In this document: in pieces, positions 1-64,000 of the stretch
Numbering within the stretch: position 1 is the stretch's first letter
Layout of the letters: every line of letters starts with the position of its first letter
IMG/VR virus record: IMGVR_UViG_3300031841_003468
Location: 64,001 to 128,000 of that record
Reading direction: 5' to 3' (one strand)
DNA from: a virus
Length of the DNA stretch: 64,000 bases
The notes under the pieces: model-generated
Seen by the model: only the letters and a program-made list of their open reading frames with translations
What the model was told of the DNA's origin: nothing
Databases searched by the model: none
Translations under genes and position numbers: made by a program

Positions 1-47
1 TGTGTTAATGTATCTCCACCATATTATATAGGAAACATCGACATATG

Positions 48-248
48 TCAATCTTTTGTTGAAAGAAACTCTAGAATATCTTCTAATTTTATCTTAGATT
101 TTGTACCGTCATTCCATCGGATCGCTATGTACTGATGGTCTTCCTCATTGAAGTGGTCATCCATATTGCTTACACACCTAAGATATTTAGTATGACCTGA
201 ATCCTGAACTGACTCTATTGCTATTCTTGTCATCCATTTTTTAGACAT
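48..248 (-). CDS. hypothetical phage protein
   Basis: ORF in tightly packed minus-strand run, overlaps the stop of the upstream ORF. Confidence 0.6.
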   Translation of the reverse strand: MSKKWMTRIAIESVQDSGHTKYLRCVSNMDDHFNEEDHQYIAIRWNDGTKSKIKLEDILEFLSTKD

Positions 249-513
249 TAGGGAATATATCCTTAAATATAATTGTTAGCCAGTGTACTAAAGGTGGACT
301 GAATGCCGCCAATGTAACACATATAGTAGCGAAAAAGAAGTCAGCCCAATCTATGATAGGCTTAGTATATTTGATACCTCTATCCCACTTAGGTTTTGAA
401 TCAGTCTTAGGTGGTTCGTATGGATTACTCATCGTCCCATCCTCTCTAACAACCAGCCATTCATGGTCATCAGTATAATAACCAACATGGTCAGGGTGTT
501 TGGGGTTATACAA
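241..513 (-). CDS. hypothetical protein with C-terminal TM segment
   Basis: ORF; hydrophobic WADFFFATICVTLAAF segment; start uncertain. Confidence 0.55.
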   Translation of the reverse strand: MYNPKHPDHVGYYTDDHEWLVVREDGTMSNPYEPPKTDSKPKWDRGIKYTKPIIDWADFFFATICVTLAAFSPPLVHWLTIIFKDIFPNV

Positions 514-576
514 TATATAATACAGTTAGCGACTGCGAGTACTGCACAGAATCGAGATGTTCGCATCCATCTCATA

Positions 577-936
577 TTATCGACCGTACATGTCTTCTAT
601 GCGTACAATGTCGTCTTCAGAAAAGATTCCACTTGGGGACAGTTGTACCTCAATAAAGATCATACCTTCTTCTCCACCAATAGCACGATGTGTAGCACCT
701 AATGGGATGTGTCTGATGTCACCTGCCTTAACCTTACCTCTACTTGTACCGACTTGAACTTCTCCGCTACCACTGACAACAGTCCATACTTCGGATCTAT
801 GGGTATGATACTGTAAGCTAAGTGCCGCACCGGGATTTACCCAGATTCTTTTCACCTTAGTATACTCAGTATCTAATAAGTTTTCAAACTTACCCCAAGG
901 TCTTACCTCAGTATAGTTGCCACCAGTATTAGCCAT
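577..936 (-). CDS. mannose-6-phosphate isomerase type II-like cupin
   Basis: RPWG...VKRIWVNPG..LSLQYHTHRSEVW...IEVQ...EDDIVRIEDMYGR, typical of the ManC C-terminal/PMI-II cupin; start ATG 936 chosen by RBS. Confidence 0.9.
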   Translation of the reverse strand: MANTGGNYTEVRPWGKFENLLDTEYTKVKRIWVNPGAALSLQYHTHRSEVWTVVSGSGEVQVGTSRGKVKAGDIRHIPLGATHRAIGGEEGMIFIEVQLSPSGIFSEDDIVRIEDMYGR

Positions 937-1123
937 TATATCCACCCTTTTCTAGGTCAGTTAATAGTTCACAATAGTCTTTAAGTAAACGTTCGGCTGT
1001 AGGAGCATCCAGTTCACTATAGTCTCGTGCTTCCAGTCTGTATTTAATCTCGTTGATCTTATCTGTTACTGCCTGAATAAGCAGTTGATCAATCGGGATT
1101 GGTTCATATACTTCATCCATCAT
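929..1123 (-). CDS. hypothetical protein
   Basis: ORF overlapping both neighbours. Confidence 0.6.
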   Translation of the reverse strand: MMDEVYEPIPIDQLLIQAVTDKINEIKYRLEARDYSELDAPTAERLLKDYCELLTDLEKGGYNG

Positions 1124-1370
1124 CTTTCTCCGTTACAATGGTATCGTCAATCATATACATACCATCGAAGCATTCGCCACATATACTACTCAACATGATT
1201 TCTCGTTCATCTGGGGTAAGATAAGGAAATGCTTCTTGAATAGGTGCACCAGCTTCGTTCCAAGCGTAAAAGTCCAGTTCTTTAACATATAAAGTAACAA
1301 TCTTACTGCACATTGTACACTGGCAGTGTATTGCTTGACTATTTGTAGTATCCTTGCTCATCTTTATCAC
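1113..1370 (-). CDS. Zn-finger hypothetical phage protein
   Basis: CTMC...CGEC with IQEAFPYLTPDEREI motif common in phage hypotheticals. Confidence 0.7.
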   Translation of the reverse strand: MIKMSKDTTNSQAIHCQCTMCSKIVTLYVKELDFYAWNEAGAPIQEAFPYLTPDEREIMLSSICGECFDGMYMIDDTIVTEKDDG

Positions 1371-1545
1371 TATCTCCCGTCTTATTCTTATGAAACTTCT
1401 TCCATTGTTTATAAATAGACTTTACCTCATTGTAAGCCTCGTCAGATGTTATATGTCCACCTTGTTCAAGGTCACATATAATACCCATATGAATACTCAG
1501 ACCCTTAAAAGGATCACCGTAGCTACTAAAGTCCACTTTCCTCAT
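1339..1545 (-). CDS. hypothetical phage protein
   Basis: ORF with IICDLEQGGHITSDEAYNEVK motif. Confidence 0.6.
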   Translation of the reverse strand: MRKVDFSSYGDPFKGLSIHMGIICDLEQGGHITSDEAYNEVKSIYKQWKKFHKNKTGDSDKDEQGYYK

Positions 1546-1729
1546 TATTAGATGTTCCTATGTGATTGGGGATTTCTAGATTCGCACTAAATTCTCTGCG
1601 AGCATGAATACATGCCTCTCTAGTATTATAGCCCTCAGACCTATATAGGACACGACTTTCTTCAGAAAAAGCCCAGAAACTCCATTGATGGTTGGTATTA
1701 ACCAATCCATAATTCTTAATTTTTATCAT
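1526..1729 (-). CDS. hypothetical (YegP/DUF1508-like)
   Basis: W.F....RVLYRSEGYNTREAC resembles the DUF1508 SEGY motif. Confidence 0.45.
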   Translation of the reverse strand: MIKIKNYGLVNTNHQWSFWAFSEESRVLYRSEGYNTREACIHARREFSANLEIPNHIGTSNNEESGL

Positions 1730-1869
1730 TCTTCATCTCCCTAATAGTTTTTCTTAGTCGTTTAACAGTGTCTTCTAATTCTCGCTGTCTCTTAAGTAGG
1801 CGTTCATATCTGAACTCCCACTTAGCCTCTCGGCGTATACAGTCCTCACAATCAGGCTTTGGTATATTG

Positions 1870-2754
1870 TTATTCCACTCCACGATTCACCTCATTGATA
1901 ATAAATAGTGCATCAATCGGGGAAACAATGCCATCGCCAGTCACGTCAGGACTATTAGCAAAGTAAGAGTCGATAGGAGAATAGTCATCATTCAGCGTCT
2001 GCTCTGGAGTAACAGTGTTTGCTTCTGCTATAATATCTATAGCTTCTTCTGCAAATCTCTCGCCCAGAATCCTATATCCCTCGGAAGTATAGTGAAGATC
2101 ATTAGGACTATTAGAGAAGTCATTGAGATCATCAGTATCAACCCATCGGCCATTCATTTTATATTCTCGTAGTGCATTCCAAGTCGCAGCATCGTGTCTT
2201 GGCCCAGTAAAGTCAGATAGTCGTCCGTCAACTTTCTCAACCTCTACACCTGTCGCATCCGAGAGAACACTTAACATTCCAGTAAATGCTTCATCATATT
2301 CACTGATTGGTGTTCTTAGATACGAATCTCTTTCACCCTGCATCCACAGTAATGTTACTGAATCATACTCAGTATTCGGAATTTGAGATAAGATCTGATT
2401 CAGATAACCTACGGGACTGTCAGTATCCACATTATACCAGTCAGAAATCGGTCGGCCACCTTCATTAACCTTGATGTGATCTACGTTAACATTATTATCT
2501 TCAGCCCATGAGTTAGTATGCGTAGTAAAGTGTCCGAGATTCATCCCGGCCATATTAGACTGGCCTGATAATATAAATAGGTGATTAGAATCTTCTGGAA
2601 TCTCAACAATAGGTTCTGCATCGACACTATTGATAGCATTTATAACGATAAGTGCATCAATCGGACTCACATAGCCGTCATTGTTAATATCTAATTCTAA
2701 GTCTGCCGCTAATAACCGGCGATCTTCTAAACTCTCGAATCTTAATTTACGCAT
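1870..2754 (-). CDS. SASA (sialate O-acetylesterase/CE6-like SGNH) protein with planctomycete extracellular motif and two dockerin-like repeats
   Basis: MRKLRFESLEDRRLLA N-terminus; DINNDGYVSPIDALIVIN and DVTGDGIVSPIDALFIIN; LFILSGQSNM, WMQGE, DLHY motifs; RBS GGAG before ATG 2754. Confidence 0.88.
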   Translation of the reverse strand: MRKLRFESLEDRRLLAADLELDINNDGYVSPIDALIVINAINSVDAEPIVEIPEDSNHLFILSGQSNMAGMNLGHFTTHTNSWAEDNNVNVDHIKVNEGGRPISDWYNVDTDSPVGYLNQILSQIPNTEYDSVTLLWMQGERDSYLRTPISEYDEAFTGMLSVLSDATGVEVEKVDGRLSDFTGPRHDAATWNALREYKMNGRWVDTDDLNDFSNSPNDLHYTSEGYRILGERFAEEAIDIIAEANTVTPEQTLNDDYSPIDSYFANSPDVTGDGIVSPIDALFIINEVNRGVE

Positions 2755-2755
2755 T

Positions 2756-3516
2756 CTATTTTCTCCTTCTTCCCCTGTATGCATCTATTATAATCTTTAT
2801 AGACTTGCATGTCAAGTAAAAAGTGATAGACAAAAAGCAAATTGTGGATATTAATCCTATCGTAACACATATATTAGGTGGATAGTGTAGCCAATCTATC
2901 ATTTAGACTGATGTCCTCTGTATATACAGTAAGCCATGAATCCTATCATGATTGTGGCTGCACAGCCCTTGAAAACAACATCCCAGAAATTAAGTAAGTC
3001 TTCCATATTAATTCTCCTTATCCCATCCGTGTGCGAGGCACCACACACTAAAAAGTAACCAAAACAAACACCAACATATTAAAAAACGTAGTAGGAAGTA
3101 ATTGAAACTAAAATCGTGCTCAAGGCCTCCGGCATCAGCAAATAACATATTAGCTCCCTTCTAATTCTTTAATAGTCCTATTTCTTACATGTATAAACCA
3201 AATAGTGGTATATACAGCGGCGAATATTACATATATATCGTATTCAGTACTCATATTATATACTATTCGTCCTTATTGTCAATATCTTTATAGTCGTAAT
3301 ATAAGAATATAAACCATATAGCTGTCAATATAGCCAGTATACCGCCCTCAAACATCTTCATTACTCCTTGTTAATATATATATTAGTATGCCAGATATCA
3401 GTAATATAGCTATTGTGCCGTAATCCATGTTAATAACCTCTTTTGTATATATCATATAGACAGGCACCTAATAATATACCTGCCAGCATACCAAAGCTAA
3501 ACCCTACCATAAACAT
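2756..3516 (-). CDS. seven tandem single-TM micropeptide ORFs (3430-3516, 3348-3428, 3263-3361, 3150-3254, 3008-3148, 2899-3006, 2756-2902)
   Basis: manually translated 26-48 aa ORFs, abutting or overlapping, several with GGAG/GAGG RBS, each with one hydrophobic stretch. Confidence 0.7.
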
Positions 3517-3518
3517 AA

Positions 3519-3863
3519 TTACTTCCATTCTTTTTCCGGCATCTCTAAATCGTCAAATTCCATATAGTCCGCAGTAAGCTCTTCACCTTCTGCTATATCC
3601 TTGCGAGCATATAAAGCAACGAAAGGACTTGGATGTTTACGATCTACATAGCAATTCGGCTCCCATGAATGATTATATAGATTGTTAGGCTTGAAGTTAA
3701 CATATGTATTAAACACACTATTCCACATGTGGGTGATATGAATGAAGTCTCCGGCAGGAATATCGACCTTAGCGAATAAACCTACCCCATGAATATCAGA
3801 ATCTCTTAATTCGATCCTTTCGTCCATTACACCTTTAGAGTTGAATGAATCACTCAGTCTCAT
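3519..3863 (-). CDS. SET-domain protein (putative lysine methyltransferase)
   Basis: IHGVGLFA..DI..G, YNHSWEPNC, ARKDIAEGEELTADY SET signature motifs. Confidence 0.9.
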   Translation of the reverse strand: MRLSDSFNSKGVMDERIELRDSDIHGVGLFAKVDIPAGDFIHITHMWNSVFNTYVNFKPNNLYNHSWEPNCYVDRKHPSPFVALYARKDIAEGEELTADYMEFDDLEMPEKEWK

Positions 3864-4005
3864 TTTCGTCTCCATGTTTCTCATAGTGCCAAATTGTGTT
3901 AGAGAGCCACTTCCGAGTGACTTTCTCGCCTTCCTCTACCTTTTGATTGATTTTAGCAGTAAGATAGAGCAGCATTTTATTGTCTACAGTGATTGATCTA
4001 AGCAT
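3850..4005 (-). CDS. hypothetical protein
   Basis: GGAGG RBS before ATG 4005 within track ORF 3850..4191. Confidence 0.55.
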   Translation of the reverse strand: MLRSITVDNKMLLYLTAKINQKVEEGEKVTRKWLSNTIWHYEKHGDENETE

Positions 4006-4442
4006 TTTTCGTGCCTCCAGTACATTATATCCACCTACAGGAGGTAAAACAAATAAATTCTTGTAAAATATCGGTTTCTTTTCGTTTTCTCTGAGTTTTC
4101 TCCAGATTGGGCAAAAAACCCACAGAATTAAACCCCCTAGAAGTGAATTGGGCCAGCTAGTTTTACTAGGAACCAGTAATAAGTAACCCATATAGAATTA
4201 AATATGCAGAATGCCTCAAAACGCTTAAATCTTAGGTATTTTTCATCTTTCATGTATCTATCTCCCATAGAAGAACTATAAGTAAATAACCCTAAAGAAT
4301 AATAAGAAGAAACATGAGGATTTAGAAAAAACAGTGATTTGTATCTAGTACCAACACAACACACGCTACTATATAAAATAAGTACAAAATCCGGCCTAAA
4401 TTATATACTAAGTGATACAAAAACCCTCAGTTTCAGATTTAG

Positions 4443-4778
4443 TTATTCTCCTCCTAGTAGTTCTAGTATAATTTCTTTACCTTTATCAGGAATAATCTTA
4501 AGTTCAGTGTCAGTATGGCCAAAAAACCATGTTCCTTCACAATCTCCTTTAATTTCTGATGTCATTAGTCCCGATTTGGAACCATCCCCATTCAGGAGCA
4601 CCTTTTCGGTAAAGACAGACATTCTTCCCATCTGCCAGTCACCCAGCTTAAAGTCAGGACTCTTGTATCCAGCAGGCGAGCTGTACTCTTTGAAGATTTT
4701 TACTCTCTCTTTAACAATATTCTTAGGTTTGCCAAAGTGCTTGTAGATAGTTTTCTTGATTCGGTCTTCCATTTTCAT
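4443..4778 (-). CDS. hypothetical protein
   Basis: AAGGAG RBS, upstream promoter 4817-4844. Confidence 0.7.
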   Translation of the reverse strand: MKMEDRIKKTIYKHFGKPKNIVKERVKIFKEYSSPAGYKSPDFKLGDWQMGRMSVFTEKVLLNGDGSKSGLMTSEIKGDCEGTWFFGHTDTELKIIPDKGKEIILELLGGE

Positions 4779-5659
4779 GCTAGTCTCCTTTTCTTTTAGC
4801 AGGTTAGTATGCCATCATTATAACATACTTGCACAGGTTGTCAATAGATTATTTTAATTTATCTGAGATTATTATTACGGGTAACATTATAAGTAGAGAT
4901 ATATGTACTGGGAACTGCACGGTAAATAATATAGCTAGTGCTCCAGTAACAATTCTATTTCTGCTAGTTATTATAGTAGGCTGTTTCATAAATTTCAAAA
5001 ACTCATTACAGTTTGATTCTTTAGTTTCTTTCTGCCCTTATTATAGGTATATCGGCACATAAGTCAACCATCTGTACTGACTTTTTCAAAAATATCCATA
5101 TTTATTCTGGAGGCTAATATATATACTAGGACGGAACAAATGTTTCGGGTGTATCCTTTTGATGACATATGCTCCAAACTGTTATCAATTTGAATACACT
5201 TTCGGAATACTATATATCTTTCGGGGGAATTATTGGCCGGAACAAAATAATTATGTGCAATTTGGCTCAAAACTAACTATAATAGAAACGTAAGGAGTTT
5301 CAATTAGTCAGTACTCTTATCTGTTACTAAATGTGGAACTTACCTAACGCTAAATCGAAAACTAACTACCCCACTTGGTTTATCGGTTTTTAGCAGAAGT
5401 AAATGAATAGATGAAGTAAGTTAATATATATTTCTAAGACAGTTGGTAGATCAAACATTTATTTTCCTTTTACTCTGCTACTCTTATTCGTGGACTAATA
5501 CTCGTTCTTTGTAGTATATATTCTTAAGTCCAACTCAACACACATTTTTTTTACGTTCCTATTTTCGCTGGCTATTAAGATATAGAGGGAGTCTTATACG
5601 GTTAGCTTGTACAATGGTGAATAATTCTTAATAAATATAGTTCTTTGTGTAATATATTA

Positions 5660-5832
5660 TGTGGACACGTAGCAAAACAAAATTTCCTCACTGTTTTGCC
5701 GGATTTTACGATAAACAACAATTATATCCGTGTGTGCAAGGCGACTTGTATACATAATTATCGGATCTCCGATTAGTGTCATCGCTGTCTCCTCGGCCCG
5801 TATGCGTTGTTTAGCGTTACGGGCCTTTTTTT
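5660..5832 (+). ncRNA. candidate ~170-nt multibranch structured RNA (or attenuator leader)
   Basis: TTGTGTAA motif at 5645; stems 5664-68/5776-80, 5672-79/5692-99, 5700-04/5726-30, 5731-40/5745-54 (GCGA tetraloop, two G.U), 5760-64/5769-73; ends in terminator. Confidence 0.6.
5795..5832 (+). terminator. intrinsic terminator
   Basis: GGCCCGTA...TACGGGCC followed by T7. Confidence 0.85.
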
Positions 5833-5863
5833 ATGTCGCAACAATGAGTTATGGGAGTATCAC

Positions 5864-6550
5864 ATGTTAAGAAGAGAATTTATCGGTGTCGCAGCCGCAA
5901 CTATAATAAGCAGACCGTCTCTGGTAGCAGCAAGGGATAACAAGCCTTGTCTTAAATGTCTAGAAGCCAAAAACAGACCAGAACAAAATAAGAAAGTATC
6001 TTGGGGTCAACGTACATTAGGTTACGCTATCTTTCATGGAGATGATGAAGACCTAGATATTGAAATCTGGCGTGGTGAAATAGCTGCTGCATTTGACTCT
6101 TGGGCTAAACACACTAATCTCTTCTTTCAGGAACTAACTAATCCTCGTGCGATGCCATATGCTCATATCGGATTCTCTGTTGGTAATAGCCCGGAAGAGA
6201 AATTCGGTGAGAAGAATGGTGTATTAGGCTGGGCCTATATGCCGACTGAGGAAAACTTTGTTGGTCAGTTACTATGTAAGTTCGATCTAGCCGAACAATG
6301 GGTATTGGAACCTGAGGAATTTGGAATCTGCTTAAGGACTGTAGCAGCACACGAGATAGGGCATCTATTGGGCCTATACCACTCTGAGAGTAAAGATGAT
6401 CTTATGTATCCTACTTATAATAAAAACTTTACAGAACCTCAGAGAGGCGACGTGAAGACCCTACAGAGCATTTATGGAAAACCTGCTCGTAATAAGGAAA
6501 GATGGCTGGAGAAGTACATTGAAGATCTAAAGAAACAAAGATCTAAATAG
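5864..6550 (+). CDS. matrixin (M10 metzincin) metalloprotease with Tat signal
   Basis: MLRREFIG twin-arginine signal; HEIGHLLGLYH zinc motif; LMYP Met-turn; GGGAG RBS before ATG 5864. Confidence 0.9.
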   Translation: MLRREFIGVAAATIISRPSLVAARDNKPCLKCLEAKNRPEQNKKVSWGQRTLGYAIFHGDDEDLDIEIWRGEIAAAFDSWAKHTNLFFQELTNPRAMPYAHIGFSVGNSPEEKFGEKNGVLGWAYMPTEENFVGQLLCKFDLAEQWVLEPEEFGICLRTVAAHEIGHLLGLYHSESKDDLMYPTYNKNFTEPQRGDVKTLQSIYGKPARNKERWLEKYIEDLKKQRSK

Positions 6551-6581
6551 TATATTAGCCACCCTATAGTTCCTGATCAAT

Positions 6582-6615
6582 GCCCCGTTAACTTTCACGA
6601 GTTGCGGGGTTTTTT
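6582..6615 (+). terminator. intrinsic terminator
   Basis: GCCCCG...CGGGGT hairpin followed by T-run after matrixin. Confidence 0.75.
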
Positions 6616-6782
6616 GCTGGGTATAAGAAATCAGAAGGGGTCTATATATATTAGCTGAGACAGCCGATTTTGGCTGGGTCTTTGAAAGCAGAGGTGTCGT
6701 CTGTATATTTTAGGAAGTACACAAATTTGGCTAGGTATGAGAAAGCAGAGGTGTAGTCTTACAGACTTAGCTAAGACACCCC
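6612..6782. repeat. 3 x 57-bp degenerate tandem repeat (non-coding)
   Basis: units start 6612, 6669, 6726: TTTgGCTrGGTaTnaGAAAgCAGAgGtG..GTCT...TTAG. Confidence 0.8.
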
Positions 6783-7001
6783 CTATTCTGGGGGCATTCC
6801 GTGTAGTGGCAGCTCCTCGGCATACTCGATCTTACCTTCATGTATCAGGTAGTCAGTGTATGCAATGATCCAAGGCTGCTGTAGTGTGAATATACCCTCC
6901 AGCTTAGTGGTGCATAAACCTTCCCTATTCCATGTACCAGCACAACCTACATAATGAGATAGAGTCATAAGAGTATCAAATTGTAAATACATTCGTTTCA
7001 T
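6783..7001 (-). CDS. hypothetical protein
   Basis: GGAGG RBS, TAATG coupling. Confidence 0.65.
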   Translation of the reverse strand: MKRMYLQFDTLMTLSHYVGCAGTWNREGLCTTKLEGIFTLQQPWIIAYTDYLIHEGKIEYAEELPLHGMPPE

Positions 7002-7189
7002 TAGAATTTACCTCCTAATATGTAACCAATAGCAAAAACAAGAAATGGAAGAAGTATGAAAAAACCAGTCCACTGAATAAACGGGATAGGACTCTGCATA
7101 AGCAAGCAACCTAAACCACCAACCATATATGGCCAATAAAGACTTACAAGGGATAAACCCATTCTCTTAACTATATCACCATCACTCAT
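7001..7189 (-). CDS. small membrane protein
   Basis: two hydrophobic helices, GGAG RBS, promoter 7218-7245. Confidence 0.7.
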   Translation of the reverse strand: MSDGDIVKRMGLSLVSLYWPYMVGGLGCLLMQSPIPFIQWTGFFILLPFLVFAIGYILGGKF

Positions 7190-7278
7190 ATTAAATCTCC
7201 TCTCCCCTTTACACCCTATTATATATATTCATCGGCATAAGTCAATAGAAAACTTTAATAATTCCGTGACTATTTTTA

Positions 7279-7330
7279 CCCCCCTTTCGGGTGGCGGGGG
7301 TGCCGGGCCCCTTACCCCCCACTAAAGGGG
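7279..7330 (+). repeat. 52-bp GC-rich nested palindrome, copy 1
   Basis: CCCCCC TTTC GGGTGG CGGGGG TGCCGG GCCCCTTA CCCCCC ACTA AAGGGG. Confidence 0.95.
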
Positions 7331-7498
7331 TTCATAGGTATCACAATGCCCAACAGCTTCACCCACTATACCGAAGTCCTCAATAGTCTTTACCCGTGCC
7401 TTAAGTGCCGCCAGTATCACATCATCGGATAAGTCGAACGGCTCGCATTCGTCTGTCGTAACTTCAAAACATATATCTAAAACGTGTGTGTACTTCAT
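7322..7498 (-). CDS. hypothetical protein
   Basis: GGAG RBS before ATG 7498. Confidence 0.6.
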   Translation of the reverse strand: MKYTHVLDICFEVTTDECEPFDLSDDVILAALKARVKTIEDFGIVGEAVGHCDTYEPL

Positions 7499-7606
7499 CG
7501 TGTCATCTCCCAGCTTAAACACTCATTTTCCATAAGCTCATTCAGGTAGTTGTATACTTCCACACTATCAACATCGTCATGGTCAAACTCTAATTCAATT
7601 ATTACT

Positions 7607-7834
7607 TTAGCCATTTTGCAAATCCTTCAATGCTGGAATCGTAAACCTAGTTCTTAGTTGGTGCATAGCAGAAAGAATCTCCTGCTCAAGCTCAGCCGCC
7701 TCAGTTAGGCTATAGACATAATTAGCTACACCTAACTCAACAGTCTCATCAACTATCTGACAGCTAACATACTTACCGACGTAAACATCTTGGATGATGT
7801 TACCATCTACTTCTGTTGGTTCAATATATCTCAT
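7607..7834 (-). CDS. hypothetical protein
   Basis: AAGGA RBS. Confidence 0.65.
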   Translation of the reverse strand: MRYIEPTEVDGNIIQDVYVGKYVSCQIVDETVELGVANYVYSLTEAAELEQEILSAMHQLRTRFTIPALKDLQNG

Positions 7835-7838
7835 TTCC

Positions 7839-8252
7839 TTACTCCATAAAACTTAAAACTTTTTTATTATCGTAATATTTTGGCAGGTCTTTTTTGGCAA
7901 ATGGTTTTGCTATAGTTGGTTGGGTACGATCTCTTTCAACATTACAGTGTTCAACATCTTCACCTTTTGGTACATCGTACCACTCAATGGTGACCTTTCC
8001 TTCATAGTCTAGTACCTGAGCGTGAAAGTCAACGTCTATAATACTAACAATCCATTGCTTACCTAGTAGCTTGCTTTGACCATCGAAGGCTATGATGTCA
8101 ATAAATTCACCTTCCATGTCTATGTCGGTTGCGTACTCATACCATTTACTGCCAGCCATACCACCGCCGCAGCTCATCGTTATTCTTTTGCCGCCTTTGA
8201 TAACGGGCGTTTCTACTCGGCGTTGGAACTTGCTCCATAATCCAATTCTCAT
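7839..8252 (-). CDS. hypothetical protein
   Basis: AGGAG RBS, own promoter 8297-8325. Confidence 0.7.
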   Translation of the reverse strand: MRIGLWSKFQRRVETPVIKGGKRITMSCGGGMAGSKWYEYATDIDMEGEFIDIIAFDGQSKLLGKQWIVSIIDVDFHAQVLDYEGKVTIEWYDVPKGEDVEHCNVERDRTQPTIAKPFAKKDLPKYYDNKKVLSFME

Positions 8253-8326
8253 TTCAATTCTCCTAGTGAACTTCTGTAGGTGTGAACAACACCCCTATTA
8301 TACTCCAAATTACAATCCAAGTCAAG

Positions 8327-8590
8327 CTACTCATTGTAAAACCTCAGGTCATCATGATTGCCCATGTATCTGTTACGGCACTCAACTTCAATGTACTGAA
8401 TTTCATACCAGTCATAGTCTTCGCAGTGGTTTTCTAGTAACTGCTTTTGTTTCATTGCTCTATCCAATGAGCAGTAAGCAATACCAACACGGCAACCGTG
8501 ACTGTCGCCTGCATCAAACCCTTCAATCTGGTAGTACCTGAATAGGTCTGGCTTTCTTCTTCTGCTAGTAAGAACGTCTTTAGACTGCAT
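8327..8590 (-). CDS. hypothetical protein
   Basis: AAGGAG RBS, promoter 8629-8656. Confidence 0.7.
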   Translation of the reverse strand: MQSKDVLTSRRRKPDLFRYYQIEGFDAGDSHGCRVGIAYCSLDRAMKQKQLLENHCEDYDWYEIQYIEVECRNRYMGNHDDLRFYNE

Positions 8591-8690
8591 CGCAATCTCC
8601 TTATAGAATGTGTGTTTGTTACTCTCTTATTATATATTATCGGAGCATGAAGTCAAGAACTTTAAGGAATTTTTTGGGATTTATTTTTTA

Positions 8691-8742
8691 CCCCCCTGAT
8701 GGGTGGCAAGGGGGCCGGAGGCCTCACCCCCCAAGAGAGGGG
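8691..8742 (+). repeat. 52-bp element, copy 2
   Basis: CCCCCC TGAT GGGTGG CAAGGG GGCCGG AGGCCTCA CCCCCC AAGA GAGGGG. Confidence 0.95.
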
Positions 8743-8758
8743 TATTCCCATTTGGCAT

Positions 8759-8796
8759 AAAAAAGCGGCGGCCACCGCATTAAGAGGGTGACCGCC
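8759..8796 (-). terminator. intrinsic terminator
   Basis: GGCGGTCACC/GGTGGCCGCC stem then T6 on minus strand. Confidence 0.85.
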
Positions 8797-8983
8797 TAAA
8801 CAACACACTTTGGTAGGGCGATGGGGATTGACCTCAAACTTAATTGGGTCGCTCCCTCATCTTCGGCGGTGTGTGCCTACTAACCCCTGTTCGCATTATG
8901 CCTCCGGCAGATGGCTTGGGCTAGACGTTGAAGTATTTTCTCAGTCACCCAAATCCAAACCACCATCAGCCACCATTCTGACT

Positions 8984-10198
8984 TCATACTGCAAGCTCTC
9001 CCGCATAAATGGATTTCATATCTTTATCCGTGATCGTGTTCGACCGCTTAATAAGATTATCCCATCTACTGTCAGAAAAGTCAACCAGACTTCCACCAAT
9101 TTTGTCGAATCGGTTCCACTGGTCATTGCCCAGCGTTTGACCTGCACGAGTGATGGCGTTAACCAAACCGAATTGACTTCGGTGTGCTGACTCGAACTTA
9201 TTCCAAGCCTGTAGCGTTGCGGATGCTTGACGCTTGTCTAGCTTGAAATCCTTCGCAGCGGCGGCAACCACTTGATCCAGTCGAGCAGTACCGATTACAC
9301 GGCCACGTGTTTCCATCAATTTACGCATCCCTAGCGGAATGAGTGGCAACTGTGCTTCGATGTTCTCACGCAGTTTGATGGCCAACTCGTTGAGATCAAT
9401 TTCGCCGATGTGACGTTTCTTAATCTCTTTGCCTGCAACCTGTCCCCAGATGCAACCATTCAAGCAGATTGAACGGAATAGGCTAGGCTGTTGACCGATG
9501 CGGCGTTTGCCAATCTCACAGTTAGAGATTGAGACCATCCCACCGTAATCGCTGTCATCATCCTGACCGTAATCCATAACGGTATCAGGCAGTAGGACGT
9601 TACCGAAAATAGTATCCTCATCACCTCGCCAGTGAGACAGTCGCCCATTAGGTAGGTTTTTTTGTAACTGCTCAATGTACCAGCGATTGTCAATCGGTGC
9701 ATACTTATCAGTAACGAATGACCGCAAGGTAGAATCCGACTTATATGTACGCAGTAGGAATTCCTTGTCAGGGTCTACACGTCGCAGGCTATTAGCGGCC
9801 AAGTATTTCATCGCAACGGCATCCTGCTCATCACGCACGACACCCTTAGTGTCATTATTAAGTTTACCCAGCACTGTGCTAGATGGCACACCCGAACGGG
9901 TTGAGAACTGTTGTAAAGCCCAGTCGGTAGGACGATAGCATAAGCCATTGACCTCAAAGACAAACTTGCCATTGTCAACGGTTGGACGGATATCGCTAGC
10001 CTTAACCAGCAAGTCTTCACGATCCTCTACAGATCGTTGCATCAATTCCATGCCCTCATCATAGGACATTGTGGTACGCCACCAATCCTTGTGGACGTGT
10101 GTACCGTCAGCAAATCCAACTCCAGATTGGCCTTGCAGGTTCCGAACGAAAGAACCAGCGTTTTTGTCAGCAGTCATTTTGAGTGTTTGATATTCCAT
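8984..10198 (-). CDS. DUF932-family protein
   Basis: TDWALQQFS...LLRT...RSFVTDKYAPIDN...ISNCEIG...FRSICLNG pattern typical of DUF932. Confidence 0.75.
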   Translation of the reverse strand: MEYQTLKMTADKNAGSFVRNLQGQSGVGFADGTHVHKDWWRTTMSYDEGMELMQRSVEDREDLLVKASDIRPTVDNGKFVFEVNGLCYRPTDWALQQFSTRSGVPSSTVLGKLNNDTKGVVRDEQDAVAMKYLAANSLRRVDPDKEFLLRTYKSDSTLRSFVTDKYAPIDNRWYIEQLQKNLPNGRLSHWRGDEDTIFGNVLLPDTVMDYGQDDDSDYGGMVSISNCEIGKRRIGQQPSLFRSICLNGCIWGQVAGKEIKKRHIGEIDLNELAIKLRENIEAQLPLIPLGMRKLMETRGRVIGTARLDQVVAAAAKDFKLDKRQASATLQAWNKFESAHRSQFGLVNAITRAGQTLGNDQWNRFDKIGGSLVDFSDSRWDNLIKRSNTITDKDMKSIYAGELAV

Positions 10199-10274
10199 CT
10201 TAGGAACTCCAATTAGAAAAAAGTGTTGTTTGTTGTACTCTATTATATATTATCGACAGCCAAAGTCAAGAACT

Positions 10275-10430
10275 TTAATGGAAAAATTCCATAATATGTT
10301 TTTTAGCTGCGGTTGCCCGTGTTCGCTCTCGCCGGTTGCGGCGGTCTTGGTGTACGCCTGCACCGCTACGGTGTTCGTTGTGACCCTTCTCGATCTTCCA
10401 CTGTGGTTTTACGTTGAGCTTGATTTTCAT
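10275..10430 (-). CDS. small basic protein (51 aa)
   Basis: manually translated MKIKLNVKPQW...GAGVHQDRRNRRERTR; GGAG RBS; promoter 10474-10501. Confidence 0.65.
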   Translation of the reverse strand: MKIKLNVKPQWKIEKGHNEHRSGAGVHQDRRNRRERTRATAAKKHIMEFFH

Positions 10431-10534
10431 TGGATTGTCTCCGGTTAGAATAGTGTGTCCTTGTTACTCTTCTATTATACGTATCGGACATAGCAAGTCA
10501 AGAACTTTAGCCTTTTTTTCGGGATTTATTTTTA

Positions 10535-10586
10535 CCCCCCTAACGGGTGGCAGGGGTGCCGGAGCCCTCACCCCCCTTCCGAGGGG
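10535..10586 (+). repeat. 52-bp element, copy 3
   Basis: CCCCCC TAAC GGGTGG CAGGGG TGCCGG AGCCCTCA CCCCCC TTCC GAGGGG. Confidence 0.95.
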
Positions 10587-11041
10587 ATCAGCTCTCAGCC
10601 TTCTTGGTTTGGGTTAAACATTTCCCCACTGTTGTTCCATGTTCTCGAATATGTCACTTGAATTATATATCACATCGACCAAATCCCATAGAACATAGTT
10701 TTTCAATTCTTCGAGACTATACGATTCCATTTCTTTCCTTGCGTATAGTTCGCATTTGCTTATGTGCTTTTCTTTCTCACTCATTTTCATCTCCTATCAC
10801 ATCGTCCCAGTCTGTTTCAAATGCTTCTCTGTCGTTCTTGTAATAATCGTATTGATTTTCATAGAAGTGTTGAACAATAGTATCTAAGTCGGCAGAGTCG
10901 GTAATTTCTTGAGCTAGTCTTTCAATGTTTTCTTCGCTATGTTTAACTTTAATCATCTGAATATTCCTTTAATGAAATCAATTAGGTAATCGTGCAATGC
11001 GTCAAGGGTGTCTAAGTATTCCTGTTCCATAGTCTGCTTCC

Positions 11042-11455
11042 TCATGATGATTGCCCCTCATCTTTATATTGAACCCCACTAGCATCAATGCCGCCTTTGA
11101 GTTGGATGGTCACGAACTTAGCGGACTTAACCCGTCGCTCTGTGTCACATGCAACAAACGAATCGTACTTGTAGGGATTATAGGTTACCTTGGTAGTGTC
11201 TAGTGTGTAGTTGCCATTCTCGTCACGGTGGTAGTCGTTTACCATCTCACCAGCTACACCGGCGTGAACATTCTTCTTCTTCTCTCGTAGTACCTTGGCA
11301 CGTCCTGCTTGGCCTACTCTGAATTCAGCATCAGCAAGATTGACGTTATGGTAATGGCCGATGACCTTGCCTGTCTTTCTGCTACGAACCGAGAAAAGTT
11401 TCTTGTGAAGATTGAAGTAAACAAAAACTGAATTGTCTGTTAATCGCTTTGCCAT
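11042..11455 (-). CDS. conserved phage hypothetical protein
   Basis: VYFNLHKKLFSV...GRAKVLREKKKNVHAGV...YNPYK motif widespread in phages; GAGGAG RBS. Confidence 0.8.
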   Translation of the reverse strand: MAKRLTDNSVFVYFNLHKKLFSVRSRKTGKVIGHYHNVNLADAEFRVGQAGRAKVLREKKKNVHAGVAGEMVNDYHRDENGNYTLDTTKVTYNPYKYDSFVACDTERRVKSAKFVTIQLKGGIDASGVQYKDEGQSS

Positions 11456-11650
11456 GATCGTGGCTCCTCTTGTGTGTGTGTTGTAAAAAGAAGATAGCTT
11501 ATCCAACTTACGTGAACACCTGTCGTGGCTAGGCCGATACTAGGCTGGTTGATTATGTCACTCGGTTATGGTTTTGGACTACACCGTCACTTGTAGCCTC
11601 GCTCTCTTACTCTTCTATTATACCATATCGGCATAAGATGTCAAGCAACT

Positions 11651-11962
11651 TTAAGCAGATTCCGCAAAAAGTTCAGCTAATTCATCTGAGCCCATCTGTG
11701 CCTCTAAGCATCGGATGATTAGACATGCAACAATCTTCATGCCGGATGACATGGTAGCGTGCATTTCTGGATCGTCGTATTCTTCTGTGGCCTGCTGTAC
11801 ATAAGCAGGAACAAAGTCAACTAAGATTTCGTAAAGCTCTTTGTTACCGCCACTATGTAGCAACTGTAGAGTATCATAGACAAAAGCTCCGTGGCCTTTA
11901 ACTACAAGCTGGTCAACTAATGCGTCGCATACTTCTGGCGACACTGGTGGGATGTGTGACAT
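11651..11962 (-). CDS. hypothetical protein
   Basis: AGGAG RBS, promoter 12001-12028. Confidence 0.7.
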   Translation of the reverse strand: MSHIPPVSPEVCDALVDQLVVKGHGAFVYDTLQLLHSGGNKELYEILVDFVPAYVQQATEEYDDPEMHATMSSGMKIVACLIIRCLEAQMGSDELAELFAESA

Positions 11963-12071
11963 AACTGTCTCCTGTGAATGTGTTGTTTCTTACTCCCTCT
12001 ATTATATACATATCGGCTATCAGGTCAACAAAAATCCAGTAAATCCGGTCAGAAAGCAGGAATTATTTTTA

Positions 12072-12123
12072 CCCCCCCAATGGGTGGCAAGGGGCCCGGC
12101 GACCTCACCCCCCCTTTCGGGGG
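12072..12123 (+). repeat. 52-bp element, copy 4
   Basis: CCCCCC CAAT GGGTGG CAAGGG GCCCGG CGACCTCA CCCCCC CTTT CGGGGG. Confidence 0.95.
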
Positions 12124-12131
12124 GCATTGGC

Positions 12132-12380
12132 CTACAACACAATTTCACTAATCACTAGGTCGTTAGGGTTATAGCTAAAATACGCCTCGGTGTCATTCTT
12201 GACGTGTAGCGGCCATGCGTCCGTGGGCATTGAGCCATTCAAGAATTCTATAATATGATCCAATCGGCACTTCGCCATTCTTGCCGCCTCTTCTATACTA
12301 TCGGCTTTCACTTCGCCGTTAGTGTAGTTGCAATACAAGCCGCCGCTTGTCTTCAGGTGGTAACTATATAATCTCATCAT
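12132..12380 (-). CDS. hypothetical protein
   Basis: ATGA coupling, GGAGG RBS. Confidence 0.65.
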   Translation of the reverse strand: MMRLYSYHLKTSGGLYCNYTNGEVKADSIEEAARMAKCRLDHIIEFLNGSMPTDAWPLHVKNDTEAYFSYNPNDLVISEIVL

Positions 12381-12601
12381 GCAACCTCCAAGTTCTGGAC
12401 ATATGCCTCGATTTCCAAACCATGATAACCGCCATGAAATTTACATGCCTCACTAGGATTTACTATCCTGCAAATATATTTGTTATCAGGTAATTCTTTC
12501 AGCATTACTAGGTCTTGGCCTTCTTCTAGTAATGCCATTCGGCTGCAATATGCTTGGTCATAAAATCCGTTATGCCCTGCTCTGATTTTTAGTTTCTGCA
12601 T
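12377..12601 (-). CDS. hypothetical protein
   Basis: AAGGAG RBS. Confidence 0.65.
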   Translation of the reverse strand: MQKLKIRAGHNGFYDQAYCSRMALLEEGQDLVMLKELPDNKYICRIVNPSEACKFHGGYHGLEIEAYVQNLEVA

Positions 12602-12689
12602 TGTAATCTCCTTGCGATTGCTTCGCCTAGTCTTCTAACTACTTTTTCAGTAATCCATACCCATAGAATCATTAGCCACCATTCACTTT

Positions 12690-13484
12690 TCATTTTGCAC
12701 CCGCTTTCAGGACTTGCAATGCTTTTGATGCGTCGCTTCCCTTAGGCTGTGTACCATGAATCAACAATGCGAATGATTGATTCCGTTTTGATGGTTCGGC
12801 GGCGTGAGTGTCATTGCTGTCAATCTCTAAGCCTTTTGCGTCGGCTTCTTCTTGGCTGAACACCACAACAGCTTCCCGCAAATTGTGAGTGTCGATTAGG
12901 TGGTCTTCTCGACCGCCACGGCTAGCAGTGAGTACAATGTTAGGAATACTATTTACCAACTCCATATTCTTTACCCAATATCGTAATGATTTGGTATAAG
13001 CATAGAACAGAACAGTGGGATTAGCTTGTGCTAACAATAGCCACGCCTTGAAGTATTCTTCATTGAACATATCACCGGCAACGTGAATGCGAACAATACC
13101 TACATTCTTAGGTAACTTGGATTGTAGTATACCTGCCATCTCTTCAGCAGTTTTCACTGATTGAATTGCGTCGGTGTTGGCTTTACGTCGATTGTATACC
13201 GTAGGCATTAATGCTTCTTGTGATGCACTGAAACAGCGGAACTTTGTATTGGCACCGTCTTTAACTTTGACTTTTGCATTGCCACTTTCAGACAGTCCAC
13301 CAATCTCAACTACCTTAGATGAACACTCGGAAGCAAAGGGACAAGTCCAACCACTCAATAGGTCGAGTGAATAAATCTTTCGCTTGTCCTGCAAGAAGTT
13401 ATCAACCAATTCACTACTCTCACGTAGCTTTTTAGTTTTAGCGTTTTCGTTACTGAATTTTAGGTCGAGATTAGAATAATCCAT
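12690..13484 (-). CDS. GP88-like (radical-SAM-like Cys cluster) protein
   Basis: TCPFASEC...CF, VRIHVAGDMF, P.VLFYAYTKS motifs. Confidence 0.75.
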   Translation of the reverse strand: MDYSNLDLKFSNENAKTKKLRESSELVDNFLQDKRKIYSLDLLSGWTCPFASECSSKVVEIGGLSESGNAKVKVKDGANTKFRCFSASQEALMPTVYNRRKANTDAIQSVKTAEEMAGILQSKLPKNVGIVRIHVAGDMFNEEYFKAWLLLAQANPTVLFYAYTKSLRYWVKNMELVNSIPNIVLTASRGGREDHLIDTHNLREAVVVFSQEEADAKGLEIDSNDTHAAEPSKRNQSFALLIHGTQPKGSDASKALQVLKAGAK

Positions 13485-13547
13485 GATAGGTTCCTTAAGA
13501 GGTGTGGTGTGTTGTATGTCTCTATTATATATTATTATCGGCCAAAG

Positions 13548-13709
13548 TCAAGCGGAAACTTTAAGTTTTTTACCAAGTATTTTTAGGGGTACTACTTTGT
13601 GATGAGTCTGCTTCAGGGTACCAGCTTTAAGGCAACCAGTAAAAACATCGGCGTGCCGATTGAGGCTTGCATTGTGTCGGAATTGTGCTGCTTGTCGTTT
13701 AGTTATCAT
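13548..13709 (-). CDS. hypothetical protein
   Basis: AGGAG RBS before ATG 13709. Confidence 0.6.
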   Translation of the reverse strand: MITKRQAAQFRHNASLNRHADVFTGCLKAGTLKQTHHKVVPLKILGKKLKVSA

Positions 13710-13808
13710 TTTTGTCTCCTGTGTTGTTACCCTTATATTATATACTATCGGCATGTGGGGTCAATAGAGTTTAGCAAAAAACAGAAGAAAATAGGGATTT
13801 ATTTTTAC

Positions 13809-13860
13809 CCCCTCTTGTGGGGGGCGAGGGTGCCGGAGACCTTACCCCCCTTTCGAGGGG
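13809..13860 (+). repeat. 52-bp element, copy 5
   Basis: CCCCTC TTGT GGGGGG CGAGGG TGCCGG AGACCTTA CCCCCC TTTC GAGGGG. Confidence 0.95.
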
Positions 13861-13873
13861 TGTTGGCCACTCC

Positions 13874-14248
13874 TTACCACCAGCTATGATACACTACGTC
13901 ATAACCCTGCTTGATTGCTGCACGGGCATTGCGTATAAACTCACGGTCTTGCTCTGCGTAATGATCGTCAGAGTTTGAACCAAAGAAGAATCCTGATGTC
14001 TCCGGTAGTGCTGCTTCATCAAGACTTTTCTCCAGAGCGTCCAAGTCCTCTAGTGTTAATTCCAAGTCAACACAATTAAACTCATCCTCTCCACCCTTCT
14101 CATAGTAAAGGTTTGCCATCCACCCCTCAAGGTTAGGATGCTTTCGCCAGTAGGCTAGTTCCTTACTATCTTCATAGTAGACATAACCATCTTCGTCTCG
14201 TTTTGCTTCGCCTTGTCGTGCTGTTGCGTACTGATCGAGTCCGATAAT
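13874..14248 (-). CDS. conserved phage protein (GLDQY...YWRKH family), non-ATG start or start-disrupted
   Basis: GLDQYA...YWRKHPNLEGWM...FNC...YHSWW; expected ATG replaced by ATT ATC, AAAGGA 8 nt upstream. Confidence 0.7.
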   Translation of the reverse strand: MIGLDQYATARQGEAKRDEDGYVYYEDSKELAYWRKHPNLEGWMANLYYEKGGEDEFNCVDLELTLEDLDALEKSLDEAALPETSGFFFGSNSDDHYAEQDREFIRNARAAIKQGYDVVYHSWW

Positions 14249-14352
14249 ACCACCAGTCCTTTCTGCTAAATTGCAATAAAATGGGGTTAAAAAAATGGGA
14301 TTTGAACATCTTTTGTGTATATATATTATAGACATATAGCAAAGGAAGTCAA

Positions 14353-14868
14353 ATGAAAACTCATAAAAAATGTACTACTTGTAAAGAAACTCTAGAAATT
14401 ACTAACTTTTGGAAAGATAAGTCTAGAGGTGATGGTTATAATTGTAGATGCAAATCGTGTGCTAAGGCTAAAAATAAGATCTACATGAAAACATATGCTA
14501 AAAAATACTATCAGGATAATAAGGACAAGATTACTGAACAGCGTAAGGCTAGATATAATAATAACCCTGCTGTGCGTGTTGCCAACAGTATGCGTTGCCG
14601 TATATATAATACTATCGTTAAAGGTTATAAAAGTGCTACTACATTTGAATTGATTGGATGTGATGCTGATCAATTAGTTTCCCATATAGAGAAACAGTTT
14701 ACAGAGGGAATGAGTTGGGATAACTATGGGGAATGGCATATCGACCATATCAAGCCCATTTGTTCGTTTGACATACTAAACCCTACTGAACAGCTTAAAT
14801 GCTACCATTACACCAATCTACAGCCTCTATGGGCACATGACAACCTAAGTAAAGGCGGTAAGTATTAG
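14353..14868 (+). CDS. HNH homing-type endonuclease, antisense insertion
   Basis: CTTC..CKSC N-terminus; MSWDNYGEWHIDHIKP...HYTNLQPLWAHDNLSKG. Confidence 0.9.
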   Translation: MKTHKKCTTCKETLEITNFWKDKSRGDGYNCRCKSCAKAKNKIYMKTYAKKYYQDNKDKITEQRKARYNNNPAVRVANSMRCRIYNTIVKGYKSATTFELIGCDADQLVSHIEKQFTEGMSWDNYGEWHIDHIKPICSFDILNPTEQLKCYHYTNLQPLWAHDNLSKGGKY

Positions 14869-14974
14869 TGTTGTTGAATACTTATATTATATAGATTTGC
14901 CGACTGTTGTCAAGCCCTTTTTGCCCGGTATCTAAGGCGTAGAAGTCGTCCCGCTGGATCAGCTTGGACATCCC

Positions 14975-15160
14975 CTATTTGTGAAGTGGGATGTATCCTG
15001 TGTTGTTCCAGTATGTGACCGCAAACTTCACGTATGCGGTGAGGTTGTCCCCTTTGTAACCGTACCTATTATACACACGGTCAAGCCATTGGTCAACAGC
15101 TTCATTTATTTCCCCGTCGTGGCCTAATGCTACAGATAGCTTTTCCAATAATTCTTTCAT
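14975..15160 (-). CDS. hypothetical protein
   Basis: AAGGAG RBS. Confidence 0.65.
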   Translation of the reverse strand: MKELLEKLSVALGHDGEINEAVDQWLDRVYNRYGYKGDNLTAYVKFAVTYWNNTGYIPLHK

Positions 15161-15172
15161 CGTATTTTCTCC

Positions 15173-15388
15173 TTAGCCCCAATCGCCGCATTCAGCAACA
15201 TCGACCACGCCGACCCTATCCATCGTTTCCCGTGTGAACTCCCCACGATAATCAGGGTGCCACGGCACGAAGACGACGAGCCTATCGCCGTCAACCTCCA
15301 GAACCTTGATGGAGTCGTGTTCGGGATGAATCCCGTTGGCGTGAGCGGTGGCGTTGGCGGCGGTGTCGAAGAAGATTTCAAAGTGCAT
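15173..15388 (-). CDS. hypothetical protein
   Basis: AAGGA RBS, promoter 15429-15456. Confidence 0.65.
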   Translation of the reverse strand: MHFEIFFDTAANATAHANGIHPEHDSIKVLEVDGDRLVVFVPWHPDYRGEFTRETMDRVGVVDVAECGDWG

Positions 15389-15504
15389 CTGATTTTTCCT
15401 TAAAAGGTCTCTTGTGTGTTATGTCTCTATTATACACTATCGGCGTAATATGTCAATAGTCTTTAGCCATAATTTCAGAAAAAGATGAGAAAGTTTTTAG
15501 AAAC

Positions 15505-15556
15505 CCCCTCTGTCGGGGGGTTGGCGGTCGGGCACCCTGACCCCCTATTGGTGGGG
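15505..15556 (-). repeat. 52-bp element, copy 6 (inverted)
   Basis: reverse complement CCCCAC CAAT AGGGGG TCAGGG TGCCCG ACCGCCAA CCCCCC GACA GAGGGG, with flanking T-tract also flipped. Confidence 0.9.
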
Positions 15557-15581
15557 GGAAAATAATTGCATAAAAAATAGT

Positions 15582-15614
15582 AAAAAGGCCACCAGCCTAT
15601 TGACTGATGACCTT
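15582..15614 (-). terminator. intrinsic terminator
   Basis: AGGTCATCAG/CTGGTGGCCT stem then T-run on minus strand. Confidence 0.75.
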
Positions 15615-15718
15615 CCACACAAAAGAAATTTCCAAGCACACAAGGCAGGGGTTAAGCCGTCACCCTTTTCATCCTTCATCAAGGAGGCTTTGACTGGACT
15701 GCCCGATGTGCAACCTTA

Positions 15719-16036
15719 CTAACTCTTGAACGCCGCCTTGATTCGGCCAAGCAATCCAACACCGGCATCTTTGACAGCCGCCATTCGGCCATCGTAGAAT
15801 GCTTTGGCGGTACCGTCTTCCAGTTCGACGGTGTACAGATATTGTGATCTGTCGCCCTTGATGTTGCCATATCGCAGAGTCTGGTTAGACACTGGATGAG
15901 TTGCCAAGTCACGAACTCCCGTGACAGTACCGACGTAAGTCTCGGCGTTGGCTACGTAATCACTTACCAAAGTACCGTTGATAAGTCCGACCTTTTTGTC
16001 TTTGAGATAGGTAAACTCGATCTTCTTTCCTAGCAT
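15719..16036 (-). CDS. hypothetical protein, possibly WYL/SH3-like
   Basis: GGAGG RBS before ATG 16036; IEFTY...KAFYDGRM pattern loosely WYL-like. Confidence 0.6.
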   Translation of the reverse strand: MLGKKIEFTYLKDKKVGLINGTLVSDYVANAETYVGTVTGVRDLATHPVSNQTLRYGNIKGDRSQYLYTVELEDGTAKAFYDGRMAAVKDAGVGLLGRIKAAFKS

Positions 16037-16037
16037 A

Positions 16038-16313
16038 TTAAATGCCTCCATTGAATGGTGATTCTTCTTTAGTGTGATTTTCGGGATTGCTGTAGAAAGA
16101 ACGCAACCATTCAATACGTTCTTCGCTACCTGCTTTCCCTAGTAGTCCGTCGTTGGACTCAGGTAATTCTCGCTTGCCAATATTCCTACCGGCAGAGCGT
16201 GGTTTGATTGCCCACAGATCGTTTCCGTTTTCGTCGATGGTGACGTTGAACGCTTCAAAGCATTGAATGTCTGTGAGTGCTACTTTTCCGTTTACTTCTG
16301 GGCAGATGCTCAT
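16038..16313 (-). CDS. hypothetical protein
   Basis: AAGGA RBS before ATG 16313. Confidence 0.65.
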   Translation of the reverse strand: MSICPEVNGKVALTDIQCFEAFNVTIDENGNDLWAIKPRSAGRNIGKRELPESNDGLLGKAGSEERIEWLRSFYSNPENHTKEESPFNGGI

Positions 16314-16373
16314 TTTGATTTCCTTAGTGTTATCGTTTTGTATACTACTATTATGCATATTTTGCATATGGTG

Positions 16374-16685
16374 TCAAGCAGAATAAACCTTTACTTTCCA
16401 GTTTTTTCCTGAATAGTCCATATAGTTATCGCCGTCACTATATACAGTAACTGAGCCGTCGTAACCATATGATGATGGCTGTGCTTGTGCGTCGTCATCT
16501 TGGACTGGATGCCAGCGGTCACCACAGCAACCACAGTCGATTCCATCGGCAACACCGTTAAAGTAGATGCCTTTATCTTGTGCTATGCTGTTAGCCTGAT
16601 CAGCGTTATCAGCTTGAATGAATACCAATGGAGTGCCAGCAAAAGCACCGCCTGAATTGTTTTGTCTGAATTTGAACCAGCTCAT
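16374..16685 (-). CDS. conserved phage protein (QNNSGG...DCxCCGDRW)
   Basis: FRQNNSGG, GIYFNGV..GIDCGCCGDRW motif widespread in phages. Confidence 0.8.
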   Translation of the reverse strand: MSWFKFRQNNSGGAFAGTPLVFIQADNADQANSIAQDKGIYFNGVADGIDCGCCGDRWHPVQDDDAQAQPSSYGYDGSVTVYSDGDNYMDYSGKNWKVKVYSA

Positions 16686-16876
16686 AGTTCTACTCCGTTG
16701 TCGATTGCAAAATCTGTAAGGTGTCGTTTTTGATTCCAAAGTGATTCCAAGCCTTTGACAGCTTGCTTTTCTTCAACGCTCTTAGCGTTGGCAAGTCGGA
16801 CTAGCTTGTCCTCGATACGTAGGTTGATCTTGAATAGTTCCAGTTTGACATTTTGTTTTGTGATAGTTTTGACCAT
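16682..16876 (-). CDS. hypothetical protein (paralog of 20357..20527)
   Basis: AAAGGA RBS; KLELFK motif. Confidence 0.7.
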   Translation of the reverse strand: MVKTITKQNVKLELFKINLRIEDKLVRLANAKSVEEKQAVKGLESLWNQKRHLTDFAIDNGVEL

Positions 16877-17149
16877 TGTTTTTTCCTTTGTGTTACGCTC
16901 TTATTATACCATACTTATCGGCAAATGTCAATAGCAAAATTCAATTATTTTCAAACTTTTTTATAAGCCAGCCGACTGGTAAACCTATAGCCGGAATGAT
17001 CACAAACATTACAAGAGCTTCGTTTTCGAGTGCCCACTGATAAAGATCCATTTTTTTCTCCTTTGTTCTTACCTCTCTATTATACATTATCGGCATGTGA
17101 AGTCAATAAACTTTAGGCAAAAAACCGGAAATAGGCAATCTTTTTTTTA

Positions 17150-17182
17150 CCCCCCTCGTGGGGGGCGAGGGTGCCGGGGCCT
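17150..17182 (+). repeat. 52-bp element, copy 7 (right box lost)
   Basis: CCCCCC TCGT GGGGGG CGAGGG TGCCGG GGCCT. Confidence 0.9.
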
Positions 17183-17223
17183 TTTTTTCCTTAACTGGCC
17201 CAGTCTTGGCGTATCGGGTTAGA

Positions 17224-17556
17224 CTAATTCCTGAACAGCTTAACACGTCTGCCGGTCATGCCATTGTGCATCTTCCAAAATTCAGCACTGTGGTGGTCGG
17301 CGTTTCTTTTGGCTCGATCATATTCACTTATGCCGCCAGCGTTAACTAGTGAGTTTATAATTATAGCTCCGCAGGCTATGAAAAACAGAACTCCAGCAGC
17401 CACAGCCAAATTGCTTTTGACCCGTTCGGCGTTGTGATACTTCCAATCGGCAATGTAGTCTAGAGTATTGACGATTGCAGGCTTAACGCAAATGATGGCC
17501 CAAATTGCGTCGAGTGTTCTTTCTCCGATTCCTTTTGTGTATCGTGTAGGTCTCAT
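17224..17556 (-). CDS. hypothetical membrane protein
   Basis: GAGG RBS, one TM segment. Confidence 0.65.
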   Translation of the reverse strand: MRPTRYTKGIGERTLDAIWAIICVKPAIVNTLDYIADWKYHNAERVKSNLAVAAGVLFFIACGAIIINSLVNAGGISEYDRAKRNADHHSAEFWKMHNGMTGRRVKLFRN

Positions 17557-17668
17557 TATTTTAATCCCTCGTAGATGAATGCCCCTGTTACAATTATAAA
17601 CCCGCCAATTAGCAAAGTCAAGAATATTCTGTCAATCAGTTTCTCTCGTCGTCGTCTGGTCATTGTTT

Positions 17669-17926
17669 TTACTCCTCGTCTCGGATGACGATTTTGTTAA
17701 AGTCCTCTGAGTAGTTGACAACGGCAAAGCCTTTTGGCCCGATACAGATCGAGATCAGTTTGTCGCCATGTTTGTTTGAGTAGATGTCTATGCTTCTGGT
17801 TCCCTCTGCAGGTATGTCCTTGTGGCTCATGCTTGCTGCAGGCAGTTGCATTACATCGGAAAAGTCTGTATGAATTTCGCCTTGTCCGTAGTATTTGATC
17901 GCTGTGTTGATTCTGTCCTGATCCAT
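17669..17926 (-). CDS. hypothetical protein
   Basis: GGAG RBS. Confidence 0.65.
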   Translation of the reverse strand: MDQDRINTAIKYYGQGEIHTDFSDVMQLPAASMSHKDIPAEGTRSIDIYSNKHGDKLISICIGPKGFAVVNYSEDFNKIVIRDEE

Positions 17927-18132
17927 TATTCAGTCTCCAGTTGGTTTTTGAGTTGGTCAATTTTGTCTAGTGCATCTTCGAGTAAGCATTTATCGTAGGC
18001 GTTGGTGCAATCTTCGATAATGTCCACTATTGTCGCTGCACAGTTTTCGTATGCTTCTAGTTTTTGTTCAGGTGTCATAGTTCTTTTCTCCTGCTAATAT
18101 TATATACATCCAGCCGATTGGGTCAAGGGGTT

Positions 18133-18354
18133 TTATTCCCCTTTTGTACCGTACTTTTCAAAGTACCGTCGAGTGGCATCGACCTTAGATTGTGGAACTA
18201 GTTCCACGGCTACAACTTCCCAATGCACTTTAGAGTTGTACTTGTACATTGTTTCGCCGTGCTCATTCTGGATCAGGCGATCAGCACTGACCATTCTGAA
18301 ATTCCATTCTTGACCGTTTCGTGGGTGAACTGCTTTTACGTCGTATTGTTTCAT
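18133..18354 (-). CDS. hypothetical protein
   Basis: AAAGGA RBS, own promoter. Confidence 0.7.
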   Translation of the reverse strand: MKQYDVKAVHPRNGQEWNFRMVSADRLIQNEHGETMYKYNSKVHWEVVAVELVPQSKVDATRRYFEKYGTKGE

Positions 18355-18422
18355 CTTGATTTCCTTTTGTGTTGTGTTGTCTTGTATACCTATATTTTAA
18401 CATAGCTTCAGCCAATGTCAAA

Positions 18423-18659
18423 TTATTTTTTGCACTTTTCAGGATTTACTTTGACAACGTCTGACACTCTTGTCAAAACGTGTCGGCAAACTCCGCACAA
18501 GTAGCAGGTGTATTGAATCAATCCGCTTTTACCTACGGTTAGATCAGACACGTCAACCGAGCGGCTTACAATGACCCAGCCATCACCACGTGCTGCCCTG
18601 TGAGTTAGGCGAATCGTTTCTTGGCCTTCGATGGCTTGTTTGAATGCTTCTAGTTTCAT
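18423..18659 (-). CDS. hypothetical protein
   Basis: GAGGA RBS; CYLCGVC. Confidence 0.7.
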   Translation of the reverse strand: MKLEAFKQAIEGQETIRLTHRAARGDGWVIVSRSVDVSDLTVGKSGLIQYTCYLCGVCRHVLTRVSDVVKVNPEKCKK

Positions 18660-18721
18660 CTTATTTCCTCTTGTGTTGTGTTGTTTTGTATGTCTATATT
18701 ATACCATAGGGGTGTGACACA

Positions 18722-18934
18722 TTAGGTCACTGGAACGTACTTTCCTACAATTTTTTTCCACTTTTTCATAACATAATCGTAGCTACCCTGAGCTTCGACG
18801 GTTCCCATAGATGAGCCGGTTGAGCCTACCCAAGTGGTTATGGCGTACTTACCCAAGCGATTGCATCGCACTAGGTGACGTGTTCCAGTTGGGGTTTCCT
18901 TAGTCATTCTGATTTCGTATGCGACGTATGCCAT
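18722..18934 (-). CDS. hypothetical protein
   Basis: AAAGGA RBS, promoter 18972-18999. Confidence 0.7.
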   Translation of the reverse strand: MAYVAYEIRMTKETPTGTRHLVRCNRLGKYAITTWVGSTGSSMGTVEAQGSYDYVMKKWKKIVGKYVPVT

Positions 18935-19123
18935 TTTGTTTTTCCTTTGTGTTGTTTCCTCTTATGTCTATATTATATACATCGGCATTCAAAAGTCAAT
19001 AACTTTAATCGTTTTTTTATTTTTTCAGGGCCGGTTGAGCCTATAAAAATAGGGATTTGAGGGCAAAAGAAAGTTTTTTTTATTTTATAGTGGACACCTA
19101 GCATTTGCGTCATAGTATTTTTC

Positions 19124-19156
19124 CCCCACCTCTGGGGGGTGAGGGTGCCGGGCCCT
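19124..19156 (+). repeat. 52-bp element, copy 8 (right box lost)
   Basis: CCCCAC CTCT GGGGGG TGAGGG TGCCGG GCCCT. Confidence 0.9.
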
Positions 19157-19233
19157 TTTAACCCATAAGTCAATAGATATATATAAAAACGGTCAGATTT
19201 CCGCTATTAATTTTTGAGAGGGTTTAGCCCGAT

Positions 19234-19446
19234 TCAGTCGGCTTGGACATGCCTAAGGTCTGAGAACATTCTAATCATGTCTACCCATTTGTTTCGGTCG
19301 TAGTCAGTTAGATTTATTTGATATGCTTCAGCACCTCTGTTGGCTGCTTTGTGAAAGCCTGCTTCTGTTGTGCATCCACGGCTATCACTCCAACGGATAG
19401 CATACTCCAAAGCCCAGTTCAATATTGTTTGTTCTCTACTTACCAT
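19234..19446 (-). CDS. hypothetical protein
   Basis: GGAG RBS, TAATG coupling. Confidence 0.65.
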   Translation of the reverse strand: MVSREQTILNWALEYAIRWSDSRGCTTEAGFHKAANRGAEAYQINLTDYDRNKWVDMIRMFSDLRHVQAD

Positions 19447-19676
19447 TATACTAACTCCATGTTGTATTCGTGTTGTGCTGCTGCCAGTTCTTTAGTGTTG
19501 AATACTGGTATTCCATCAATGCATAGTTCATAATGTTCACAGTGGTTATTGCCTACCAACTCGATCAGTCGGCCTTCTACTTCTGCTGATTGAATAATAA
19601 AGAAATCCATTCTTACTTCCCTTTGAATGTAGCTAATACGTTTGTTAACTCTGTACCTATGAATCGCCTTGCCCAA
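19446..19676 (-). CDS. hypothetical protein (start uncertain)
   Basis: ORF; internal ATG (MDFFII) with AGGGA RBS is the likelier start. Confidence 0.5.
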   Translation of the reverse strand: MGKAIHRYRVNKRISYIQREVRMDFFIIQSAEVEGRLIELVGNNHCEHYELCIDGIPVFNTKELAAAQHEYNMELV

Positions 19677-19772
19677 CGTGCTTGCCTATAGTGTGCATAC
19701 CATTGACCCTGCTTAGTGTTTGGGTTTCGTCGTCGTCGTTTGTTTCCGTCTATCTGTCTCATAGCTTACTCC

Positions 19773-20030
19773 CTAGCTGATTGACTGCCATTTACAGTTG
19801 CACTCGTTGCATACTGTTGTAGTTGTTCGGCTGTACTTGCCAACCTTAGTAACTACCGTGTCATACTTGCGACGTGTCTCTTGTCGTTCCTTGCGGATCA
19901 AGCCAATGCCGTTTGGGTTTGGCTCATTGTAGATAATGGTTGCTTGATACTCAGTTCCACAGTTGTTGATGTGGTTAGTGTATTCTGCTGGTTCAGTTGT
20001 CCATCCGTTCATTGTTCCGAGATTCTTCAT
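19773..20030 (-). CDS. hypothetical protein
   Basis: AAAGGA RBS before ATG 20030; C-terminal CNECNC. Confidence 0.7.
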   Translation of the reverse strand: MKNLGTMNGWTTEPAEYTNHINNCGTEYQATIIYNEPNPNGIGLIRKERQETRRKYDTVVTKVGKYSRTTTTVCNECNCKWQSIS

Positions 20031-20099
20031 TTTCTTTTCCTTTGTGTTGTTGTCTCTTGTTACTCTTATTATAGACATGCCGACTGATAAGTCAAGAGA

Positions 20100-20291
20100 T
20101 TATTTTACATTTTTTTTGATCCACTCGTTATCATGGTCAACTGATCTTTGATAGTGGTCAATCATCTCTTGCAACTTTTCAACAGTGTAGTAGTCATCGG
20201 TTTGCATGTTACTCAATCGCTTTTGGAAGTAGTCACGCTGGCTAAGGTTCTGTTGGTGTAAGACGTATAGTGCTGATTCTTGATATTTCAT
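20100..20291 (-). CDS. hypothetical protein
   Basis: AAAGGA RBS, promoter 20319-20347. Confidence 0.7.
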   Translation of the reverse strand: MKYQESALYVLHQQNLSQRDYFQKRLSNMQTDDYYTVEKLQEMIDHYQRSVDHDNEWIKKNVK

Positions 20292-20356
20292 TTTCTTTTC
20301 CTTTTCTCTTATGCCCTTATTATATTATATATATCGGCCATTGTCAAGAGAATTCT

Positions 20357-20527
20357 TTAACCATTTATGATTTTTTTTAGAATATCTTTTCTATCCCATA
20401 ACAACTGTAATTCGTTGTAGATACAGTTTTTATTCCACTGTCCTAATTCGTTAGCGTGTTCGACAATCTTCTTTTCGATTTGTCGGTCAGTCTTGAACAG
20501 TTCTAGTTTGGCTTCGTTCTTAGTCAT
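20357..20527 (-). CDS. hypothetical protein (56 aa, paralog of 16682..16876)
   Basis: manually translated MTKNEAKLELFKTDRQIEKKIVEHAN...; AAAGGA RBS. Confidence 0.7.
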   Translation of the reverse strand: MTKNEAKLELFKTDRQIEKKIVEHANELGQWNKNCIYNELQLLWDRKDILKKIING

Positions 20528-20636
20528 GTTGACTTCCTTTAATTCATTAATTGTTATACTCTAAGTATATACTATATATCGTCAAATGTCAATAGCTACA
20601 TGAGATAATTCTGAGAAAAAACCAAAGTATTTTTTA

Positions 20637-20670
20637 CCCCCCTAGTGGGTGGTGAGGCCGCCGGGCCCTT
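20637..20670 (+). repeat. 52-bp element, copy 9 (right box lost)
   Basis: CCCCCC TAGT GGGTGG TGAGGC CGCCGG GCCCTT. Confidence 0.85.
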
Positions 20671-21031
20671 CTTTCCCTTTAGTTTAATTAAGTTAAATGA
20701 CCAATAATTGTTTAGAGGTCATTGGCACATTTCTGCACCAACTAAACCAATAATAACTGCACTAATGATAAGAGTAGTAATCAACATATCTAATTCTCCT
20801 AAAGGTTAACTTGTCTCTGATATTATATATATCGACAAACTAGCAGATAGACATTAGATAATTCTTAGATTATTCTTAGATAGTTGTCACTAGTAGATGG
20901 ACACTTGAATATGTGCCTATAGGTGGGTGGGGTTTTTTGTTCATTTAGACAGCCCCCTCTGTTGGGGGGAAAGTGTAATGGGGTACATTCGCAATGAGCT
21001 CACACAATTCTATATGTATAAGCTAAACCTT

Positions 21032-21502
21032 CTAGCCTCTGTATGGACTTCCCAGATACTCTAACTGGCGTGGCTCTGATAGTAACTCCATTCCTGCTTC
21101 TTCTGGAGTTCTGTTAGCCTTCTTCTGATTACACTTGAAACAGCTTGTCACTATGTTCTGCCATGTCCGTTCACCGCCCTTACTCTTAGGATGAACATGA
21201 TCCATGGTTAACTCACTGCTAACAAAGGTCTTTCCGCAATACTGACAGGTGTTATTGTCACGCTCTATTATATTCTTTCTAGACGGGGTGACTCTTGGGC
21301 GGTTCTTTACGAATGTTTTAAGACAGAGGACTTTAGGAACCTCATATTTATTGCCATTACCATCTCTGACAGTGATACCCTCATGATATTCGATAGGCAT
21401 AGCAGCTTCTTTCATTAAAAGCAACATTCCTTGCTTCCATGAAACCTTGGCCATGACTGTCCAATCGAGATTAAGTATAATGGTCTTCTTTTCTGCTATC
21501 AT
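21032..21502 (-). CDS. HNH endonuclease (McrA-like)
   Basis: RDNNTCQYCG...TMDHVHPKSKGG..TWQNIVTSCFKCNQKK.NRTPEEAGM. Confidence 0.92.
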   Translation of the reverse strand: MIAEKKTIILNLDWTVMAKVSWKQGMLLLMKEAAMPIEYHEGITVRDGNGNKYEVPKVLCLKTFVKNRPRVTPSRKNIIERDNNTCQYCGKTFVSSELTMDHVHPKSKGGERTWQNIVTSCFKCNQKKANRTPEEAGMELLSEPRQLEYLGSPYRG

Positions 21503-22413
21503 TGATAGATCTGTCCAGTGTTAACGGTGTCAATTACCTCGGAAGGTATCCTCTCATTCATATTATTGTATCTGTAGTGTATTTTTGCATACATAAATTC
21601 TGCAACTGCTTTAGGACTAAGAACTTCATCGTATCTTGCAACTATATAGTCGCTTAGACCTTGTAATCTCTCAGGTGGTAGCTCCATGTATGCTTTTATA
21701 ATCCAAGGGAGTGCATACCATGATTTTAGAGTAACAAAACAGTCTGATAATGCTTGGTAGTACCATGTTTTAGGTAGGACAGGGGTAATAACTACTGAAC
21801 CAACACTCATTGACTCGAAAAACCTAAAAGTCTCCATAGACATTGCTCCACCGGGACATAGAGAGATCTTTGTATCTGCCATGAGCTCTGAATACTCATT
21901 TGCATTGAGACCCATACCGAATCCTTCAGTAAAATTAATGAATCCATTATAATCATCTAGGAACGGCCACTTCTCATCGCCAACCATGTTATTTACTATA
22001 TATCTGAAATAGTTCCTAGTGCCCGTATTCTCGTCACACTGCCCCGAGAAGGAATAATCGTACTTTCTCTCACTCATAGGCTTAACGTGCGTTAGGAACT
22101 CGCTGGTAGGCCCTAGAGGGAATGTTTCAACATTGGGAGACTCTAATATATATCCCCATCGGTCTAACATCATGTAATGTTGGAATATATACAGAATTTG
22201 AGGGTTCAATACCTCAGGAGGGACTGCATGACCTTCATCAGATAGATTTAAGAGTATAATCTTCTTACCGGGAACACTAGGTAATTGTTGAGCAGCATAC
22301 TTTACTACCAATACAATATCTCCATCAAGCATACGGGATAATTCCTCAGTAATGCTTTTCAGATAAACCCTTTCTTTTGCTATCTCATCAATGAGACTAA
22401 TAGTTTCGATCAT
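21499..22413 (-). CDS. exostosin/GT47-like glycosyltransferase
   Basis: YS.LMADTKISLCPGG...ETFRFFESM..GSV motif. Confidence 0.7.
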   Translation of the reverse strand: MIETISLIDEIAKERVYLKSITEELSRMLDGDIVLVVKYAAQQLPSVPGKKIILLNLSDEGHAVPPEVLNPQILYIFQHYMMLDRWGYILESPNVETFPLGPTSEFLTHVKPMSERKYDYSFSGQCDENTGTRNYFRYIVNNMVGDEKWPFLDDYNGFINFTEGFGMGLNANEYSELMADTKISLCPGGAMSMETFRFFESMSVGSVVITPVLPKTWYYQALSDCFVTLKSWYALPWIIKAYMELPPERLQGLSDYIVARYDEVLSPKAVAEFMYAKIHYRYNNMNERIPSEVIDTVNTGQIYQ

Positions 22414-22457
22414 TTCAATTTTGCTCCTGAAAAATATCTTAGTGTGTCCTACCTAAA

Positions 22458-22697
22458 CTATCTACGCTTCTTCTCTTTATGGCGTTTAGATGCTTTGTAG
22501 TCGATTGTATTGTCTGGTCTTTTAATAACACAGTTAGTTCTACGTAGTCGTCTGATCATAGCAGAAGTAACTTTCCTCTTATCGCCGTTCTCATATCTAA
22601 TCCTAGTCAATTCATCAGCAATGCGGCCATCAGTCCAGATTTCTGCCAATTCTAAGGCAAATTCTCTCTCACTTTCGCTCATACTAGGTTTCGGCAT
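22458..22697 (-). CDS. small putative HTH DNA-binding protein
   Basis: WTDGRIADEL...VTSAMIRRLRR. Confidence 0.55.
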   Translation of the reverse strand: MPKPSMSESEREFALELAEIWTDGRIADELTRIRYENGDKRKVTSAMIRRLRRTNCVIKRPDNTIDYKASKRHKEKKRR

Positions 22698-22799
22698 AAG
22701 TTTTTCCTAAAAAATGTAAAATTTATTGTGTTTTTTCTTTTCTCCCCGTGTATAATAATTATAACGGCAACTTTTTTATTTAGCACAAAGTTTATCTTA

Positions 22800-23021
22800 A
22801 TGTCAGAAAATATTCGCAAAAATTTACTGGAATCCGAACTCGTGGCGAGGGGAACTGCAGAGTTAGAAGAAGACGTGCGTAAAGCTTTAGCAATGGAAGC
22901 TGGTTTATCACCAGAAGAAGTAGACGCACTATTTGAGTCCGGTATGCCTTTCGGTACAACAGCACACACGGTTTGCGACCCAGAAGAAAGCAAACCCACC
23001 AAGGATGAAATTACCGACTAA
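22800..23021 (+). CDS. hypothetical protein
   Basis: ATG 22800 downstream of GTGTATAAT at 22748. Confidence 0.5.
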   Translation: MSENIRKNLLESELVARGTAELEEDVRKALAMEAGLSPEEVDALFESGMPFGTTAHTVCDPEESKPTKDEITD

Positions 23022-23520
23022 CATGACTGAGGCAGAGGTCGTCCAAACGATTTTGGAAGTGACCAAGAGATTGTCCTCCAGTTTTACATTTGCATACTTC
23101 GACAAAGAAGATATAGAACAAGAAGCCTTCTTAATGGGAATGGAAGCTCTCGATAGATACGATGAAGCTCGCCCTCTTGAAAACTTTCTATTCATACACA
23201 TCAAGAATCGCCTTAAGAACTTTAAGCGTGATAAGTACTATCGCTACGATGAAGGCAAAGCTCAGAAAATACAACAAAACAAGAAGAACTTGTTAGACCC
23301 TCTCAATATTGACGTACTCCCTCTTTCTTATCGTGACAATAAAGACGAAGAGCGTGACATTGAAGAGATATACAATATAATAGATAGAAATTTACCCAAC
23401 ACCATGAGAAACGATTATCTTCGCATCAAATCCGGTGTTCAAGTTAACAAGAATAAAAGAATTGAAGTAATCGAAGAAATACAAAGAATACTGGAGGAGG
23501 TATTAAATGAAGAAGGGTAG
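23005..23520 (+). CDS. phage sigma70-family sigma factor (probable late sigma)
   Basis: EDIEQEAFLMGMEALDRYD..RPLENFLFIHIKNRLKNFKR = sigma region 2 pattern. Confidence 0.8.
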   Translation: MKLPTNMTEAEVVQTILEVTKRLSSSFTFAYFDKEDIEQEAFLMGMEALDRYDEARPLENFLFIHIKNRLKNFKRDKYYRYDEGKAQKIQQNKKNLLDPLNIDVLPLSYRDNKDEERDIEEIYNIIDRNLPNTMRNDYLRIKSGVQVNKNKRIEVIEEIQRILEEVLNEEG

Positions 23521-24349
23521 GCTTTCCAAAGACGAACAAAGATTTATCTCTGAGAATTCAGAGTCTCTTTCTGTGGAGCAAATTGCATCTGAGCTCGATA
23601 GAGATCCTAAAAGCATCGCCAAGTGGATAATGGATCATATTGGAGTCAGTCAGGCTGACAAGGATGAATTAGAATCATTAACGGGTCTTCGTGATAAAGC
23701 ATATTATCGTGAGCTTAAAAAGCAATTTACAGAGAGCGAACTTGAAATGTTTGAGTTTCACTTCAAGAAAATGTGGTCACAGTTTAAGGACGACGTATTC
23801 CACACAGAAGAAATTCAAATCATCGACACGATTAAACTCGAAATCTTAATGAATAGAATTCTTGTTAGTCAAGCTGAGAATCAAAAAGCTATAGAAGGTA
23901 CAAGCATGTTGATTCAAGTCGAGAAACAAAAAGATAAAGAAGATAGAGACAGAGACTATATAATCAACCTCGAACGGCAACTAGCGGTTCTAAGAGGAGC
24001 TAATGAAACATTAAGTAAGGATTATAAGGATCTACAGACAAAGAAAACAGCGAATCTAAAGGAACTAAAAGGTACTCGTGAACAAAGAATCAAGTCGATT
24101 GAAGACTCGAAACAATCCTTTGCAGCATTCGTCAAAAAGCTCGTAAAAGATCCTGAGCACAGGAAGCATTTGGGTCTAGAAATGGAAAAGATGCGACTCG
24201 CTACCGAAAGAGAAAGAGATCGCTTAGGTGAGATTTTCAAATACGAAGACAAGGGCATAGATCGTCCATTCCTGACAGCCGATACTGTTAGCGGGACACC
24301 AAAAGAACGAGCAGAAGCCGAAAAAGAGGAAAAAGAAAACAATGAGTAA
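23507..24349 (+). CDS. HTH + coiled-coil protein, possible terminase small subunit
   Basis: N-terminal SVEQIASELDRDPKSIAKW HTH; position upstream of TerL. Confidence 0.45.
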   Translation: MKKGRLSKDEQRFISENSESLSVEQIASELDRDPKSIAKWIMDHIGVSQADKDELESLTGLRDKAYYRELKKQFTESELEMFEFHFKKMWSQFKDDVFHTEEIQIIDTIKLEILMNRILVSQAENQKAIEGTSMLIQVEKQKDKEDRDRDYIINLERQLAVLRGANETLSKDYKDLQTKKTANLKELKGTREQRIKSIEDSKQSFAAFVKKLVKDPEHRKHLGLEMEKMRLATERERDRLGEIFKYEDKGIDRPFLTADTVSGTPKERAEAEKEEKENNE

Positions 24350-25397
24350 AAAAGCTTTAATAACTGGACTTAGTGGACAAGATGGATCTTACCTAGCAGA
24401 ATTACTATTAGCAAAAGGTTACGAAGTTGCTGGGGTTGTACGACGAGTAAGTGTACCCACAACTAATCGTGTTAACCATCTGCTAAAAGACTTACGCATT
24501 ATAGAGGGCGACGTTTGCGACCCGTTTTGCGTAAATGAGGCTATAAACGATTTTAAACCAGATGAAGTATATAACCTCGCTGCACAGTCACATGTTGGCA
24601 CAAGCTTTAAACAACCTACTGTAACTTGGAATATTGATGCTCAAGGAGTTTTAAATTTCTTAGAAGCCATCAGACTTTCAGGACGACCCGAAGAGATTAA
24701 ATTCTATCAGGCTAGTACGAGCGAAATGTTCGGCAGTAATATGGACGAAGACGAAGACGGTCATTATCAAGACGAGAACACTCTCTTTCATCCCGAATCT
24801 CCATACGCCATTGCAAAGGTCGCAGCACACCAAGCTGTAGGACTTTACCGCAGAGCTTATGGTATTCATGGGAGTTGTGGTATTTTATTTAATCACGAGT
24901 CTGAAAGACGTGGAGAAAATTTTGTAACTCGAAAGATTACTAAATGGATTGGAGAATACTGGAACTGGTTAACAACAGATATTGAACCCGGTATTCCTAT
25001 GGAATTTGATGTAGACAACATTATCGACCCAAATGGTAACAAGTTTCCAAAATTGCGACTAGGCAACCTAGATGCTTATCGTGATTGGGGACATGCAGAA
25101 GATTATGTAAAAGCCATGTGGTTGATGCTGCAACAAGACGAAGGTGACGACTATGTTGTCTCTACAGGTGAAACCCATAGCATAAGAGACTTCCTTGATA
25201 TCGCATTTCCTAAGATAGGAGTCGAAGATTGGAGTAACTATGTTGTGGTAGATCCTAAGTTCTTTAGACCCTCAGAAGTTCCTTATCTACGTGGAAAATC
25301 AGATAAAGCGAAACAAAAATTGAATTGGGAACCTGAAGTCAAATTTAGCGAACTAGTTCATAGAATGGTACATTCTGACAAAGAGAATTGTAAATAA
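24342..25397 (+). CDS. gmd: GDP-mannose 4,6-dehydratase
   Basis: ALITGLSGQDGSYLAELLL, YNLAAQSHV..SF, YQASTSEMFG, SPYAIAK, GILFNHES.RRGENFVTRKIT, RDWGHA.DYV. Confidence 0.97.
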   Translation: MSKKALITGLSGQDGSYLAELLLAKGYEVAGVVRRVSVPTTNRVNHLLKDLRIIEGDVCDPFCVNEAINDFKPDEVYNLAAQSHVGTSFKQPTVTWNIDAQGVLNFLEAIRLSGRPEEIKFYQASTSEMFGSNMDEDEDGHYQDENTLFHPESPYAIAKVAAHQAVGLYRRAYGIHGSCGILFNHESERRGENFVTRKITKWIGEYWNWLTTDIEPGIPMEFDVDNIIDPNGNKFPKLRLGNLDAYRDWGHAEDYVKAMWLMLQQDEGDDYVVSTGETHSIRDFLDIAFPKIGVEDWSNYVVVDPKFFRPSEVPYLRGKSDKAKQKLNWEPEVKFSELVHRMVHSDKENCK

Positions 25398-25690
25398 TGG
25401 GCAGAAATTTCAATGATCCTGTGTATAAACAGTGGAGAAAAGACGTTTTAACAAGAGATTGTTATAAGTGTCAGATGCCTAATTGTAAAAGGAAGGGCAA
25501 AAGAATGCAAGTTCACCACATACAAAAGTGGAGTTCTGCTTCTTACCTAAGATATGATGTTGATAACGGAATAACATTATGTTGGGATTGCCACAACTAT
25601 GAAGTGAATCAGTATGAGGAAGCTTATGTTGGCTTATTCATGGATATAGTTGCGGAGAACAAGAAACAACAGGAGAAAAGGCGAAGATAA
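25397..25690 (+). CDS. small HNH endonuclease (packaging-associated type)
   Basis: YKQWRKDVLTRD..CQ..C...VHHI....NGITLCWDCH. Confidence 0.88.
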   Translation: MGRNFNDPVYKQWRKDVLTRDCYKCQMPNCKRKGKRMQVHHIQKWSSASYLRYDVDNGITLCWDCHNYEVNQYEEAYVGLFMDIVAENKKQQEKRRR

Positions 25691-25737
25691 CTTATTGGGG
25701 TTCCATTTGTATTCTTGCTATCAAGAAAGGTTTACAG

Positions 25738-26235
25738 ATGTCAAAAAATATCCCAAACTACACAGTAATAAAGGATACTAGAGAGAAAGACGGATGGTTT
25801 TTCAAACCTTATGATAAATGTCAAGGCATGGAAGTCATGGGGTTGAAAACTGGCGACTATACTCTCAAAGGATACGAAGACGTAATTTGTATTGAAAGAA
25901 AAGCAAGTGCTGCGGAAATTGCCGCAAACTTAGGAAAGAAGAAACGACCATTTCAAGCAGAGATGGAACGTATGACTGAATTCCAACACTCTTTTCTTAT
26001 ACTAGAATTTTCAATGGACGACTTATTAAAGTTCCCTGAAGGCTCTGGTATTCCAAAGTGGCAGCAGAAAAATGTGCGTGTCAGTGGAAAGTACTTACTA
26101 AAGTGTTTACTAGAATTTCAACTATGGTATGATACTAAGGTGCTTTTCTGCGGAAGCAAATACAACGCCTTCTTGGTTACTAATAGTTTATTTAAACGTT
26201 TAAACGAGATGTTGTATAATGATGAAGAACACTAG
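25738..26235 (+). CDS. ERCC4-domain nuclease
   Basis: VIKDTRE...LKTGDY...IERKAS motifs. Confidence 0.85.
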   Translation: MSKNIPNYTVIKDTREKDGWFFKPYDKCQGMEVMGLKTGDYTLKGYEDVICIERKASAAEIAANLGKKKRPFQAEMERMTEFQHSFLILEFSMDDLLKFPEGSGIPKWQQKNVRVSGKYLLKCLLEFQLWYDTKVLFCGSKYNAFLVTNSLFKRLNEMLYNDEEH

Positions 26236-26899
26236 GCAACAGAAGCATAGTCTTATATCAGAAATTAATAATTATGATATATTAATAGATACCCGTGAGA
26301 TTTTTCTACACGGTTCTCTAGACTTTTCTGAAGACACTGGTGTCGATCATATTATGGCAAATCAGTTTTTAAGAAACGTTAGGCTCTTAGAGTCTTTCAG
26401 TTGCAATACTATCATTGTGCACCAGCACAGTATAGGTGGAAACTGGGATGCAGGTATTATGATCTATGATATTATTAATCAAAGTCAATGTCCGTTCATT
26501 TTCATTTGTCATGGAATGGCCGCTAGCATGGGGAGCATTATTCCTCAGGCTGCTTACGATAAAGGCATGAGAATTTCAATGCCTAACTGTGATTGGCTTA
26601 TCCACGACGGTGTTGTGGGAACTGAAGGAACACTAAAACAATTCAGTTCTTACCATGAATATATTAAGAAGATAGAAGAAGTCACTATGAATATATATAC
26701 TAGTGTTTGTAGTGAAACTGGATCAAGATTTGAAGGAAAGACTTCTAGACAGGTTAATTCTACTATTAGAAAACAACTTAGACAGAAGGAAGACTGGTGG
26801 CTTACTCCTAGAGAAGCTGTCGAATATGGATTCGCTGACGCAGTGTTGGGGGATGAAGGATACGAAAACATTAAAGAGATAAAATCACTACTAGAATGA
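26219..26899 (+). CDS. clpP: ClpP-like serine protease
   Basis: REIFLHG, HSIGG, GMAASMGS, PN...LIH, DWWLTPREAVEYGFAD. Confidence 0.85.
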   Translation: MMKNTRQQKHSLISEINNYDILIDTREIFLHGSLDFSEDTGVDHIMANQFLRNVRLLESFSCNTIIVHQHSIGGNWDAGIMIYDIINQSQCPFIFICHGMAASMGSIIPQAAYDKGMRISMPNCDWLIHDGVVGTEGTLKQFSSYHEYIKKIEEVTMNIYTSVCSETGSRFEGKTSRQVNSTIRKQLRQKEDWWLTPREAVEYGFADAVLGDEGYENIKEIKSLLE

Positions 26900-28899
26900 G
26901 TAAAATAATAAAACCAAATATGGAACAGATTATTCAGGATGCTTGGCTTGGAATTGAAGTCGATCCTGAAACATTGTTTAACCCACTTAATTATATATAT
27001 GATCAAGGTGGGATAGACGACTTTGCGGACAGACTAGCTTGGTTATTTATGCAGCCAGAGTATTTTTACTTTGCCTGTAAATACATTCTAGGAATTGAAA
27101 TTACTCCCTTTCAGTCATTACTGCTAAAGGAAATGTGGAATAGGAAGTTCCCAATGCTCATCGGTTCTCGTGGTATGGGTAAGTCATTTATTCTATCTGT
27201 GTACCCTATCTTACGAGCTTTATTTATTCCGGGAAGAAAAGTAACTATTGTTGGTGCTGCTTTCCGTCAATCTAAAGTTTTGTTTGAATATATGGATACC
27301 ATTTGGAGAAATGCTCCAATCCTAAGAGACCTGTGCGATAGTTCAAGTGGGCCAAAGCGTGAAGTTGACCGTTGTGTTATGAAAATTAACGGTTCTGTTA
27401 TCACTGCGTTGCCTCTTGGTGATGGTCAGAAGATTCGTGGTCAACGTGCGAACGATATCGTTGCCGACGAATTTGCAACCATTCCTAGAGATATTTTTGA
27501 AAACGTTGTTGCTGGTTTTGCCGCTGTTAGTGCCTCACCTATCGAAAATGTCAAATACTCTGCTGCGAAAAGAAAAGCTGAAGAGCTTGGAATTGAGCTA
27601 GAAAAGTCAGAAGTTAAGACACCTAAAGAATCCATTGCCAACCAGATCATTATCTCTGGTACGGCTTACTATGACTTCAATCATTTCGCTGACTACTGGA
27701 AGCGATATAAAAGAATTATTAATACAGAAGGCAAAAAGAAGAACCTTGAAGAAATGTTCGGAGGCCCTGTACCTAAAGACTTTAACTGGACTGATTATGC
27801 AATCATGAGAATTCCTTTTGAAATGCTTCCTGACGGATTTATGGATAAGGCTCAGGTAGCAAGATCTAAGGCTACAATTCACTCTGGTATTTATCAAATG
27901 GAATATGGTGCCTGTTTTACTACAGACAGTCAAGGGTTCTTTAGAAGATCTCTCATTGAGTCTTGTGTTGCCAATAAGCATGATCCAGTTAAACTTCCTA
28001 GCGGAGATGTCTGGTTCAATGCTGTAGTTAAGGGTAATCCTAACAAGAAATATGTTTATGGTATTGACCCTGCATCTGAAGTTGATAACTTTTCTATTGT
28101 TGTTATAGAGCTAGAAGCTGACCACAGAAGAATTGTGTATTGCTGGACTACCAATAGACAACGCCATAAGGAGCAGATTAAAAAGGGTCTGACTAACGAA
28201 GATGACTTCTACTCCTTCTGTGCAAGAAAAATTCGAGACCTAATGAAGATCTTCCCTTGCGAAGAAATCGCTCTCGATGCTCAGGGTGGTGGTATTGCTG
28301 TAATGGAAGCTTTGCACGATAAAGACAAGATTCGTGAAGGCGAAGTAGCAATTTGGCCAAAAATCGACGAAAAAAAATGGAAAGATACAGACGGGGAAGC
28401 TGGACTGCATATTGTCGAATTATGCCAGTTTGCAAGGGGTGATTGGCTCGCTGAGTGTAATCACGGACTCCGAAAAGATATGGAAGATAAAATATTATTG
28501 TTCCCTTATTTCGATTCTGCCAGTTTAGGGCTTGCATTAGAGGACGATAAGAGATATAATAGAGTATACGATACTCTTGAAGATTGTGTGATGGAAATCG
28601 AAGAGTTGAAGGATGAGCTAGCGATGATTGTCGTTACTGTAAGTGATTCCGGTCGAGAACGATGGGATACACCTCAAGTAAAGGCTGCTGGCTCAAAGAA
28701 AGGTAGATTAAGAAAAGACCGCTACTCTTCTTTGATTATTGCAAACATGTCAGCTAGACAGCTCATGAGAGCACCAGAGAAAGTAGATTACGATACAATC
28801 GGCGGTTTTGCCGGAGGATTAAGGTCTGATCAGGATAATCAGGGCCCAATGTATCATGGCCCATCTTGGTTTACTGAAAAAATAAGTAAATTATATTAA
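26896..28899 (+). CDS. terL: terminase large subunit
   Basis: SRGMGKS Walker A, RGQRANDIVADE Walker B, YGIDPA nuclease motif, RKDRYSS. Confidence 0.93.
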   Translation: MSKIIKPNMEQIIQDAWLGIEVDPETLFNPLNYIYDQGGIDDFADRLAWLFMQPEYFYFACKYILGIEITPFQSLLLKEMWNRKFPMLIGSRGMGKSFILSVYPILRALFIPGRKVTIVGAAFRQSKVLFEYMDTIWRNAPILRDLCDSSSGPKREVDRCVMKINGSVITALPLGDGQKIRGQRANDIVADEFATIPRDIFENVVAGFAAVSASPIENVKYSAAKRKAEELGIELEKSEVKTPKESIANQIIISGTAYYDFNHFADYWKRYKRIINTEGKKKNLEEMFGGPVPKDFNWTDYAIMRIPFEMLPDGFMDKAQVARSKATIHSGIYQMEYGACFTTDSQGFFRRSLIESCVANKHDPVKLPSGDVWFNAVVKGNPNKKYVYGIDPASEVDNFSIVVIELEADHRRIVYCWTTNRQRHKEQIKKGLTNEDDFYSFCARKIRDLMKIFPCEEIALDAQGGGIAVMEALHDKDKIREGEVAIWPKIDEKKWKDTDGEAGLHIVELCQFARGDWLAECNHGLRKDMEDKILLFPYFDSASLGLALEDDKRYNRVYDTLEDCVMEIEELKDELAMIVVTVSDSGRERWDTPQVKAAGSKKGRLRKDRYSSLIIANMSARQLMRAPEKVDYDTIGGFAGGLRSDQDNQGPMYHGPSWFTEKISKLY

Positions 28900-28959
28900 T
28901 CTTGTGTATTTTATTTGGTAATCATATTATCAATTAGATTGATCTGGAGAGTGGACAAA

Positions 28960-31056
28960 ATGACTAACGATGGCTTTATAACTTGGGGCGACGACAAAGA
29001 CAGGTCGAGTGCCTTCCGCAAGGCAGCAGATAACATCGACCTATACGATGGTATCCAAAAAGCCTCTGCACACAGCAGAAACAACTATATGAACATTGAG
29101 CCGAATCGCTCTGTTCGTACTGGCTTTACCAAAAAAGACTACAATGGTTTCCGTCCCGGAGAAGCTGTTCCTAGTAAGCAAAAAGAAGCCATGAAGATGT
29201 GCATGGACGCTTATGATCGTGTCGGTATTATTCGCAATGTAATTGATTTGATGGGTGACTTCGCTACTCAGGGTATCACTATTACTCACCCAAACAAGAC
29301 CATCGAGAAGTTCTACAAAAACTGGTTCAATAAAGTCAACGGAACAGAAAGATCTGAACGCTTCCTTAACTTGCTATATCGCTCTGGAAACGTTGTAGTA
29401 AGAAGAAGAACAGCTAAAGTAAATAAAAAACAAGAAGTAGAACTAAAAAAGGCTGGTGCAGCAGACCTAGACATTGAAAAGTTTGAGTATGTAAAGAGAG
29501 AAATTCCTTGGCACTACGACTTTCTAAATCCTCTACATGTAGAAGTAAGAGACCAAGCTGGCAACTTCTACGGAGACAAGCAATACCTCTTAAGAGTCTC
29601 CAAGACCACAAAAAACCTTCTAAGCTCTAGTATGCACAACTATGAAACTTTACTAGACTCAATCCCAGAAGATCTAAAAAACAATATTAAAGATGGTATG
29701 GACTTCCTACCTCTAGAAAAAGGTAAGACTAAGTGCTTCCATTATAAAAAGGATGATTGGAAATCTTGGGCTAATCCTATGGTTTACTCCATCCTTGATG
29801 ACATTCTTATGCTAGAAAAGATGAAGCTAGCTGACCTCGCAGCACTAGATGGTGCTATCTCTCAAGTAAGGCTTTGGAAAATTGGTGACCTAGAACACAA
29901 GATTCTTCCAACCAAAGCAGCTATTAATAAGCTTCGTGACATCTTAGGCAGTAATGTTGGCGGTGGTACAATGGACTTAGTTTGGGGCCCTGAGCTTGAC
30001 TTCAAGGAATCTGCAACTCAAGTATACAGATTCTTGGGCTCTGAAAAGTACCAACCAGTTCTTACTAGTATTTATGCTGGACTAGGCATTCCTCCTACTT
30101 TAACTGGTGCCTCTGGCGGCGGTGGATACAGCAATAACTTTGTATCTTTAAAGACTTTAGTAGAAAGACTAGAGTATGGTCGTGACATCTTAAAGAGATT
30201 CTGGCAAGAAGAAATTAAAATCATTCAAAAGGCTATGGGCTTTAGACTTCCAGCCATCATTCATTTTGACTCTATCGTATTGTCTGACGAAGCTACTGAA
30301 AAGAACCTTCTAATTCAATTAGCAGATAGAGACATTATCTCTCACGAAACTCTTCTAGAAAGATTTAACGAGAACCACATGATTGAAAAGACTCGCTCTC
30401 GCAGAGAAGAAAAGTACCGCCAAAATGACAGGTACGCTGCCCAGAAAGCTAGCCCATACCATCACCCACAGCATCACGACGATTTAGTTAAGATTGCTCT
30501 TACTCAAGATAGGCTGGCAGATAAGTACCTTACAGACATGGGTATCCCAACTAAAAAGGCTCCAAAGCCTGAAGCTCCTAAACAAGGTGCTCCTCAGGAA
30601 GAAAAGCAGGAACCGACCGGAAGACCAGAAGATGGACGACCAAAGATGGCTAAAGACAGCCAAAAAAGAAAACAAAAACGAGTACTACCAAAGAGTGGCA
30701 CGGCATCTGTAACTACTACTTTATGGGCATTGAACGCTCAGAAAGAGATCTCAGATGTAATTATGCCAGCAGTACTTAATCACTATGGAAAGAAGGATAC
30801 TAGAGGACTAACTAAGGCTCAAGTACAAGAATGTGAAGACCTAAAGCTTGCCGTTCTCACTGCTACTAAGCCTAATTCCGAAATTACTCCTGAGGCTGTA
30901 AAGTCTGCTTTAGACTCCGGCTTGAGGCCATCATCCGACTTCCTATCTGTGGCATCTAACCTCAGTGAAGAGTTTGAAGCTCAAAATCTTCGTTCTCCAA
31001 ACACTGAAGAGATGAGATATATATACGCATCAGCTTACGCAAGTATCGCTGGGTAA
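28960..31056 (+). CDS. portal protein
   Basis: follows TerL; IIRNVIDLMGDF, IYAGLGIP motifs; size. Confidence 0.8.
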   Translation: MTNDGFITWGDDKDRSSAFRKAADNIDLYDGIQKASAHSRNNYMNIEPNRSVRTGFTKKDYNGFRPGEAVPSKQKEAMKMCMDAYDRVGIIRNVIDLMGDFATQGITITHPNKTIEKFYKNWFNKVNGTERSERFLNLLYRSGNVVVRRRTAKVNKKQEVELKKAGAADLDIEKFEYVKREIPWHYDFLNPLHVEVRDQAGNFYGDKQYLLRVSKTTKNLLSSSMHNYETLLDSIPEDLKNNIKDGMDFLPLEKGKTKCFHYKKDDWKSWANPMVYSILDDILMLEKMKLADLAALDGAISQVRLWKIGDLEHKILPTKAAINKLRDILGSNVGGGTMDLVWGPELDFKESATQVYRFLGSEKYQPVLTSIYAGLGIPPTLTGASGGGGYSNNFVSLKTLVERLEYGRDILKRFWQEEIKIIQKAMGFRLPAIIHFDSIVLSDEATEKNLLIQLADRDIISHETLLERFNENHMIEKTRSRREEKYRQNDRYAAQKASPYHHPQHHDDLVKIALTQDRLADKYLTDMGIPTKKAPKPEAPKQGAPQEEKQEPTGRPEDGRPKMAKDSQKRKQKRVLPKSGTASVTTTLWALNAQKEISDVIMPAVLNHYGKKDTRGLTKAQVQECEDLKLAVLTATKPNSEITPEAVKSALDSGLRPSSDFLSVASNLSEEFEAQNLRSPNTEEMRYIYASAYASIAG

Positions 31057-31140
31057 TTTTAGGAAAAAAAAGTTTTTCTCAAAAATTATTGTGTATTATT
31101 CTACAGAGGTCACTATAAAATCTATAGGTTATAAATTATT

Positions 31141-32724
31141 ATGAAAATTTATGCACAAGAAATCAAAGATGGGCTAGAACAGTCTATCACTGAAAACAGC
31201 ACCTTGGCATACGCATCACCAGCAGCTTGTACTGCTGAACCGAATTTAGAAGATGTAGCAGTCGCTACCGAACTTCTAAAGACTGAAGCGGAAAACAAGG
31301 AGCAAATAGATTTATACTACTTAAGTGCTATCTTAGTTAGTACTGGGTGGAATAAGAACGACGACGTATTTGATCCAGCAGAAGTTTGGACTGCACGTAA
31401 CACGCCTGAAGACAAGCAGTTTAATTTTATGCATAATGAGGCTGATATTATTGGCCACATCACTGGTAACTACGCCGTTGACTTTGCGGGAAATAAAATT
31501 TCCGACGAGCTTCAGGAGTCACCTGAAGAGTTCAACATTGTAACATCAGCAGTTCTTTATACTAGCTGGAGTGATCCAGATCTTAGAGAACGTATGAATA
31601 AAATCATTGCTGAAATTGAAGATGGTGACAAATGGTTCGTTTCAATGGAATGTTTATTCTCAAACTTTGATTATGCCCTAACTAATATGGCATCAGGCGA
31701 AACTAAAATTGTAAATCGTAATGAGGCGAGTGCTTTTCTAACTAGACATTTGAGAGCCTATGGCGGCTCTGGATCATACGGTGATTACAAGGTTGGTCGT
31801 TTACTAAGAGATATATCCTTCTCTGGCAAAGGTTTGGTAAGTAAACCGGCTAATCCAAGATCCGTAATTTTGAAGGAAAGCAATATGGCTTTCAGCGAAG
31901 CATCGGCTCAAACAATAGAAGACATAAACCTTATAAAGGAGTCTAAAGACATGAATCTAGAAAATAAGATTGAAGAACTAGAAGCTGCTTTGGCTACTGC
32001 TAATGCAACTATCGAAACTCTTCAAACTCAACTAGAAGAGACTGCTGCTCAAGAAGAACAAGCTCAGGCTGAAGCTCTTGAAACAGCAATGACTGAAAAG
32101 GACGAAACCATCGCTGGTTTGTCTTCTCAGATCGAAGAAGCTACTGCAAAGGTTGCTGAACTTGAAGCAACTCTAGCAGAAATTACCGAAGCAAAAGAAA
32201 TTGCAGAAGCTGCTCTAGCTCAAATCGAACTAGAAAAGATTACTGCTGCTCGTCTTGCTTCACTAGTTGAAGCTGGCCTAACTGAAGAAGCTGCTGAAGA
32301 AGCAGTTGCTAAGTTTGAGTCACTTGACGAAGAAACTTTTGCTGGAATGGTATCTTTACTAGACACTGTTTCCGTTAAAGAAGAAACTGAAGCTGAAGTT
32401 GCTCCAGTTGCTCTAGAAACTGAAGAAGAAGCTGCTGAAGAAGTTGCTGAAATCGAAGTTGAAGAAGTAGCTGAAGAAGCTCCTGCCGAAGAACCTGCTG
32501 AAGAAGAAGAAATCATCGAAGAACCTGCTGCTGAACTAGAAGAAGAAGCAGACGATGCAGAAGCCGAAGCCTCTGAAGAAGTTTTGGAAGAAGCTGAAGA
32601 AGTTGCAGATGTAACACTAGCTGAAGCTGGCGAACTTGTAGATCCTGCAGAGGAACTACGCACTCAGGCATCTACTTGGATTGCCGAACACGTTTTAACT
32701 ACTACTAAAAATATTACTGAGTAA
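31141..32724 (+). CDS. prohead protease / scaffold fusion
   Basis: N-terminal NKNDDVF..MH...IIG...VSMEC...FSGKGLVSKPANPRS; C-terminal Glu/Ala-rich coiled coil. Confidence 0.8.
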   Translation: MKIYAQEIKDGLEQSITENSTLAYASPAACTAEPNLEDVAVATELLKTEAENKEQIDLYYLSAILVSTGWNKNDDVFDPAEVWTARNTPEDKQFNFMHNEADIIGHITGNYAVDFAGNKISDELQESPEEFNIVTSAVLYTSWSDPDLRERMNKIIAEIEDGDKWFVSMECLFSNFDYALTNMASGETKIVNRNEASAFLTRHLRAYGGSGSYGDYKVGRLLRDISFSGKGLVSKPANPRSVILKESNMAFSEASAQTIEDINLIKESKDMNLENKIEELEAALATANATIETLQTQLEETAAQEEQAQAEALETAMTEKDETIAGLSSQIEEATAKVAELEATLAEITEAKEIAEAALAQIELEKITAARLASLVEAGLTEEAAEEAVAKFESLDEETFAGMVSLLDTVSVKEETEAEVAPVALETEEEAAEEVAEIEVEEVAEEAPAEEPAEEEEIIEEPAAELEEEADDAEAEASEEVLEEAEEVADVTLAEAGELVDPAEELRTQASTWIAEHVLTTTKNITE

Positions 32725-32751
32725 TTTAATAATACTAAGGAGTAAATTATA

Positions 32752-33219
32752 ATGGCTCTTAAAGCAGATCGTTATGAACTACAAACCGATATCAGCTTCT
32801 TCATGAATACTGCTGGTAATCGTGGTGGCGTTGTTAGCATGAGCACTGGTGGTACTGGTGCAGCTATGGATCAATCCGGTGCATTAGCTGTTTATGCAAG
32901 TGACCCATCTGGTAAGATGCCTCTAGGTATCCTACTTAACGATGTCGTAGACATCGACCTAACTCGTCAACACCTAAACGAGCACAAAGACGAAGTTATC
33001 AAGGGTGGAAAAATCACTATCTTGCGTAAAGGTTACGTTGTAACTAATATGATCAAGAGTGGTGTTGATCCAGTCGCTGGTGACCCAGTACACGTTGCTG
33101 CTAATGGTGAACTAGATAAAGAAGACGCAATCGGCGGTTGTGAACCAATCGGTAACTTCCTATCAGCTAAAGATGCTGACGGTTACTGCAAGGTTGAAAT
33201 CAACCTACCTCGTGCGTAA
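32752..33219 (+). CDS. capsid decoration/cement protein
   Basis: short beta-rich protein between scaffold and MCP. Confidence 0.65.
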   Translation: MALKADRYELQTDISFFMNTAGNRGGVVSMSTGGTGAAMDQSGALAVYASDPSGKMPLGILLNDVVDIDLTRQHLNEHKDEVIKGGKITILRKGYVVTNMIKSGVDPVAGDPVHVAANGELDKEDAIGGCEPIGNFLSAKDADGYCKVEINLPRA

Positions 33220-33271
33220 GTTATAACTTAAACTCATAAACCTATCAAGAGATAGGATGGAGAAATATAAA

Positions 33272-34282
33272 ATGGCTAATTTAAGCAAACCTTCCCCAGA
33301 AATGCTAGAGTTGCTAAAGCAATCTGGTTCTTCTGACAAAGCTGTTGCTCTAGAAGCTCAGCGTGAAATCGCTAAAGCTCTAGAAGCTCCACTACGTAAG
33401 GGAGTTCTATTTGGTGACGTTGTAACTAATATCTTCCAAGCTATGCCTATGGAAGCTGGTGCAACTCCTGAATTCCCATTAGACCTACTAGCTCCGGGTT
33501 CAGAAACTGAACACGTTGCTTACACTAATCCGGGTCACGGTCGTATTCCAGAACGTCACGTTGAAGGTGATTACATCACTGTCAACACCTACGGCATCAC
33601 TAACAGCATCGACTTCCTAAGTCGTTATGCCCGTGAAGCTCGTTGGGACGTTGTACGTCGTGCTCTACAGGTTCTAGAAGCTGGATTCGTTAAGAAGATT
33701 AACGATGATGGTTGGCACACTCTACTAGCTGCTGCTGTTGATCGTAACGTTCTTGTTTACGATGCCGATGCTGCTGCTGGTCAGCTAACTAAGCGTCTAG
33801 TATCTCTAATGAAATCAGTTATGCGTCGTAACTCCGGTGGTAACAGCGTTACTGCTCCGGGTCGTCTAACTGACCTATACATGAGCCCTGAAGCTATCGA
33901 AGACATCCGCAACTGGGGTGTTGATCAGCTTGATGAAGTTTCACGTCGTGAAATCTACACTGCTGGCGATGGTGCTGCTCCTCTAACTCGTATCTTTGGT
34001 GTTAATCTACACGACCTATTTGAACTAGGTGAAGGTCAGGAATACCAGACTTTCTTCACTAGCGATCTATCTGGTGCTCTAGAAAGCACTGGTTCTGACG
34101 TTGAACTAGTCATCGGTCTAGACCTAAACAACAAAGACAGCTTTGTAATGCCTGTTAAGCAGGAAGTTGAAGTATTTGAAGATGACAGTCTTCACAGACA
34201 GCAACGTCAAGGCTACTACGGTTGGGCTGAAATGGGCTTTGGTGTCCTAGACAATCGTCGTGTTATCTGTGGTAGCTTCTAA
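33272..34282 (+). CDS. major capsid protein (HK97-like)
   Basis: position, size, strongly biased codons, followed by terminator. Confidence 0.85.
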   Translation: MANLSKPSPEMLELLKQSGSSDKAVALEAQREIAKALEAPLRKGVLFGDVVTNIFQAMPMEAGATPEFPLDLLAPGSETEHVAYTNPGHGRIPERHVEGDYITVNTYGITNSIDFLSRYAREARWDVVRRALQVLEAGFVKKINDDGWHTLLAAAVDRNVLVYDADAAAGQLTKRLVSLMKSVMRRNSGGNSVTAPGRLTDLYMSPEAIEDIRNWGVDQLDEVSRREIYTAGDGAAPLTRIFGVNLHDLFELGEGQEYQTFFTSDLSGALESTGSDVELVIGLDLNNKDSFVMPVKQEVEVFEDDSLHRQQRQGYYGWAEMGFGVLDNRRVICGSF

Positions 34283-34319
34283 TTTCTGAAGCTAATACGT
34301 AATACGTAACAATATAAAG

Positions 34320-34356
34320 AATAGCCGTTGGAGTAAAATCTGGCGGCTATTTTTTT
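34320..34356 (+). terminator. intrinsic terminator after MCP
   Basis: AATAGCCGTTGGA/TCTGGCGGCTATT + T-run. Confidence 0.9.
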
Positions 34357-34452
34357 ATTTTGTGTATAATATGATAGAGGAATAGAAGAAACTCCTCTTA
34401 AAGTATACTTAAAAATAACTGATTAATCAACATATATAGGAGATATTTTACA

Positions 34453-34866
34453 ATGTCTGCAATGTCTAATTATTTGGAAGAAAAGCTAATCGACCACATC
34501 TTTCGTGGAACTTCCTACACTGCTCCAACTACTGTTAAGGTAGGCTTGGTAAAGAAATTTGTTGCCGCTGACCTAGAAGCTGGCACTCTAACTGAAGAAA
34601 TGTCTGGCAATACTTATGCTGCTCAAACTGTTGGGCCGGGTTCATCTGATTGGGATGCAATCGCTGGTGGTAATGGTGCTACAGCTAATACTGCTAGAAT
34701 TGAATTCCCTCAAGCAACTGCTGATTGGGGTCACATTTCTGGTGTTTACATTTGTGATGAGTCTAACAATGTTCTTCTTTACGGTCAATTAACAACTACT
34801 CGTTTTGTTCGTGACGGAGACCAGTTTGTTTTTGCTGCTGGCGACTTAGACATCACATTCGCCTAA
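34453..34866 (+). CDS. virion structural protein (fibre-associated)
   Basis: MSNYLE..L..IFRG...FP.AT.DWG.I...F.AG.LDIT common phage family. Confidence 0.75.
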   Translation: MSAMSNYLEEKLIDHIFRGTSYTAPTTVKVGLVKKFVAADLEAGTLTEEMSGNTYAAQTVGPGSSDWDAIAGGNGATANTARIEFPQATADWGHISGVYICDESNNVLLYGQLTTTRFVRDGDQFVFAAGDLDITFA

Positions 34867-34885
34867 TGATTAGGAGGGTATCACT

Positions 34886-35200
34886 ATGGCTATTCATGGC
34901 GTAGATATACCAGATGAAATTTTGGATCAAGTTGTTAATGCATTGGCATACAACTATGGATACCAAGAAAATATTGACAATCCTAATTTTAATAATGAAG
35001 AGCCAATCTCAGAAGAGAATCCAGTACAGGTTCCAAACCCTGAGACTATTGGTATGTTTGCTAATAGGTGTGTGAGAAACTTTCTAATTGATAATGTTAA
35101 AACTGCACAGGTTAGACAAGCTACTGAAGCTGCAAAATTAGCAGCGGAACAAGCTCTAGAAAGCTTAGAATTAGGTATAACCGATCCTGACCCTACTTAG
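34886..35200 (+). CDS. hypothetical protein
   Basis: AGGAGG RBS, in operon. Confidence 0.7.
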   Translation: MAIHGVDIPDEILDQVVNALAYNYGYQENIDNPNFNNEEPISEENPVQVPNPETIGMFANRCVRNFLIDNVKTAQVRQATEAAKLAAEQALESLELGITDPDPT

Positions 35201-35217
35201 TATAGGAGCTTTACCTA

Positions 35218-38202
35218 ATGCTCGTCAAAGACAGAGTAAAGGAATCGGCCACAGGTACGTCCGGTAATCTGTCCCTTCAGGGGGCAGACACCGGCTATGT
35301 GGCTTTTTCTACTATTGGAAATAATGAATATACATACTACTGCGTTATAAGTGCAGATAGAACTCAATGGGAAGTTGGCTACGGTCAACTTAACTCTGAT
35401 TCTAGTGAGCTTATTAGACCAGCTACAGTTATATCTAACAGTGCAGGCAACACTTCAAGACTTACTCTTGGTAGTGGAACCCACACTGTTTTTTGCACGT
35501 CTCCCGCTAGCAAATCTGTCTACCTTGACAATTCTGGGGCAGCAAATGTAGCTGTTAGTGTATTTACTAATGATGCTGGCTATTTAACATCCTATACAGA
35601 AACAAATGATCTAAGCTCGGCAGTTACTTGGGCAAATGTTCCTGATGCCAACATTACAGAATCGTCGGTAACACAGCATCAAGCTGCTCTTTCTATAACA
35701 GAATCACAGATCAGTGACTTTGGAACTTACCTTACTTCTGAGACTTCACATGCAGATGTCGTTGTGGATGGAGACTTTGGTTCAGAAGGCTTGATGAAGC
35801 GTGGCGGTAGTGCTGGAACATATACTATAGTAACTGATAACTCATCTAATTGGAACACTGCCTTTGGATGGGGTAATCATGCATCCGCTGGCTACTTAAC
35901 TTCTATATCTGGAATAACAACATCTAGTTTTGATGCTGCAACATTAGTTACAGAAGCAGATGACATATCAGACAATGATAATGATACAACAATCCCGACT
36001 TCTGCAGCAGTAAAAGATTATGCTGATCATGCAGAAAGTATTCTTAAATGTGTAAATGCTAGCGGTGGAACCCTCAATGCTGGCGAAGCCGTTTATCTTT
36101 CTGGTCATACTGGAACACAGATACAGGTTGACAAAGCAGACAATACTGATGCGGCTAAGATGCCAGCCATAGGTATAGTTAAGACTTCTGCTAGTAATAA
36201 TGCCGCAGTAGATATTGTCACGCATGGTAAACTTATAGGGATTGATACTTCTACACCAGCCTACTCAGTAGGGGATGAATTATATATTAACGGCTCAGGT
36301 GCTTTAACAGATGTTGTTCCTACCGGTGAGTCATCACTAATACAAAAAATGGCAAAAGTTGTAAGGGTTCATGCCAGTAGCGGTGAAATATATATTATGG
36401 GTGCAGGAAGAAGTAATGCTGTACCTAATCTAAATTCAGCTAAAATATTTCTAGGTAATGCTAGCAATAAGGCTGTCGCCACCAGTATCACCGGAGATGT
36501 TACTATTACTAACGCTGGCGTTACTACCGTTGGCTCTGTTGGTGAGTCTATTGTAACAGCACACCAAGCTGCACTGTCTATAACTGAGTCACAAATAAGT
36601 GATTTAGGCTCTTACATCACTGCTAGTTCTATAGATACATTAACAAATAAGAGTGGTAATATTTCTCAGTGGACAAATGACTCAGGTTATTTAACTGCTG
36701 TTTCTGGATTAACTGTAAGTAATTTTGATGCTGCAACAATAGTTTTAGAATCTGAAGGAATTGGGTCTAACGATAATGACACAACTATTCCTACCTCTGC
36801 TGCAGTTGTAGACTATGTAGCCAATAATGCTGGTGGTGCTAGCGACCTAAATGACTTAGGGGACGTTTCTTATGGTGGAACAAATCTGAGTCATACCATA
36901 TTGATTAATAATAATCCCGGCTCTGCACCTAACCATGGAACTTTAGGGTCAGACAATACTAGAAATCTTGGGATTGGCTACTTTGCTTTATCTAGTATAA
37001 CAGACGCTTCCTACAATATTGCTTTAGGTAGTCTTTCCGGATGGCAGTTGACTACAGGGGACAAAAATGTATTTATAGGGCAAGATGCTGGATCACAAAT
37101 TACAGACGGGGACAGTAATATATGCATTGGCTATCAAACTCAGTATTACGGCAATGACGGAGATTACAACATAGCTATTGGTATTCATGCCTTAAGGGGA
37201 AACAGTAATGGTACTAGCACAACAAACAACTATAATAATATAGGTATTGGACAGCAAGCTTTATACAAAATTGAAGATGGAGATTCAAATGTAGCAGTCG
37301 GATATAAGGCTGCAAATGAAGTTAAAAACGGACAACAAAATGTTGCCGTTGGATATCAGGCACAACTATATGACGAAACTTGCGACCATAATGTTGCTAT
37401 TGGTAGAGACGCTTTAAAAGGAAGTGCTAGCTCTGATAATCAGCAATACAACACGGGCGTAGGAGCTACAGCCCTTTTTGCCATTACAACCGGAAGTTAT
37501 AATACCGGTGCTGGAGCATATACTGGAGCAGATCTTACGACAGGTGATAAAAATGTATATCTAGGGTACTCTGCTGGAACTGGAGCAACCGCAACAGAAA
37601 GCAACATGCTATACATTGGAAACGCTATTGTTTCTCTTGATGGAACAATTATCAAAGCAGATATGGCAGAAAAACATATTGCTTTCGGCATGGCCGACGA
37701 CCATTTTAGTAACACTACTGGCTCAGCTACTGTCCAGATATATCCTAAAGATGCAGCAGACAATGCTTTAGAAATTAAGATGACTGCAACTCCTTCCGCT
37801 GCTACTCGTGCACTAGAAGTCAAGAACAGTTCTGGTACTAGCCAATACTCGGTCACTGCAGACGGTGCAGTAAAAAGCAAAATGCACACCGAAACTTATG
37901 GAGCTACTACAACATTTGACTTAAACGAATCAAACTTTTTTACGGTTACATTAACTGGCGACAGTACTTTTGCACTTTCAAACTCTACTACAGGGCAAAG
38001 ATTTGTAATTAGGGTTGTACAAGACGGCACTGGTAGTCATGGTGTAACTTGGTGGAGTGGATTAAAGTGGGCTAATGCAACCGCACCAACTTTAACAACT
38101 GCCGCAAACTCAATCGACACATTTGGCTTCATTTGCACGGATTCTTCGACTCCTGTTTATGAAGGTTATATCATAGGACAGAATGTAGCGACACCATCAT
38201 AA
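35218..38202 (+). CDS. fibre protein with YadA-like N-x-A-I-G repeats
   Basis: DRVKE..T N-terminus, internal duplications (HQAALSITESQISD, NDTTIPTSAAV), NIAIG/NVAVG repeats, QDGTGS..W C-terminal module. Confidence 0.8.
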   Translation: MLVKDRVKESATGTSGNLSLQGADTGYVAFSTIGNNEYTYYCVISADRTQWEVGYGQLNSDSSELIRPATVISNSAGNTSRLTLGSGTHTVFCTSPASKSVYLDNSGAANVAVSVFTNDAGYLTSYTETNDLSSAVTWANVPDANITESSVTQHQAALSITESQISDFGTYLTSETSHADVVVDGDFGSEGLMKRGGSAGTYTIVTDNSSNWNTAFGWGNHASAGYLTSISGITTSSFDAATLVTEADDISDNDNDTTIPTSAAVKDYADHAESILKCVNASGGTLNAGEAVYLSGHTGTQIQVDKADNTDAAKMPAIGIVKTSASNNAAVDIVTHGKLIGIDTSTPAYSVGDELYINGSGALTDVVPTGESSLIQKMAKVVRVHASSGEIYIMGAGRSNAVPNLNSAKIFLGNASNKAVATSITGDVTITNAGVTTVGSVGESIVTAHQAALSITESQISDLGSYITASSIDTLTNKSGNISQWTNDSGYLTAVSGLTVSNFDAATIVLESEGIGSNDNDTTIPTSAAVVDYVANNAGGASDLNDLGDVSYGGTNLSHTILINNNPGSAPNHGTLGSDNTRNLGIGYFALSSITDASYNIALGSLSGWQLTTGDKNVFIGQDAGSQITDGDSNICIGYQTQYYGNDGDYNIAIGIHALRGNSNGTSTTNNYNNIGIGQQALYKIEDGDSNVAVGYKAANEVKNGQQNVAVGYQAQLYDETCDHNVAIGRDALKGSASSDNQQYNTGVGATALFAITTGSYNTGAGAYTGADLTTGDKNVYLGYSAGTGATATESNMLYIGNAIVSLDGTIIKADMAEKHIAFGMADDHFSNTTGSATVQIYPKDAADNALEIKMTATPSAATRALEVKNSSGTSQYSVTADGAVKSKMHTETYGATTTFDLNESNFFTVTLTGDSTFALSNSTTGQRFVIRVVQDGTGSHGVTWWSGLKWANATAPTLTTAANSIDTFGFICTDSSTPVYEGYIIGQNVATPS

Positions 38203-39032
38203 TGGAAATATTAGTAAATATAAACCATAATACTGACATAGATCAGTACAGCGATGGAGATGTCATTAGATGTTTTCCTCCTGAAGAAATTTTAGTGACT
38301 AGAGCACAAACAATTTGCAACGCTGCAAACTTTGGCTTTAATTCACATGGATTAAGAGAACTAGGAACACTATTAGAAAAATACCAACAGAAGACTAGTA
38401 AGTTTAAGTTTATAAGACTGAACTCAAATAATGTTCTAAAAAGAAACTTGATTACTGGTGAAGAGATCGTCGTCTCTAATACTGCAAATGAAGAAGGTGA
38501 AAGAATTCATACTGAAGCATTTCTAAAGAGAAGACTTGCTAGACCAAAGCATAAAATATTTGGTAATAGTCAGGGCCGAGAGATATGGTATTCTAATAGT
38601 ATTTACTTGATTGATAGGATGGATTTAGTTGATGCCATATGGAATGACATTGAAACAGAAACTGGTATCTTAAAAGCAGATAATACTAGAAAGCATTTCA
38701 CTAGAACTGAAAAAAGAAACTTCTTAGTCTTAGACTGCACAGGATTTATTAATAATGAATACAAAGACATTTCTATGGGAACAGCCGTAGAAAGATCTAA
38801 TAGTGTCATTAATCCAATAGGTGATAGTGAAGACCAAGAATACGAAATTCTAGCAAAAAGAAGATGGAACATCCCATACTTTGATCTTGCTACTGAACTT
38901 GGTATTGACATTGATAAAGTTAGAGATCCAAGTAAACTAGTTGACCCTAGACAGGATATTCCTAGAGAACAAAAAAACAAGCTTGACGATATTATGATTG
39001 ATAAAGTCAACACTGGAGAAATTATTATATAA
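38202..39032 (+). CDS. hypothetical protein (fibre-associated)
   Basis: TAATG coupling on both sides. Confidence 0.7.
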   Translation: MEILVNINHNTDIDQYSDGDVIRCFPPEEILVTRAQTICNAANFGFNSHGLRELGTLLEKYQQKTSKFKFIRLNSNNVLKRNLITGEEIVVSNTANEEGERIHTEAFLKRRLARPKHKIFGNSQGREIWYSNSIYLIDRMDLVDAIWNDIETETGILKADNTRKHFTRTEKRNFLVLDCTGFINNEYKDISMGTAVERSNSVINPIGDSEDQEYEILAKRRWNIPYFDLATELGIDIDKVRDPSKLVDPRQDIPREQKNKLDDIMIDKVNTGEIII

Positions 39033-40402
39033 TGGCAACCATATACAAAAGCATAGGAGAAAGGGCAGATATTACCATAGTTGATGGTGATTCTAGCTTG
39101 CCTACTAGTTCAACGGGCTCAGGCACGTTTGCTAGCCCCTATTCAATGACCTACAGTTCCTCTCCGGGAAATGTTGGTATTGGTGATGTATTAGAGGTAA
39201 TAGACGGAACCTCTTTTGCCACATATTATTACTACGTAAAGTCTGTTTCAGGAAACACTGTCGAAGTTGTTTGGGTTTATGAAGATTCAGGTATGGGCTA
39301 TGGAACTTCATCTCCAACTGATTTGTTTGATATGTCTTTTCAGCAGGCTGGACATGATTACAGTCGTGGGTACAGTTCTATGACTGCTTGGGAAACTGGA
39401 CTAAGTAATTCAGACTGGTATAGCTCAGGCGATGATGTTGTTGGCTGGGTTCATGATGACAATGACTATTTTGAAGAAAATGTAATTTTTAATAACACTA
39501 CTAGCTTCAATAGCGTAAAGCTTACCGTGCCTGAATCAGATAGACATGATGGCACCGCAAACACTGGCGTTATTAACAAGCCAAACGCTGATCCCGGTGC
39601 AAATAATTCAACGTCTATTTTTAATATAGATATGAGTAACTTTACTCTTGAGTGGATAGAAATTGACATGTCTGGATCAACAAGTACTAATATTTGTATT
39701 CAGACCGGTACTAGCAACACTAATGCAGATACAGACATTACAATACAAAATATGATTATACACACTTGGGGTACTAATCAGACTACCGACCCTCAGCACG
39801 GAATACTTATGAGGGGTGCAAGCGGAGGGTACCACAAGATATACAATAACATATTTTATAACTTTGATGAATCGGATGATAGTAATGTATTTATTAACTG
39901 TAATCAATCCCGTGCTACTGTCTATGTTTATAATAACACTGGGTTTGATATTCAGACTGGATCTAGTGGCAAAGTAGCCTATGGTATTTTATTTAGCAGT
40001 GATAATCCTGCTGAAGTTAATATAGTAAATAATATAATGCTTGATGCCAACAATACAAATAGTGCTTCAAATCAATATGATTTTTATAGAGGAAGCTCAA
40101 ATAGAAGTGGAACTAGATCACATAATCTTTCCAGCGATTCTAGTGCTTCCACCTATGGCACTGATGCACAAACAGGACAAACTGCTTCCAATGTTTGTGT
40201 TTCAACTACTGGCTCGATAGATCTACATATACTTGATACGTCAGATGCAGTTGGTAATGGAACAGACTTAGGCACGGAAGCAAATATAGATATAAATGGT
40301 TTTGACAGAAACGGTACTGATGTTGATTGGGATATTGGTGCTCATCAAGTAACAACAGGTGGCACTACTGCAGGAGCCGCATTTTTATTATTCGTAGATT
40401 AA
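39032..40402 (+). CDS. parallel beta-helix structural protein
   Basis: IYNNIFY/VYNNT/IVNNI repeats, WDIGA ending. Confidence 0.75.
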   Translation: MATIYKSIGERADITIVDGDSSLPTSSTGSGTFASPYSMTYSSSPGNVGIGDVLEVIDGTSFATYYYYVKSVSGNTVEVVWVYEDSGMGYGTSSPTDLFDMSFQQAGHDYSRGYSSMTAWETGLSNSDWYSSGDDVVGWVHDDNDYFEENVIFNNTTSFNSVKLTVPESDRHDGTANTGVINKPNADPGANNSTSIFNIDMSNFTLEWIEIDMSGSTSTNICIQTGTSNTNADTDITIQNMIIHTWGTNQTTDPQHGILMRGASGGYHKIYNNIFYNFDESDDSNVFINCNQSRATVYVYNNTGFDIQTGSSGKVAYGILFSSDNPAEVNIVNNIMLDANNTNSASNQYDFYRGSSNRSGTRSHNLSSDSSASTYGTDAQTGQTASNVCVSTTGSIDLHILDTSDAVGNGTDLGTEANIDINGFDRNGTDVDWDIGAHQVTTGGTTAGAAFLLFVD

Positions 40403-40412
40403 GGTTTTAGTA

Positions 40413-41048
40413 ATGGCAAATAAACAAATTAAAGATCTTAATGTAAGGTCTGATGTACATAAAACAGATAAGTTGATTGTTCAGTCTGCGGATGATACTG
40501 TAAGTAACATTTCTGTAGATGCTTTGGCTGATGAAACAAGATTCCAAATAATGGGATGGGGATATAGGTCTGATAATGGCTTAGATACAACCCCGCTAAG
40601 TGTAGATGGAGACACATGGACTCAATTAACCAATGATGGTGCATCCTCATCCTCTGCTACTGGGTTTTTGGCAGATGGCATAACAAGAGTATTTGACACA
40701 TCAACAGGACAAGTCAAACTAGATCAATTATCATTAGCATCTACTGTTTTATTTAGGGTTGGTCTTGAAATGACACCTTCTGTAAACAACACGCTTGTTT
40801 CCGTTAGGTTAAACTATAATGCTAGAGACGAAAATAATGACATATTATATTCATTCCAGCAAGACTCTCAAACTTCAGAGTTAGCAGAATCTGGAGCTGG
40901 TACGGTATACAATAAAATTTTTATAATTCCAGTTTATGTCGGAGATGAAAATTCTCGCAGAGGAGAGGGATACTTTGAGGTTCATAGCTCTGCAGCTCTT
41001 TCTGTTAACGACGTTAAGATATTAAGCATCATTTCAGGAGGTGCATAA
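40413..41048 (+). CDS. virion structural protein
   Basis: MANKQIKDL N-terminus typical of fibre adaptors. Confidence 0.6.
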   Translation: MANKQIKDLNVRSDVHKTDKLIVQSADDTVSNISVDALADETRFQIMGWGYRSDNGLDTTPLSVDGDTWTQLTNDGASSSSATGFLADGITRVFDTSTGQVKLDQLSLASTVLFRVGLEMTPSVNNTLVSVRLNYNARDENNDILYSFQQDSQTSELAESGAGTVYNKIFIIPVYVGDENSRRGEGYFEVHSSAALSVNDVKILSIISGGA

Positions 41049-44000
41049 TGGCCCAGTATTTACTCAAAAGATCAAAAAATGACCAGAGCATTGTTTTTCA
41101 AAGAGATGCTAAAAGAGTTGGCACACACCCTCTTGGTGTATTACTTGCCGTAGGTAATGGTGACGGAACTGTCTCTATCAAAAATGAAGGTAAGTCAATA
41201 GATGGCATAGATTTTTTTGAGCTATCTAATATTCCTTTTGCAGAATACAGAGTAAGAGATTTACAGGCTGGGGGTACGTATGCTGCCCAAAGACAGGTTG
41301 GTTCAGATGAAGCAGAAACTGTATCCGAACTAAATGAACTACTTGGTAATAATATTAGTAATAATCCTGACGAAACATTAGCTAGGCTTAGTGGTGACTT
41401 GATTGTAGATGCTGCTCGTGGTAGTGATACTACTGGTAATGGTACTGTATCTAAACCTTATGCAACTATTGGAGCTGCATACGCTGCGTCAGCTAGCGGT
41501 CAGACTATCGCTATTTGTGCCGGAACATACACTGAAACTATTATTGCAGACGGATCAAAATCCATAAGGTTCATTGGTATGGACAGAGAGCTTGTTATCT
41601 GGCAAGCAGCTGCATCTTTCTCGGATACCAATGATTCATGTTTTGAAACTACTGGAACATCATCGACTAATGAATTTCACTTTACTGGAATATCCTTTAA
41701 AAAAGGTTGTTTTGCAGTCAAAATCATGTCTGCTTCTAAAGTGCTAATAAATAATTGTGTGTTTTACCATAATGGATGGAGTGGATCAAGACTATCTTTA
41801 TCTGCGGCACAAACAGATACTTGGGCAAATGAGGGAACACTGGGTTATGACTCCTCTGCTTCAGACTTACAATCTTTCGCTGCCAGCTCTGAGGTTATGA
41901 GTACTGAGGGTGGTGCAATCTTCATTGAAAATTCAACTGAGGTTGAAATCACAGACAACGACATTCATCATTGCAGATCTGGAATTTATTTACTAGACTG
42001 TGGAGAAAATGGTTTTGGCAATATTTCAAGAAACCAAATACACACATGTATATTGAGTGCCATTCACTTAAATTCTTCTAGCCTAACTGCCACAGATGGA
42101 TGTTCAAACTTTAATATTTATAATAATTCTGCATCACTTACTGGGGACAATGGTATTTTTGTATGCGGTGGAATTGATAACATTGTTGCCTTAAACGTAA
42201 TTAAAAATAATTGGAATGCTGGATGCATGGCAGCAGATGCTTCCAATACTCGTTTTAGAGACATGGACTTATCTGATAATAATAGGGCTGCAACTAATGC
42301 AATGGGAGAAACTGGCCATGCAGAAGGATCTATTGTCATCAAGGGGTCTACACTAAGATCTGATGCAGATTTTATCTGTGAAATTTTAGACACTCAAATT
42401 TATAATACTGGGCTGGGCTCTAGTAGCGAAAAGGTTGGTATTTATATTGACGACGGTCTTGATGCAATTAACGACAGAAGTAGGGCATTAATCAACATTG
42501 ACGATGTTGGCTTTAAGAGTCAGGACTATGCCATCAAAGCAGAGTGTGATTTAGATGAAATAAAATTGACGCTTGGCGACTTAAGATTCATAGACACTGT
42601 AGAAAAAAATATAGTAGCAACTAATGGTAAATACTATGAGCTACCATTTTCAAATCACCACACTAATATTAATGTTATTGACTTTAAGCTAGATGACACT
42701 AATTCACAGATTCAGGTTAGAGAAGGTCATAATGGTAATGTAATTAATACTTACCCAATTAACTCTTTACAGGCTGTAGCTTTTGGCACTAAGATTAGAG
42801 TCATACTTAAGGGGTCAGACAAAATTCAATTTGACGACATCCCTGTTTCCGGCTGTAGTATTGGTGGTGTAGCCGTTAACTCTGTCCTTGCTACTGCAGT
42901 AAACACACTAAATGGTATATTTACCAACACATCTGGTTTTTCTACTACTGGAGTCACTGTTACTGGTGGTAGTGTAACTGGCAATGATCTTACTTTAAAT
43001 ATGTCTGATAGCAGTTCTATAACTATTGACGTTACATCTTTAGCAGTTGACACAGACAATGAAGTGTCCAGCGGTGCAGTTAGTGGGACTGATCTTGTTC
43101 TTACTATGAGTGATGCATCTACTGTTACTATTGATGTTGCAAACTTAGTTAATGGTGCGACTGTTAATCTTGCCAATCCAAACTGGTTCTACCTGAATGG
43201 CCCCGATGCCGGTGACGCTGTTCCAGATACTAGTAGTGCAGAACAATCCAAGGCACCATTTTACTTTGGTGAAGCTCTTTATCCGGGTGAAGAAATTGCT
43301 TGGACACCTAATTATGATAGCGATACACGATTTGGGATATGGCAAGGTGGAACTTTATACGGTTGGAGTAACATAAATAATACTCATTACTCAAAAAGCA
43401 TGTATTATGATGAGAGTCACAATAACTTACCGAGCGGCAAATCTTATGGCTGGGACTGGACTGAATCCCAAGGTAATTCATTTGCTAACGGGGATAGTAT
43501 AATTTTAAGATACGATACAGATAATTTTCTAAAATTATTTAAGGTTCACCGTTACACTGGACAGGAAGACCTACGAGCAGTAGGGTCTGTAGCAGAAGAT
43601 GGAACTGCAAGAACCATTGTTTGTCATATGGCAGATGATAATGCTGACTTACAGCTATTTACACACAGAGCAACAACCCCTAAACCTTTTTATGTTCGCA
43701 CTGGTATTATAAGTACTAGGGGCGATCAGCACTTAAATTCCACATTCCAGCTTAATGACTACCAACCTTTAGACTACGGGCCTTTATTGGAAAAGGGTCA
43801 AGAACTAGTCTGGCAACATAGTAGTTCACTCACGGCTAGTAATACTATGGCTGTTGGTGTTTATGGTACTGATCTTACTGAAGGAACTTCTAACGCCAGA
43901 AAAGCTCAGTACTGGGTAAGATCTGTAGCTATTGAGTCAGGTAGAGTTAGAGCGGATGGCGGTGCTACTTATGATGGTACTGGTTTCGACATCAATACTC

Positions 44001-45916
44001 GCTATGCTAGTGGGTACACCGTAACCTCTAATACCATATTTGCTCTTAGATATGCGTCTGACAATAAGCTTAAGTTATATGATATTACTGACGAAGGTCA
44101 AATCCTTATCACTGAGGCCAATGTTGCCGAAGATGGAAATCCAGTTCAAATTACATTTGCTGCTCACCATTCTGAAACAGTACCTTCAATAACAAAAAGA
44201 GAAGCTGAATGGGAAATTGTCCATGAAGATTCTACTGGGCATGAAGGTGATTGGTATGATGGCATTAAACCTAGAACAGTTATTAAAAGTAGATTAGAAA
44301 TAAATCCGGGAGAAAAATTAAGTTTCACTTGGGCTCCTCATACTAATACTTCTAATTTTGGTCTAGATTGGCTTGGCAATGCAACCGGTCATACTGGCGG
44401 TATCAATACTAAAACCCTGTGGGAAGCTGGATTACTAAAAACTTCTAGTAGCACAGACAATGAGTTTAGGTCAATTAATAATTCACAGCCTGACTGGAAT
44501 ATGAATACTAACAATCAGTATTATGATGATTCAAGCGGCACTATCCTTTGGAGCAAACCAAGGGCTACAATGAACTTGGAAATAAGATACTTTGCCAATT
44601 ACTCAGTTCAACTACTGGACGTAGATACTGGTGAAGTAATAGCCACAATCGCACAGTCTTTGACCGGAAGTCCATTTAGATTTTGCATAGGGTCTAATCA
44701 TGGTTTAGCAGCTAGTGAAATACCTACCAATTTGACAAAGGCTTCTTTAAGCTCAAGTCCATCTCCTTCACTACTGACACATGCACCCGATATTTCAAAT
44801 CAGACTTTAAATGCTGTTGAAAATTCAACCATTAACTTTACACCATCATTAGACACTAGTTCTAACAAGGTTACAATGTGGGCTTTTGAAAATCTTCCTA
44901 GCTGGCTAGTTGCCGATGAATCTACAGGTCAGATTACTGGAACTGCACCGGCTTACGCTGGAACAGCAGGTAGCGGAGTAAATGATGAGTATTATGTAAC
45001 TGTTAAAGTTGGTAATCCTTTTGGTATAGATACGTGTACCCTTACAGTCAGTATAGCAGAATTATTACTGAATACAACATATACTAAGTGTATAGATAAC
45101 GATAATACAAATGAGTGGCTACAGCAAGTCACCAATAGCCTATCACAAAACCCGTTGAGAAGAAATGCAAATGGTACTGGCTCTAGTGATGCTTGGACTG
45201 TTAGTATATTGCAAGAATTTACGGGCGACACTACTGGTGGCTATTTGTTTGCACAGGGTGATAGTGCAACTGGAGTAGGTGTAAGATTATTCACCAATGG
45301 CAATGGAAATCTATCTTTTAGATATGGTAACAGTACATATAAATTATGGCAAAGCTGGAATAATGGAACCCTATCTACAGGAAATGACGTTTTTCACCTT
45401 ATTACTATAACATATGATGGGGGAACAACTGGATCTGACTCCGCATATCTAAGTGACTACTTTGGTAGATTTAATTTTTATCTAACCGACTTAGATACTA
45501 AACAGACTTCCCAGATAACACCTGATTCTCAGAATCATAATAATGATGGTGTTAATCAAGCAATTTACGGTCGCCTTACAGTCGGCGGTAACTATAATAA
45601 TAACTACATTATGGGAGGTAAAGTTGCCGCTATGTCAATAACTAATTCTGCATTGACTTTATCTGAAATTCAAGGTGATAGCACAACTGGTGAAAATGGT
45701 TTTGCACTTGATCCGCTTGGATGGAAAACTGAGAATAGTATTACAGATCCTGATCAGCATAAAATCTGGTTAATGGGTGATGGTGTAGATGACAACGATA
45801 ATGGAGACCTTTACATCAGAAATCAGGTTGATACAACTGATAATGGATCAATGCTACAGATGAAGAATATGACATCAGATAGAATTGTAAATCACACACC
45901 TACAGGACTTCAATAA
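41048..45916 (+). CDS. large multidomain adhesin/spike (beta-helix, Ig-like, LamG-like)
   Basis: GSD..GNGT..KPYATI beta-helix entry; NLPSWL..DESTGQITGT Ig-like; WTVS...HLITITYDG LamG-like. Confidence 0.75.
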   Translation: MAQYLLKRSKNDQSIVFQRDAKRVGTHPLGVLLAVGNGDGTVSIKNEGKSIDGIDFFELSNIPFAEYRVRDLQAGGTYAAQRQVGSDEAETVSELNELLGNNISNNPDETLARLSGDLIVDAARGSDTTGNGTVSKPYATIGAAYAASASGQTIAICAGTYTETIIADGSKSIRFIGMDRELVIWQAAASFSDTNDSCFETTGTSSTNEFHFTGISFKKGCFAVKIMSASKVLINNCVFYHNGWSGSRLSLSAAQTDTWANEGTLGYDSSASDLQSFAASSEVMSTEGGAIFIENSTEVEITDNDIHHCRSGIYLLDCGENGFGNISRNQIHTCILSAIHLNSSSLTATDGCSNFNIYNNSASLTGDNGIFVCGGIDNIVALNVIKNNWNAGCMAADASNTRFRDMDLSDNNRAATNAMGETGHAEGSIVIKGSTLRSDADFICEILDTQIYNTGLGSSSEKVGIYIDDGLDAINDRSRALINIDDVGFKSQDYAIKAECDLDEIKLTLGDLRFIDTVEKNIVATNGKYYELPFSNHHTNINVIDFKLDDTNSQIQVREGHNGNVINTYPINSLQAVAFGTKIRVILKGSDKIQFDDIPVSGCSIGGVAVNSVLATAVNTLNGIFTNTSGFSTTGVTVTGGSVTGNDLTLNMSDSSSITIDVTSLAVDTDNEVSSGAVSGTDLVLTMSDASTVTIDVANLVNGATVNLANPNWFYLNGPDAGDAVPDTSSAEQSKAPFYFGEALYPGEEIAWTPNYDSDTRFGIWQGGTLYGWSNINNTHYSKSMYYDESHNNLPSGKSYGWDWTESQGNSFANGDSIILRYDTDNFLKLFKVHRYTGQEDLRAVGSVAEDGTARTIVCHMADDNADLQLFTHRATTPKPFYVRTGIISTRGDQHLNSTFQLNDYQPLDYGPLLEKGQELVWQHSSSLTASNTMAVGVYGTDLTEGTSNARKAQYWVRSVAIESGRVRADGGATYDGTGFDINTRYASGYTVTSNTIFALRYASDNKLKLYDITDEGQILITEANVAEDGNPVQITFAAHHSETVPSITKREAEWEIVHEDSTGHEGDWYDGIKPRTVIKSRLEINPGEKLSFTWAPHTNTSNFGLDWLGNATGHTGGINTKTLWEAGLLKTSSSTDNEFRSINNSQPDWNMNTNNQYYDDSSGTILWSKPRATMNLEIRYFANYSVQLLDVDTGEVIATIAQSLTGSPFRFCIGSNHGLAASEIPTNLTKASLSSSPSPSLLTHAPDISNQTLNAVENSTINFTPSLDTSSNKVTMWAFENLPSWLVADESTGQITGTAPAYAGTAGSGVNDEYYVTVKVGNPFGIDTCTLTVSIAELLLNTTYTKCIDNDNTNEWLQQVTNSLSQNPLRRNANGTGSSDAWTVSILQEFTGDTTGGYLFAQGDSATGVGVRLFTNGNGNLSFRYGNSTYKLWQSWNNGTLSTGNDVFHLITITYDGGTTGSDSAYLSDYFGRFNFYLTDLDTKQTSQITPDSQNHNNDGVNQAIYGRLTVGGNYNNNYIMGGKVAAMSITNSALTLSEIQGDSTTGENGFALDPLGWKTENSITDPDQHKIWLMGDGVDDNDNGDLYIRNQVDTTDNGSMLQMKNMTSDRIVNHTPTGLQ

Positions 45917-45938
45917 TTTTAACCCGGAGATTATCTAA

Positions 45939-48332
45939 ATGACATTTTCATTTGGAGCTTTTTCATCAGCACCCTATAGTGGGTTAGCTGTACAAGAGAT
46001 ATACGGTAGCTGTACTATATCAGCATCGGCATCTACTTCCTCCTCTGCTAAAACAGAGGTTTCGGGAGGATCTACAATCTCTGCCAGCGGTTCCGTTGTT
46101 TCTGTTAGTAAAATTGAAACTTCTGCACAGTCAGCAATTACTGTTAATGGTGCGATTGTAAGTGATGCGGTAACTACTCCACTTGGCGTATCACTGGCTT
46201 CCGGGATTAGTTTAACTTCTAGTGGCTCTGTTGTAGTATTAAATTCATCTTCTGTATCAGCCTCAACACTTGACTTGTCTAGTGACAGCAAAACAGAAAT
46301 ACCATCACGGGGGGCAACATCACTTTCGGCAAGCGTTGTTACTGAAGGCTTTACTAGAACATTAGGTTCTTCAATAGCTTCTTCTGTCTTATCTACGTCT
46401 ATTCAGGGTAAAACAGAAATACCATCACAGGGGACAACATCACTTTCGGCAAGCGTTGTTACTGAAGGCTTTACTAGAACACTAGGTTCTTCAATAGCTT
46501 CTTCTGTCTTGTCTACGTCTATTCAGAGTAAAACAGAAATACCATCACAGGGGGCAACATCACTTTCGGCAAGTGTTGTTACTGAAGGTTTTACTAGAAC
46601 ATTAGGTTCTTCAATAGCTTCTTCTGTCTTATCTACATCTATTCAGGGTAAAACAGAAATACCTTCTTCTGCATCTGGTATAACTATCGGATCTGTTGTT
46701 TCTATTGGTATACCTTTAACACTAGCGTCTTCAATAACTCCTGCTGTTGGTCTTGTGTCTTCAGGTTCTGTTATTTCACTAAATTCATCTTCATTGTCTG
46801 CATCTAGTGGTTCATTTGTGCCTGAAGGAAAAACTACAATACCTTCAACATCCACAACATCTGCATCAGGAAGTATTAGTAGTGAATCATTTATTAGGCT
46901 TAACTCACTTTCCAGCCTATCTGGTTCTGGTAGTACAAGTGCTAACTCTGTAATTACATCATTTGGAAACTCGAATGTTAGTGCGTTAGCATCATCAACT
47001 CCTGATAGTGCAATACAGCTACTTCAAGAAAGTAGTATACAGGGTAGCGGAACAACATCGTTTGCTGGAAAAATAACTCCTCTTGGTAGTTCTGATATTA
47101 ATGGTGGATTGAATGCTGTTCTTGGTACTGCAACTACACCCATTATTGTTATACCTACTCAGGGTACATCACTAGCAAGTGGCATAAATATTACCGCCAG
47201 TTTAATTAATGTATTTGGTGAAACCATAAAGGCTGGTGCCTTCCAGATTTCTTCAAATGGAACTATTGTTCTAAATCAAGAATCTTCAGTAAGCACATCT
47301 GGTTCTATTTTATCTAACGGGATTGTTCAGCCATTAGGATCTTCCAGTACTAATCTATCTGCAAGCACTAATGCACACGCTAGATTAGAAACATTTGCAA
47401 CTTCCGCACTAAACTCCTCAGGTATATCTGCATTTACTGGATTTATAACACCGCTTGGTTCATCCACACTAAATAATAGTGGTGTATTTACATCTGATAA
47501 TCATATAGAAATATCTTCGCTGTCAACTGTCCAATCTTTAGCCTCTACTTCTGCTAAGGGTGGGCTAATTATTCATCTTTCAGAAGAATATAGTGCTGCC
47601 TCATCATTTACATCTCAGGGTTTTTGTGTATTAAATAACAGCATAACTGGCGAATATATCTTATCAGATCAATTTGGAAACCCAATTACTGACCATCTAG
47701 GTAACTATATAGTTATGTCAGCCGATGGTGCAGTTTCAGATGCTCTTGTACAAAGCAGAATGATAGTTCAGCCTTTAGGTACTACAACTATGGGTGGAAC
47801 ATTAATTCAAACTAGCGAAGCAAAGACTATTATTCCTAGTATTGCATCTGGCAGCGTAAATGCTAGCATCTCCTCTCAGTCATTCATTGAAATGGCTAAT
47901 GACGCAACCTTGCCAACTTCACTATCTTTAGACATGCATACAATTATAGAAATGTTTGGTGAAGGATCTCAGAGTGCAAATGTAACAATAGTCCCACATG
48001 CAGCGACTGTAGTCAGAGGTTATTCTACTGCAGTTATTGAGGCTTTCTCAGCTTCAGTGGGCAAAATAACAATTCCTGTCACATCAACTCCTCAGGGTGT
48101 AGCACGATTCGTTAAGGCTAAGCTTTCTAGCCTGTACGAAAATCCTGATATTATAGATATAATTGTGTATATTAACTTAGAGGAAACTATGGATGTGAAC
48201 ATCAATAAGATTGAGGACGGTATTACTGCAAATATTACTAAAACCAACAGTATTACCAAGAATATAACAAAACAATCCGGCTTCACAGCCACAATCGAAC
48301 GTTCAAACTCACTAACAGCAACAAGAGGTTAA
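45939..48332 (+). CDS. Ser/Thr-rich repetitive fibre-like protein
   Basis: FSFGAFSSAPYS N-terminus, ~20/40-aa periodicity. Confidence 0.75.
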   Translation: MTFSFGAFSSAPYSGLAVQEIYGSCTISASASTSSSAKTEVSGGSTISASGSVVSVSKIETSAQSAITVNGAIVSDAVTTPLGVSLASGISLTSSGSVVVLNSSSVSASTLDLSSDSKTEIPSRGATSLSASVVTEGFTRTLGSSIASSVLSTSIQGKTEIPSQGTTSLSASVVTEGFTRTLGSSIASSVLSTSIQSKTEIPSQGATSLSASVVTEGFTRTLGSSIASSVLSTSIQGKTEIPSSASGITIGSVVSIGIPLTLASSITPAVGLVSSGSVISLNSSSLSASSGSFVPEGKTTIPSTSTTSASGSISSESFIRLNSLSSLSGSGSTSANSVITSFGNSNVSALASSTPDSAIQLLQESSIQGSGTTSFAGKITPLGSSDINGGLNAVLGTATTPIIVIPTQGTSLASGINITASLINVFGETIKAGAFQISSNGTIVLNQESSVSTSGSILSNGIVQPLGSSSTNLSASTNAHARLETFATSALNSSGISAFTGFITPLGSSTLNNSGVFTSDNHIEISSLSTVQSLASTSAKGGLIIHLSEEYSAASSFTSQGFCVLNNSITGEYILSDQFGNPITDHLGNYIVMSADGAVSDALVQSRMIVQPLGTTTMGGTLIQTSEAKTIIPSIASGSVNASISSQSFIEMANDATLPTSLSLDMHTIIEMFGEGSQSANVTIVPHAATVVRGYSTAVIEAFSASVGKITIPVTSTPQGVARFVKAKLSSLYENPDIIDIIVYINLEETMDVNINKIEDGITANITKTNSITKNITKQSGFTATIERSNSLTATRG
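46290..46663 (+). repeat. 3.1 x 120-bp near-identical in-frame tandem repeat
   Basis: units start 46290, 46410, 46530, 46650 (AAAACAGAAATACC). Confidence 0.97.
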
Positions 48333-48334
48333 TA

Positions 48335-48643
48335 ATGGCCATAAACGAAATTCATGTAAATGATATCGGTACAGTCTTCAAATTGACTGTAAAAGACGGC
48401 ACTAGTGTTGTCGATCTTTCTTCCAATACGGGCTTAACCGTTATTTTCAAGAAGCCTAGCAATGCAAAACTAGAGCAGACTGCAGTGCTTACTAATACTG
48501 GAACTGATGGCCTTATCGAATATACGATAGCTGAAGGCGACCTAGATGAATCTGGTACTTGGCAGATACAGGCTAAGGTTCAGATTAGTGATGGAACCTT
48601 TTATTCTGATATCCACACTTTCAAAGTACATAGAAACCTATAA
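48335..48643 (+). CDS. BppU-like structural protein
   Basis: DIGT.F...VVDLS...FKKPS...DG.I.Y...GDLD.SGTW.IQ. Confidence 0.65.
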   Translation: MAINEIHVNDIGTVFKLTVKDGTSVVDLSSNTGLTVIFKKPSNAKLEQTAVLTNTGTDGLIEYTIAEGDLDESGTWQIQAKVQISDGTFYSDIHTFKVHRNL

Positions 48644-48654
48644 GGAGAACTTTA

Positions 48655-49167
48655 ATGGCTTGGCAAAATGAAATGACATTGATCGTTCGTCACCTAGTTA
48701 ACGATCTAGATAGCTCTAGTTATACATTCCAAGATGACAGAATCCAAGAAGCAATCCTTGTTTCTGCTCAGCTAATGGTTAATGAACTAGACTTTGAAAA
48801 AGAATACACTATTGAGGTTGATGGTGCAAGTCTAAGCCCAGATCCAACTGAGGGTACTAAAGACGATCCATTTATCTCTCTTGTAGCTCTTAAATGTGCC
48901 TGCATCCTAACTGGCAGTGAGCTCAAAACTAAATCACTAAGTGCCATGTCTATCAAAGACGGCCCATCAGCCATTGATACTCGTGGTATTGTTCAAGGTC
49001 TTAATATTATTTATACAGACCTATGTAGCAAATATGAAACAGCTAAGCTACAATACTTAGCAACTAGAACTGTCAATGGAACAGCTATTCTTTCTCCATA
49101 CAGTTCACCAAATTACAGTTATCCAAGAAGTACTGGTGGAACTCACCGTTCTGGAGATTTTATTTAA
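48655..49167 (+). CDS. head-tail adaptor (putative)
   Basis: IVRHLVND....FQDD.I pattern and position. Confidence 0.6.
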   Translation: MAWQNEMTLIVRHLVNDLDSSSYTFQDDRIQEAILVSAQLMVNELDFEKEYTIEVDGASLSPDPTEGTKDDPFISLVALKCACILTGSELKTKSLSAMSIKDGPSAIDTRGIVQGLNIIYTDLCSKYETAKLQYLATRTVNGTAILSPYSSPNYSYPRSTGGTHRSGDFI

Positions 49168-49192
49168 TTTTTAATCCTTAAGGAGATTTATT

Positions 49193-49405
49193 ATGGCAGA
49201 CGTAGCAATCAAAGCAAAAACTGCAGCCACTCAACCTAATGGTGGTCGTGCCGTTGTTTCAGTTCCTAAGGCAGGTATTGCCAATGGCCAAAACGTACTA
49301 GCTTCACCAATCGGTGCACTAGATGACACTGTGGCTAACATGGATACTAAGCTAGACAACAGATTTGATGATGTTAGATATTACTCAGGCGATCTAATTA
49401 CTTAA
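49193..49405 (+). CDS. hypothetical protein
   Basis: AAGGAG RBS. Confidence 0.65.
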   Translation: MADVAIKAKTAATQPNGGRAVVSVPKAGIANGQNVLASPIGALDDTVANMDTKLDNRFDDVRYYSGDLIT

Positions 49406-49423
49406 TTTTAGAGGTGTAGTCAA

Positions 49424-49939
49424 ATGGCTATAGATATCCCAGCAGATGTATTTAACATCTATAATGAAGCAGTACAGCTATTTATCAGAAAGGCTAAATT
49501 AATCTACCCGGCTAAAAGGGAAGAATGTCCTAACTGCTACGTAGCTAACAATCACTATGGTGGAAGATCTACCTCCAAGTATAAAACTGGAGGGCCAGAT
49601 CCATTTTCCGCTGGAATGACCTGTCCTGTATGTCACGGTCGTGGATATAAAGAAGTAGAAGCATCAGAAGAAATTGATGTTAGAATTTATTGGGATAGAA
49701 GAAGCTGGACTGATGTAGGTATTGATAATCTTGACTTACCTAATGGTGCTATCCAGACTATTGGATATATGAGCGATTTAGGCAAGATAGAAAAAGCAAA
49801 ATACCTAGTTCCTCAAAACTATGGTAATATTTCAAATCATCATGAAATGAAATTCCAAAGAGTAGGGACATCATATCCACAAGGATTTAAGCAGAACCCA
49901 ACAAAATATGTTGTAACATTTTGGGAGATGGTTAAATAG
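49424..49939 (+). CDS. head closure/neck protein with CxxC pairs (putative)
   Basis: CPNC...CPVCHGRG; position. Confidence 0.55.
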   Translation: MAIDIPADVFNIYNEAVQLFIRKAKLIYPAKREECPNCYVANNHYGGRSTSKYKTGGPDPFSAGMTCPVCHGRGYKEVEASEEIDVRIYWDRRSWTDVGIDNLDLPNGAIQTIGYMSDLGKIEKAKYLVPQNYGNISNHHEMKFQRVGTSYPQGFKQNPTKYVVTFWEMVK

Positions 49940-49940
49940 G

Positions 49941-50573
49941 ATGGTCAAAAAAGGACTTACAATAGTAGAGACTAATGCTCAAATTGCATTAAAGATGAAC
50001 AAGGAAATAGCAGCCTATCTAAATAGAATGGCTAAGGCTAAGTATGGCTACATTGAAGGCAAACTTAAGCCTGTTGTTGCAAGTGCAATAGCGAGCTCTC
50101 CTGAAATATCATCACTACAAAGCGGTAAATTGAAGATGGACTTTGGATTAAATCATGACCCTACACAAGGAATTATTACCGCTATCACTGAAACAGTAGA
50201 AGTTAAACTTGGTACTGGCATAAGCCCTAGATCTCTAAAGGGAACATTAATCACCATTAACGTACAGCCAACAAGCTTAAGCAATTTATTAAATCAATCT
50301 TTTGCATTTCAGCAAACCGAAGAAGGATATTTGCTTCCTTGGTTTAGATGGTTAACTACAGCGGGTGATACTCCTGTAGTTATGGATTATGATGTTTCTT
50401 ATGGAAATTATAGGCAAAGTAGGGCAGGTGGAGCTATAATGAAGAAGGGTGGTGCATTTCGTGTAGACCCAACATATTCTGGTACAAGAGAAGAAAACTT
50501 TATCTCCAGAGCACTATCTAGTAATGCTCTACTTAGAGAAATAGATAATATACTTACAAAGGCATTTAAATAA
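49941..50573 (+). CDS. neck/tail completion protein (putative)
   Basis: position; C-terminal GT...NFISRAL. Confidence 0.5.
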   Translation: MVKKGLTIVETNAQIALKMNKEIAAYLNRMAKAKYGYIEGKLKPVVASAIASSPEISSLQSGKLKMDFGLNHDPTQGIITAITETVEVKLGTGISPRSLKGTLITINVQPTSLSNLLNQSFAFQQTEEGYLLPWFRWLTTAGDTPVVMDYDVSYGNYRQSRAGGAIMKKGGAFRVDPTYSGTREENFISRALSSNALLREIDNILTKAFK

Positions 50574-51532
50574 TGGCATATAACAATCAACTAAAAGGGA
50601 TCGTTAATACATCAGATGTTAATCTGACTACAATCCTCATGGAAAACATGATTGGTTTTTTAGATCATGGTTTAATTAACGCTGGTTCTTTCTTTAATGT
50701 AGAGCGTGGAGACATGGGTCTTTATAACGCATCGGAAGCCAAGCTAAGAATGGTGCAAGACCCTAGATATACAGACGGTCAGGTTTGGGAATCATATAGA
50801 TCTAACTGGGTATGGGAAACTGGATTAGACTCTTCAGATGATCCAATTTCTATTTCTGGCGTATGGGTTAATGGTAGTTATTATGAAAATGGCAATGTGA
50901 GCAAACCTTTCCATATTGATTATCCTAATGGTCACGTAGTATTTGATACTCCACTTGCTTCAACAGACCTAGTGGAAGTCAACCATAGTAATAAATGGGT
51001 TAAAGTTATGCCTCAGAGAGGTATGCCTTGGTTTAGAGAAATACAAACTGGTTCTTTTAGAAATGATAATCCTCACTTCCTTCAGTCTGGATCAGGCGAA
51101 TGGGCACAATTAGCAGAGACTAGAGTTCAGCTTCCTGCTATTGGGGTAGAGGTTGTCCCGAATAGATCGTTTAGACCATATCAGATTGGTGGTACTCAGT
51201 GGGCTATGACCGATGTTATTTTCCACATTGTTGCTGAAGAAGAGTGGGTAGCCGCCAATTTAACAGACATTATATCCTATCAAAACGATAGAACAATCGT
51301 ATTATTCGACAGTAATCAGGTAGCTGCTTCCGGGTCGTATCCTCTTGATGTAAACGGCTCAAAAACTACTAATGCCAATACAGAAGCACAATATCCTCAG
51401 TATGTAGATACTTATCCATACCAGAAGTGTTTTATTACTAACACTAGAGGACAGGGGATTACACAGATAGCCCCAGAGCTGTATATAGGCACTGTTCGTT
51501 GCACAACTGAAGTAGAAATGACAAATATTTAG
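50573..51532 (+). CDS. tail terminator-like protein (putative)
   Basis: LPAIGVEV...YQIGG...DVIFHIVAE; directly before tail tube. Confidence 0.55.
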   Translation: MAYNNQLKGIVNTSDVNLTTILMENMIGFLDHGLINAGSFFNVERGDMGLYNASEAKLRMVQDPRYTDGQVWESYRSNWVWETGLDSSDDPISISGVWVNGSYYENGNVSKPFHIDYPNGHVVFDTPLASTDLVEVNHSNKWVKVMPQRGMPWFREIQTGSFRNDNPHFLQSGSGEWAQLAETRVQLPAIGVEVVPNRSFRPYQIGGTQWAMTDVIFHIVAEEEWVAANLTDIISYQNDRTIVLFDSNQVAASGSYPLDVNGSKTTNANTEAQYPQYVDTYPYQKCFITNTRGQGITQIAPELYIGTVRCTTEVEMTNI

Positions 51533-51642
51533 TCAAAAAAACTCATATTGTGTATTTTATTGTATACCACTTTTGCCAAAAAGTACGAAGGATAGTTTTT
51601 TAATACGTATTACTATAACTAAACTTTTGGAGAATTTTTGTT

Positions 51643-52653
51643 ATGGCCAATAAAAGAATTTTTTATGCTTGCCAAGCCGTAGCTATCACAACCCAAGACG
51701 GTTCCGTTGGAGCTGGGAATGTGATGAAAGGTGTCCAGAGTGTTGGTATTAATACCAATATTTCTCTAGACCAAGTTTTCGAGCTAGGTCAAGCAGCCAT
51801 TTATGAAAATATAGAAGAAGTTGCCGAAGTTGAAGTAACCATTGAAAAGGTTCTTGACGGGCACAAACTTCTATATAACGCTGCTGCTCCATCTGGTGGC
51901 ACTGATATCGTTGCTGCTTCTGCGGAAGAATGTGACGTTTATCTAGCTATTTATGCTGATAGTGCCAACGCAATCGCTTCAACTAATAAAGTAAACGTCG
52001 TAGCCTGCCCTAAAATGGTAGTAGGTTCTGTTTCTTATAGTTGGACTGTTGACGGAACAGCAACTGAATCTGTTACCCTAGTCGGTAACGATAAGGTCTG
52101 GAATACCCAAGCTAGTGATCTAATGAGTGCCGATGCAGACACTAAGTATGCAGACGGTCTTGCCACTGGTATTGATGGAACTCACAGCCCTCTACACGCA
52201 GCCGCTGGCTCTGGTGTTGTTCGTAGAAGCAACGTTTATAGTCACGGTGATGGTGGTGCCGATTGGCCTGCCGCTGTTTTGACTAACGGTACTGCTGGTA
52301 GTCGTCGTGTTCAATCTATCAGCATGAGTGCTGACTTTGGACGTGAGAACATTCTAGAACTTGGCTCTTTCGGGCCTTATTGCAAGTACGCTAGTTTCCC
52401 ATTTGAAGTTTCAGCCGAATTTGAAGTTGTTTCTTCTGGTGGTGACTTAGTTAACGTTTCTGGTACTGGTAAAAACCTAGGTACTGGTGAGACTATCACC
52501 GTTACTGACCAAGCTGGAACTGTTGTCTCAGGTGACAACTTCAAGCTAACTGGAGTTTCATACTCTGGTGGAGATACTGGTGGCGGTAACGCTAGTGTTA
52601 CTTTTAGCTACTCTACTTTCAATAGCTTCACAGCTACTAACCCATCTGCCTAA
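51643..52653 (+). CDS. major tail tube protein
   Basis: own TGTGTA motif, biased codons, internal duplication (VQSVG..ELG / VQSIS..ELG). Confidence 0.7.
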   Translation: MANKRIFYACQAVAITTQDGSVGAGNVMKGVQSVGINTNISLDQVFELGQAAIYENIEEVAEVEVTIEKVLDGHKLLYNAAAPSGGTDIVAASAEECDVYLAIYADSANAIASTNKVNVVACPKMVVGSVSYSWTVDGTATESVTLVGNDKVWNTQASDLMSADADTKYADGLATGIDGTHSPLHAAAGSGVVRRSNVYSHGDGGADWPAAVLTNGTAGSRRVQSISMSADFGRENILELGSFGPYCKYASFPFEVSAEFEVVSSGGDLVNVSGTGKNLGTGETITVTDQAGTVVSGDNFKLTGVSYSGGDTGGGNASVTFSYSTFNSFTATNPSA

Positions 52654-52790
52654 TAGCGGATAAGTAGAATAGCAATAAAGACTTTTTATAGCGATAGCTA
52701 GATTTACAGATAAATATATAGGATAGAATTTGTCTAGCAAGTAATATTAAGTCATGATTAGGGATAATAGGAAGGAACTTTTTTTTAGCT

Positions 52791-53840
52791 ATGGAACAAG
52801 AGCAAAAAGAAGCTATAACTTACAGGATAATTTCTGGCGAATTTAGATTTCGTTACGGTGACATGCGTCTCAAGGTGATTGAGCCAGACAGTTCATTGAT
52901 GTATGAAGCCAGCGAAATATATAAAGAAGCATTTGAAGATGCTTATCTACAGGGTCTCTATACCGAGCAAGAAAGACTTGATCTTCTGCTAAAGAACAAT
53001 CTATGGTCTCCTCTTGACGATAAACATGCAGAATCTCTCTCTAAAGAAATTGATGATCTTAAGGTAGAATGTTTTAAGAACTTTTGGAACAAAAGAGAGC
53101 TTAGAGGATTTAAAAACTCTCTTAGAAGAAAAGAAAAAGAGTGGCAGGAAGCCCTTATGAAAAAACATCAGTTTTCCGATGTTAGTATTTCTGGCTACGC
53201 ATCTGCCGCCAAATGGACTTATATAATTAGTAATTCAACATATCATATGAATGATGAAAAGTGTTTGTTTGAAAACGTAACACTTCCAAAAGTAGTTCAA
53301 ACATATCAGTCCAATAAAATAAAAGACTCCGAAATAAGAGAGTGTGCAAGATCTACTCCTTGGAGCGGAATGTGGGGTGCGGCTAACCGAGAAGGCTCTT
53401 TGTTCGGAAAACCCACAGCTACCCTAACAAGAGAGCAGCTACTTATATGTCAGTATTCTAGAATGTATGATGGAATATATGAAAACCCGGATGCTCCTGA
53501 TGATAAAATAATTGAAGACGATGACGCATTAGACGGATGGATGATATCCGAAAGAAAGAAACGAAAAGAAGAAAAAGCCAAAAGCGAAGCAGAGCAAATG
53601 ATTGGAAATAGTAAAATTTCCGGTGCCGGAGAAGTCTTTGTAATGGCAGACTCAATAGAAGAAAGAGAAAAGATTATGTCTCTTAATTCAGCTGAGTCTA
53701 AAAATATCATTGCCGAAAGGAATGCAAGATTAGAACAGGAAGGATCTCTGGTTGATGCCCAACTTCCAGATGTCCAGCGGGATTTGCTGGTTCAGCAAAA
53801 CGAAGCATTTATATCAAATATGGGCGGTAACAAAACTTAA
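52791..53840 (+). CDS. tail assembly chaperone-like protein
   Basis: between tube and TMP; P.D.IIEDDDALDGW motif. Confidence 0.55.
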   Translation: MEQEQKEAITYRIISGEFRFRYGDMRLKVIEPDSSLMYEASEIYKEAFEDAYLQGLYTEQERLDLLLKNNLWSPLDDKHAESLSKEIDDLKVECFKNFWNKRELRGFKNSLRRKEKEWQEALMKKHQFSDVSISGYASAAKWTYIISNSTYHMNDEKCLFENVTLPKVVQTYQSNKIKDSEIRECARSTPWSGMWGAANREGSLFGKPTATLTREQLLICQYSRMYDGIYENPDAPDDKIIEDDDALDGWMISERKKRKEEKAKSEAEQMIGNSKISGAGEVFVMADSIEEREKIMSLNSAESKNIIAERNARLEQEGSLVDAQLPDVQRDLLVQQNEAFISNMGGNKT

Positions 53841-53856
53841 TTTTAAGGAAAATTAG

Positions 53857-54213
53857 ATGGACAATTTTAATGATCTATTAAAGCAGTCTCTCGACTACAA
53901 GCAGAAGAGAGATAGCAGGTATAAGGAGGTCTCTAAAGATCGCCTTTGTAAGATCGCTAAAAAGAAAGTTCAAACAACTATGATTGGCTCTCTTTCTAGC
54001 ATCGAAAAACATTTAGGATTTTTATGGGGTCACGGCGAAGCCGTTGAGGACTTAACCCCAGAACAGGCTGCAGTCAGGGCACTATTTGAAGAAGCACGAG
54101 CAGAAATTCTTGATCGTGGTAATACTCAAATCAGAAATCTAGAAACTGAGCTTGTTAACTACGATATAACTTGGAATAAACAAACTACTAATCTAAGAAT
54201 GAAGGACAACTAA
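53857..54213 (+). CDS. hypothetical protein
   Basis: AAGGA RBS. Confidence 0.7.
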   Translation: MDNFNDLLKQSLDYKQKRDSRYKEVSKDRLCKIAKKKVQTTMIGSLSSIEKHLGFLWGHGEAVEDLTPEQAAVRALFEEARAEILDRGNTQIRNLETELVNYDITWNKQTTNLRMKDN

Positions 54214-54215
54214 AA

Positions 54216-55088
54216 ATGGAACGTATTATAAAAAGTGTAAGCCTAGAAGGAAATGAAGTATCTGTCAAGGTTATCTCCCCCAATGCTAAAGCAGTTAGAG
54301 ATGGACAGGCAGCATACAATAAAGTATTTAGAGAGTCTCTAGAAAACGGTTCTTTATTGCGTCAAAAGCTTGGCGAATACATGGAAGAGCAGGGACTATG
54401 GGACGAAGCCAAAGAACTGAAATACGCTGAAATTATGCAAGCTATTGCTCAAGATGAAGAGACACTACAGTCTGGTGGTATTCCTTTGTCCGAAGCTAAA
54501 GAAATTGCATTTGGACTTAAAGCAAAAAGAGCACAGTTCACCGAACTTATTTCTGAAAGAAATCAGCTAGACGCTATGACCGCAGAAGGAACAGCAGACA
54601 ATGCTCGTTTTAACTCTTTGGTTGTTTCTTGTGTGCTAAATCTTTCTGGTGGTCAAATTTGGAATAGTATTGAAGATTATGACTTAGAAGCAAATGAGCC
54701 TTGGGCTGTCGAAGCTGCAAGTGCTTTAGCTAACATGATTTATGGTATTGATGAAAATTATGACCAGACTAGAGTTGAGCATAAATTTTTAGTTGAATAT
54801 AAATTCACCGACGAAAAAGGTAGACGCATTAATGAAGAAGGCCATCTTGTAGACAATGAGGGTCGTCTAATTAATGAAGAAAACCATTATATTAAATATG
54901 ATGATGAAGGTAATGAAATTAGAATTACCAAAGACGGTGAAGAAATGGACGAAAATGGAAATGTAGTCACAAAATTTTCTCCATTTTTAGATGATTCTGG
55001 AAAACCAGTTACTCCTCCTTCTGAAGAAGAAAAGGAAGAGCCAAAAAAACCTGCCAGAAGAACACGAAAATCTACGGCAAAAAGCTAA
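54216..55088 (+). CDS. tail assembly chaperone-like protein
   Basis: acidic helical protein directly before TMP. Confidence 0.5.
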   Translation: MERIIKSVSLEGNEVSVKVISPNAKAVRDGQAAYNKVFRESLENGSLLRQKLGEYMEEQGLWDEAKELKYAEIMQAIAQDEETLQSGGIPLSEAKEIAFGLKAKRAQFTELISERNQLDAMTAEGTADNARFNSLVVSCVLNLSGGQIWNSIEDYDLEANEPWAVEAASALANMIYGIDENYDQTRVEHKFLVEYKFTDEKGRRINEEGHLVDNEGRLINEENHYIKYDDEGNEIRITKDGEEMDENGNVVTKFSPFLDDSGKPVTPPSEEEKEEPKKPARRTRKSTAKS

Positions 55089-55134
55089 TTTTTGTGTAAT
55101 TATAGGTAGGGTAAGCTCTACAAACGGTTAGTGC

Positions 55135-55196
55135 AAGGTATGCGGATAGTGTTTAAGATAACAATGTATTACTCACTATTCGTATACCTTTTTTTT
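55135..55196 (+). terminator. long-stem terminator directly upstream of TMP
   Basis: 17-bp stem AAGGTATGCGGATAGTG/CACTATTCGTATACCTT + T-run. Confidence 0.75.
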
Positions 55197-55218
55197 GAAA
55201 AAATGGACTTAGGAAAGT

Positions 55219-58200
55219 ATGTCGTTTAACCTAACCGCACACCTACAGGTTCAGGCTCCTAATCTTAGACCTGTCATTACTCAAATGCGTCAGCAGCTAG
55301 CTAATGCAGGTAATGTACAAATTAATCCAGTTTCTCCTCAAACTGCAGCCAACGTCGCTCAGGTTGGTAAGCAAGCACAAGCCGCAGGAAAGCACCTAAA
55401 AAATGCTGCTCATGCAGGCAGGGGCTTTGCCGGATCTTTAATGGAAAGTGTCAAGCGTGCTGCTGGTCTTAGTATTGCACTGGGTACAATTATTGCGTTG
55501 CAAAGAGCCATTACAGACGGTTTTGCTGCAGCATTTAAGTTTGAAAGAGAACTAGCTAGATTACAACAGGTTACTGGCAAAACAAAGGCTCAGTTAGGTG
55601 GGTTAACCGAGGAAGTTCGTAGGCTAGCAAAAACCTTTGGTACATCTTCTGAAGAGTTACTAACGGTATCTAGAACATTAGCACAAGCAGGCTTCTCCGC
55701 TGAAACAACTAAAAGATTGCTAGACACATTAGCAAAGACTGATGTTGCAGCTACATTTGATAGCATTGAAGACTCTGCCGAAGGTATGATCGCATTACTA
55801 AATCAGTTTGGTAGAGATATTGTTGGTGCTGCACAAAAAGCAGATTTTGCAAGAAGTGTATTTGAAAAGATTAATGTTGTATCTAAAAGTTTTGCTGTTG
55901 AATCTGCCGACTTAATTACAGTTATTAGACGTGCTGGTTCTGTATTCAAAGAAGCTGGTGGTAGTGTTGACGAACTATTAGCAGCCTTTACTTCTGTTCG
56001 TTCTGCTACCCGTGAATCTGCAGAAAGTATTGCAGTTGGTTTTAGAACCATTTTTACTCGTATCCAAAGAGTTGAAACTATTGATCAGCTTAGATCTCTT
56101 GGTATTGCCCTGCAGGATGCTGAAGGTAAGTTTATTGGGCCACTTCAGGCTGTTGAGAAACTTGCTCGTGCATTAGATACTCTTGACCCTAGAGACGCTA
56201 GATTTTCAGCTATTGTTGAAGAGCTTGGTGGTTTCCGTCAGGTTTCTAAGGTTATTCCATTAATTAAAAACTATGCTGTTACACAAGAAGCATTAAACCT
56301 TCAGAAAAAAGCTGATGCTAGTTTGACTAAAGATGCAGCTTATGCGACTGCAACATATGCACAAAGAATGCAACAGTTAAAAGAGACCTTTCTAGATCTC
56401 ATAAACAATATGGTGGGAAGCAAGGGCTTTAAAGATATAGCAGATGACGTTTTAACGCTAGCTAAATCATTAGCATCAGTCATTGAAAGAATGGGTAAAT
56501 TCTTGCCAATGCTTGCAGCATTAGGTACTGTTGGTGGTTTTAAATTATTAGGGGGTATGATTAAGGGCGGTAGAGGTTATGCCACTGGCGGTAAAGTACA
56601 TGCTTTCAATAGTGGCGGTTTTGTGCCGGGCACTGGAAACACAGATAGTGTCAATGCTGTTTTGACTCCGGGCGAATATGTTCTTAGAAAAAGTGCTGTT
56701 AAAAACTTACAGGCCAACGGTGTTGACCTTAATTCTATGAATAGATACTCTGGTGGTGGTAGAGTAGGCTATGCTGTATTAGGTAAAAAAAATAAGGCAA
56801 CATCATCTTCATATAGTTTGGGAAATCAGCTTCCAACTGAAAGCGGAGCAAGAAAAAACATAGCCTCAGCCGCAGCTAAGAAAAAGGTTTCTGAGGCACA
56901 AGCAAATAAAGCTTGGCAAAGAGCTGTCCCTAAAACCATGAAAAACTTTAGTATTACCTTTGCTGGCCCCAAGGGTAGTCCTACTATGTCGGAAGATTTT
57001 ACCGAAGCGGTAGAAAGTTCTTATCTTAATGCTATTAGTGCAGCGTCAAAGTCAGTTGGTGAACCATTTGGCTTAAAGGGCACAGATATTACAAAAGGCA
57101 ATAGAGCAAGAGTACTAAAAGGTCTTAACGATGCTACTATTGGTAACTTGTTTGAACAGACTTTAACAAATCTTAGTGGTAATAGATATGATAAGAACCC
57201 TAATCCTCGTGCAGCTTATGACCTACCAAAAGGTCTTGGAAATGCAGGTAAATTATTCCCAGAGCTAAAAGCATTTACACCTGTTGAAGCTAAAGCTACA
57301 ATGCAGGCTGCAGGTAAAAAGAATGACAGAATTAAAAAATGGGCCAACTATCTTGGTGAAAAAGTCTCTGCAAGAAAGATCGAAAGAGAAATTGACAGAG
57401 GAGCCAAGAAGAAATCGCAACAGGGCACACAGGTCGCAGCAGGTCGTAGTAAATTTACTACACATCAGGCTGGCACCTTTAAGATGCCGAAGATTACAAC
57501 ATCCTCAAGGGGCGGTCTGATCAGCAGGTTCTCTAGAGGTGGTCAAAACACAGATAGTGTACCCGCTAAAGTAATGCCGGGTGAGTTTATCATCAATAAG
57601 AAGTCTGCTTCTGCGATTGGCATGGCCAACCTAGAAAAGATGAACCAGTCTGGAAAACCTTTACACTTTGCTAAGGGTGGTGCGGTTCCGGGTGCTCAGA
57701 TTAAGAGATATTCCGGCGGTGGCGGCGTTGCAGGTAATTTCGGCACGTTAGCTCTTTTGGGGCTTCCTATAGCTATGTCGAGCATGACAAAAGCACTAGA
57801 AAAAGCAACTGAGGAAACCAAGGCATTTGTCAATGAGTTTATGGCATGGATTCCTATAATCGGTCTTGCTGCCTATATAACAAACAATCTTGTTGCCTCA
57901 TTCACCGCACTAGATGCTGCTGCTAAAAAACGTGCCGCTGAGGAAGCTGGCGGCGGGATGATCGCCGGAGGTGCCATTGGAGGGGCTATTACGGGTGCTG
58001 TAACAGGTGGCTTTATTGCTGCTGCACACGAAGCTGCTCGTGCTGCCGAAAGATTTACCAAACTTAATAATGCTGCTGATGCGGCCTCTAAAGGTGTTAA
58101 GGCATTTACTGAAGCACTAAGAACTGGTTCAGAAAGAGCACCAAATAGAGAAAGATATATAAATCAGGTTCAAAGAGCCGCAGCAGCCAGAGCTAAAACA

Positions 58201-61200
58201 ACAAGACAAGAGTATGTTGATGATAGAAGTTTTGGGGATATGGCATACCAAGTCGGTGGGGCCATTGTTGGTGCTATTGGTGGTGGTATTCAGGGTGCGG
58301 CAATGACTTCAGGTACTGGTGTTGGTGCTATTGGTGGTGCCACTGTTGGTGCTGGACTTGGTGCATATGGTGGATACACCGCTGCGAGTGCTGACATCCA
58401 AGAAGACAGAGCAAGTTATATTGATAGCATTGCTGGAGTAGATGGGCTAAGGTCTGATCTAGATTCAGCCGAAGCAGTTATAGCTAACAATATACGTCTT
58501 GCTGCTGCGGCAGAAGCATTCGGTGCAGCATTGTTTGACACAACAAAAGCACTTCAAAAATATGATGAAGTCCAAGAAAATAGAACAAGACAAGAAAAAG
58601 AGCTTGGCGGCACAGGGTTCACTAATGAACAAAAACTAAGTCAAGCCCAGTCAGACTTTGATAGCCTACAGCAAGCAAGACAAGGTAATAAAGCTGAAGT
58701 TGCTAGAGCACAACAAAGACTAGAACAAACACGTCTAGAAATGTATAGGCAAGCTGACTTACTAGATGAAGATGGAAATCTCGCTGCTAATGCTAGTGAT
58801 AAAGATCTAGATGAAGGAGCACAGGCTCAATTAAAAGAGCAGCAACAACTTCTGGATGACCTAAATTCCAACTACGATGCTTTAGATAAAAAACTTGCTG
58901 AAGCTAATATGAGAACACTTGAGTTTACTCAAGGGTTAGTGACAGAAGGTGTTAAGGCTGGTAAAGGCTTTAAAGAAATCTTCGATAGTAGCGACTATGA
59001 AGATGCACTAAAGAGATATGCACAACAGCTAAGAGACAGAGGCTTTGAAGAATCAGAAGTTCAGGCTTCCCTGCAAAGAGTAAGAAAAGGCCACCAAGAA
59101 CAATACAAAGAGTCTGTTAAGCTAAGAAATGAATCACTAAAACGCATAGCTATAGAGAAAAAATTTAGAGCCACAGTAGATAGTTCTATTAGAGCACTAA
59201 CTGGAATAGCTCAGGTTAATGTTATATTCAAAGAAATGGCCAACGCTGCAAAAGGTCTAGTTGGAGCACTTTCTGGAACTGGGTCGCTAATATCTGGAGG
59301 TGGTTTCTCAAAGGTATTATTAGATCAGTTTGGCAAATCTATTCAGACTGCTAATGTAGGCCAAATGTTACAAAACCTTCTCGGAAGAAGCTTCGGAGAA
59401 GGCGGTGCTTACTACATGGCTGGTGAGTTTAATAAGATCAATACTGCGATGGCTAGATTGCCTCAGGCACTAGAAAGACTTAAGGTTGCAGCTAAAGGTA
59501 TTACTGCAGAAGAATTTAAGGGCATGAAACCTCAAGAGATTGTTGATAAAATCTTGGGTGAAAGCGGTCTTACATCGGGTTCTATTGGTAAAGTATTATT
59601 TGATAGAATTAGAGAAACTATTAGTCAGGCTTATGTTGCTGGTGCCGATAGTCCAGACTTCTCAGCAGTACAAAATATGATTAAAGAGCTTGGTGAAAAT
59701 GCCAAGAAGTTTATTAGTGAAGTTGTTAATCTTCAGCAGGGCTACACTCAAGCTCACGGTGCTGTTGTTCAAGCTATTTATAAGGCTGGCGATGCAGTCC
59801 GCAACGCAACAGCTCAGGTTTTCTCTAATATAATTAAGAATAGAGATAGATTAGATGCTGCAAGAGGAACTGATCGTGGTCTTGGCAATAGAGTAAGAGA
59901 AAGAAGCCAAGCCTTTGCAGGAACTTATGGTACTACTAACATTAATTCTATCGTTGCTCGTGGTGCTGCGGCTAGACGTGGTTTAGCAAGCAATTATGCT
60001 CAGGGTGTTGGTGCAGGTGCAACCTTTGACTTTGATACAATTAGAAAGCTAAATACAGAAAACGCTGCATATCAAGCTGAAATAAGAAAAACAAAACAAG
60101 CACTTAAAGATTACAGCTCAGTATTAGATCAAAATGCAAACGATATTGTAAAATCTGTAGAAAAAGAAAAGGCTGCTAGAGCATCAATTCAATCTGCAAT
60201 TAAAGACTTTACTTTTGCAGACAATGAAGGTAGAAAACAAATCGCTCAGTCTTACACTGCATTAAATCAAGCATTAAGTGCTGGTAGCATTGAGGCTATT
60301 CCAGATTCAATGCGTGGTGCAGTTGGTTCGTTATTAGATCAGTTCAAAGATGTACAGATCGCTGGCGGCTTAACTGGAGATCAAATTTCCAAAGGCTTCC
60401 AAGTTCAAACCCTAGATAGACTAATTAAGTCTCAGGGTGGAGCAGGTGTAACACACGATCAGATTAAACAGATCTACGAATCTACTACTAAAGAAGATCA
60501 GCTAATTAAGGGTCTTGAAAACCTCGCTAAAGAACAGCAGCGAGTTGACATGCTGAACCTAGAGTTTGAAAGACAGAATATTGATATTCTAAAGCAGACT
60601 CTAACTCAGCTAAATACTCAGTTCTTAGGAAGCTTAAATGCTATATTTAATAACTACTTTGGTGACAACGCTGGTGTAGCTGGCGGTGGCCCACAGTTTA
60701 ACAATGCTGGTGGCAAGATCTTCTCCAGTATATTCCAGTCTCGTGGCAGTGACACTGTTCCTGCTATGTTGACTCCGGGCGAGTTTGTTATGAATACAAG
60801 GGCTGTAAAGAACATCGGCCTTGGTACACTACAAGCCATGAATAATGGTACTCAGTACTTTAATGAAGGTGGTGCTGTTCAGGTTGCTGACGGTAAAGGT
60901 TCTGCACTTAGCATGGCACGTTACATTGGTAACAATCCTAAGTTAATGCGTAGGTTTGGATATAAAGGTAAAGATGACCTGAAGACTCTAAAGGAATCTA
61001 ATAATGTTCTTGACATTCTACGTGCTGCAGATGATCCTATAAATGGCCCAATCGGAACATTATACAGATCATTAAACATCATGAAAAAGTTTAGTGACGC
61101 TGGACTATTTAAGACACTAAACGGTCGTGCTGTACAGTTTGACACAACATCTCCTAAATCATTATATAACAACTTCCTTAAGGAATGGGGAACAGTTGGT

Positions 61201-61809
61201 GGAAACTATAATGCAATCGGCATTATTGGAAGCATATTACCACAGGCTTTATTAGCATTTGATGCTGTCTCTGGTGCTGTACAAGACTTTATGGCTGGTG
61301 GGCCGGGTGGCTATAATATGCGTCATGGCGATGAAAAATACATGAAAAAACTTAAGGCTCAATACAGAAATCGTGGTGGTATGATTAATCGTGCTGACAC
61401 AGTTCCTGCGATGCTGTCTAAGGGCGAATTTGTAATGAGCAAAAGTGCTGTTAACAAGCATGGTGGAAACTTCTTAAATGCCTTAAACAATGGCAAGGTT
61501 TCTGGCTTTTATGACGGTGGAAACGTTGGTAGTGTTGCAAGAAGTGGCACTGGTGGATATAATAGTGGTGGAGGACTAGATGCATCTGGCTTAGCTAGAG
61601 AATTTGATAATTTAGGCCAAAAACTACAGGGTGTAGCGGATGCACTTGATGGACTAACTATTAAGCACACTGTGACAATGGATGGTTCAATGACTATTGG
61701 TGGATTTGACAGCAAGACTATTGCCAAGGCAGTAAAGAATGAAGTTGAAGACCTAGTAGTTAAAGAAGTAAAAGAACGAATGGGCAAACGAGGCTTTAGG
61801 GCTGGGTAA
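55219..61809 (+). CDS. tail tape measure protein (TP901-type core)
   Basis: FERELARLQQVTG, LAQAG, TRESAESIAVGFRTIFTRI; 2196 aa, Ala/Gly-rich helical. Confidence 0.92.
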   Translation: MSFNLTAHLQVQAPNLRPVITQMRQQLANAGNVQINPVSPQTAANVAQVGKQAQAAGKHLKNAAHAGRGFAGSLMESVKRAAGLSIALGTIIALQRAITDGFAAAFKFERELARLQQVTGKTKAQLGGLTEEVRRLAKTFGTSSEELLTVSRTLAQAGFSAETTKRLLDTLAKTDVAATFDSIEDSAEGMIALLNQFGRDIVGAAQKADFARSVFEKINVVSKSFAVESADLITVIRRAGSVFKEAGGSVDELLAAFTSVRSATRESAESIAVGFRTIFTRIQRVETIDQLRSLGIALQDAEGKFIGPLQAVEKLARALDTLDPRDARFSAIVEELGGFRQVSKVIPLIKNYAVTQEALNLQKKADASLTKDAAYATATYAQRMQQLKETFLDLINNMVGSKGFKDIADDVLTLAKSLASVIERMGKFLPMLAALGTVGGFKLLGGMIKGGRGYATGGKVHAFNSGGFVPGTGNTDSVNAVLTPGEYVLRKSAVKNLQANGVDLNSMNRYSGGGRVGYAVLGKKNKATSSSYSLGNQLPTESGARKNIASAAAKKKVSEAQANKAWQRAVPKTMKNFSITFAGPKGSPTMSEDFTEAVESSYLNAISAASKSVGEPFGLKGTDITKGNRARVLKGLNDATIGNLFEQTLTNLSGNRYDKNPNPRAAYDLPKGLGNAGKLFPELKAFTPVEAKATMQAAGKKNDRIKKWANYLGEKVSARKIEREIDRGAKKKSQQGTQVAAGRSKFTTHQAGTFKMPKITTSSRGGLISRFSRGGQNTDSVPAKVMPGEFIINKKSASAIGMANLEKMNQSGKPLHFAKGGAVPGAQIKRYSGGGGVAGNFGTLALLGLPIAMSSMTKALEKATEETKAFVNEFMAWIPIIGLAAYITNNLVASFTALDAAAKKRAAEEAGGGMIAGGAIGGAITGAVTGGFIAAAHEAARAAERFTKLNNAADAASKGVKAFTEALRTGSERAPNRERYINQVQRAAAARAKTTRQEYVDDRSFGDMAYQVGGAIVGAIGGGIQGAAMTSGTGVGAIGGATVGAGLGAYGGYTAASADIQEDRASYIDSIAGVDGLRSDLDSAEAVIANNIRLAAAAEAFGAALFDTTKALQKYDEVQENRTRQEKELGGTGFTNEQKLSQAQSDFDSLQQARQGNKAEVARAQQRLEQTRLEMYRQADLLDEDGNLAANASDKDLDEGAQAQLKEQQQLLDDLNSNYDALDKKLAEANMRTLEFTQGLVTEGVKAGKGFKEIFDSSDYEDALKRYAQQLRDRGFEESEVQASLQRVRKGHQEQYKESVKLRNESLKRIAIEKKFRATVDSSIRALTGIAQVNVIFKEMANAAKGLVGALSGTGSLISGGGFSKVLLDQFGKSIQTANVGQMLQNLLGRSFGEGGAYYMAGEFNKINTAMARLPQALERLKVAAKGITAEEFKGMKPQEIVDKILGESGLTSGSIGKVLFDRIRETISQAYVAGADSPDFSAVQNMIKELGENAKKFISEVVNLQQGYTQAHGAVVQAIYKAGDAVRNATAQVFSNIIKNRDRLDAARGTDRGLGNRVRERSQAFAGTYGTTNINSIVARGAAARRGLASNYAQGVGAGATFDFDTIRKLNTENAAYQAEIRKTKQALKDYSSVLDQNANDIVKSVEKEKAARASIQSAIKDFTFADNEGRKQIAQSYTALNQALSAGSIEAIPDSMRGAVGSLLDQFKDVQIAGGLTGDQISKGFQVQTLDRLIKSQGGAGVTHDQIKQIYESTTKEDQLIKGLENLAKEQQRVDMLNLEFERQNIDILKQTLTQLNTQFLGSLNAIFNNYFGDNAGVAGGGPQFNNAGGKIFSSIFQSRGSDTVPAMLTPGEFVMNTRAVKNIGLGTLQAMNNGTQYFNEGGAVQVADGKGSALSMARYIGNNPKLMRRFGYKGKDDLKTLKESNNVLDILRAADDPINGPIGTLYRSLNIMKKFSDAGLFKTLNGRAVQFDTTSPKSLYNNFLKEWGTVGGNYNAIGIIGSILPQALLAFDAVSGAVQDFMAGGPGGYNMRHGDEKYMKKLKAQYRNRGGMINRADTVPAMLSKGEFVMSKSAVNKHGGNFLNALNNGKVSGFYDGGNVGSVARSGTGGYNSGGGLDASGLAREFDNLGQKLQGVADALDGLTIKHTVTMDGSMTIGGFDSKTIAKAVKNEVEDLVVKEVKERMGKRGFRAG

Positions 61810-61840
61810 GAGAGTAAAAGAGTTTTTGGACTAAGGAAAT

Positions 61841-64000
61841 ATGGCAAACTCAAACGAAAATTTAACTTTGACAATCGGTGACTTAATCACTGATTCTAAC
61901 CTTAATCTTGGCTTAAAAGCACAAGACGTTGGTATTTCGCATTTTACGAACTTCAACAAAATGCTTTCTGGTAAGCACGAGAATAAGCTTAGTGACTATC
62001 TGCATATTGTAGATAAAGCCCCAAATACTTATGCAGGTAATCCTGTACTTAATAACGACAATCTTCCTATGTCCTCAGTGGCAGTTGATGACCTGCTATT
62101 TATTGGTTCTCCTCACGCCTCCTCTATTGAATCATTTTCACAGACTAAAACAACCAATCTTTTCATCCCGTCTGTAGCTGCAGAAGTAACATATAATACT
62201 GATGGCGGCTCTGGTGCTGGCGGTGAAACCGTTACTGAAACTACTTACTGCTTTAACGGTGGGTTTTTAATTAATGATGTGCCAAACCCAACCCAGACTC
62301 AAAACACTTCAAATTCTAGAATTGGTGAAACTACCCTGTATTCACTGACTGGCATTAATGAATCTTATTACACTAGTCAGGCTACCAATGCTATTAGCCA
62401 AGAAGAGTTTGAAGAAAGTTTAGATCTCAATCATTCTTTTATTAAGGTTGGACTAAATGCTTCTACTACTGGTTTAGAATATAATTTATCTTTTGGTGGT
62501 TTTGTAGACTTTGCAGACTGGTGGACATATGTACCTAACTTTGATAATACAAAATGGTACATGATAAGAGTTCCAGAACTAGATCAAAATGGTTTTGCCT
62601 TAAATAAAACTAGGTATACAATAGGTCTAGGTATTAGTTTACATAATACTATTGAGGCTACAGTTGCTCACCCAACTACCGGACAACAGGTTCCAGTTTA
62701 TTTTTGGAAGCCCGGCACAACTCTTGGTGCTCTCGCAACAGATCACTTTAGTCCAAATACTCATATTGCACTTGGTGTTCCGGGAGTCTTTGTAGATCCA
62801 ACATCAACTACTGCACAAGAGTTCAGCTCTACTTTACCTGTAGGAGCACAAACTTATACACAGGGCCATTCAAACGCATTTATGTCAACAGACTTTGATG
62901 CCACCATTGAATTCTATAAATACAACCCTGTTTATGGTCACGGGAAAGTACATATTTTTAAGCGTAAAAATGGCGTAACATCCCCAAGAGCAGTTGCAAC
63001 ACAAGGCAATAAACTATTCAGCTCAAATCATAATCTATCTGATGGAGATATTATTAGAGTAGAGCAGGCTCTTTCTGCAGACGCAGACTCATTACAGCCC
63101 AGAGCATTCCTTAAGGATGAATATGAAGTAAAGGTAGATAATTCAGAAAGCTTTTGGCTTTACGACAAAGATACTTCTGAAATCGTAGACTTAAACATTA
63201 GAGAAGGTGACACTGTTATCTGGACTTGCACACAGGGTGCAAATGGTAGCTGGGAAGGTGCATACAAACATATTTATGAAATAAGCTCTCCTATGGGTAA
63301 AAACGGACATGGTTTTACTTGGGAAGATGCTAGCAGAACAGACAATAGCGGTTCCACTAATGACAAGCTCGTGTATGCCATTGAGCCTAACTCAACAAAT
63401 CTACCTCCAAAAGATAAGACTATAAGTAAGTCCAATTCCTATTCTGATGACTTTGTTGGATATAGTAGTCAAAATGACCTTGAGTGGCTAAAGCACAGAA
63501 ACTATCCTAATGTTGGATGTACTAGTCTAGCATTCGCATCTTTTGTCAATGGGCCAACCAGCTTCCTTCCATACAAGGCTGACGTAGCCGCAGGTAACAG
63601 GTTTGGCTTTGCTATTGATGCAATCAGAATACCAAGAGAAGAGTTTGTTGGACTAGATAGTTTAATCACTACCAATGACTATGAAGGCGTACACAAGTAT
63701 AGCACTAGCTATCCCGGAGATAGAACAGGACAAAAAGGTCAGTTTTATGCCTTGACTGTTACAGAACCGGGAATGCATAAGCACTATGCTTATAATGAAA
63801 ATCTAGCTGATCTATCTATGGGCTCTAAGTCTGAAGATGGAAAACTAAAGTTAGTACCAGATGTTCAACCAAACGGTAAGCTTTATACCTTTATGGTTAG
63901 AGTAAAGGAAGATGGCTCTGTAGAAATTAGCTACGGTGGAAGAAAAGAGGTTCCAACTCCCTATGCTCCTAGCTCATACAAAAATACCGCCGAAGGAAGT
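61841..64000 (+). CDS. tail-associated protein, truncated by window end
   Basis: AAGGA RBS, ATG 61841; reading frame appears open to the end (absent from ORF track because it has no stop). Confidence 0.7.
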   Translation, partial: MANSNENLTLTIGDLITDSNLNLGLKAQDVGISHFTNFNKMLSGKHENKLSDYLHIVDKAPNTYAGNPVLNNDNLPMSSVAVDDLLFIGSPHASSIESFSQTKTTNLFIPSVAAEVTYNTDGGSGAGGETVTETTYCFNGGFLINDVPNPTQTQNTSNSRIGETTLYSLTGINESYYTSQATNAISQEEFEESLDLNHSFIKVGLNASTTGLEYNLSFGGFVDFADWWTYVPNFDNTKWYMIRVPELDQNGFALNKTRYTIGLGISLHNTIEATVAHPTTGQQVPVYFWKPGTTLGALATDHFSPNTHIALGVPGVFVDPTSTTAQEFSSTLPVGAQTYTQGHSNAFMSTDFDATIEFYKYNPVYGHGKVHIFKRKNGVTSPRAVATQGNKLFSSNHNLSDGDIIRVEQALSADADSLQPRAFLKDEYEVKVDNSESFWLYDKDTSEIVDLNIREGDTVIWTCTQGANGSWEGAYKHIYEISSPMGKNGHGFTWEDASRTDNSGSTNDKLVYAIEPNSTNLPPKDKTISKSNSYSDDFVGYSSQNDLEWLKHRNYPNVGCTSLAFASFVNGPTSFLPYKADVAAGNRFGFAIDAIRIPREEFVGLDSLITTNDYEGVHKYSTSYPGDRTGQKGQFYALTVTEPGMHKHYAYNENLADLSMGSKSEDGKLKLVPDVQPNGKLYTFMVRVKEDGSVEISYGGRKEVPTPYAPSSYKNTAEGS

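What the first reader, a model, noticed from the sequence alone, without database searches (positions are those of the whole stretch)
5645..5832. Candidate novel ~170-nt late RNA with multiway junction and loop-loop complementarity
Seen: putative late promoter (5645), then closing helix GACAC/GTGTC enclosing four hairpins. One is a 10-bp stem with two G.U pairs capped by a GNRA loop (GCGA). A terminator follows. The loop CGATAAACAAC (5709-5719) is complementary at 10/11 positions to the terminator loop GTTGTTTAGCG (5806-5816). I do not recognise the family. Inference: a stand-alone RNA with a kissing-loop contact (intra- or intermolecular; phi29 pRNA is only an analogy), or an attenuator gating the matrixin gene, which has no other obvious promoter.
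Basis: partly seen in the sequence, partly recalled or inferred. Interest (0 to 1): 0.72.

Follow-up and report, generated by a model that had tools for sequence, protein, structure and literature searches.

The report
Structured phage leader RNA before protease gene
An uncultured 154-kb marine phage carries a conserved, strongly folded ~170-nt RNA of no known family that starts at a late-type promoter and ends in a terminator just before a secreted metalloprotease gene, so it most likely throttles that gene and may also persist as a small RNA.

Summary
On the + strand, 5661-5832 folds as described: closing helix, hairpins, a 10-bp GNRA-capped stem with two G.U pairs, and an intrinsic terminator. 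MFE is -56.4 kcal/mol, z -5.3. The loop-to-terminator-loop match is 11 of 12.

The promoter call is also supported. The same heptamer-plus-AT-rich motif lies 40-130 nt upstream of several + strand structural genes, and the phage encodes sigma-like proteins.

No Rfam family matches. The RNA occurs only in a narrow clade of seawater phages, as four sequence variants. Its core is 93% conserved, while third codon positions of the neighbouring gene differ by about 30%. A 1-nt indel and lost start codons rule out coding on either strand.

Covariation is too thin to prove a fold. There is one double compensatory change, several wobble-compatible changes, and one hairpin (P2) that is not conserved. 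The consensus fold is a three-way junction.

More distant phages have the same promoter type directly before their matrixin genes, with no long leader or terminator.

Best reading (about 0.5): a terminator-based attenuating leader for the Tat-exported matrixin gene. Its terminated product is a discrete ~170-nt late RNA, analogous to lambda 6S/StxS. The trigger is unknown. The phi29 pRNA analogy is not supported. No RNA data were available.

The parts
5621..5660 (+). Late-class promoter region: T-rich stretch, heptamer TTGTGTA at 5645-5651, AT-rich -10-like stretch 5650-5660. Predicted transcription start about 5661-5665.
   Evidence: The same heptamer plus AT-rich stretch lies 40-130 nt upstream of + strand ORFs at 14313, 28902, 31089, 34360, 51548 and 55092. 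Seven of 14 + strand hits lie in the 11% of the genome that is ORF-free. A 36-nt look-alike of 5621-5656 sits in other contexts in other seawater contigs (table 7). The start site is inferred, not measured.
5661..5668 (+). 5' strand of closing helix P0; pairs with 5776-5785.
   Evidence: Invariant in four variants, so there is no covariation. Ensemble probability 0.42.
5672..5699 (+). Hairpin P1: 8 bp with a 12-nt loop containing CCUC.
   Evidence: Pair probability 0.999. One C-G to U.G change, and a 1-nt indel confined to the loop.
5700..5730 (+). P2 region. It forms a 5-bp hairpin in this sequence only, or is the 5' strand of the conserved long arm (5700-5703 and 5709-5714). It contains the invariant single-stranded stretch 5705-5725, which includes the segment 5708-5719 complementary to the terminator top.
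   Evidence: The P2 3' arm (5726-5730) is replaced in two of four variants, leaving 70% of cells paired. Alternative pairing. Complementarity.
5731..5754 (+). Hairpin P3: 10-12 bp, two or three G.U pairs, GNRA tetraloop GCGA at 5741-5744.
   Evidence: Probability 0.998. The loop-closing pair G-C becomes U.G through changes on both sides in two variants. The G.U pairs would be C.A on the other strand, which fixes the strand.
5758..5773 (+). P4 hairpin (5760-5764 with 5769-5773), or the 3' strand of the conserved long arm (5758-5763 and 5768-5771).
   Evidence: Invariant, so the two folds cannot be told apart.
5776..5785 (+). 3' strand of closing helix P0.
5786..5794 (+). C/U-rich single-stranded linker. 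It reads as a Shine-Dalgarno sequence on the opposite strand.
   Evidence: Invariant.
5795..5832 (+). Intrinsic terminator: 8-bp G+C-rich lower stem, bulge, 5-bp upper stem, tetraloop, seven U.
   Evidence: -20.1 kcal/mol. There is no U-run on the other strand. Variant changes keep pairing: A to G gives U.G in the lower stem, and two G.U pairs become A-U in the upper stem. The apical segment 5805-5813 is invariant.
5853..5857 (+). Shine-Dalgarno GGGAG of the matrixin gene.
   Evidence: 6 nt before the ATG at 5864.
5864..6550 (+). Matrixin-type zinc metalloprotease gene (228 aa) with a twin-arginine-type N-terminus; the gene the leader precedes.
   Evidence: PF00413, E 4.8e-29. RRxF and HExxHxxGxxH are conserved in 27 relatives.

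Best explanation
This is a promoter-proximal, terminator-ended structured leader RNA that attenuates transcription into the phage's Tat-exported matrixin gene.

Proposed mechanism:
1. RNA polymerase starts at about 5661-5665 from a late-class, probably phage-sigma-dependent, promoter.
2. It transcribes a ~135-nt junction-type structure whose 5' end pairs with 5776-5785.
3. It meets a strong intrinsic terminator at 5795-5832.
4. Most transcripts end there and give a discrete, probably stable RNA of about 165-172 nt.
5. The fraction that reads through is the only source of matrixin mRNA.

The invariant segment 5708-5719 can pair with the top of the terminator (5806-5817). This pairing is the candidate device that sets or regulates the read-through fraction, either as a pseudoknot or as a competing long-range helix.

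Shown: the anatomy, strand, non-coding nature, conservation and promoter class.
Inferred: the start site, termination in vivo, regulated rather than fixed read-through, and the identity of any trigger (protein, ligand or RNA).
For: - Fold and terminator.
- Strand: G.U pairs, a U-run on + only, and a 10 kcal/mol worse reverse fold.
- No ORF lies between the promoter and the terminator. The + frame loses its ATG and is frameshifted in variants. The - frame is 41, 62 or 59 aa with different C-termini after a 1-nt indel, and all its substitutions are non-synonymous.
- No sigma-70-like + strand promoter lies between 5660 and 5864. Only 31 nt separate the terminator from the SD.
- The same promoter motif directly precedes protein genes elsewhere with 40-130-nt leaders. 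One of these, at 14313, also shares the first ~13 transcribed bases.
- Distant matrixin genes (L101, L104, L134, L130, L131) have the same promoter type 73-89 nt before the ATG, with no terminator or long leader. In this clade the structured RNA therefore sits between a promoter and gene that are otherwise adjacent.
- Purifying selection: the core is 93.3% identical between the window and the 87%-protein-identity variant. Matrixin third codon positions differ at 68 of 229 sites.
- At the decision point (RNA up to 5817), the fold containing the 5708-5719:5806-5817 helix is within 1 kcal/mol of the MFE, -41.3 against -42.3.
- Precedent: short RNAs terminated just downstream of a phage late promoter, one with a trans function of its own (lambda 6S / StxS; PMC7547250).
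Against: - There are no RNA data, so no 5' or 3' ends and no read-through ratio.
- Only four near-identical variants exist. Covariation is not significant: one pair changed on both sides, and 76 of 500 shuffles did as well.
- The middle of the fold is ambiguous between four hairpins and a three-way junction.
- The loop-loop pairing shows no covariation.
- The 340 nt upstream (5501-5644) is equally conserved (93.8%) but unstructured (z +1.3). Conservation alone therefore does not single out the RNA.
- A classical antiterminator would pair with the 5' arm of the terminator. Here the lower 8-bp stem stays free and might terminate regardless.
- A second promoter motif, at 55092, is also followed by a strong terminator before an essential tape-measure-like gene. 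Late transcription in this phage may therefore pass terminators in general, which would weaken a gene-specific gating role.
Confidence: 0.5

Rival explanations
1. It is a stand-alone trans-acting late small RNA. The terminated ~170-nt RNA is the product that matters. Its invariant single-stranded stretches (5705-5725, the C/U-rich loop of P1, the linker 5786-5794 and the terminator loop) pair with phage or host mRNAs or bind a protein. Matrixin expression by read-through is incidental.
For: - Strong terminator with a U7 tail, and a 5'-3' closing helix at the predicted start, as in stable sRNAs.
- Loops are invariant while some stem positions change.
- The terminator loop is complementary to a heptamer found just upstream of the SD of four early genes, at 10231, 11988, 18686 and 18957 on the - strand.
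- StxS is a precedent for a dual-role RNA.
Against: - That heptamer is no more frequent on the early-gene strand than on the other (25 against 23), so the target idea has no statistical support.
- The matrixin gene would be left with no promoter of its own.
- Relatives put the same promoter directly in front of matrixin.
Confidence: 0.22
2. The terminator alone is functional, as a fixed dampener or an insulator against transcription entering the matrixin gene. The upstream structure is fortuitous or a relic.
For: - Covariation is not significant.
- P2 is not conserved.
- The neighbouring unstructured DNA is equally conserved.
- The element ranks 12th, not first, among windows of its size.
Against: - The core without the terminator still has z -4.06, with 0 of 200 shuffles as stable.
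- Every change in P1, P3 and the terminator keeps pairing, including one double change.
- Core divergence is about four-fold below that of third codon positions.
Confidence: 0.12
3. A small protein of 41-62 aa is encoded on the minus strand (ATG at 5782, with a Shine-Dalgarno sequence 6 nt upstream), as gene callers annotated in the related contigs.
For: - There is a good SD and ATG on the - strand.
- Genes of 59-62 aa were called there in related contigs.
- The first 34 codons are largely shared.
Against: - Lengths are 41, 62 and 59 aa, with unrelated C-termini after a 1-nt indel.
- There are no synonymous changes. All differences are non-synonymous, and two of them form the compensatory pair of P3.
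- No - strand promoter lies to its right, other than a 9-of-12 match inside the element.
- No family match was sought for such a short peptide.
Confidence: 0.05
4. It is a cis-acting processive antitermination RNA, working like HK022 put or the Bacillus EAR element. The folded RNA modifies the polymerase that made it, so that it ignores the terminator at 5795-5832 and later ones.
For: - A structured RNA lies directly downstream of a promoter and upstream of a terminator.
- A second late promoter is followed by a terminator before an essential gene, which hints that late transcripts must pass terminators.
Against: - There is no similarity to the EAR family in Rfam.
- The other late promoters lack this RNA: model R1 hits only once in the genome.
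- Only one short gene lies downstream before transcription converges with the - strand genes.
Confidence: 0.05
5. It is a packaging or virion RNA that multimerises through intermolecular loop-loop pairing, as in the reader's phi29 pRNA analogy.
For: Its size, and two mutually complementary exposed segments that could pair in trans.
Against: - No match to the pRNA family.
- The genome is 154 kb with a classical large terminase, portal-sized and capsid genes.
- An 11-of-12 match is far longer than the 4-nt pRNA loop contacts.
- The RNA is absent from related phages with 68%-identical terminase.
Confidence: 0.02

Closest known systems
Lambda 6S RNA / StxS: the short RNA from late promoter PR' terminated at tR' (PMC7547250)
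   Same: - A late promoter is followed within about 200 nt by an intrinsic terminator.
- The terminated product is a discrete short RNA.
- Downstream gene expression requires read-through.
- In Stx phages the by-product has acquired a trans function of its own.
   Different: - No Q-type antiterminator gene was detected (PF06530).
- The terminator gates a single accessory gene rather than the whole late operon. Other late genes have their own copies of the promoter.
- There is no sequence or Rfam similarity.
- The phage is a large uncultured marine virus, not a lambdoid one.
Terminator/antiterminator attenuators and riboswitch expression platforms
   Same: - It lies in a 5' leader between promoter and ORF.
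- A structured multi-helix domain is followed by an intrinsic terminator.
- An upstream segment can pair with part of the terminator in a near-isoenergetic alternative fold.
   Different: - The competing segment pairs with the loop and upper stem of the terminator, not its 5' arm.
- No ligand class or binding protein can be named.
- There is no broad phylogenetic distribution and no covariation support.
- No Rfam riboswitch matches.
HK022 put RNA and the Bacillus EAR element (RNA-mediated processive antitermination)
   Same: A promoter-proximal folded RNA in a phage or operon leader that lies upstream of terminators.
   Different: - put consists of two hairpins of about 70 nt in total.
- EAR (Rfam) does not match.
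- Here only one gene follows, and the element is unique in the genome.
phi29 pRNA
   Same: Size of about 170 nt, and complementary loops.
   Different: - No family match.
- A different type of phage and packaging machinery.
- The complementarity is 12 nt rather than 4 nt.
- The RNA lies in the leader of a protease gene.

Membership tests
Any Rfam 15 family | Covariance-model score at or above the family's gathering threshold | tested here: not met
   There were 0 matches in the whole window at gathering thresholds. At E up to 10, only terminator-driven hits far below threshold appeared; the best was 19.8 bits against a threshold of 50.
Lambda-type promoter-proximal terminated late RNA (6S / StxS) | A late promoter followed within about 200 nt by an intrinsic terminator, with no ORF between | tested here: met
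   Promoter motif at 5645 and terminator at 5795-5832. There is no conserved ORF on either strand.
Lambda-type promoter-proximal terminated late RNA (6S / StxS) | A Q-family antiterminator encoded by the phage | tested here: not met
   PF06530 finds nothing in the 153.7-kb record, although the control genomes do give matches. Other Q families were not searched.
Lambda-type promoter-proximal terminated late RNA (6S / StxS) | The terminator gates the whole late operon | tested here: not met
   Only the matrixin gene follows. Structural genes have their own copies of the promoter motif.
Terminator-based attenuator / riboswitch | A leader position with an intrinsic terminator directly upstream of the regulated ORF | tested here: met
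   The terminator ends at 5832, the SD is at 5853 and the ATG at 5864.
Terminator-based attenuator / riboswitch | Mutually exclusive alternative pairing that involves the terminator | tested here: inconclusive
   The helix 5708-5719:5806-5817 is within 1 kcal/mol of the MFE for RNA ending at 5817. It leaves the lower 8-bp stem free, and no covariation supports it.
Terminator-based attenuator / riboswitch | A conserved sensor domain with covariation across diverged sequences | tested here: inconclusive
   Only four variants exist, with 96% mean column identity. One double change was seen, and the covariation score was reached by 76 of 500 shuffles.
Terminator-based attenuator / riboswitch | Termination and read-through respond to a signal | not testable with these tools
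   This needs transcription assays or RNA-seq. No RNA run holds the stretch.
phi29 pRNA | A match to the pRNA family, and a phi29-type packaging system | tested here: not met
   There is no Rfam match. The genome is 154 kb with a large terminase of the phrog_2 type.
Protein-coding gene (either strand) | A reading frame conserved among relatives | tested here: not met
   The + frame loses its start codon and gains stops. The - frame is shifted by a 1-nt indel and has variable length.

The most novel reading that the evidence does not exclude
This is a new class of sensing attenuator in a phage. The junction domain would bind a small molecule, a metal or a phage or host protein. Binding would decide whether the invariant loop 5708-5719 captures the top of the terminator as a pseudoknot. 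In that way secretion of a zinc metalloprotease would be switched on only under a defined late-infection condition. The terminated RNA might act in trans as well.
Probability: 0.12. Interest if true: 0.75.

Novelty: new member of a known kind. Interest (0 to 1): 0.5.

Why it matters
Regulatory RNAs of uncultured marine phages are almost unknown. Here a late promoter, a conserved folded RNA, a terminator and a secreted protease gene form a compact unit that can be cloned and tested. It would show how a large marine phage doses an accessory exported enzyme. It may also be another case, beyond the lambdoid phages, in which a promoter-proximal terminated transcript serves as a functional RNA. The work also yields a candidate late-promoter consensus for this abundant phage group. 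The element is confined to one narrow clade, and its mechanism remains inferred.

Tried and rejected
- **Rfam:** nothing at gathering thresholds or at E up to 10. No tRNA or tmRNA.
- **Isolated phages:** blastn of 5400-6000 gave no match. The nearest isolates by terminase are only 26% identical.
- **IMG/VR:**
  - A single-protein matrixin search found nothing.
  - Exact-pattern scans with invariant 21-mer and 30-mer stretches found nothing.
  - blastn of 5400-6600 in five related virus records gave only chance-level hits.
  - Those five records also lack a matrixin gene.
- **JGI metagenomes:** an exact 19-mer found only two true copies, L107 and L109. The other seven hits are unrelated.
- **GTDB genomes:** an exact 24-mer found nothing.
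- **Covariance model R1** (core, 135 nt) hit only its own site in the genome. It hit nothing in four related phage records or in 63 matrixin-bearing loci.
- **Sequencing runs:** no RNA holder was listed. Laying DNA contigs of four runs showed no variation inside 5660-5832.
Upstream regions of most 40-48% matrixin homologues from ENA and Logan could therefore not be fetched. IMG/VR loci were used instead.
- **Anti-SD idea:** pairing of the C/U-rich linker or the P1 loop with the matrixin SD gives only -5.7 to -6.9 kcal/mol. The SD's predicted partners lie inside the coding region, so the idea was dropped.
- **Raw heptamer count:** the count of the promoter 8-mer is not enriched, 14 against about 9 expected. 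Only its placement is informative.
- **T7-type RNA polymerase** (PF00940): no hit, but the control genomes gave none either, so this is uninformative.
- **Genome-wide fold scan** of the full 154 kb timed out. It was redone on the 64-kb window.

Full report
**Context**

The window is bases 64001-128000 of a 153.7-kb IMG/VR virus record rated 99% complete. It encodes:
- a large terminase, a major head protein and a tape-measure-like protein of 2196 aa;
- many glycan-related genes;
- up to three sigma-70 region-2-like proteins.

Hundreds of uncultured marine contigs share about 68% terminase identity. No isolated phage is close.

Bases 1-22000 of the window are mostly short minus-strand genes behind consensus sigma-70 promoters. 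The finding lies in a roughly 1-kb ORF-free stretch (4779-5863) of that region. It sits directly upstream of one of the few plus-strand genes there.

**The observation**

- RNA 5660-5832 has an MFE of -56.4 kcal/mol and z -5.31. None of 200 dinucleotide shuffles is as stable.
- The core without the terminator still has z -4.06.
- The opposite strand folds 10 kcal/mol worse.
- The U-run and the G.U pairs fix the plus strand.
- Among 3192 windows of the same length in the 64 kb, it ranks 12th by GC-corrected energy, roughly the sixth distinct locus.
- The loop-to-terminator complementarity (5708-5719 with 5806-5817, 11 of 12, -11 kcal/mol) was matched in 16 of 2000 within-loop shuffles.

**Non-coding**

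The downstream gene starts at ATG 5864, behind GGGAG at 5853. It is a matrixin (PF00413, E 4.8e-29) with a twin-arginine-type N-terminus that is conserved in relatives.

Within the RNA there are two candidate frames.
- The plus-strand frame loses its ATG and acquires stops in variants.
- The minus-strand ORF has a good SD and was called as a gene in related contigs. It is 41, 62 or 59 aa long, with unrelated C-termini after a 1-nt indel. All its substitutions are non-synonymous. That indel falls in the loop of P1.

**Relatives and conservation**

Protein search found matrixins 96% and 87% identical. Their contigs and one JGI contig give four variants of the RNA (alignments A1, A3, A4).

Comparing the window with the 87% variant:

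| Segment | Identity or difference |
|---|---|
| RNA core | 93.3% identical |
| Matrixin CDS | 84.4% identical |
| Matrixin third codon positions | 68 of 229 differ |

The core therefore evolves about as slowly as first and second codon positions. The adjacent unstructured 5501-5644 is equally conserved (93.8%; z +1.3), so conservation alone is not specific to the RNA.

Changes inside helices keep pairing:
- C-G to U.G in P1;
- G-C to U.G, by changes on both sides, at the pair closing the GNRA loop of P3;
- A-U to G.U in the lower terminator stem;
- two G.U to A-U in the upper terminator stem.

The 3' arm of P2 is replaced in two variants. The RNAalifold consensus is a three-way junction, in which 5700-5714 pairs with 5758-5771 and carries P3. 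This fold is the MFE in three of the four variants and is 3.2 kcal/mol above the MFE in the window sequence.

Formal covariation is not significant. One pair has changes on both sides, and 76 of 500 shuffles do as well. Four metagenomic runs from four studies show no variation within 5660-5832.

**No wider family**

Nothing matched in any of these searches:
- Rfam;
- model R1 on the whole genome apart from its own site, on four related phage records, and on 63 matrixin-bearing loci;
- exact-pattern scans of IMG/VR and GTDB genomes.

**The promoter**

The 19-mer around 5640 occurs twice in the genome, at 5504 and 5640.

Its core, the heptamer at 5645 plus an AT-rich -10-like stretch, recurs on the plus strand.
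- It lies 40-130 nt upstream of ORFs at 28902, 31089, 34360 (just after the capsid-gene terminator), 51548 and 55092 (before the tape-measure-like gene). One further site lies outside the window.
- It also occurs at 14313, before another plus-strand gene embedded in the early region. That site additionally shares the first ~13 transcribed bases with 5661-5675.

Seven of the 14 plus-strand occurrences lie in the 11% of the genome outside long ORFs. The raw count is not enriched.

Distant matrixin genes in other marine phage contigs have a T-run plus the same core 73-89 nt before their ATG. They have no terminator and no long leader. A 36-nt look-alike of 5621-5656 occurs in other contexts in seawater contigs.

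By its spacing, transcription should start at about 5661-5665, which is exactly the start of the closing helix. This is inference; no RNA run was available.

**Mechanism**

No ORF lies between the promoter and the terminator. No other promoter-like site precedes the matrixin gene. Relatives join the same promoter type directly to matrixin. The most economical reading is therefore a terminator-based attenuating leader inserted between promoter and gene. Its terminated product is a discrete RNA of about 170 nt.

When the RNA has been made up to 5817, a fold containing the 5708-5719:5806-5817 helix is within 1 kcal/mol of the MFE. That is what a switch would need. However, the pairing spares the lower 8-bp stem of the terminator and has no covariation behind it, so regulated read-through is a hypothesis.

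The closest precedent is the lambda PR'-tR' 6S RNA. In Stx phages it is processed into the regulatory sRNA StxS (PMC7547250). Two differences stand out here: no Q-type gene was detected, and only one accessory gene is gated.

A trans role for the terminated RNA is plausible but untested. It is suggested by the invariant loops and by a terminator loop complementary to a heptamer in four early-gene leaders.

A second promoter motif, at 55092, is followed by a 17-bp/U8 hairpin before the tape-measure-like gene. This hints that late transcription may pass terminators generally, which would bear on how much this terminator actually stops.

**Verdict**

This is a real, conserved, non-coding, structured plus-strand element of no known family. 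It is best read as an attenuating leader and promoter-proximal terminated late RNA of the matrixin gene (confidence about 0.5). It is confined to one narrow clade of marine phages. The kissing-loop idea remains open, and the pRNA analogy is not supported. Interest is moderate.

Noticed in passing
window 28902, 31089, 34360, 48163, 51548, 55092, 14313, 5645 (+ strand); also G000:148605: There is a candidate late-promoter consensus for this phage group: a T-rich stretch, the heptamer TTGTGTA, an AT-rich hexamer, and often TAGAG about 14 nt downstream. It lies 40-130 nt upstream of plus-strand structural genes. A related form precedes matrixin genes in distant marine phage contigs (L101, L104, L130, L131, L134).
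   Followed up: partly
window 55092-55219: A promoter motif directly after the stop codon of the preceding gene is followed by a 17-bp hairpin with a U8 tail (about 55135-55197). The hairpin lies 22 nt before the 2196-aa tape-measure-like gene. All transcripts of this essential gene must therefore pass a strong terminator, which suggests terminator read-through or antitermination in late transcription.
   Followed up: partly
window 22933-23520 (+); G000:C1:11407-11616 (-); G000:C1:34621-34737 (-): There are three ORFs with sigma-70 region-2 similarity. The first opens the plus-strand late block. They are candidates for the factor that reads the heptamer promoters.
   Followed up: partly
window 14305-14868: A plus-strand ORF of 171 aa (no Pfam match) lies inside the minus-strand early region. 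It has the same promoter motif and the same first ~13 transcribed bases as the RNA at 5661-5675, but only a 40-nt leader.
   Followed up: partly
window 5501-5644: This unstructured (z +1.3) ORF-free stretch is 93.8% conserved between variants. It contains a second, degenerate copy of the promoter 19-mer at 5504-5522. Its function is unknown; it may hold regulatory sites between the divergent early and late promoters.
   Followed up: partly
window 4817-5303 (- strand): Five strong leftward sigma-70-type promoters, mostly with a 16-nt spacer and one a 12-of-12 match with an extended -10, are stacked in about 500 nt with no long ORF between them.
   Followed up: no
window 5864-6550 and alignment A5: The phage matrixin has a twin-arginine-type (RRxF) N-terminus and a conserved cysteine. 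Both are shared by dozens of marine viral homologues of about 210 aa, so this is a widespread exported viral metalloprotease family. It has no PHROG match.
   Followed up: partly
window 8689-8861 (-), 34180-34470 (+), 35220-35430 (+), 31969-32260 (-): These are the other most stable 173-nt windows in the GC-corrected fold scan. The first is the top scorer (z -4.5) and coincides with a structured 3' RNA noted by another first-stage reading.
   Followed up: no
window 1870-2784 (-): An exported SASA-type esterase carries a Planctomycete-type N-terminal motif and dockerin repeats. Together with canonical sigma-70 promoters and strong Shine-Dalgarno sites, this argues against a Bacteroidota host.
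   Followed up: no

Follow-up and report, generated by a model that had tools for sequence, protein, structure and literature searches.

The early region of a tailed marine phage contains nine GC-rich double-hairpin repeats with a 16+20+16 geometry, each followed by a candidate strong promoter (a consensus match only, at 11-12 of 12 positions). With some hesitation, we favor the hypothesis that these elements belong to cassettes akin to the PeSL (promoter-early stem-loop) units of T4-type phages, in which an attenuator, a hairpin at the 3' end of an mRNA and a promoter would be combined, and which would double as homology for gene shuffling. The phage has a 99%-complete genome of 153,711 bp with a siphovirus-like structural module, including a tape measure protein of 2196 aa, and represents a group without cultured relative. 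Its large terminase is at best ~26% identical to that of any cultured phage, the nearest being Bacillus siphoviruses, and ~600 contigs with a related large terminase are present in IMG/VR. The group is frequently met in metagenomes from the sea, among them those of TARA Oceans. Lysogeny is not indicated for the phage, in that no integrase was found in the genome.

We analyzed a window of 64,000 nucleotides from this genome, in which the genes at 5-22 kb are located on the minus strand, and in which the early region lies beside the packaging genes, with transcription pointing away from these. The genomes and contigs compared with the phage include the 145-kb relative G006, which contains the elements, L141, with 87% identity to the window, and G001, a sister lineage that lacks the element.

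Anatomy, distribution and spacing of the elements

On the minus strand, an element consists of the hairpin CCCCUC-N4-GGGGGG, a GC-rich centre of 20 nt and the hairpin CC(A/C)CCC-N3-4-GG(U)GGGG, amounting to 52 nt. The two boxes are direct copies of one palindrome, and the second starts 36 bp after the first in all six full copies (Table 1). The pattern CCCCCC-N4-GGGKGG, with at most one mismatch, gave 30 strand-hits versus 0.06 expected from shuffles, and the nine positions and the geometry described in an earlier, sequence-only reading of the window were recovered, as were the inversion of copy 6 and the lack of the right box in copies 7-9. The dyad that had been placed around CC/GG needs to be qualified in that the CCGG centre is not invariant, being missing in copy 6 and in many copies of the relatives. 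When all 153,711 bp of the genome were scanned, box matches turned up only between 6779 and 20954 of the window; 30-bp stretches with at least 77% G+C occur in the whole genome only in eight of the nine elements, and 13 of its 14 CCCCCC runs fall within elements. The claim that there are none outside 7-21 kb holds genome-wide for the elements; in addition, two lone single hairpins of the same type start at 6779 and 20954.

Table 1. Features of the early region, in window coordinates; the first coordinate of each element is the start of its left box.
Feature	Position	Strand	Remarks
Array of 26 sigma70-like promoters	4817-20592	-	11-12 of 12 consensus positions matched
Lone C5/G5 hairpin	6779-6794	-	Overlaps stop of ORF 6783-7001; distal array end
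E1, full two-box copy	7279-7330	-	Promoter 7245-7218, -35 box 33 nt downstream; first-hairpin loop holds stop codon of upstream ORF 7322-7498
E2, full copy	8691-8742	-	Promoter 8656-8629 begins 34 nt downstream; canonical hairpin+U6 terminator 8778-8765, 22 nt upstream
E3, full copy	10535-10586	-	27 nt past stop of 10614-10784; promoter 10501-10474, 33 nt downstream
E4, full copy	12072-12124	-	7 nt past stop of 12132-12377; promoter 12028-12001, 43 nt downstream
E5, full copy	13809-13860	-	13 nt past stop of 13874-14335; promoter 13764-13737, 44 nt downstream
Endonuclease VII-like gene	14353-14868		PHROG 1035, E=6e-27
E6, full copy, in opposite orientation to the other eight	15505-15556	+	Minus-strand promoter 15456-15429, 48 nt downstream; terminator-like hairpin+U 15598-15586 upstream on minus strand
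E7, half copy	17150-17185	-	Promoter 17106-17079, 43 nt downstream; promoter-proximal box and centre kept, A-rich stretch replaces distal box
E8, half copy	19124-19160	-	Promoter 18999-18972, 124 nt downstream
E9, half copy	20637-20672	-	Promoter 20592-20564, 44 nt downstream
Lone box-type hairpin	20954-20969		~60 nt beyond stop of HNH gene
HNH endonuclease gene	21032-21415

The elements are separated by gaps of 1412-1974 bp (coefficient of variation 0.11), and the even spacing is statistically real. When 7 of the 21 inner strong promoters were drawn at random with the end elements fixed, spacing this even was obtained in 2 of 100,000 trials, which bears out the earlier impression of a regularity beyond a random choice of promoters. 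An element with the same geometry was identified in eight copies in G006 and in ~25 low-GC marine metagenome contigs, and orthologs of E9 in the relatives L023, L030, L033 and L050 are located 5-6 kb upstream of the gene for the large terminase. The spacing in the relatives is again regular, at 0.7-2.1 kb, despite shuffled gene content, and the genes between the elements differ between the window and G006. Since the spacing is kept though the gene content is not, it suggests a length-dependent property.

One hypothesis, which we consider rather unlikely, is that the elements are length-measuring landmarks in the DNA, be it sites for a topoisomerase, for a bridging or a roadblock protein, or extruded cruciforms. 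If so, sequence, geometry and spacing would have been conserved across a widespread marine phage clade despite freely exchanged genes. Very improbable indeed is the proposal that they serve as periodic landmarks for the entry of the DNA that is injected first, whether stepwise or driven by transcription. Such a role agrees with the regular spacing and with the position by the packaging genes of a region transcribed away from them, which could be last packaged and first injected, as is inferred from tailed phages in general. However, the phage record contains no terminal repeat, periodic entry signals are without precedent, and no sequence feature bears on this reading.

Promoters, gene ends and a proposed cassette

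A gene end precedes every element, at 7-38 nt in five copies and with the stop codon inside the first hairpin in one, and the distance to the promoter that follows in the window is 33-48 nt and once 124 nt. The elements precede 9 of the 26 promoters in the array, such that neighboring elements enclose 2-4 promoters; a conserved (C)CGAT motif is present in the spacer of 15 of the 26 (TTGACt-N8-CCGAT-N4-TATAAT). An A/T-rich stretch of 22-48 nt separates the element from the -35 box in both the window and the relatives. Because this distance ranges between 22 and 48 nt and shows no helical phasing, a role as activator sites, which had been listed among the possibilities, is unlikely.

The A/T-rich upstream region of the minus-strand promoter is what the sequence-only reading described as a T-tract ahead of the hairpin, and from which it concluded that the elements are not intrinsic terminators. 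That argument was based on the wrong strand. The T-tract comes first only on the non-coding plus strand, where an A, mostly inside TTTTTA, precedes the boxes, and in some family members the transcribed strand carries a U-tract immediately past the element. Among 38 unique copies in the family, a GUUUUUGAA-type U-tract follows directly in ~8, whereas a UAAAAA-type A-tract tail follows in 27; no U-tract of canonical form was seen after the hairpin in any of the nine window copies. With an A-tract rather than a U-tract after 27 of the 38 copies, the elements are thus not canonical intrinsic terminators in either direction. They share with intrinsic (Rho-independent) terminators a GC-rich hairpin directly past the gene end, and, in a minority of the family members and in the analogous module of G001, a U-tract, but differ in that an A-tract mostly comes next on the transcribed strand, that the hairpins are paired with a conserved spacer, and that the stem sequence itself is conserved beyond its pairing. 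In G001, the same slot is occupied by a non-homologous double hairpin with a long U-tract, followed by a promoter, and these double hairpins are spaced at 1.07-1.94 kb. Only 2-3 canonical terminators occur in the array of 26 strong promoters, and the nine elements are therefore the main candidates for its punctuation.

We hypothesize that the elements represent the structured, GC-rich portion of composite cassettes located between genes, and that these cassettes punctuate an early (host-takeover) region in which promoters are dense and transcription is co-directional. The order on the minus strand is the stop codon of the last gene of a unit, the 52-nt element, 22-48 nt of UP-element-like, A/T-rich DNA, a sigma70-type promoter close to the consensus, and a conserved leader with a ribosome-binding site and ATG. 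We infer that the element forms in the RNA at the 3' end of each ~1.5-kb unit, where it would attenuate or terminate read-through originating at the 2-4 strong upstream promoters and stabilize the upstream mRNA by providing an exonuclease-resistant 3' end, and that transcription may then restart at the next promoter, past the element. Copies with a U-tract may be true intrinsic terminators, while copies with UAAAAAUA next may be leaky pause, processing or stability sites. The repeated cassette could also provide local homology that would allow general recombination to shuffle the small early genes among related phages. The fixed geometry, the invariant C6/G6 runs, the ~1.5 kb spacing and the mostly missing U-tract are admittedly not explained by such a PeSL-type model.

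Folding and constancy of the stems

The element can be folded as two hairpins or as one long imperfect hairpin, and on the minus strand the six full copies reach -26 to -35 kcal/mol when the whole element is folded. The minimum-free-energy fold of most copies is a single nested hairpin with ~17-20 pairs and internal loops. The transcribed strand is more stable than its complement in 30 of the 38 unique copies (mean difference -3.4 kcal/mol), and the non-Watson-Crick pairs in the first hairpin are 35 G.U versus 5 A.C on this strand, an asymmetry that is weak evidence because it is largely due to one conserved position. In the inverted copy E6, the fold of the sense strand is weaker.

The long hairpin could alternatively be an RNA processing site, present in read-through RNA and cut by a double-strand-specific RNase, in the manner of the early RNase III sites of T7, or beside the AU-rich tail, which would separate the unit mRNAs and leave protective 3' hairpins. 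We find this improbable. The nested fold and the intercistronic location are consistent with processing, and the A-rich tail, by avoiding termination, fits a site to be read through. However, every element has a promoter of its own downstream, which makes processing unnecessary for the expression of the downstream genes; no covariation was found that favors the long fold over two local hairpins, and no clear covariation was seen in the centre of the element; and a search of Rfam gave no family that matches it.

In the 456 stem pairs of the 38 unique copies, all Watson-Crick pairs are C:G pairs of one orientation; neither flipped nor A:U pairs occur, the loop sequences are free to vary, and the 36-bp register is constant. 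Hairpin stability would not require this much constraint. It is possible, if doubtful, that the elements instead act at the level of DNA, with a host or phage protein recognizing the two C6-N4-G6 boxes together with the GC centre, either in double-stranded form or as an extruded cruciform. Such a site might serve as a roadblock or insulator that separates tandem strong promoters, as a set of operators that shuts off early transcription, or as a topoisomerase or gyrase site that eases torsional stress every ~1.5 kb. The lack of compensatory change in the invariant C-runs and G-runs next to a free N4, the half-sites 10 bp apart, the register fixed across diverged genomes and the bounded spacing kept while the intervening genes change all argue for a protein site. 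Furthermore, a canonical terminator is located 12-25 nt upstream of some copies (E2, E6 and the 7135 type in G006), where the element would rarely be transcribed and an RNA role would be redundant; the elements persist even there, where little RNA would include them. The BIMEs of E. coli, in which palindromes are paired with a linker, are reported to be gyrase targets and attenuators (works cited in PMC8266576).

On the other hand, no candidate protein was found: the genome encodes no ParB_N or HTH_3 (Cro-type) proteins, and the 34 proteins common to the phage and G006 but absent from G001 include no evident DNA-binding regulator except a divergent ECF-type sigma factor. The unphased distance to the -35 box, the nearly constant orientation relative to transcription, the better folding of the transcribed strand and the ordinary terminator in the same slot in the sister lineage also argue against a protein site.

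Known repeats, breakpoints and gene exchange

The PeSL-like interpretation builds on the closest known architecture, an analogy that was also drawn in the sequence-only reading. In PeSLs, an early sigma70 promoter and an AT-rich region upstream are coupled to a stem-loop made of G and C runs (Arbiol et al., 2010, PMC2839356; Comeau et al., 2014, PMC4122927), and the stem-loop lowered reporter expression like a strong terminator (PMC2839356). Both systems combine a strong sigma70-like early promoter and an AT-rich upstream region with a stable G/C-run stem-loop, both are located between small genes without assigned function in a plastic early region, and in both the indel or replacement breakpoints of related phages fall at the cassettes. 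However, this phage is siphovirus-like and unrelated to the T4-like myoviruses, and the resemblance is an analogy without common descent. The stem-loop in PeSLs is single and usually inside or overlapping the promoter, whereas here the hairpin is double, 52 bp long and of fixed 16+20+16 geometry, and lies upstream of the AT-rich region; only 9 of the 26 promoters carry an element, these nine being evenly spaced, and most copies lack the U-tract.

The REP/BIME repeats of enterobacteria and pseudomonads, which have been credited with attenuation, mRNA stabilization and gyrase binding (PMC8266576, PMC3733652), are likewise GC-rich palindromic units paired across a linker in intergenic 3' regions, with conserved mismatches or bulges in the stems. 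They occur in hundreds of copies chromosome-wide and pair a REP with an inverted REP, whereas here the boxes are direct copies, nine elements are confined to one 14-kb phage region, every copy is tied to a promoter, and both the GTAG/CGTC tag and an associated Y1 transposase are missing. Repeated intergenic sites or structures in co-directional arrays that modulate read-through or mRNA processing are also represented by the stoperators of cluster A mycobacteriophages and the early RNase III sites of T7. Neither has sequence similarity to the elements, and the stoperators differ further in that no repressor and no integrase were found here.

Among the 42 distinct homology endpoints versus G006, 7 are located within 10 bp of an element (2.1 expected, P=0.005), with recurrent endpoints at 9619, 11104 and 15567. 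In L141, a single element has the upstream flank of E5 on one side and the downstream flank of E3 on the other, and in L140 a single box is flipped. The earlier suggestion that the elements delimit recombination cassettes holds in an evolutionary sense, because breakpoints are enriched at them. It does not hold for conserved, interchangeable units of ~1.7 kb: the gene content differs between the window and G006, and the majority of breakpoints lie away from the elements.

That recombination or mobility is the primary function, with the elements as nuclease or recombinase targets between exchangeable cassettes or as selfish palindromic repeats of the MITE/REP kind, seems to us quite improbable. 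The enriched breakpoints, the chimeric junction inside an element in L141, the inverted E6, the flipped box in L140 and the two nuclease genes in the region would fit, but elements hold only 7 of the 42 breakpoints and the genes between them are not passed on together as a unit. Both G006 and L141, which bear elements, lack the endonuclease VII-like gene, the GTAG/CGTC tag is absent, and the copies occupy one region and one slot relative to the promoters, unlike a freely transposing repeat. As in the window, no recombinase was detected in the rest of the genome: integrase and resolvase are absent, with negative searches for tyrosine (PF00589) and serine (PF00239) recombinases for which control genomes were positive, and the REP-associated Y1 transposase (PF01797, TnpA-REP) is absent from the 99%-complete genome. 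Recombination at the elements would thus be general and driven by homology.

If the elements are PeSL-like cassettes, the early region in this phage group would be built from one repeated regulatory cassette. The PeSL principle, by which composite terminator/promoter cassettes insulate and shuffle small genes, would then extend from the T4-like myoviruses to an unrelated siphovirus-like lineage, which suggests convergent evolution. If they are instead landmarks, the hyper-transcribed, first-expressed 15 kb would be split into segments of ~1.5 kb that are topologically or transcriptionally insulated. The combination of fixed geometry, invariant C6/G6 runs and ~1.5 kb spacing provides a testable handle on the organization of dense early phage transcription.

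Genes and elements of the early region

The record (G000; 153,711 bp, rated 99% complete) contains the window as bases 64001-128000. Within it, the plus strand from about 22.9 kb rightwards holds a tailed-phage structural module, and the genes leftwards of 22.7 kb lie on the minus strand. From 4.8 to 21 kb these are small genes, the majority 50-150 aa long, and most belong to no known family. An HNH endonuclease gene is located between this early array and the packaging genes. Only two plus-strand genes were found within the minus-strand array: one at its far end, for a matrixin-type zinc metallopeptidase (PF00413, E=5e-29), and one matching PHROG 1035 'endonuclease VII' (E=6e-27) with no Pfam family, which is probably a free-standing homing endonuclease. 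The segment carrying the latter is absent from L141, a related contig 87% identical to the window, and the first 30 kb of G006, an element-bearing relative, yielded no homologue of the gene.

The nine 52-bp elements of the array, which in full form consist of two 16-bp C6-N4-G6 boxes around a 20-nt centre, were first described from the plus strand in a sequence-only reading. A pattern search recovered them at exactly the reported positions, with CCCCCC-N4-GGGKGG about 500-fold over-represented in the window, and bore out both the six two-box copies at a box distance of 36 bp, one of them inverted, and the three copies with one box only (Table). None had been seen outside 7-21 kb, and a scan of the whole genome found no further such box in G000, where 30-bp stretches of at least 77% G+C are confined to eight of the nine elements. 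A search of the early region against Rfam gave no family near threshold.

Table. Coordinates of the features discussed (window positions unless another record is named).
Feature	Record	Position	Strand	Remark
Elements E1-E5	window	7279, 8691, 10535, 12072, 13809		two boxes; left box given
Element E6	window	15505-15556		two boxes; inverted
Elements E7-E9	window	17150, 19124, 20637		one box
Early promoters	window	4817-20592	-
Metallopeptidase gene	window	5864-6550	+	far end of early array
Terminator before E2	window	8778-8765	-
Non-coding stretch before E2	window	8759-8984	-	about 240 nt
Segment absent from L141	window	~13531-15393
Endonuclease VII-like gene	window	14353-14868	+
HNH endonuclease gene	window	21032-21415	-
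Large terminase	window	26896-28899	+	structural module
Portal	window	28915-31056	+	structural module
Tape measure	window	55219-61809	+	structural module; 2196 aa
ECF-type sigma factor	G000	11158-11649	-	outside window; 163 aa
Eight elements	G006	5191-15567		145-kb record
79-nt module copies	L087 (G001:C1)	720-790, 2662-2740, 3735-3813, 4996-5074		upstream of early promoters

The plus-strand reading itself had to be turned around, since the genes run on the minus strand and each element then comes after the end of a gene. The stop codon lies 7-38 nt upstream of the element in five copies and inside the first hairpin in E1; the nearest upstream stop is 73 nt before E8 and 359 nt before E9. E2 and E6 are preceded by a longer 3' region ending in a canonical hairpin-plus-U terminator, and before E2 the order is a 404-aa gene, a non-coding stretch and the terminator (GCGGTGGCCGCCGC followed by U6). 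Downstream of the element, 33-48 nt of A/T-rich DNA (124 nt for E8) leads to a near-consensus promoter of the form TTGACt-N8-CCGAT-N4-TATAAT, followed by a conserved leader, a ribosome-binding site and an ATG. Because the element thus precedes an A/T-rich stretch and a promoter, the "T-tract" previously counted as part of it is the A/T-rich DNA upstream of the next promoter, read on the opposite strand. Helical phasing between element and -35 box, hinted at by distances of 33/34 and 43/44 nt in the window, was discarded, as the wider set of 22-48 nt disagrees. There are 26 minus-strand promoters in the region that agree with the consensus at 11-12 of 12 positions, 2-4 of them per inter-element interval, and only 2-3 canonical terminators occur among them.

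Relatives with and without the element

A near-identity DNA search of 50,697 phage records returned no match to the window, large terminases of cultured phages reach no more than 26% identity, and a search via the GP88-like early protein found no relatives. Approximately 600 IMG/VR contigs encode a large terminase that is 65-70% identical to that of the window. The element is missing from the five long relatives found through this protein (G001-G005), which have the same promoter type with CGAT in the spacer. The 16+20+16 geometry and the placement relative to the CGAT-type promoter are kept in G006, in the fragments G008 and G010, and in about 25 marine metagenome contigs of low GC, several of which come from TARA Oceans. 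High-GC pattern matches in viral, metagenome and bacterial collections were dismissed as chance matches. The exact pattern is also present in L147 (CAXFOQ010000069.1, 5266 bp, TARA-derived), which is binned in a Flavobacteriales metagenome-assembled genome. This may be a chance match, and mis-binning is likelier than a host signal because the promoters of the phage group are of the TTGACA/TATAAT type and not of the Bacteroidota type.

In the 138-kb genome G001, which represents a sister lineage, the element is absent, the promoter type is kept and a different module occupies the same slot. Its parts are, in order, a hairpin of 8-9 bp that contains A/U, a GC hairpin, a long U-tract and the promoter, and it recurs at a spacing of 1.07-1.94 kb; the first hairpin of the 79-nt module is ACGTAAGTC...GGACTTACG. 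Two features shared by the early promoters are kept clade-wide (G001, G003-G006), the element-less lineage included. They are unusual for plain sigma70 promoters and may reflect an extra factor or a discriminating feature.

Two further observations concern G000 as a whole. GCGC and CGCG are wholly absent from its 153,711 bp (67-250 expected), as are CCCGGG and GCCGGC (10-13 expected), which points very strongly to restriction-site avoidance; GCGC and CGCG are present in relatives such as G006. The record ends (1-1512 and 152570-153711) have no exact terminal repeat; the direct repeats common to them are diverged (924 bp at 88% identity, 157 bp at 97%) and may stem from paralogous genes or from a terminal redundancy that was assembled imperfectly.

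Spacing and recombination

The even spacing first noted in the window is genuine and is tightest in the window itself, with gaps of 1412-1974 bp (CV 0.11; P = 2e-5 against random choice among inner promoters). The gaps are 677-1999 bp in G006 (CV 0.32; P = 0.003 against uniform placement), have a CV of 0.21 in L116 (P = 0.0002 against uniform placement), and range from 0.67 to 2.06 kb with a CV of about 0.3 in 25 pooled non-redundant intervals, in which an apparent 2.96-kb gap was an artefact of a missed copy. Interval length is conserved despite the presence of 2-6 genes per interval. Homologues of the window genes occupy different inter-element intervals in G006, and the regularity is not inherited with the genes. 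It is plausible that recombination loss of close direct repeats sets the lower bound and harmful unterminated read-through the upper one; that the elements are landmarks for DNA entry strikes us as very improbable.

The breakpoints expected at the elements were found there in part. BLAST of relatives against G006 gave 42 distinct internal homology endpoints, seven of which fall within 10 bp of an element (2.1 expected; P=0.005), but most lie elsewhere, some at other promoters or gene boundaries. Endpoints recur at 9619, 11104 and 15567 in G006. In four relatives (L119, L126, L140 and L144) the interval right of the G006 element at 9619 is joined through one element to the sequence left of the element at 15516, and in L141 one element connects the flank upstream of E5 with the flank downstream of E3. 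No tyrosine recombinase, serine recombinase or Y1 (REP) transposase is encoded in G000. The pattern matches homology-driven shuffling, as in the promoter-early stem-loop (PeSL) cassettes of T4-type phages, rather than a dedicated site-specific system, and a primarily recombinational or mobile nature of the elements seems quite improbable.

Sequence constraints and a proposed punctuation of transcription units

Constraints were assessed in 38 unique copies, each oriented by its downstream promoter. All Watson-Crick stem pairs are C:G in one orientation (0 of 456 flipped or A:U), and the loops comprise 14-20 different sequences. In the first hairpin, 30 of the 38 copies have U.G at pair 5, read on the transcribed strand; in the second, a bulged U (GGUGGGG) or an A.G mismatch (CCACCC) is usual. 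Folding is more stable for the transcribed strand than for its complement in 30/38 copies, an asymmetry owed largely to the conserved pair 5. In the 20-nt centre, G4, G5, C9, C10, C16 and C17 are kept; CCGG, earlier taken as constant, is often missing. A restriction-related role for a CCGG centre was rejected, CCGG and GGCC being near expected frequency across G000. Compensatory covariation is absent from the stems and ambiguous in the centre, with no clean signal, so that local-hairpin and long-hairpin folds are not distinguishable. The transcribed-strand tails are of the UAAAAA type in 27/38 copies and of the GUUUUUGAA type in about 8/38; the latter copies fold as a long hairpin followed by a U-tract, the form of an intrinsic terminator.

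Our tentative reading is that the elements punctuate transcription units and are coupled to the next promoter. Each element would attenuate or terminate transcription at the end of a unit and give the upstream mRNA a protected 3' end. This reading draws on the PeSL-like architecture, the canonical terminator in the sister-lineage slot, the minority of copies with U-tracts and the scarcity of other terminators. In PeSLs as in the present cassettes, a GC stem-loop built from runs of C and G is combined with an AT-rich stretch, a sigma70 early promoter and a ribosome-binding site; both kinds of cassette are set among the small genes of a plastic region, and breakpoints fall at them. The PeSL stem-loop lowered the expression of a reporter as a strong terminator does (PMC2839356; PMC4122927). 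The likeness is one of analogy and not of homology, the phage and T4 being unrelated.

Several features fit punctuation poorly, namely the A-tracts in most copies where a terminator needs U, the copies directly behind a real terminator, and the stem sequence conserved beyond pairing, the fixed register and the regular spacing. The same features would suit a protein-bound landmark at the DNA level, which we consider unlikely but the strongest of the rivals. No partner protein was found in G000, from which ParB_N and HTH_3 (Cro/CI-type) proteins are absent, and none of the 34 candidates from phyletic profiling against G006 and G001 is convincing. These include a dUTPase, glycosyltransferase-like proteins, a DenV-like glycosylase, an ECF-type sigma factor and small proteins without known function. 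The sigma factor has a Sigma70_r2 match (E=1e-12) and a weaker Sigma70_r4_2 match below the cut-off, is only 24% identical between G000 and G006, and was not detected in G001. A role as RNase-processing sites appears improbable and is, with the recombinational or mobile and DNA-entry readings, among the weaker rivals.

The elements are a genuine, strongly non-random feature that a widespread clade of uncultured marine phages has conserved. They are best filed with the idea of a composite terminator/promoter cassette.
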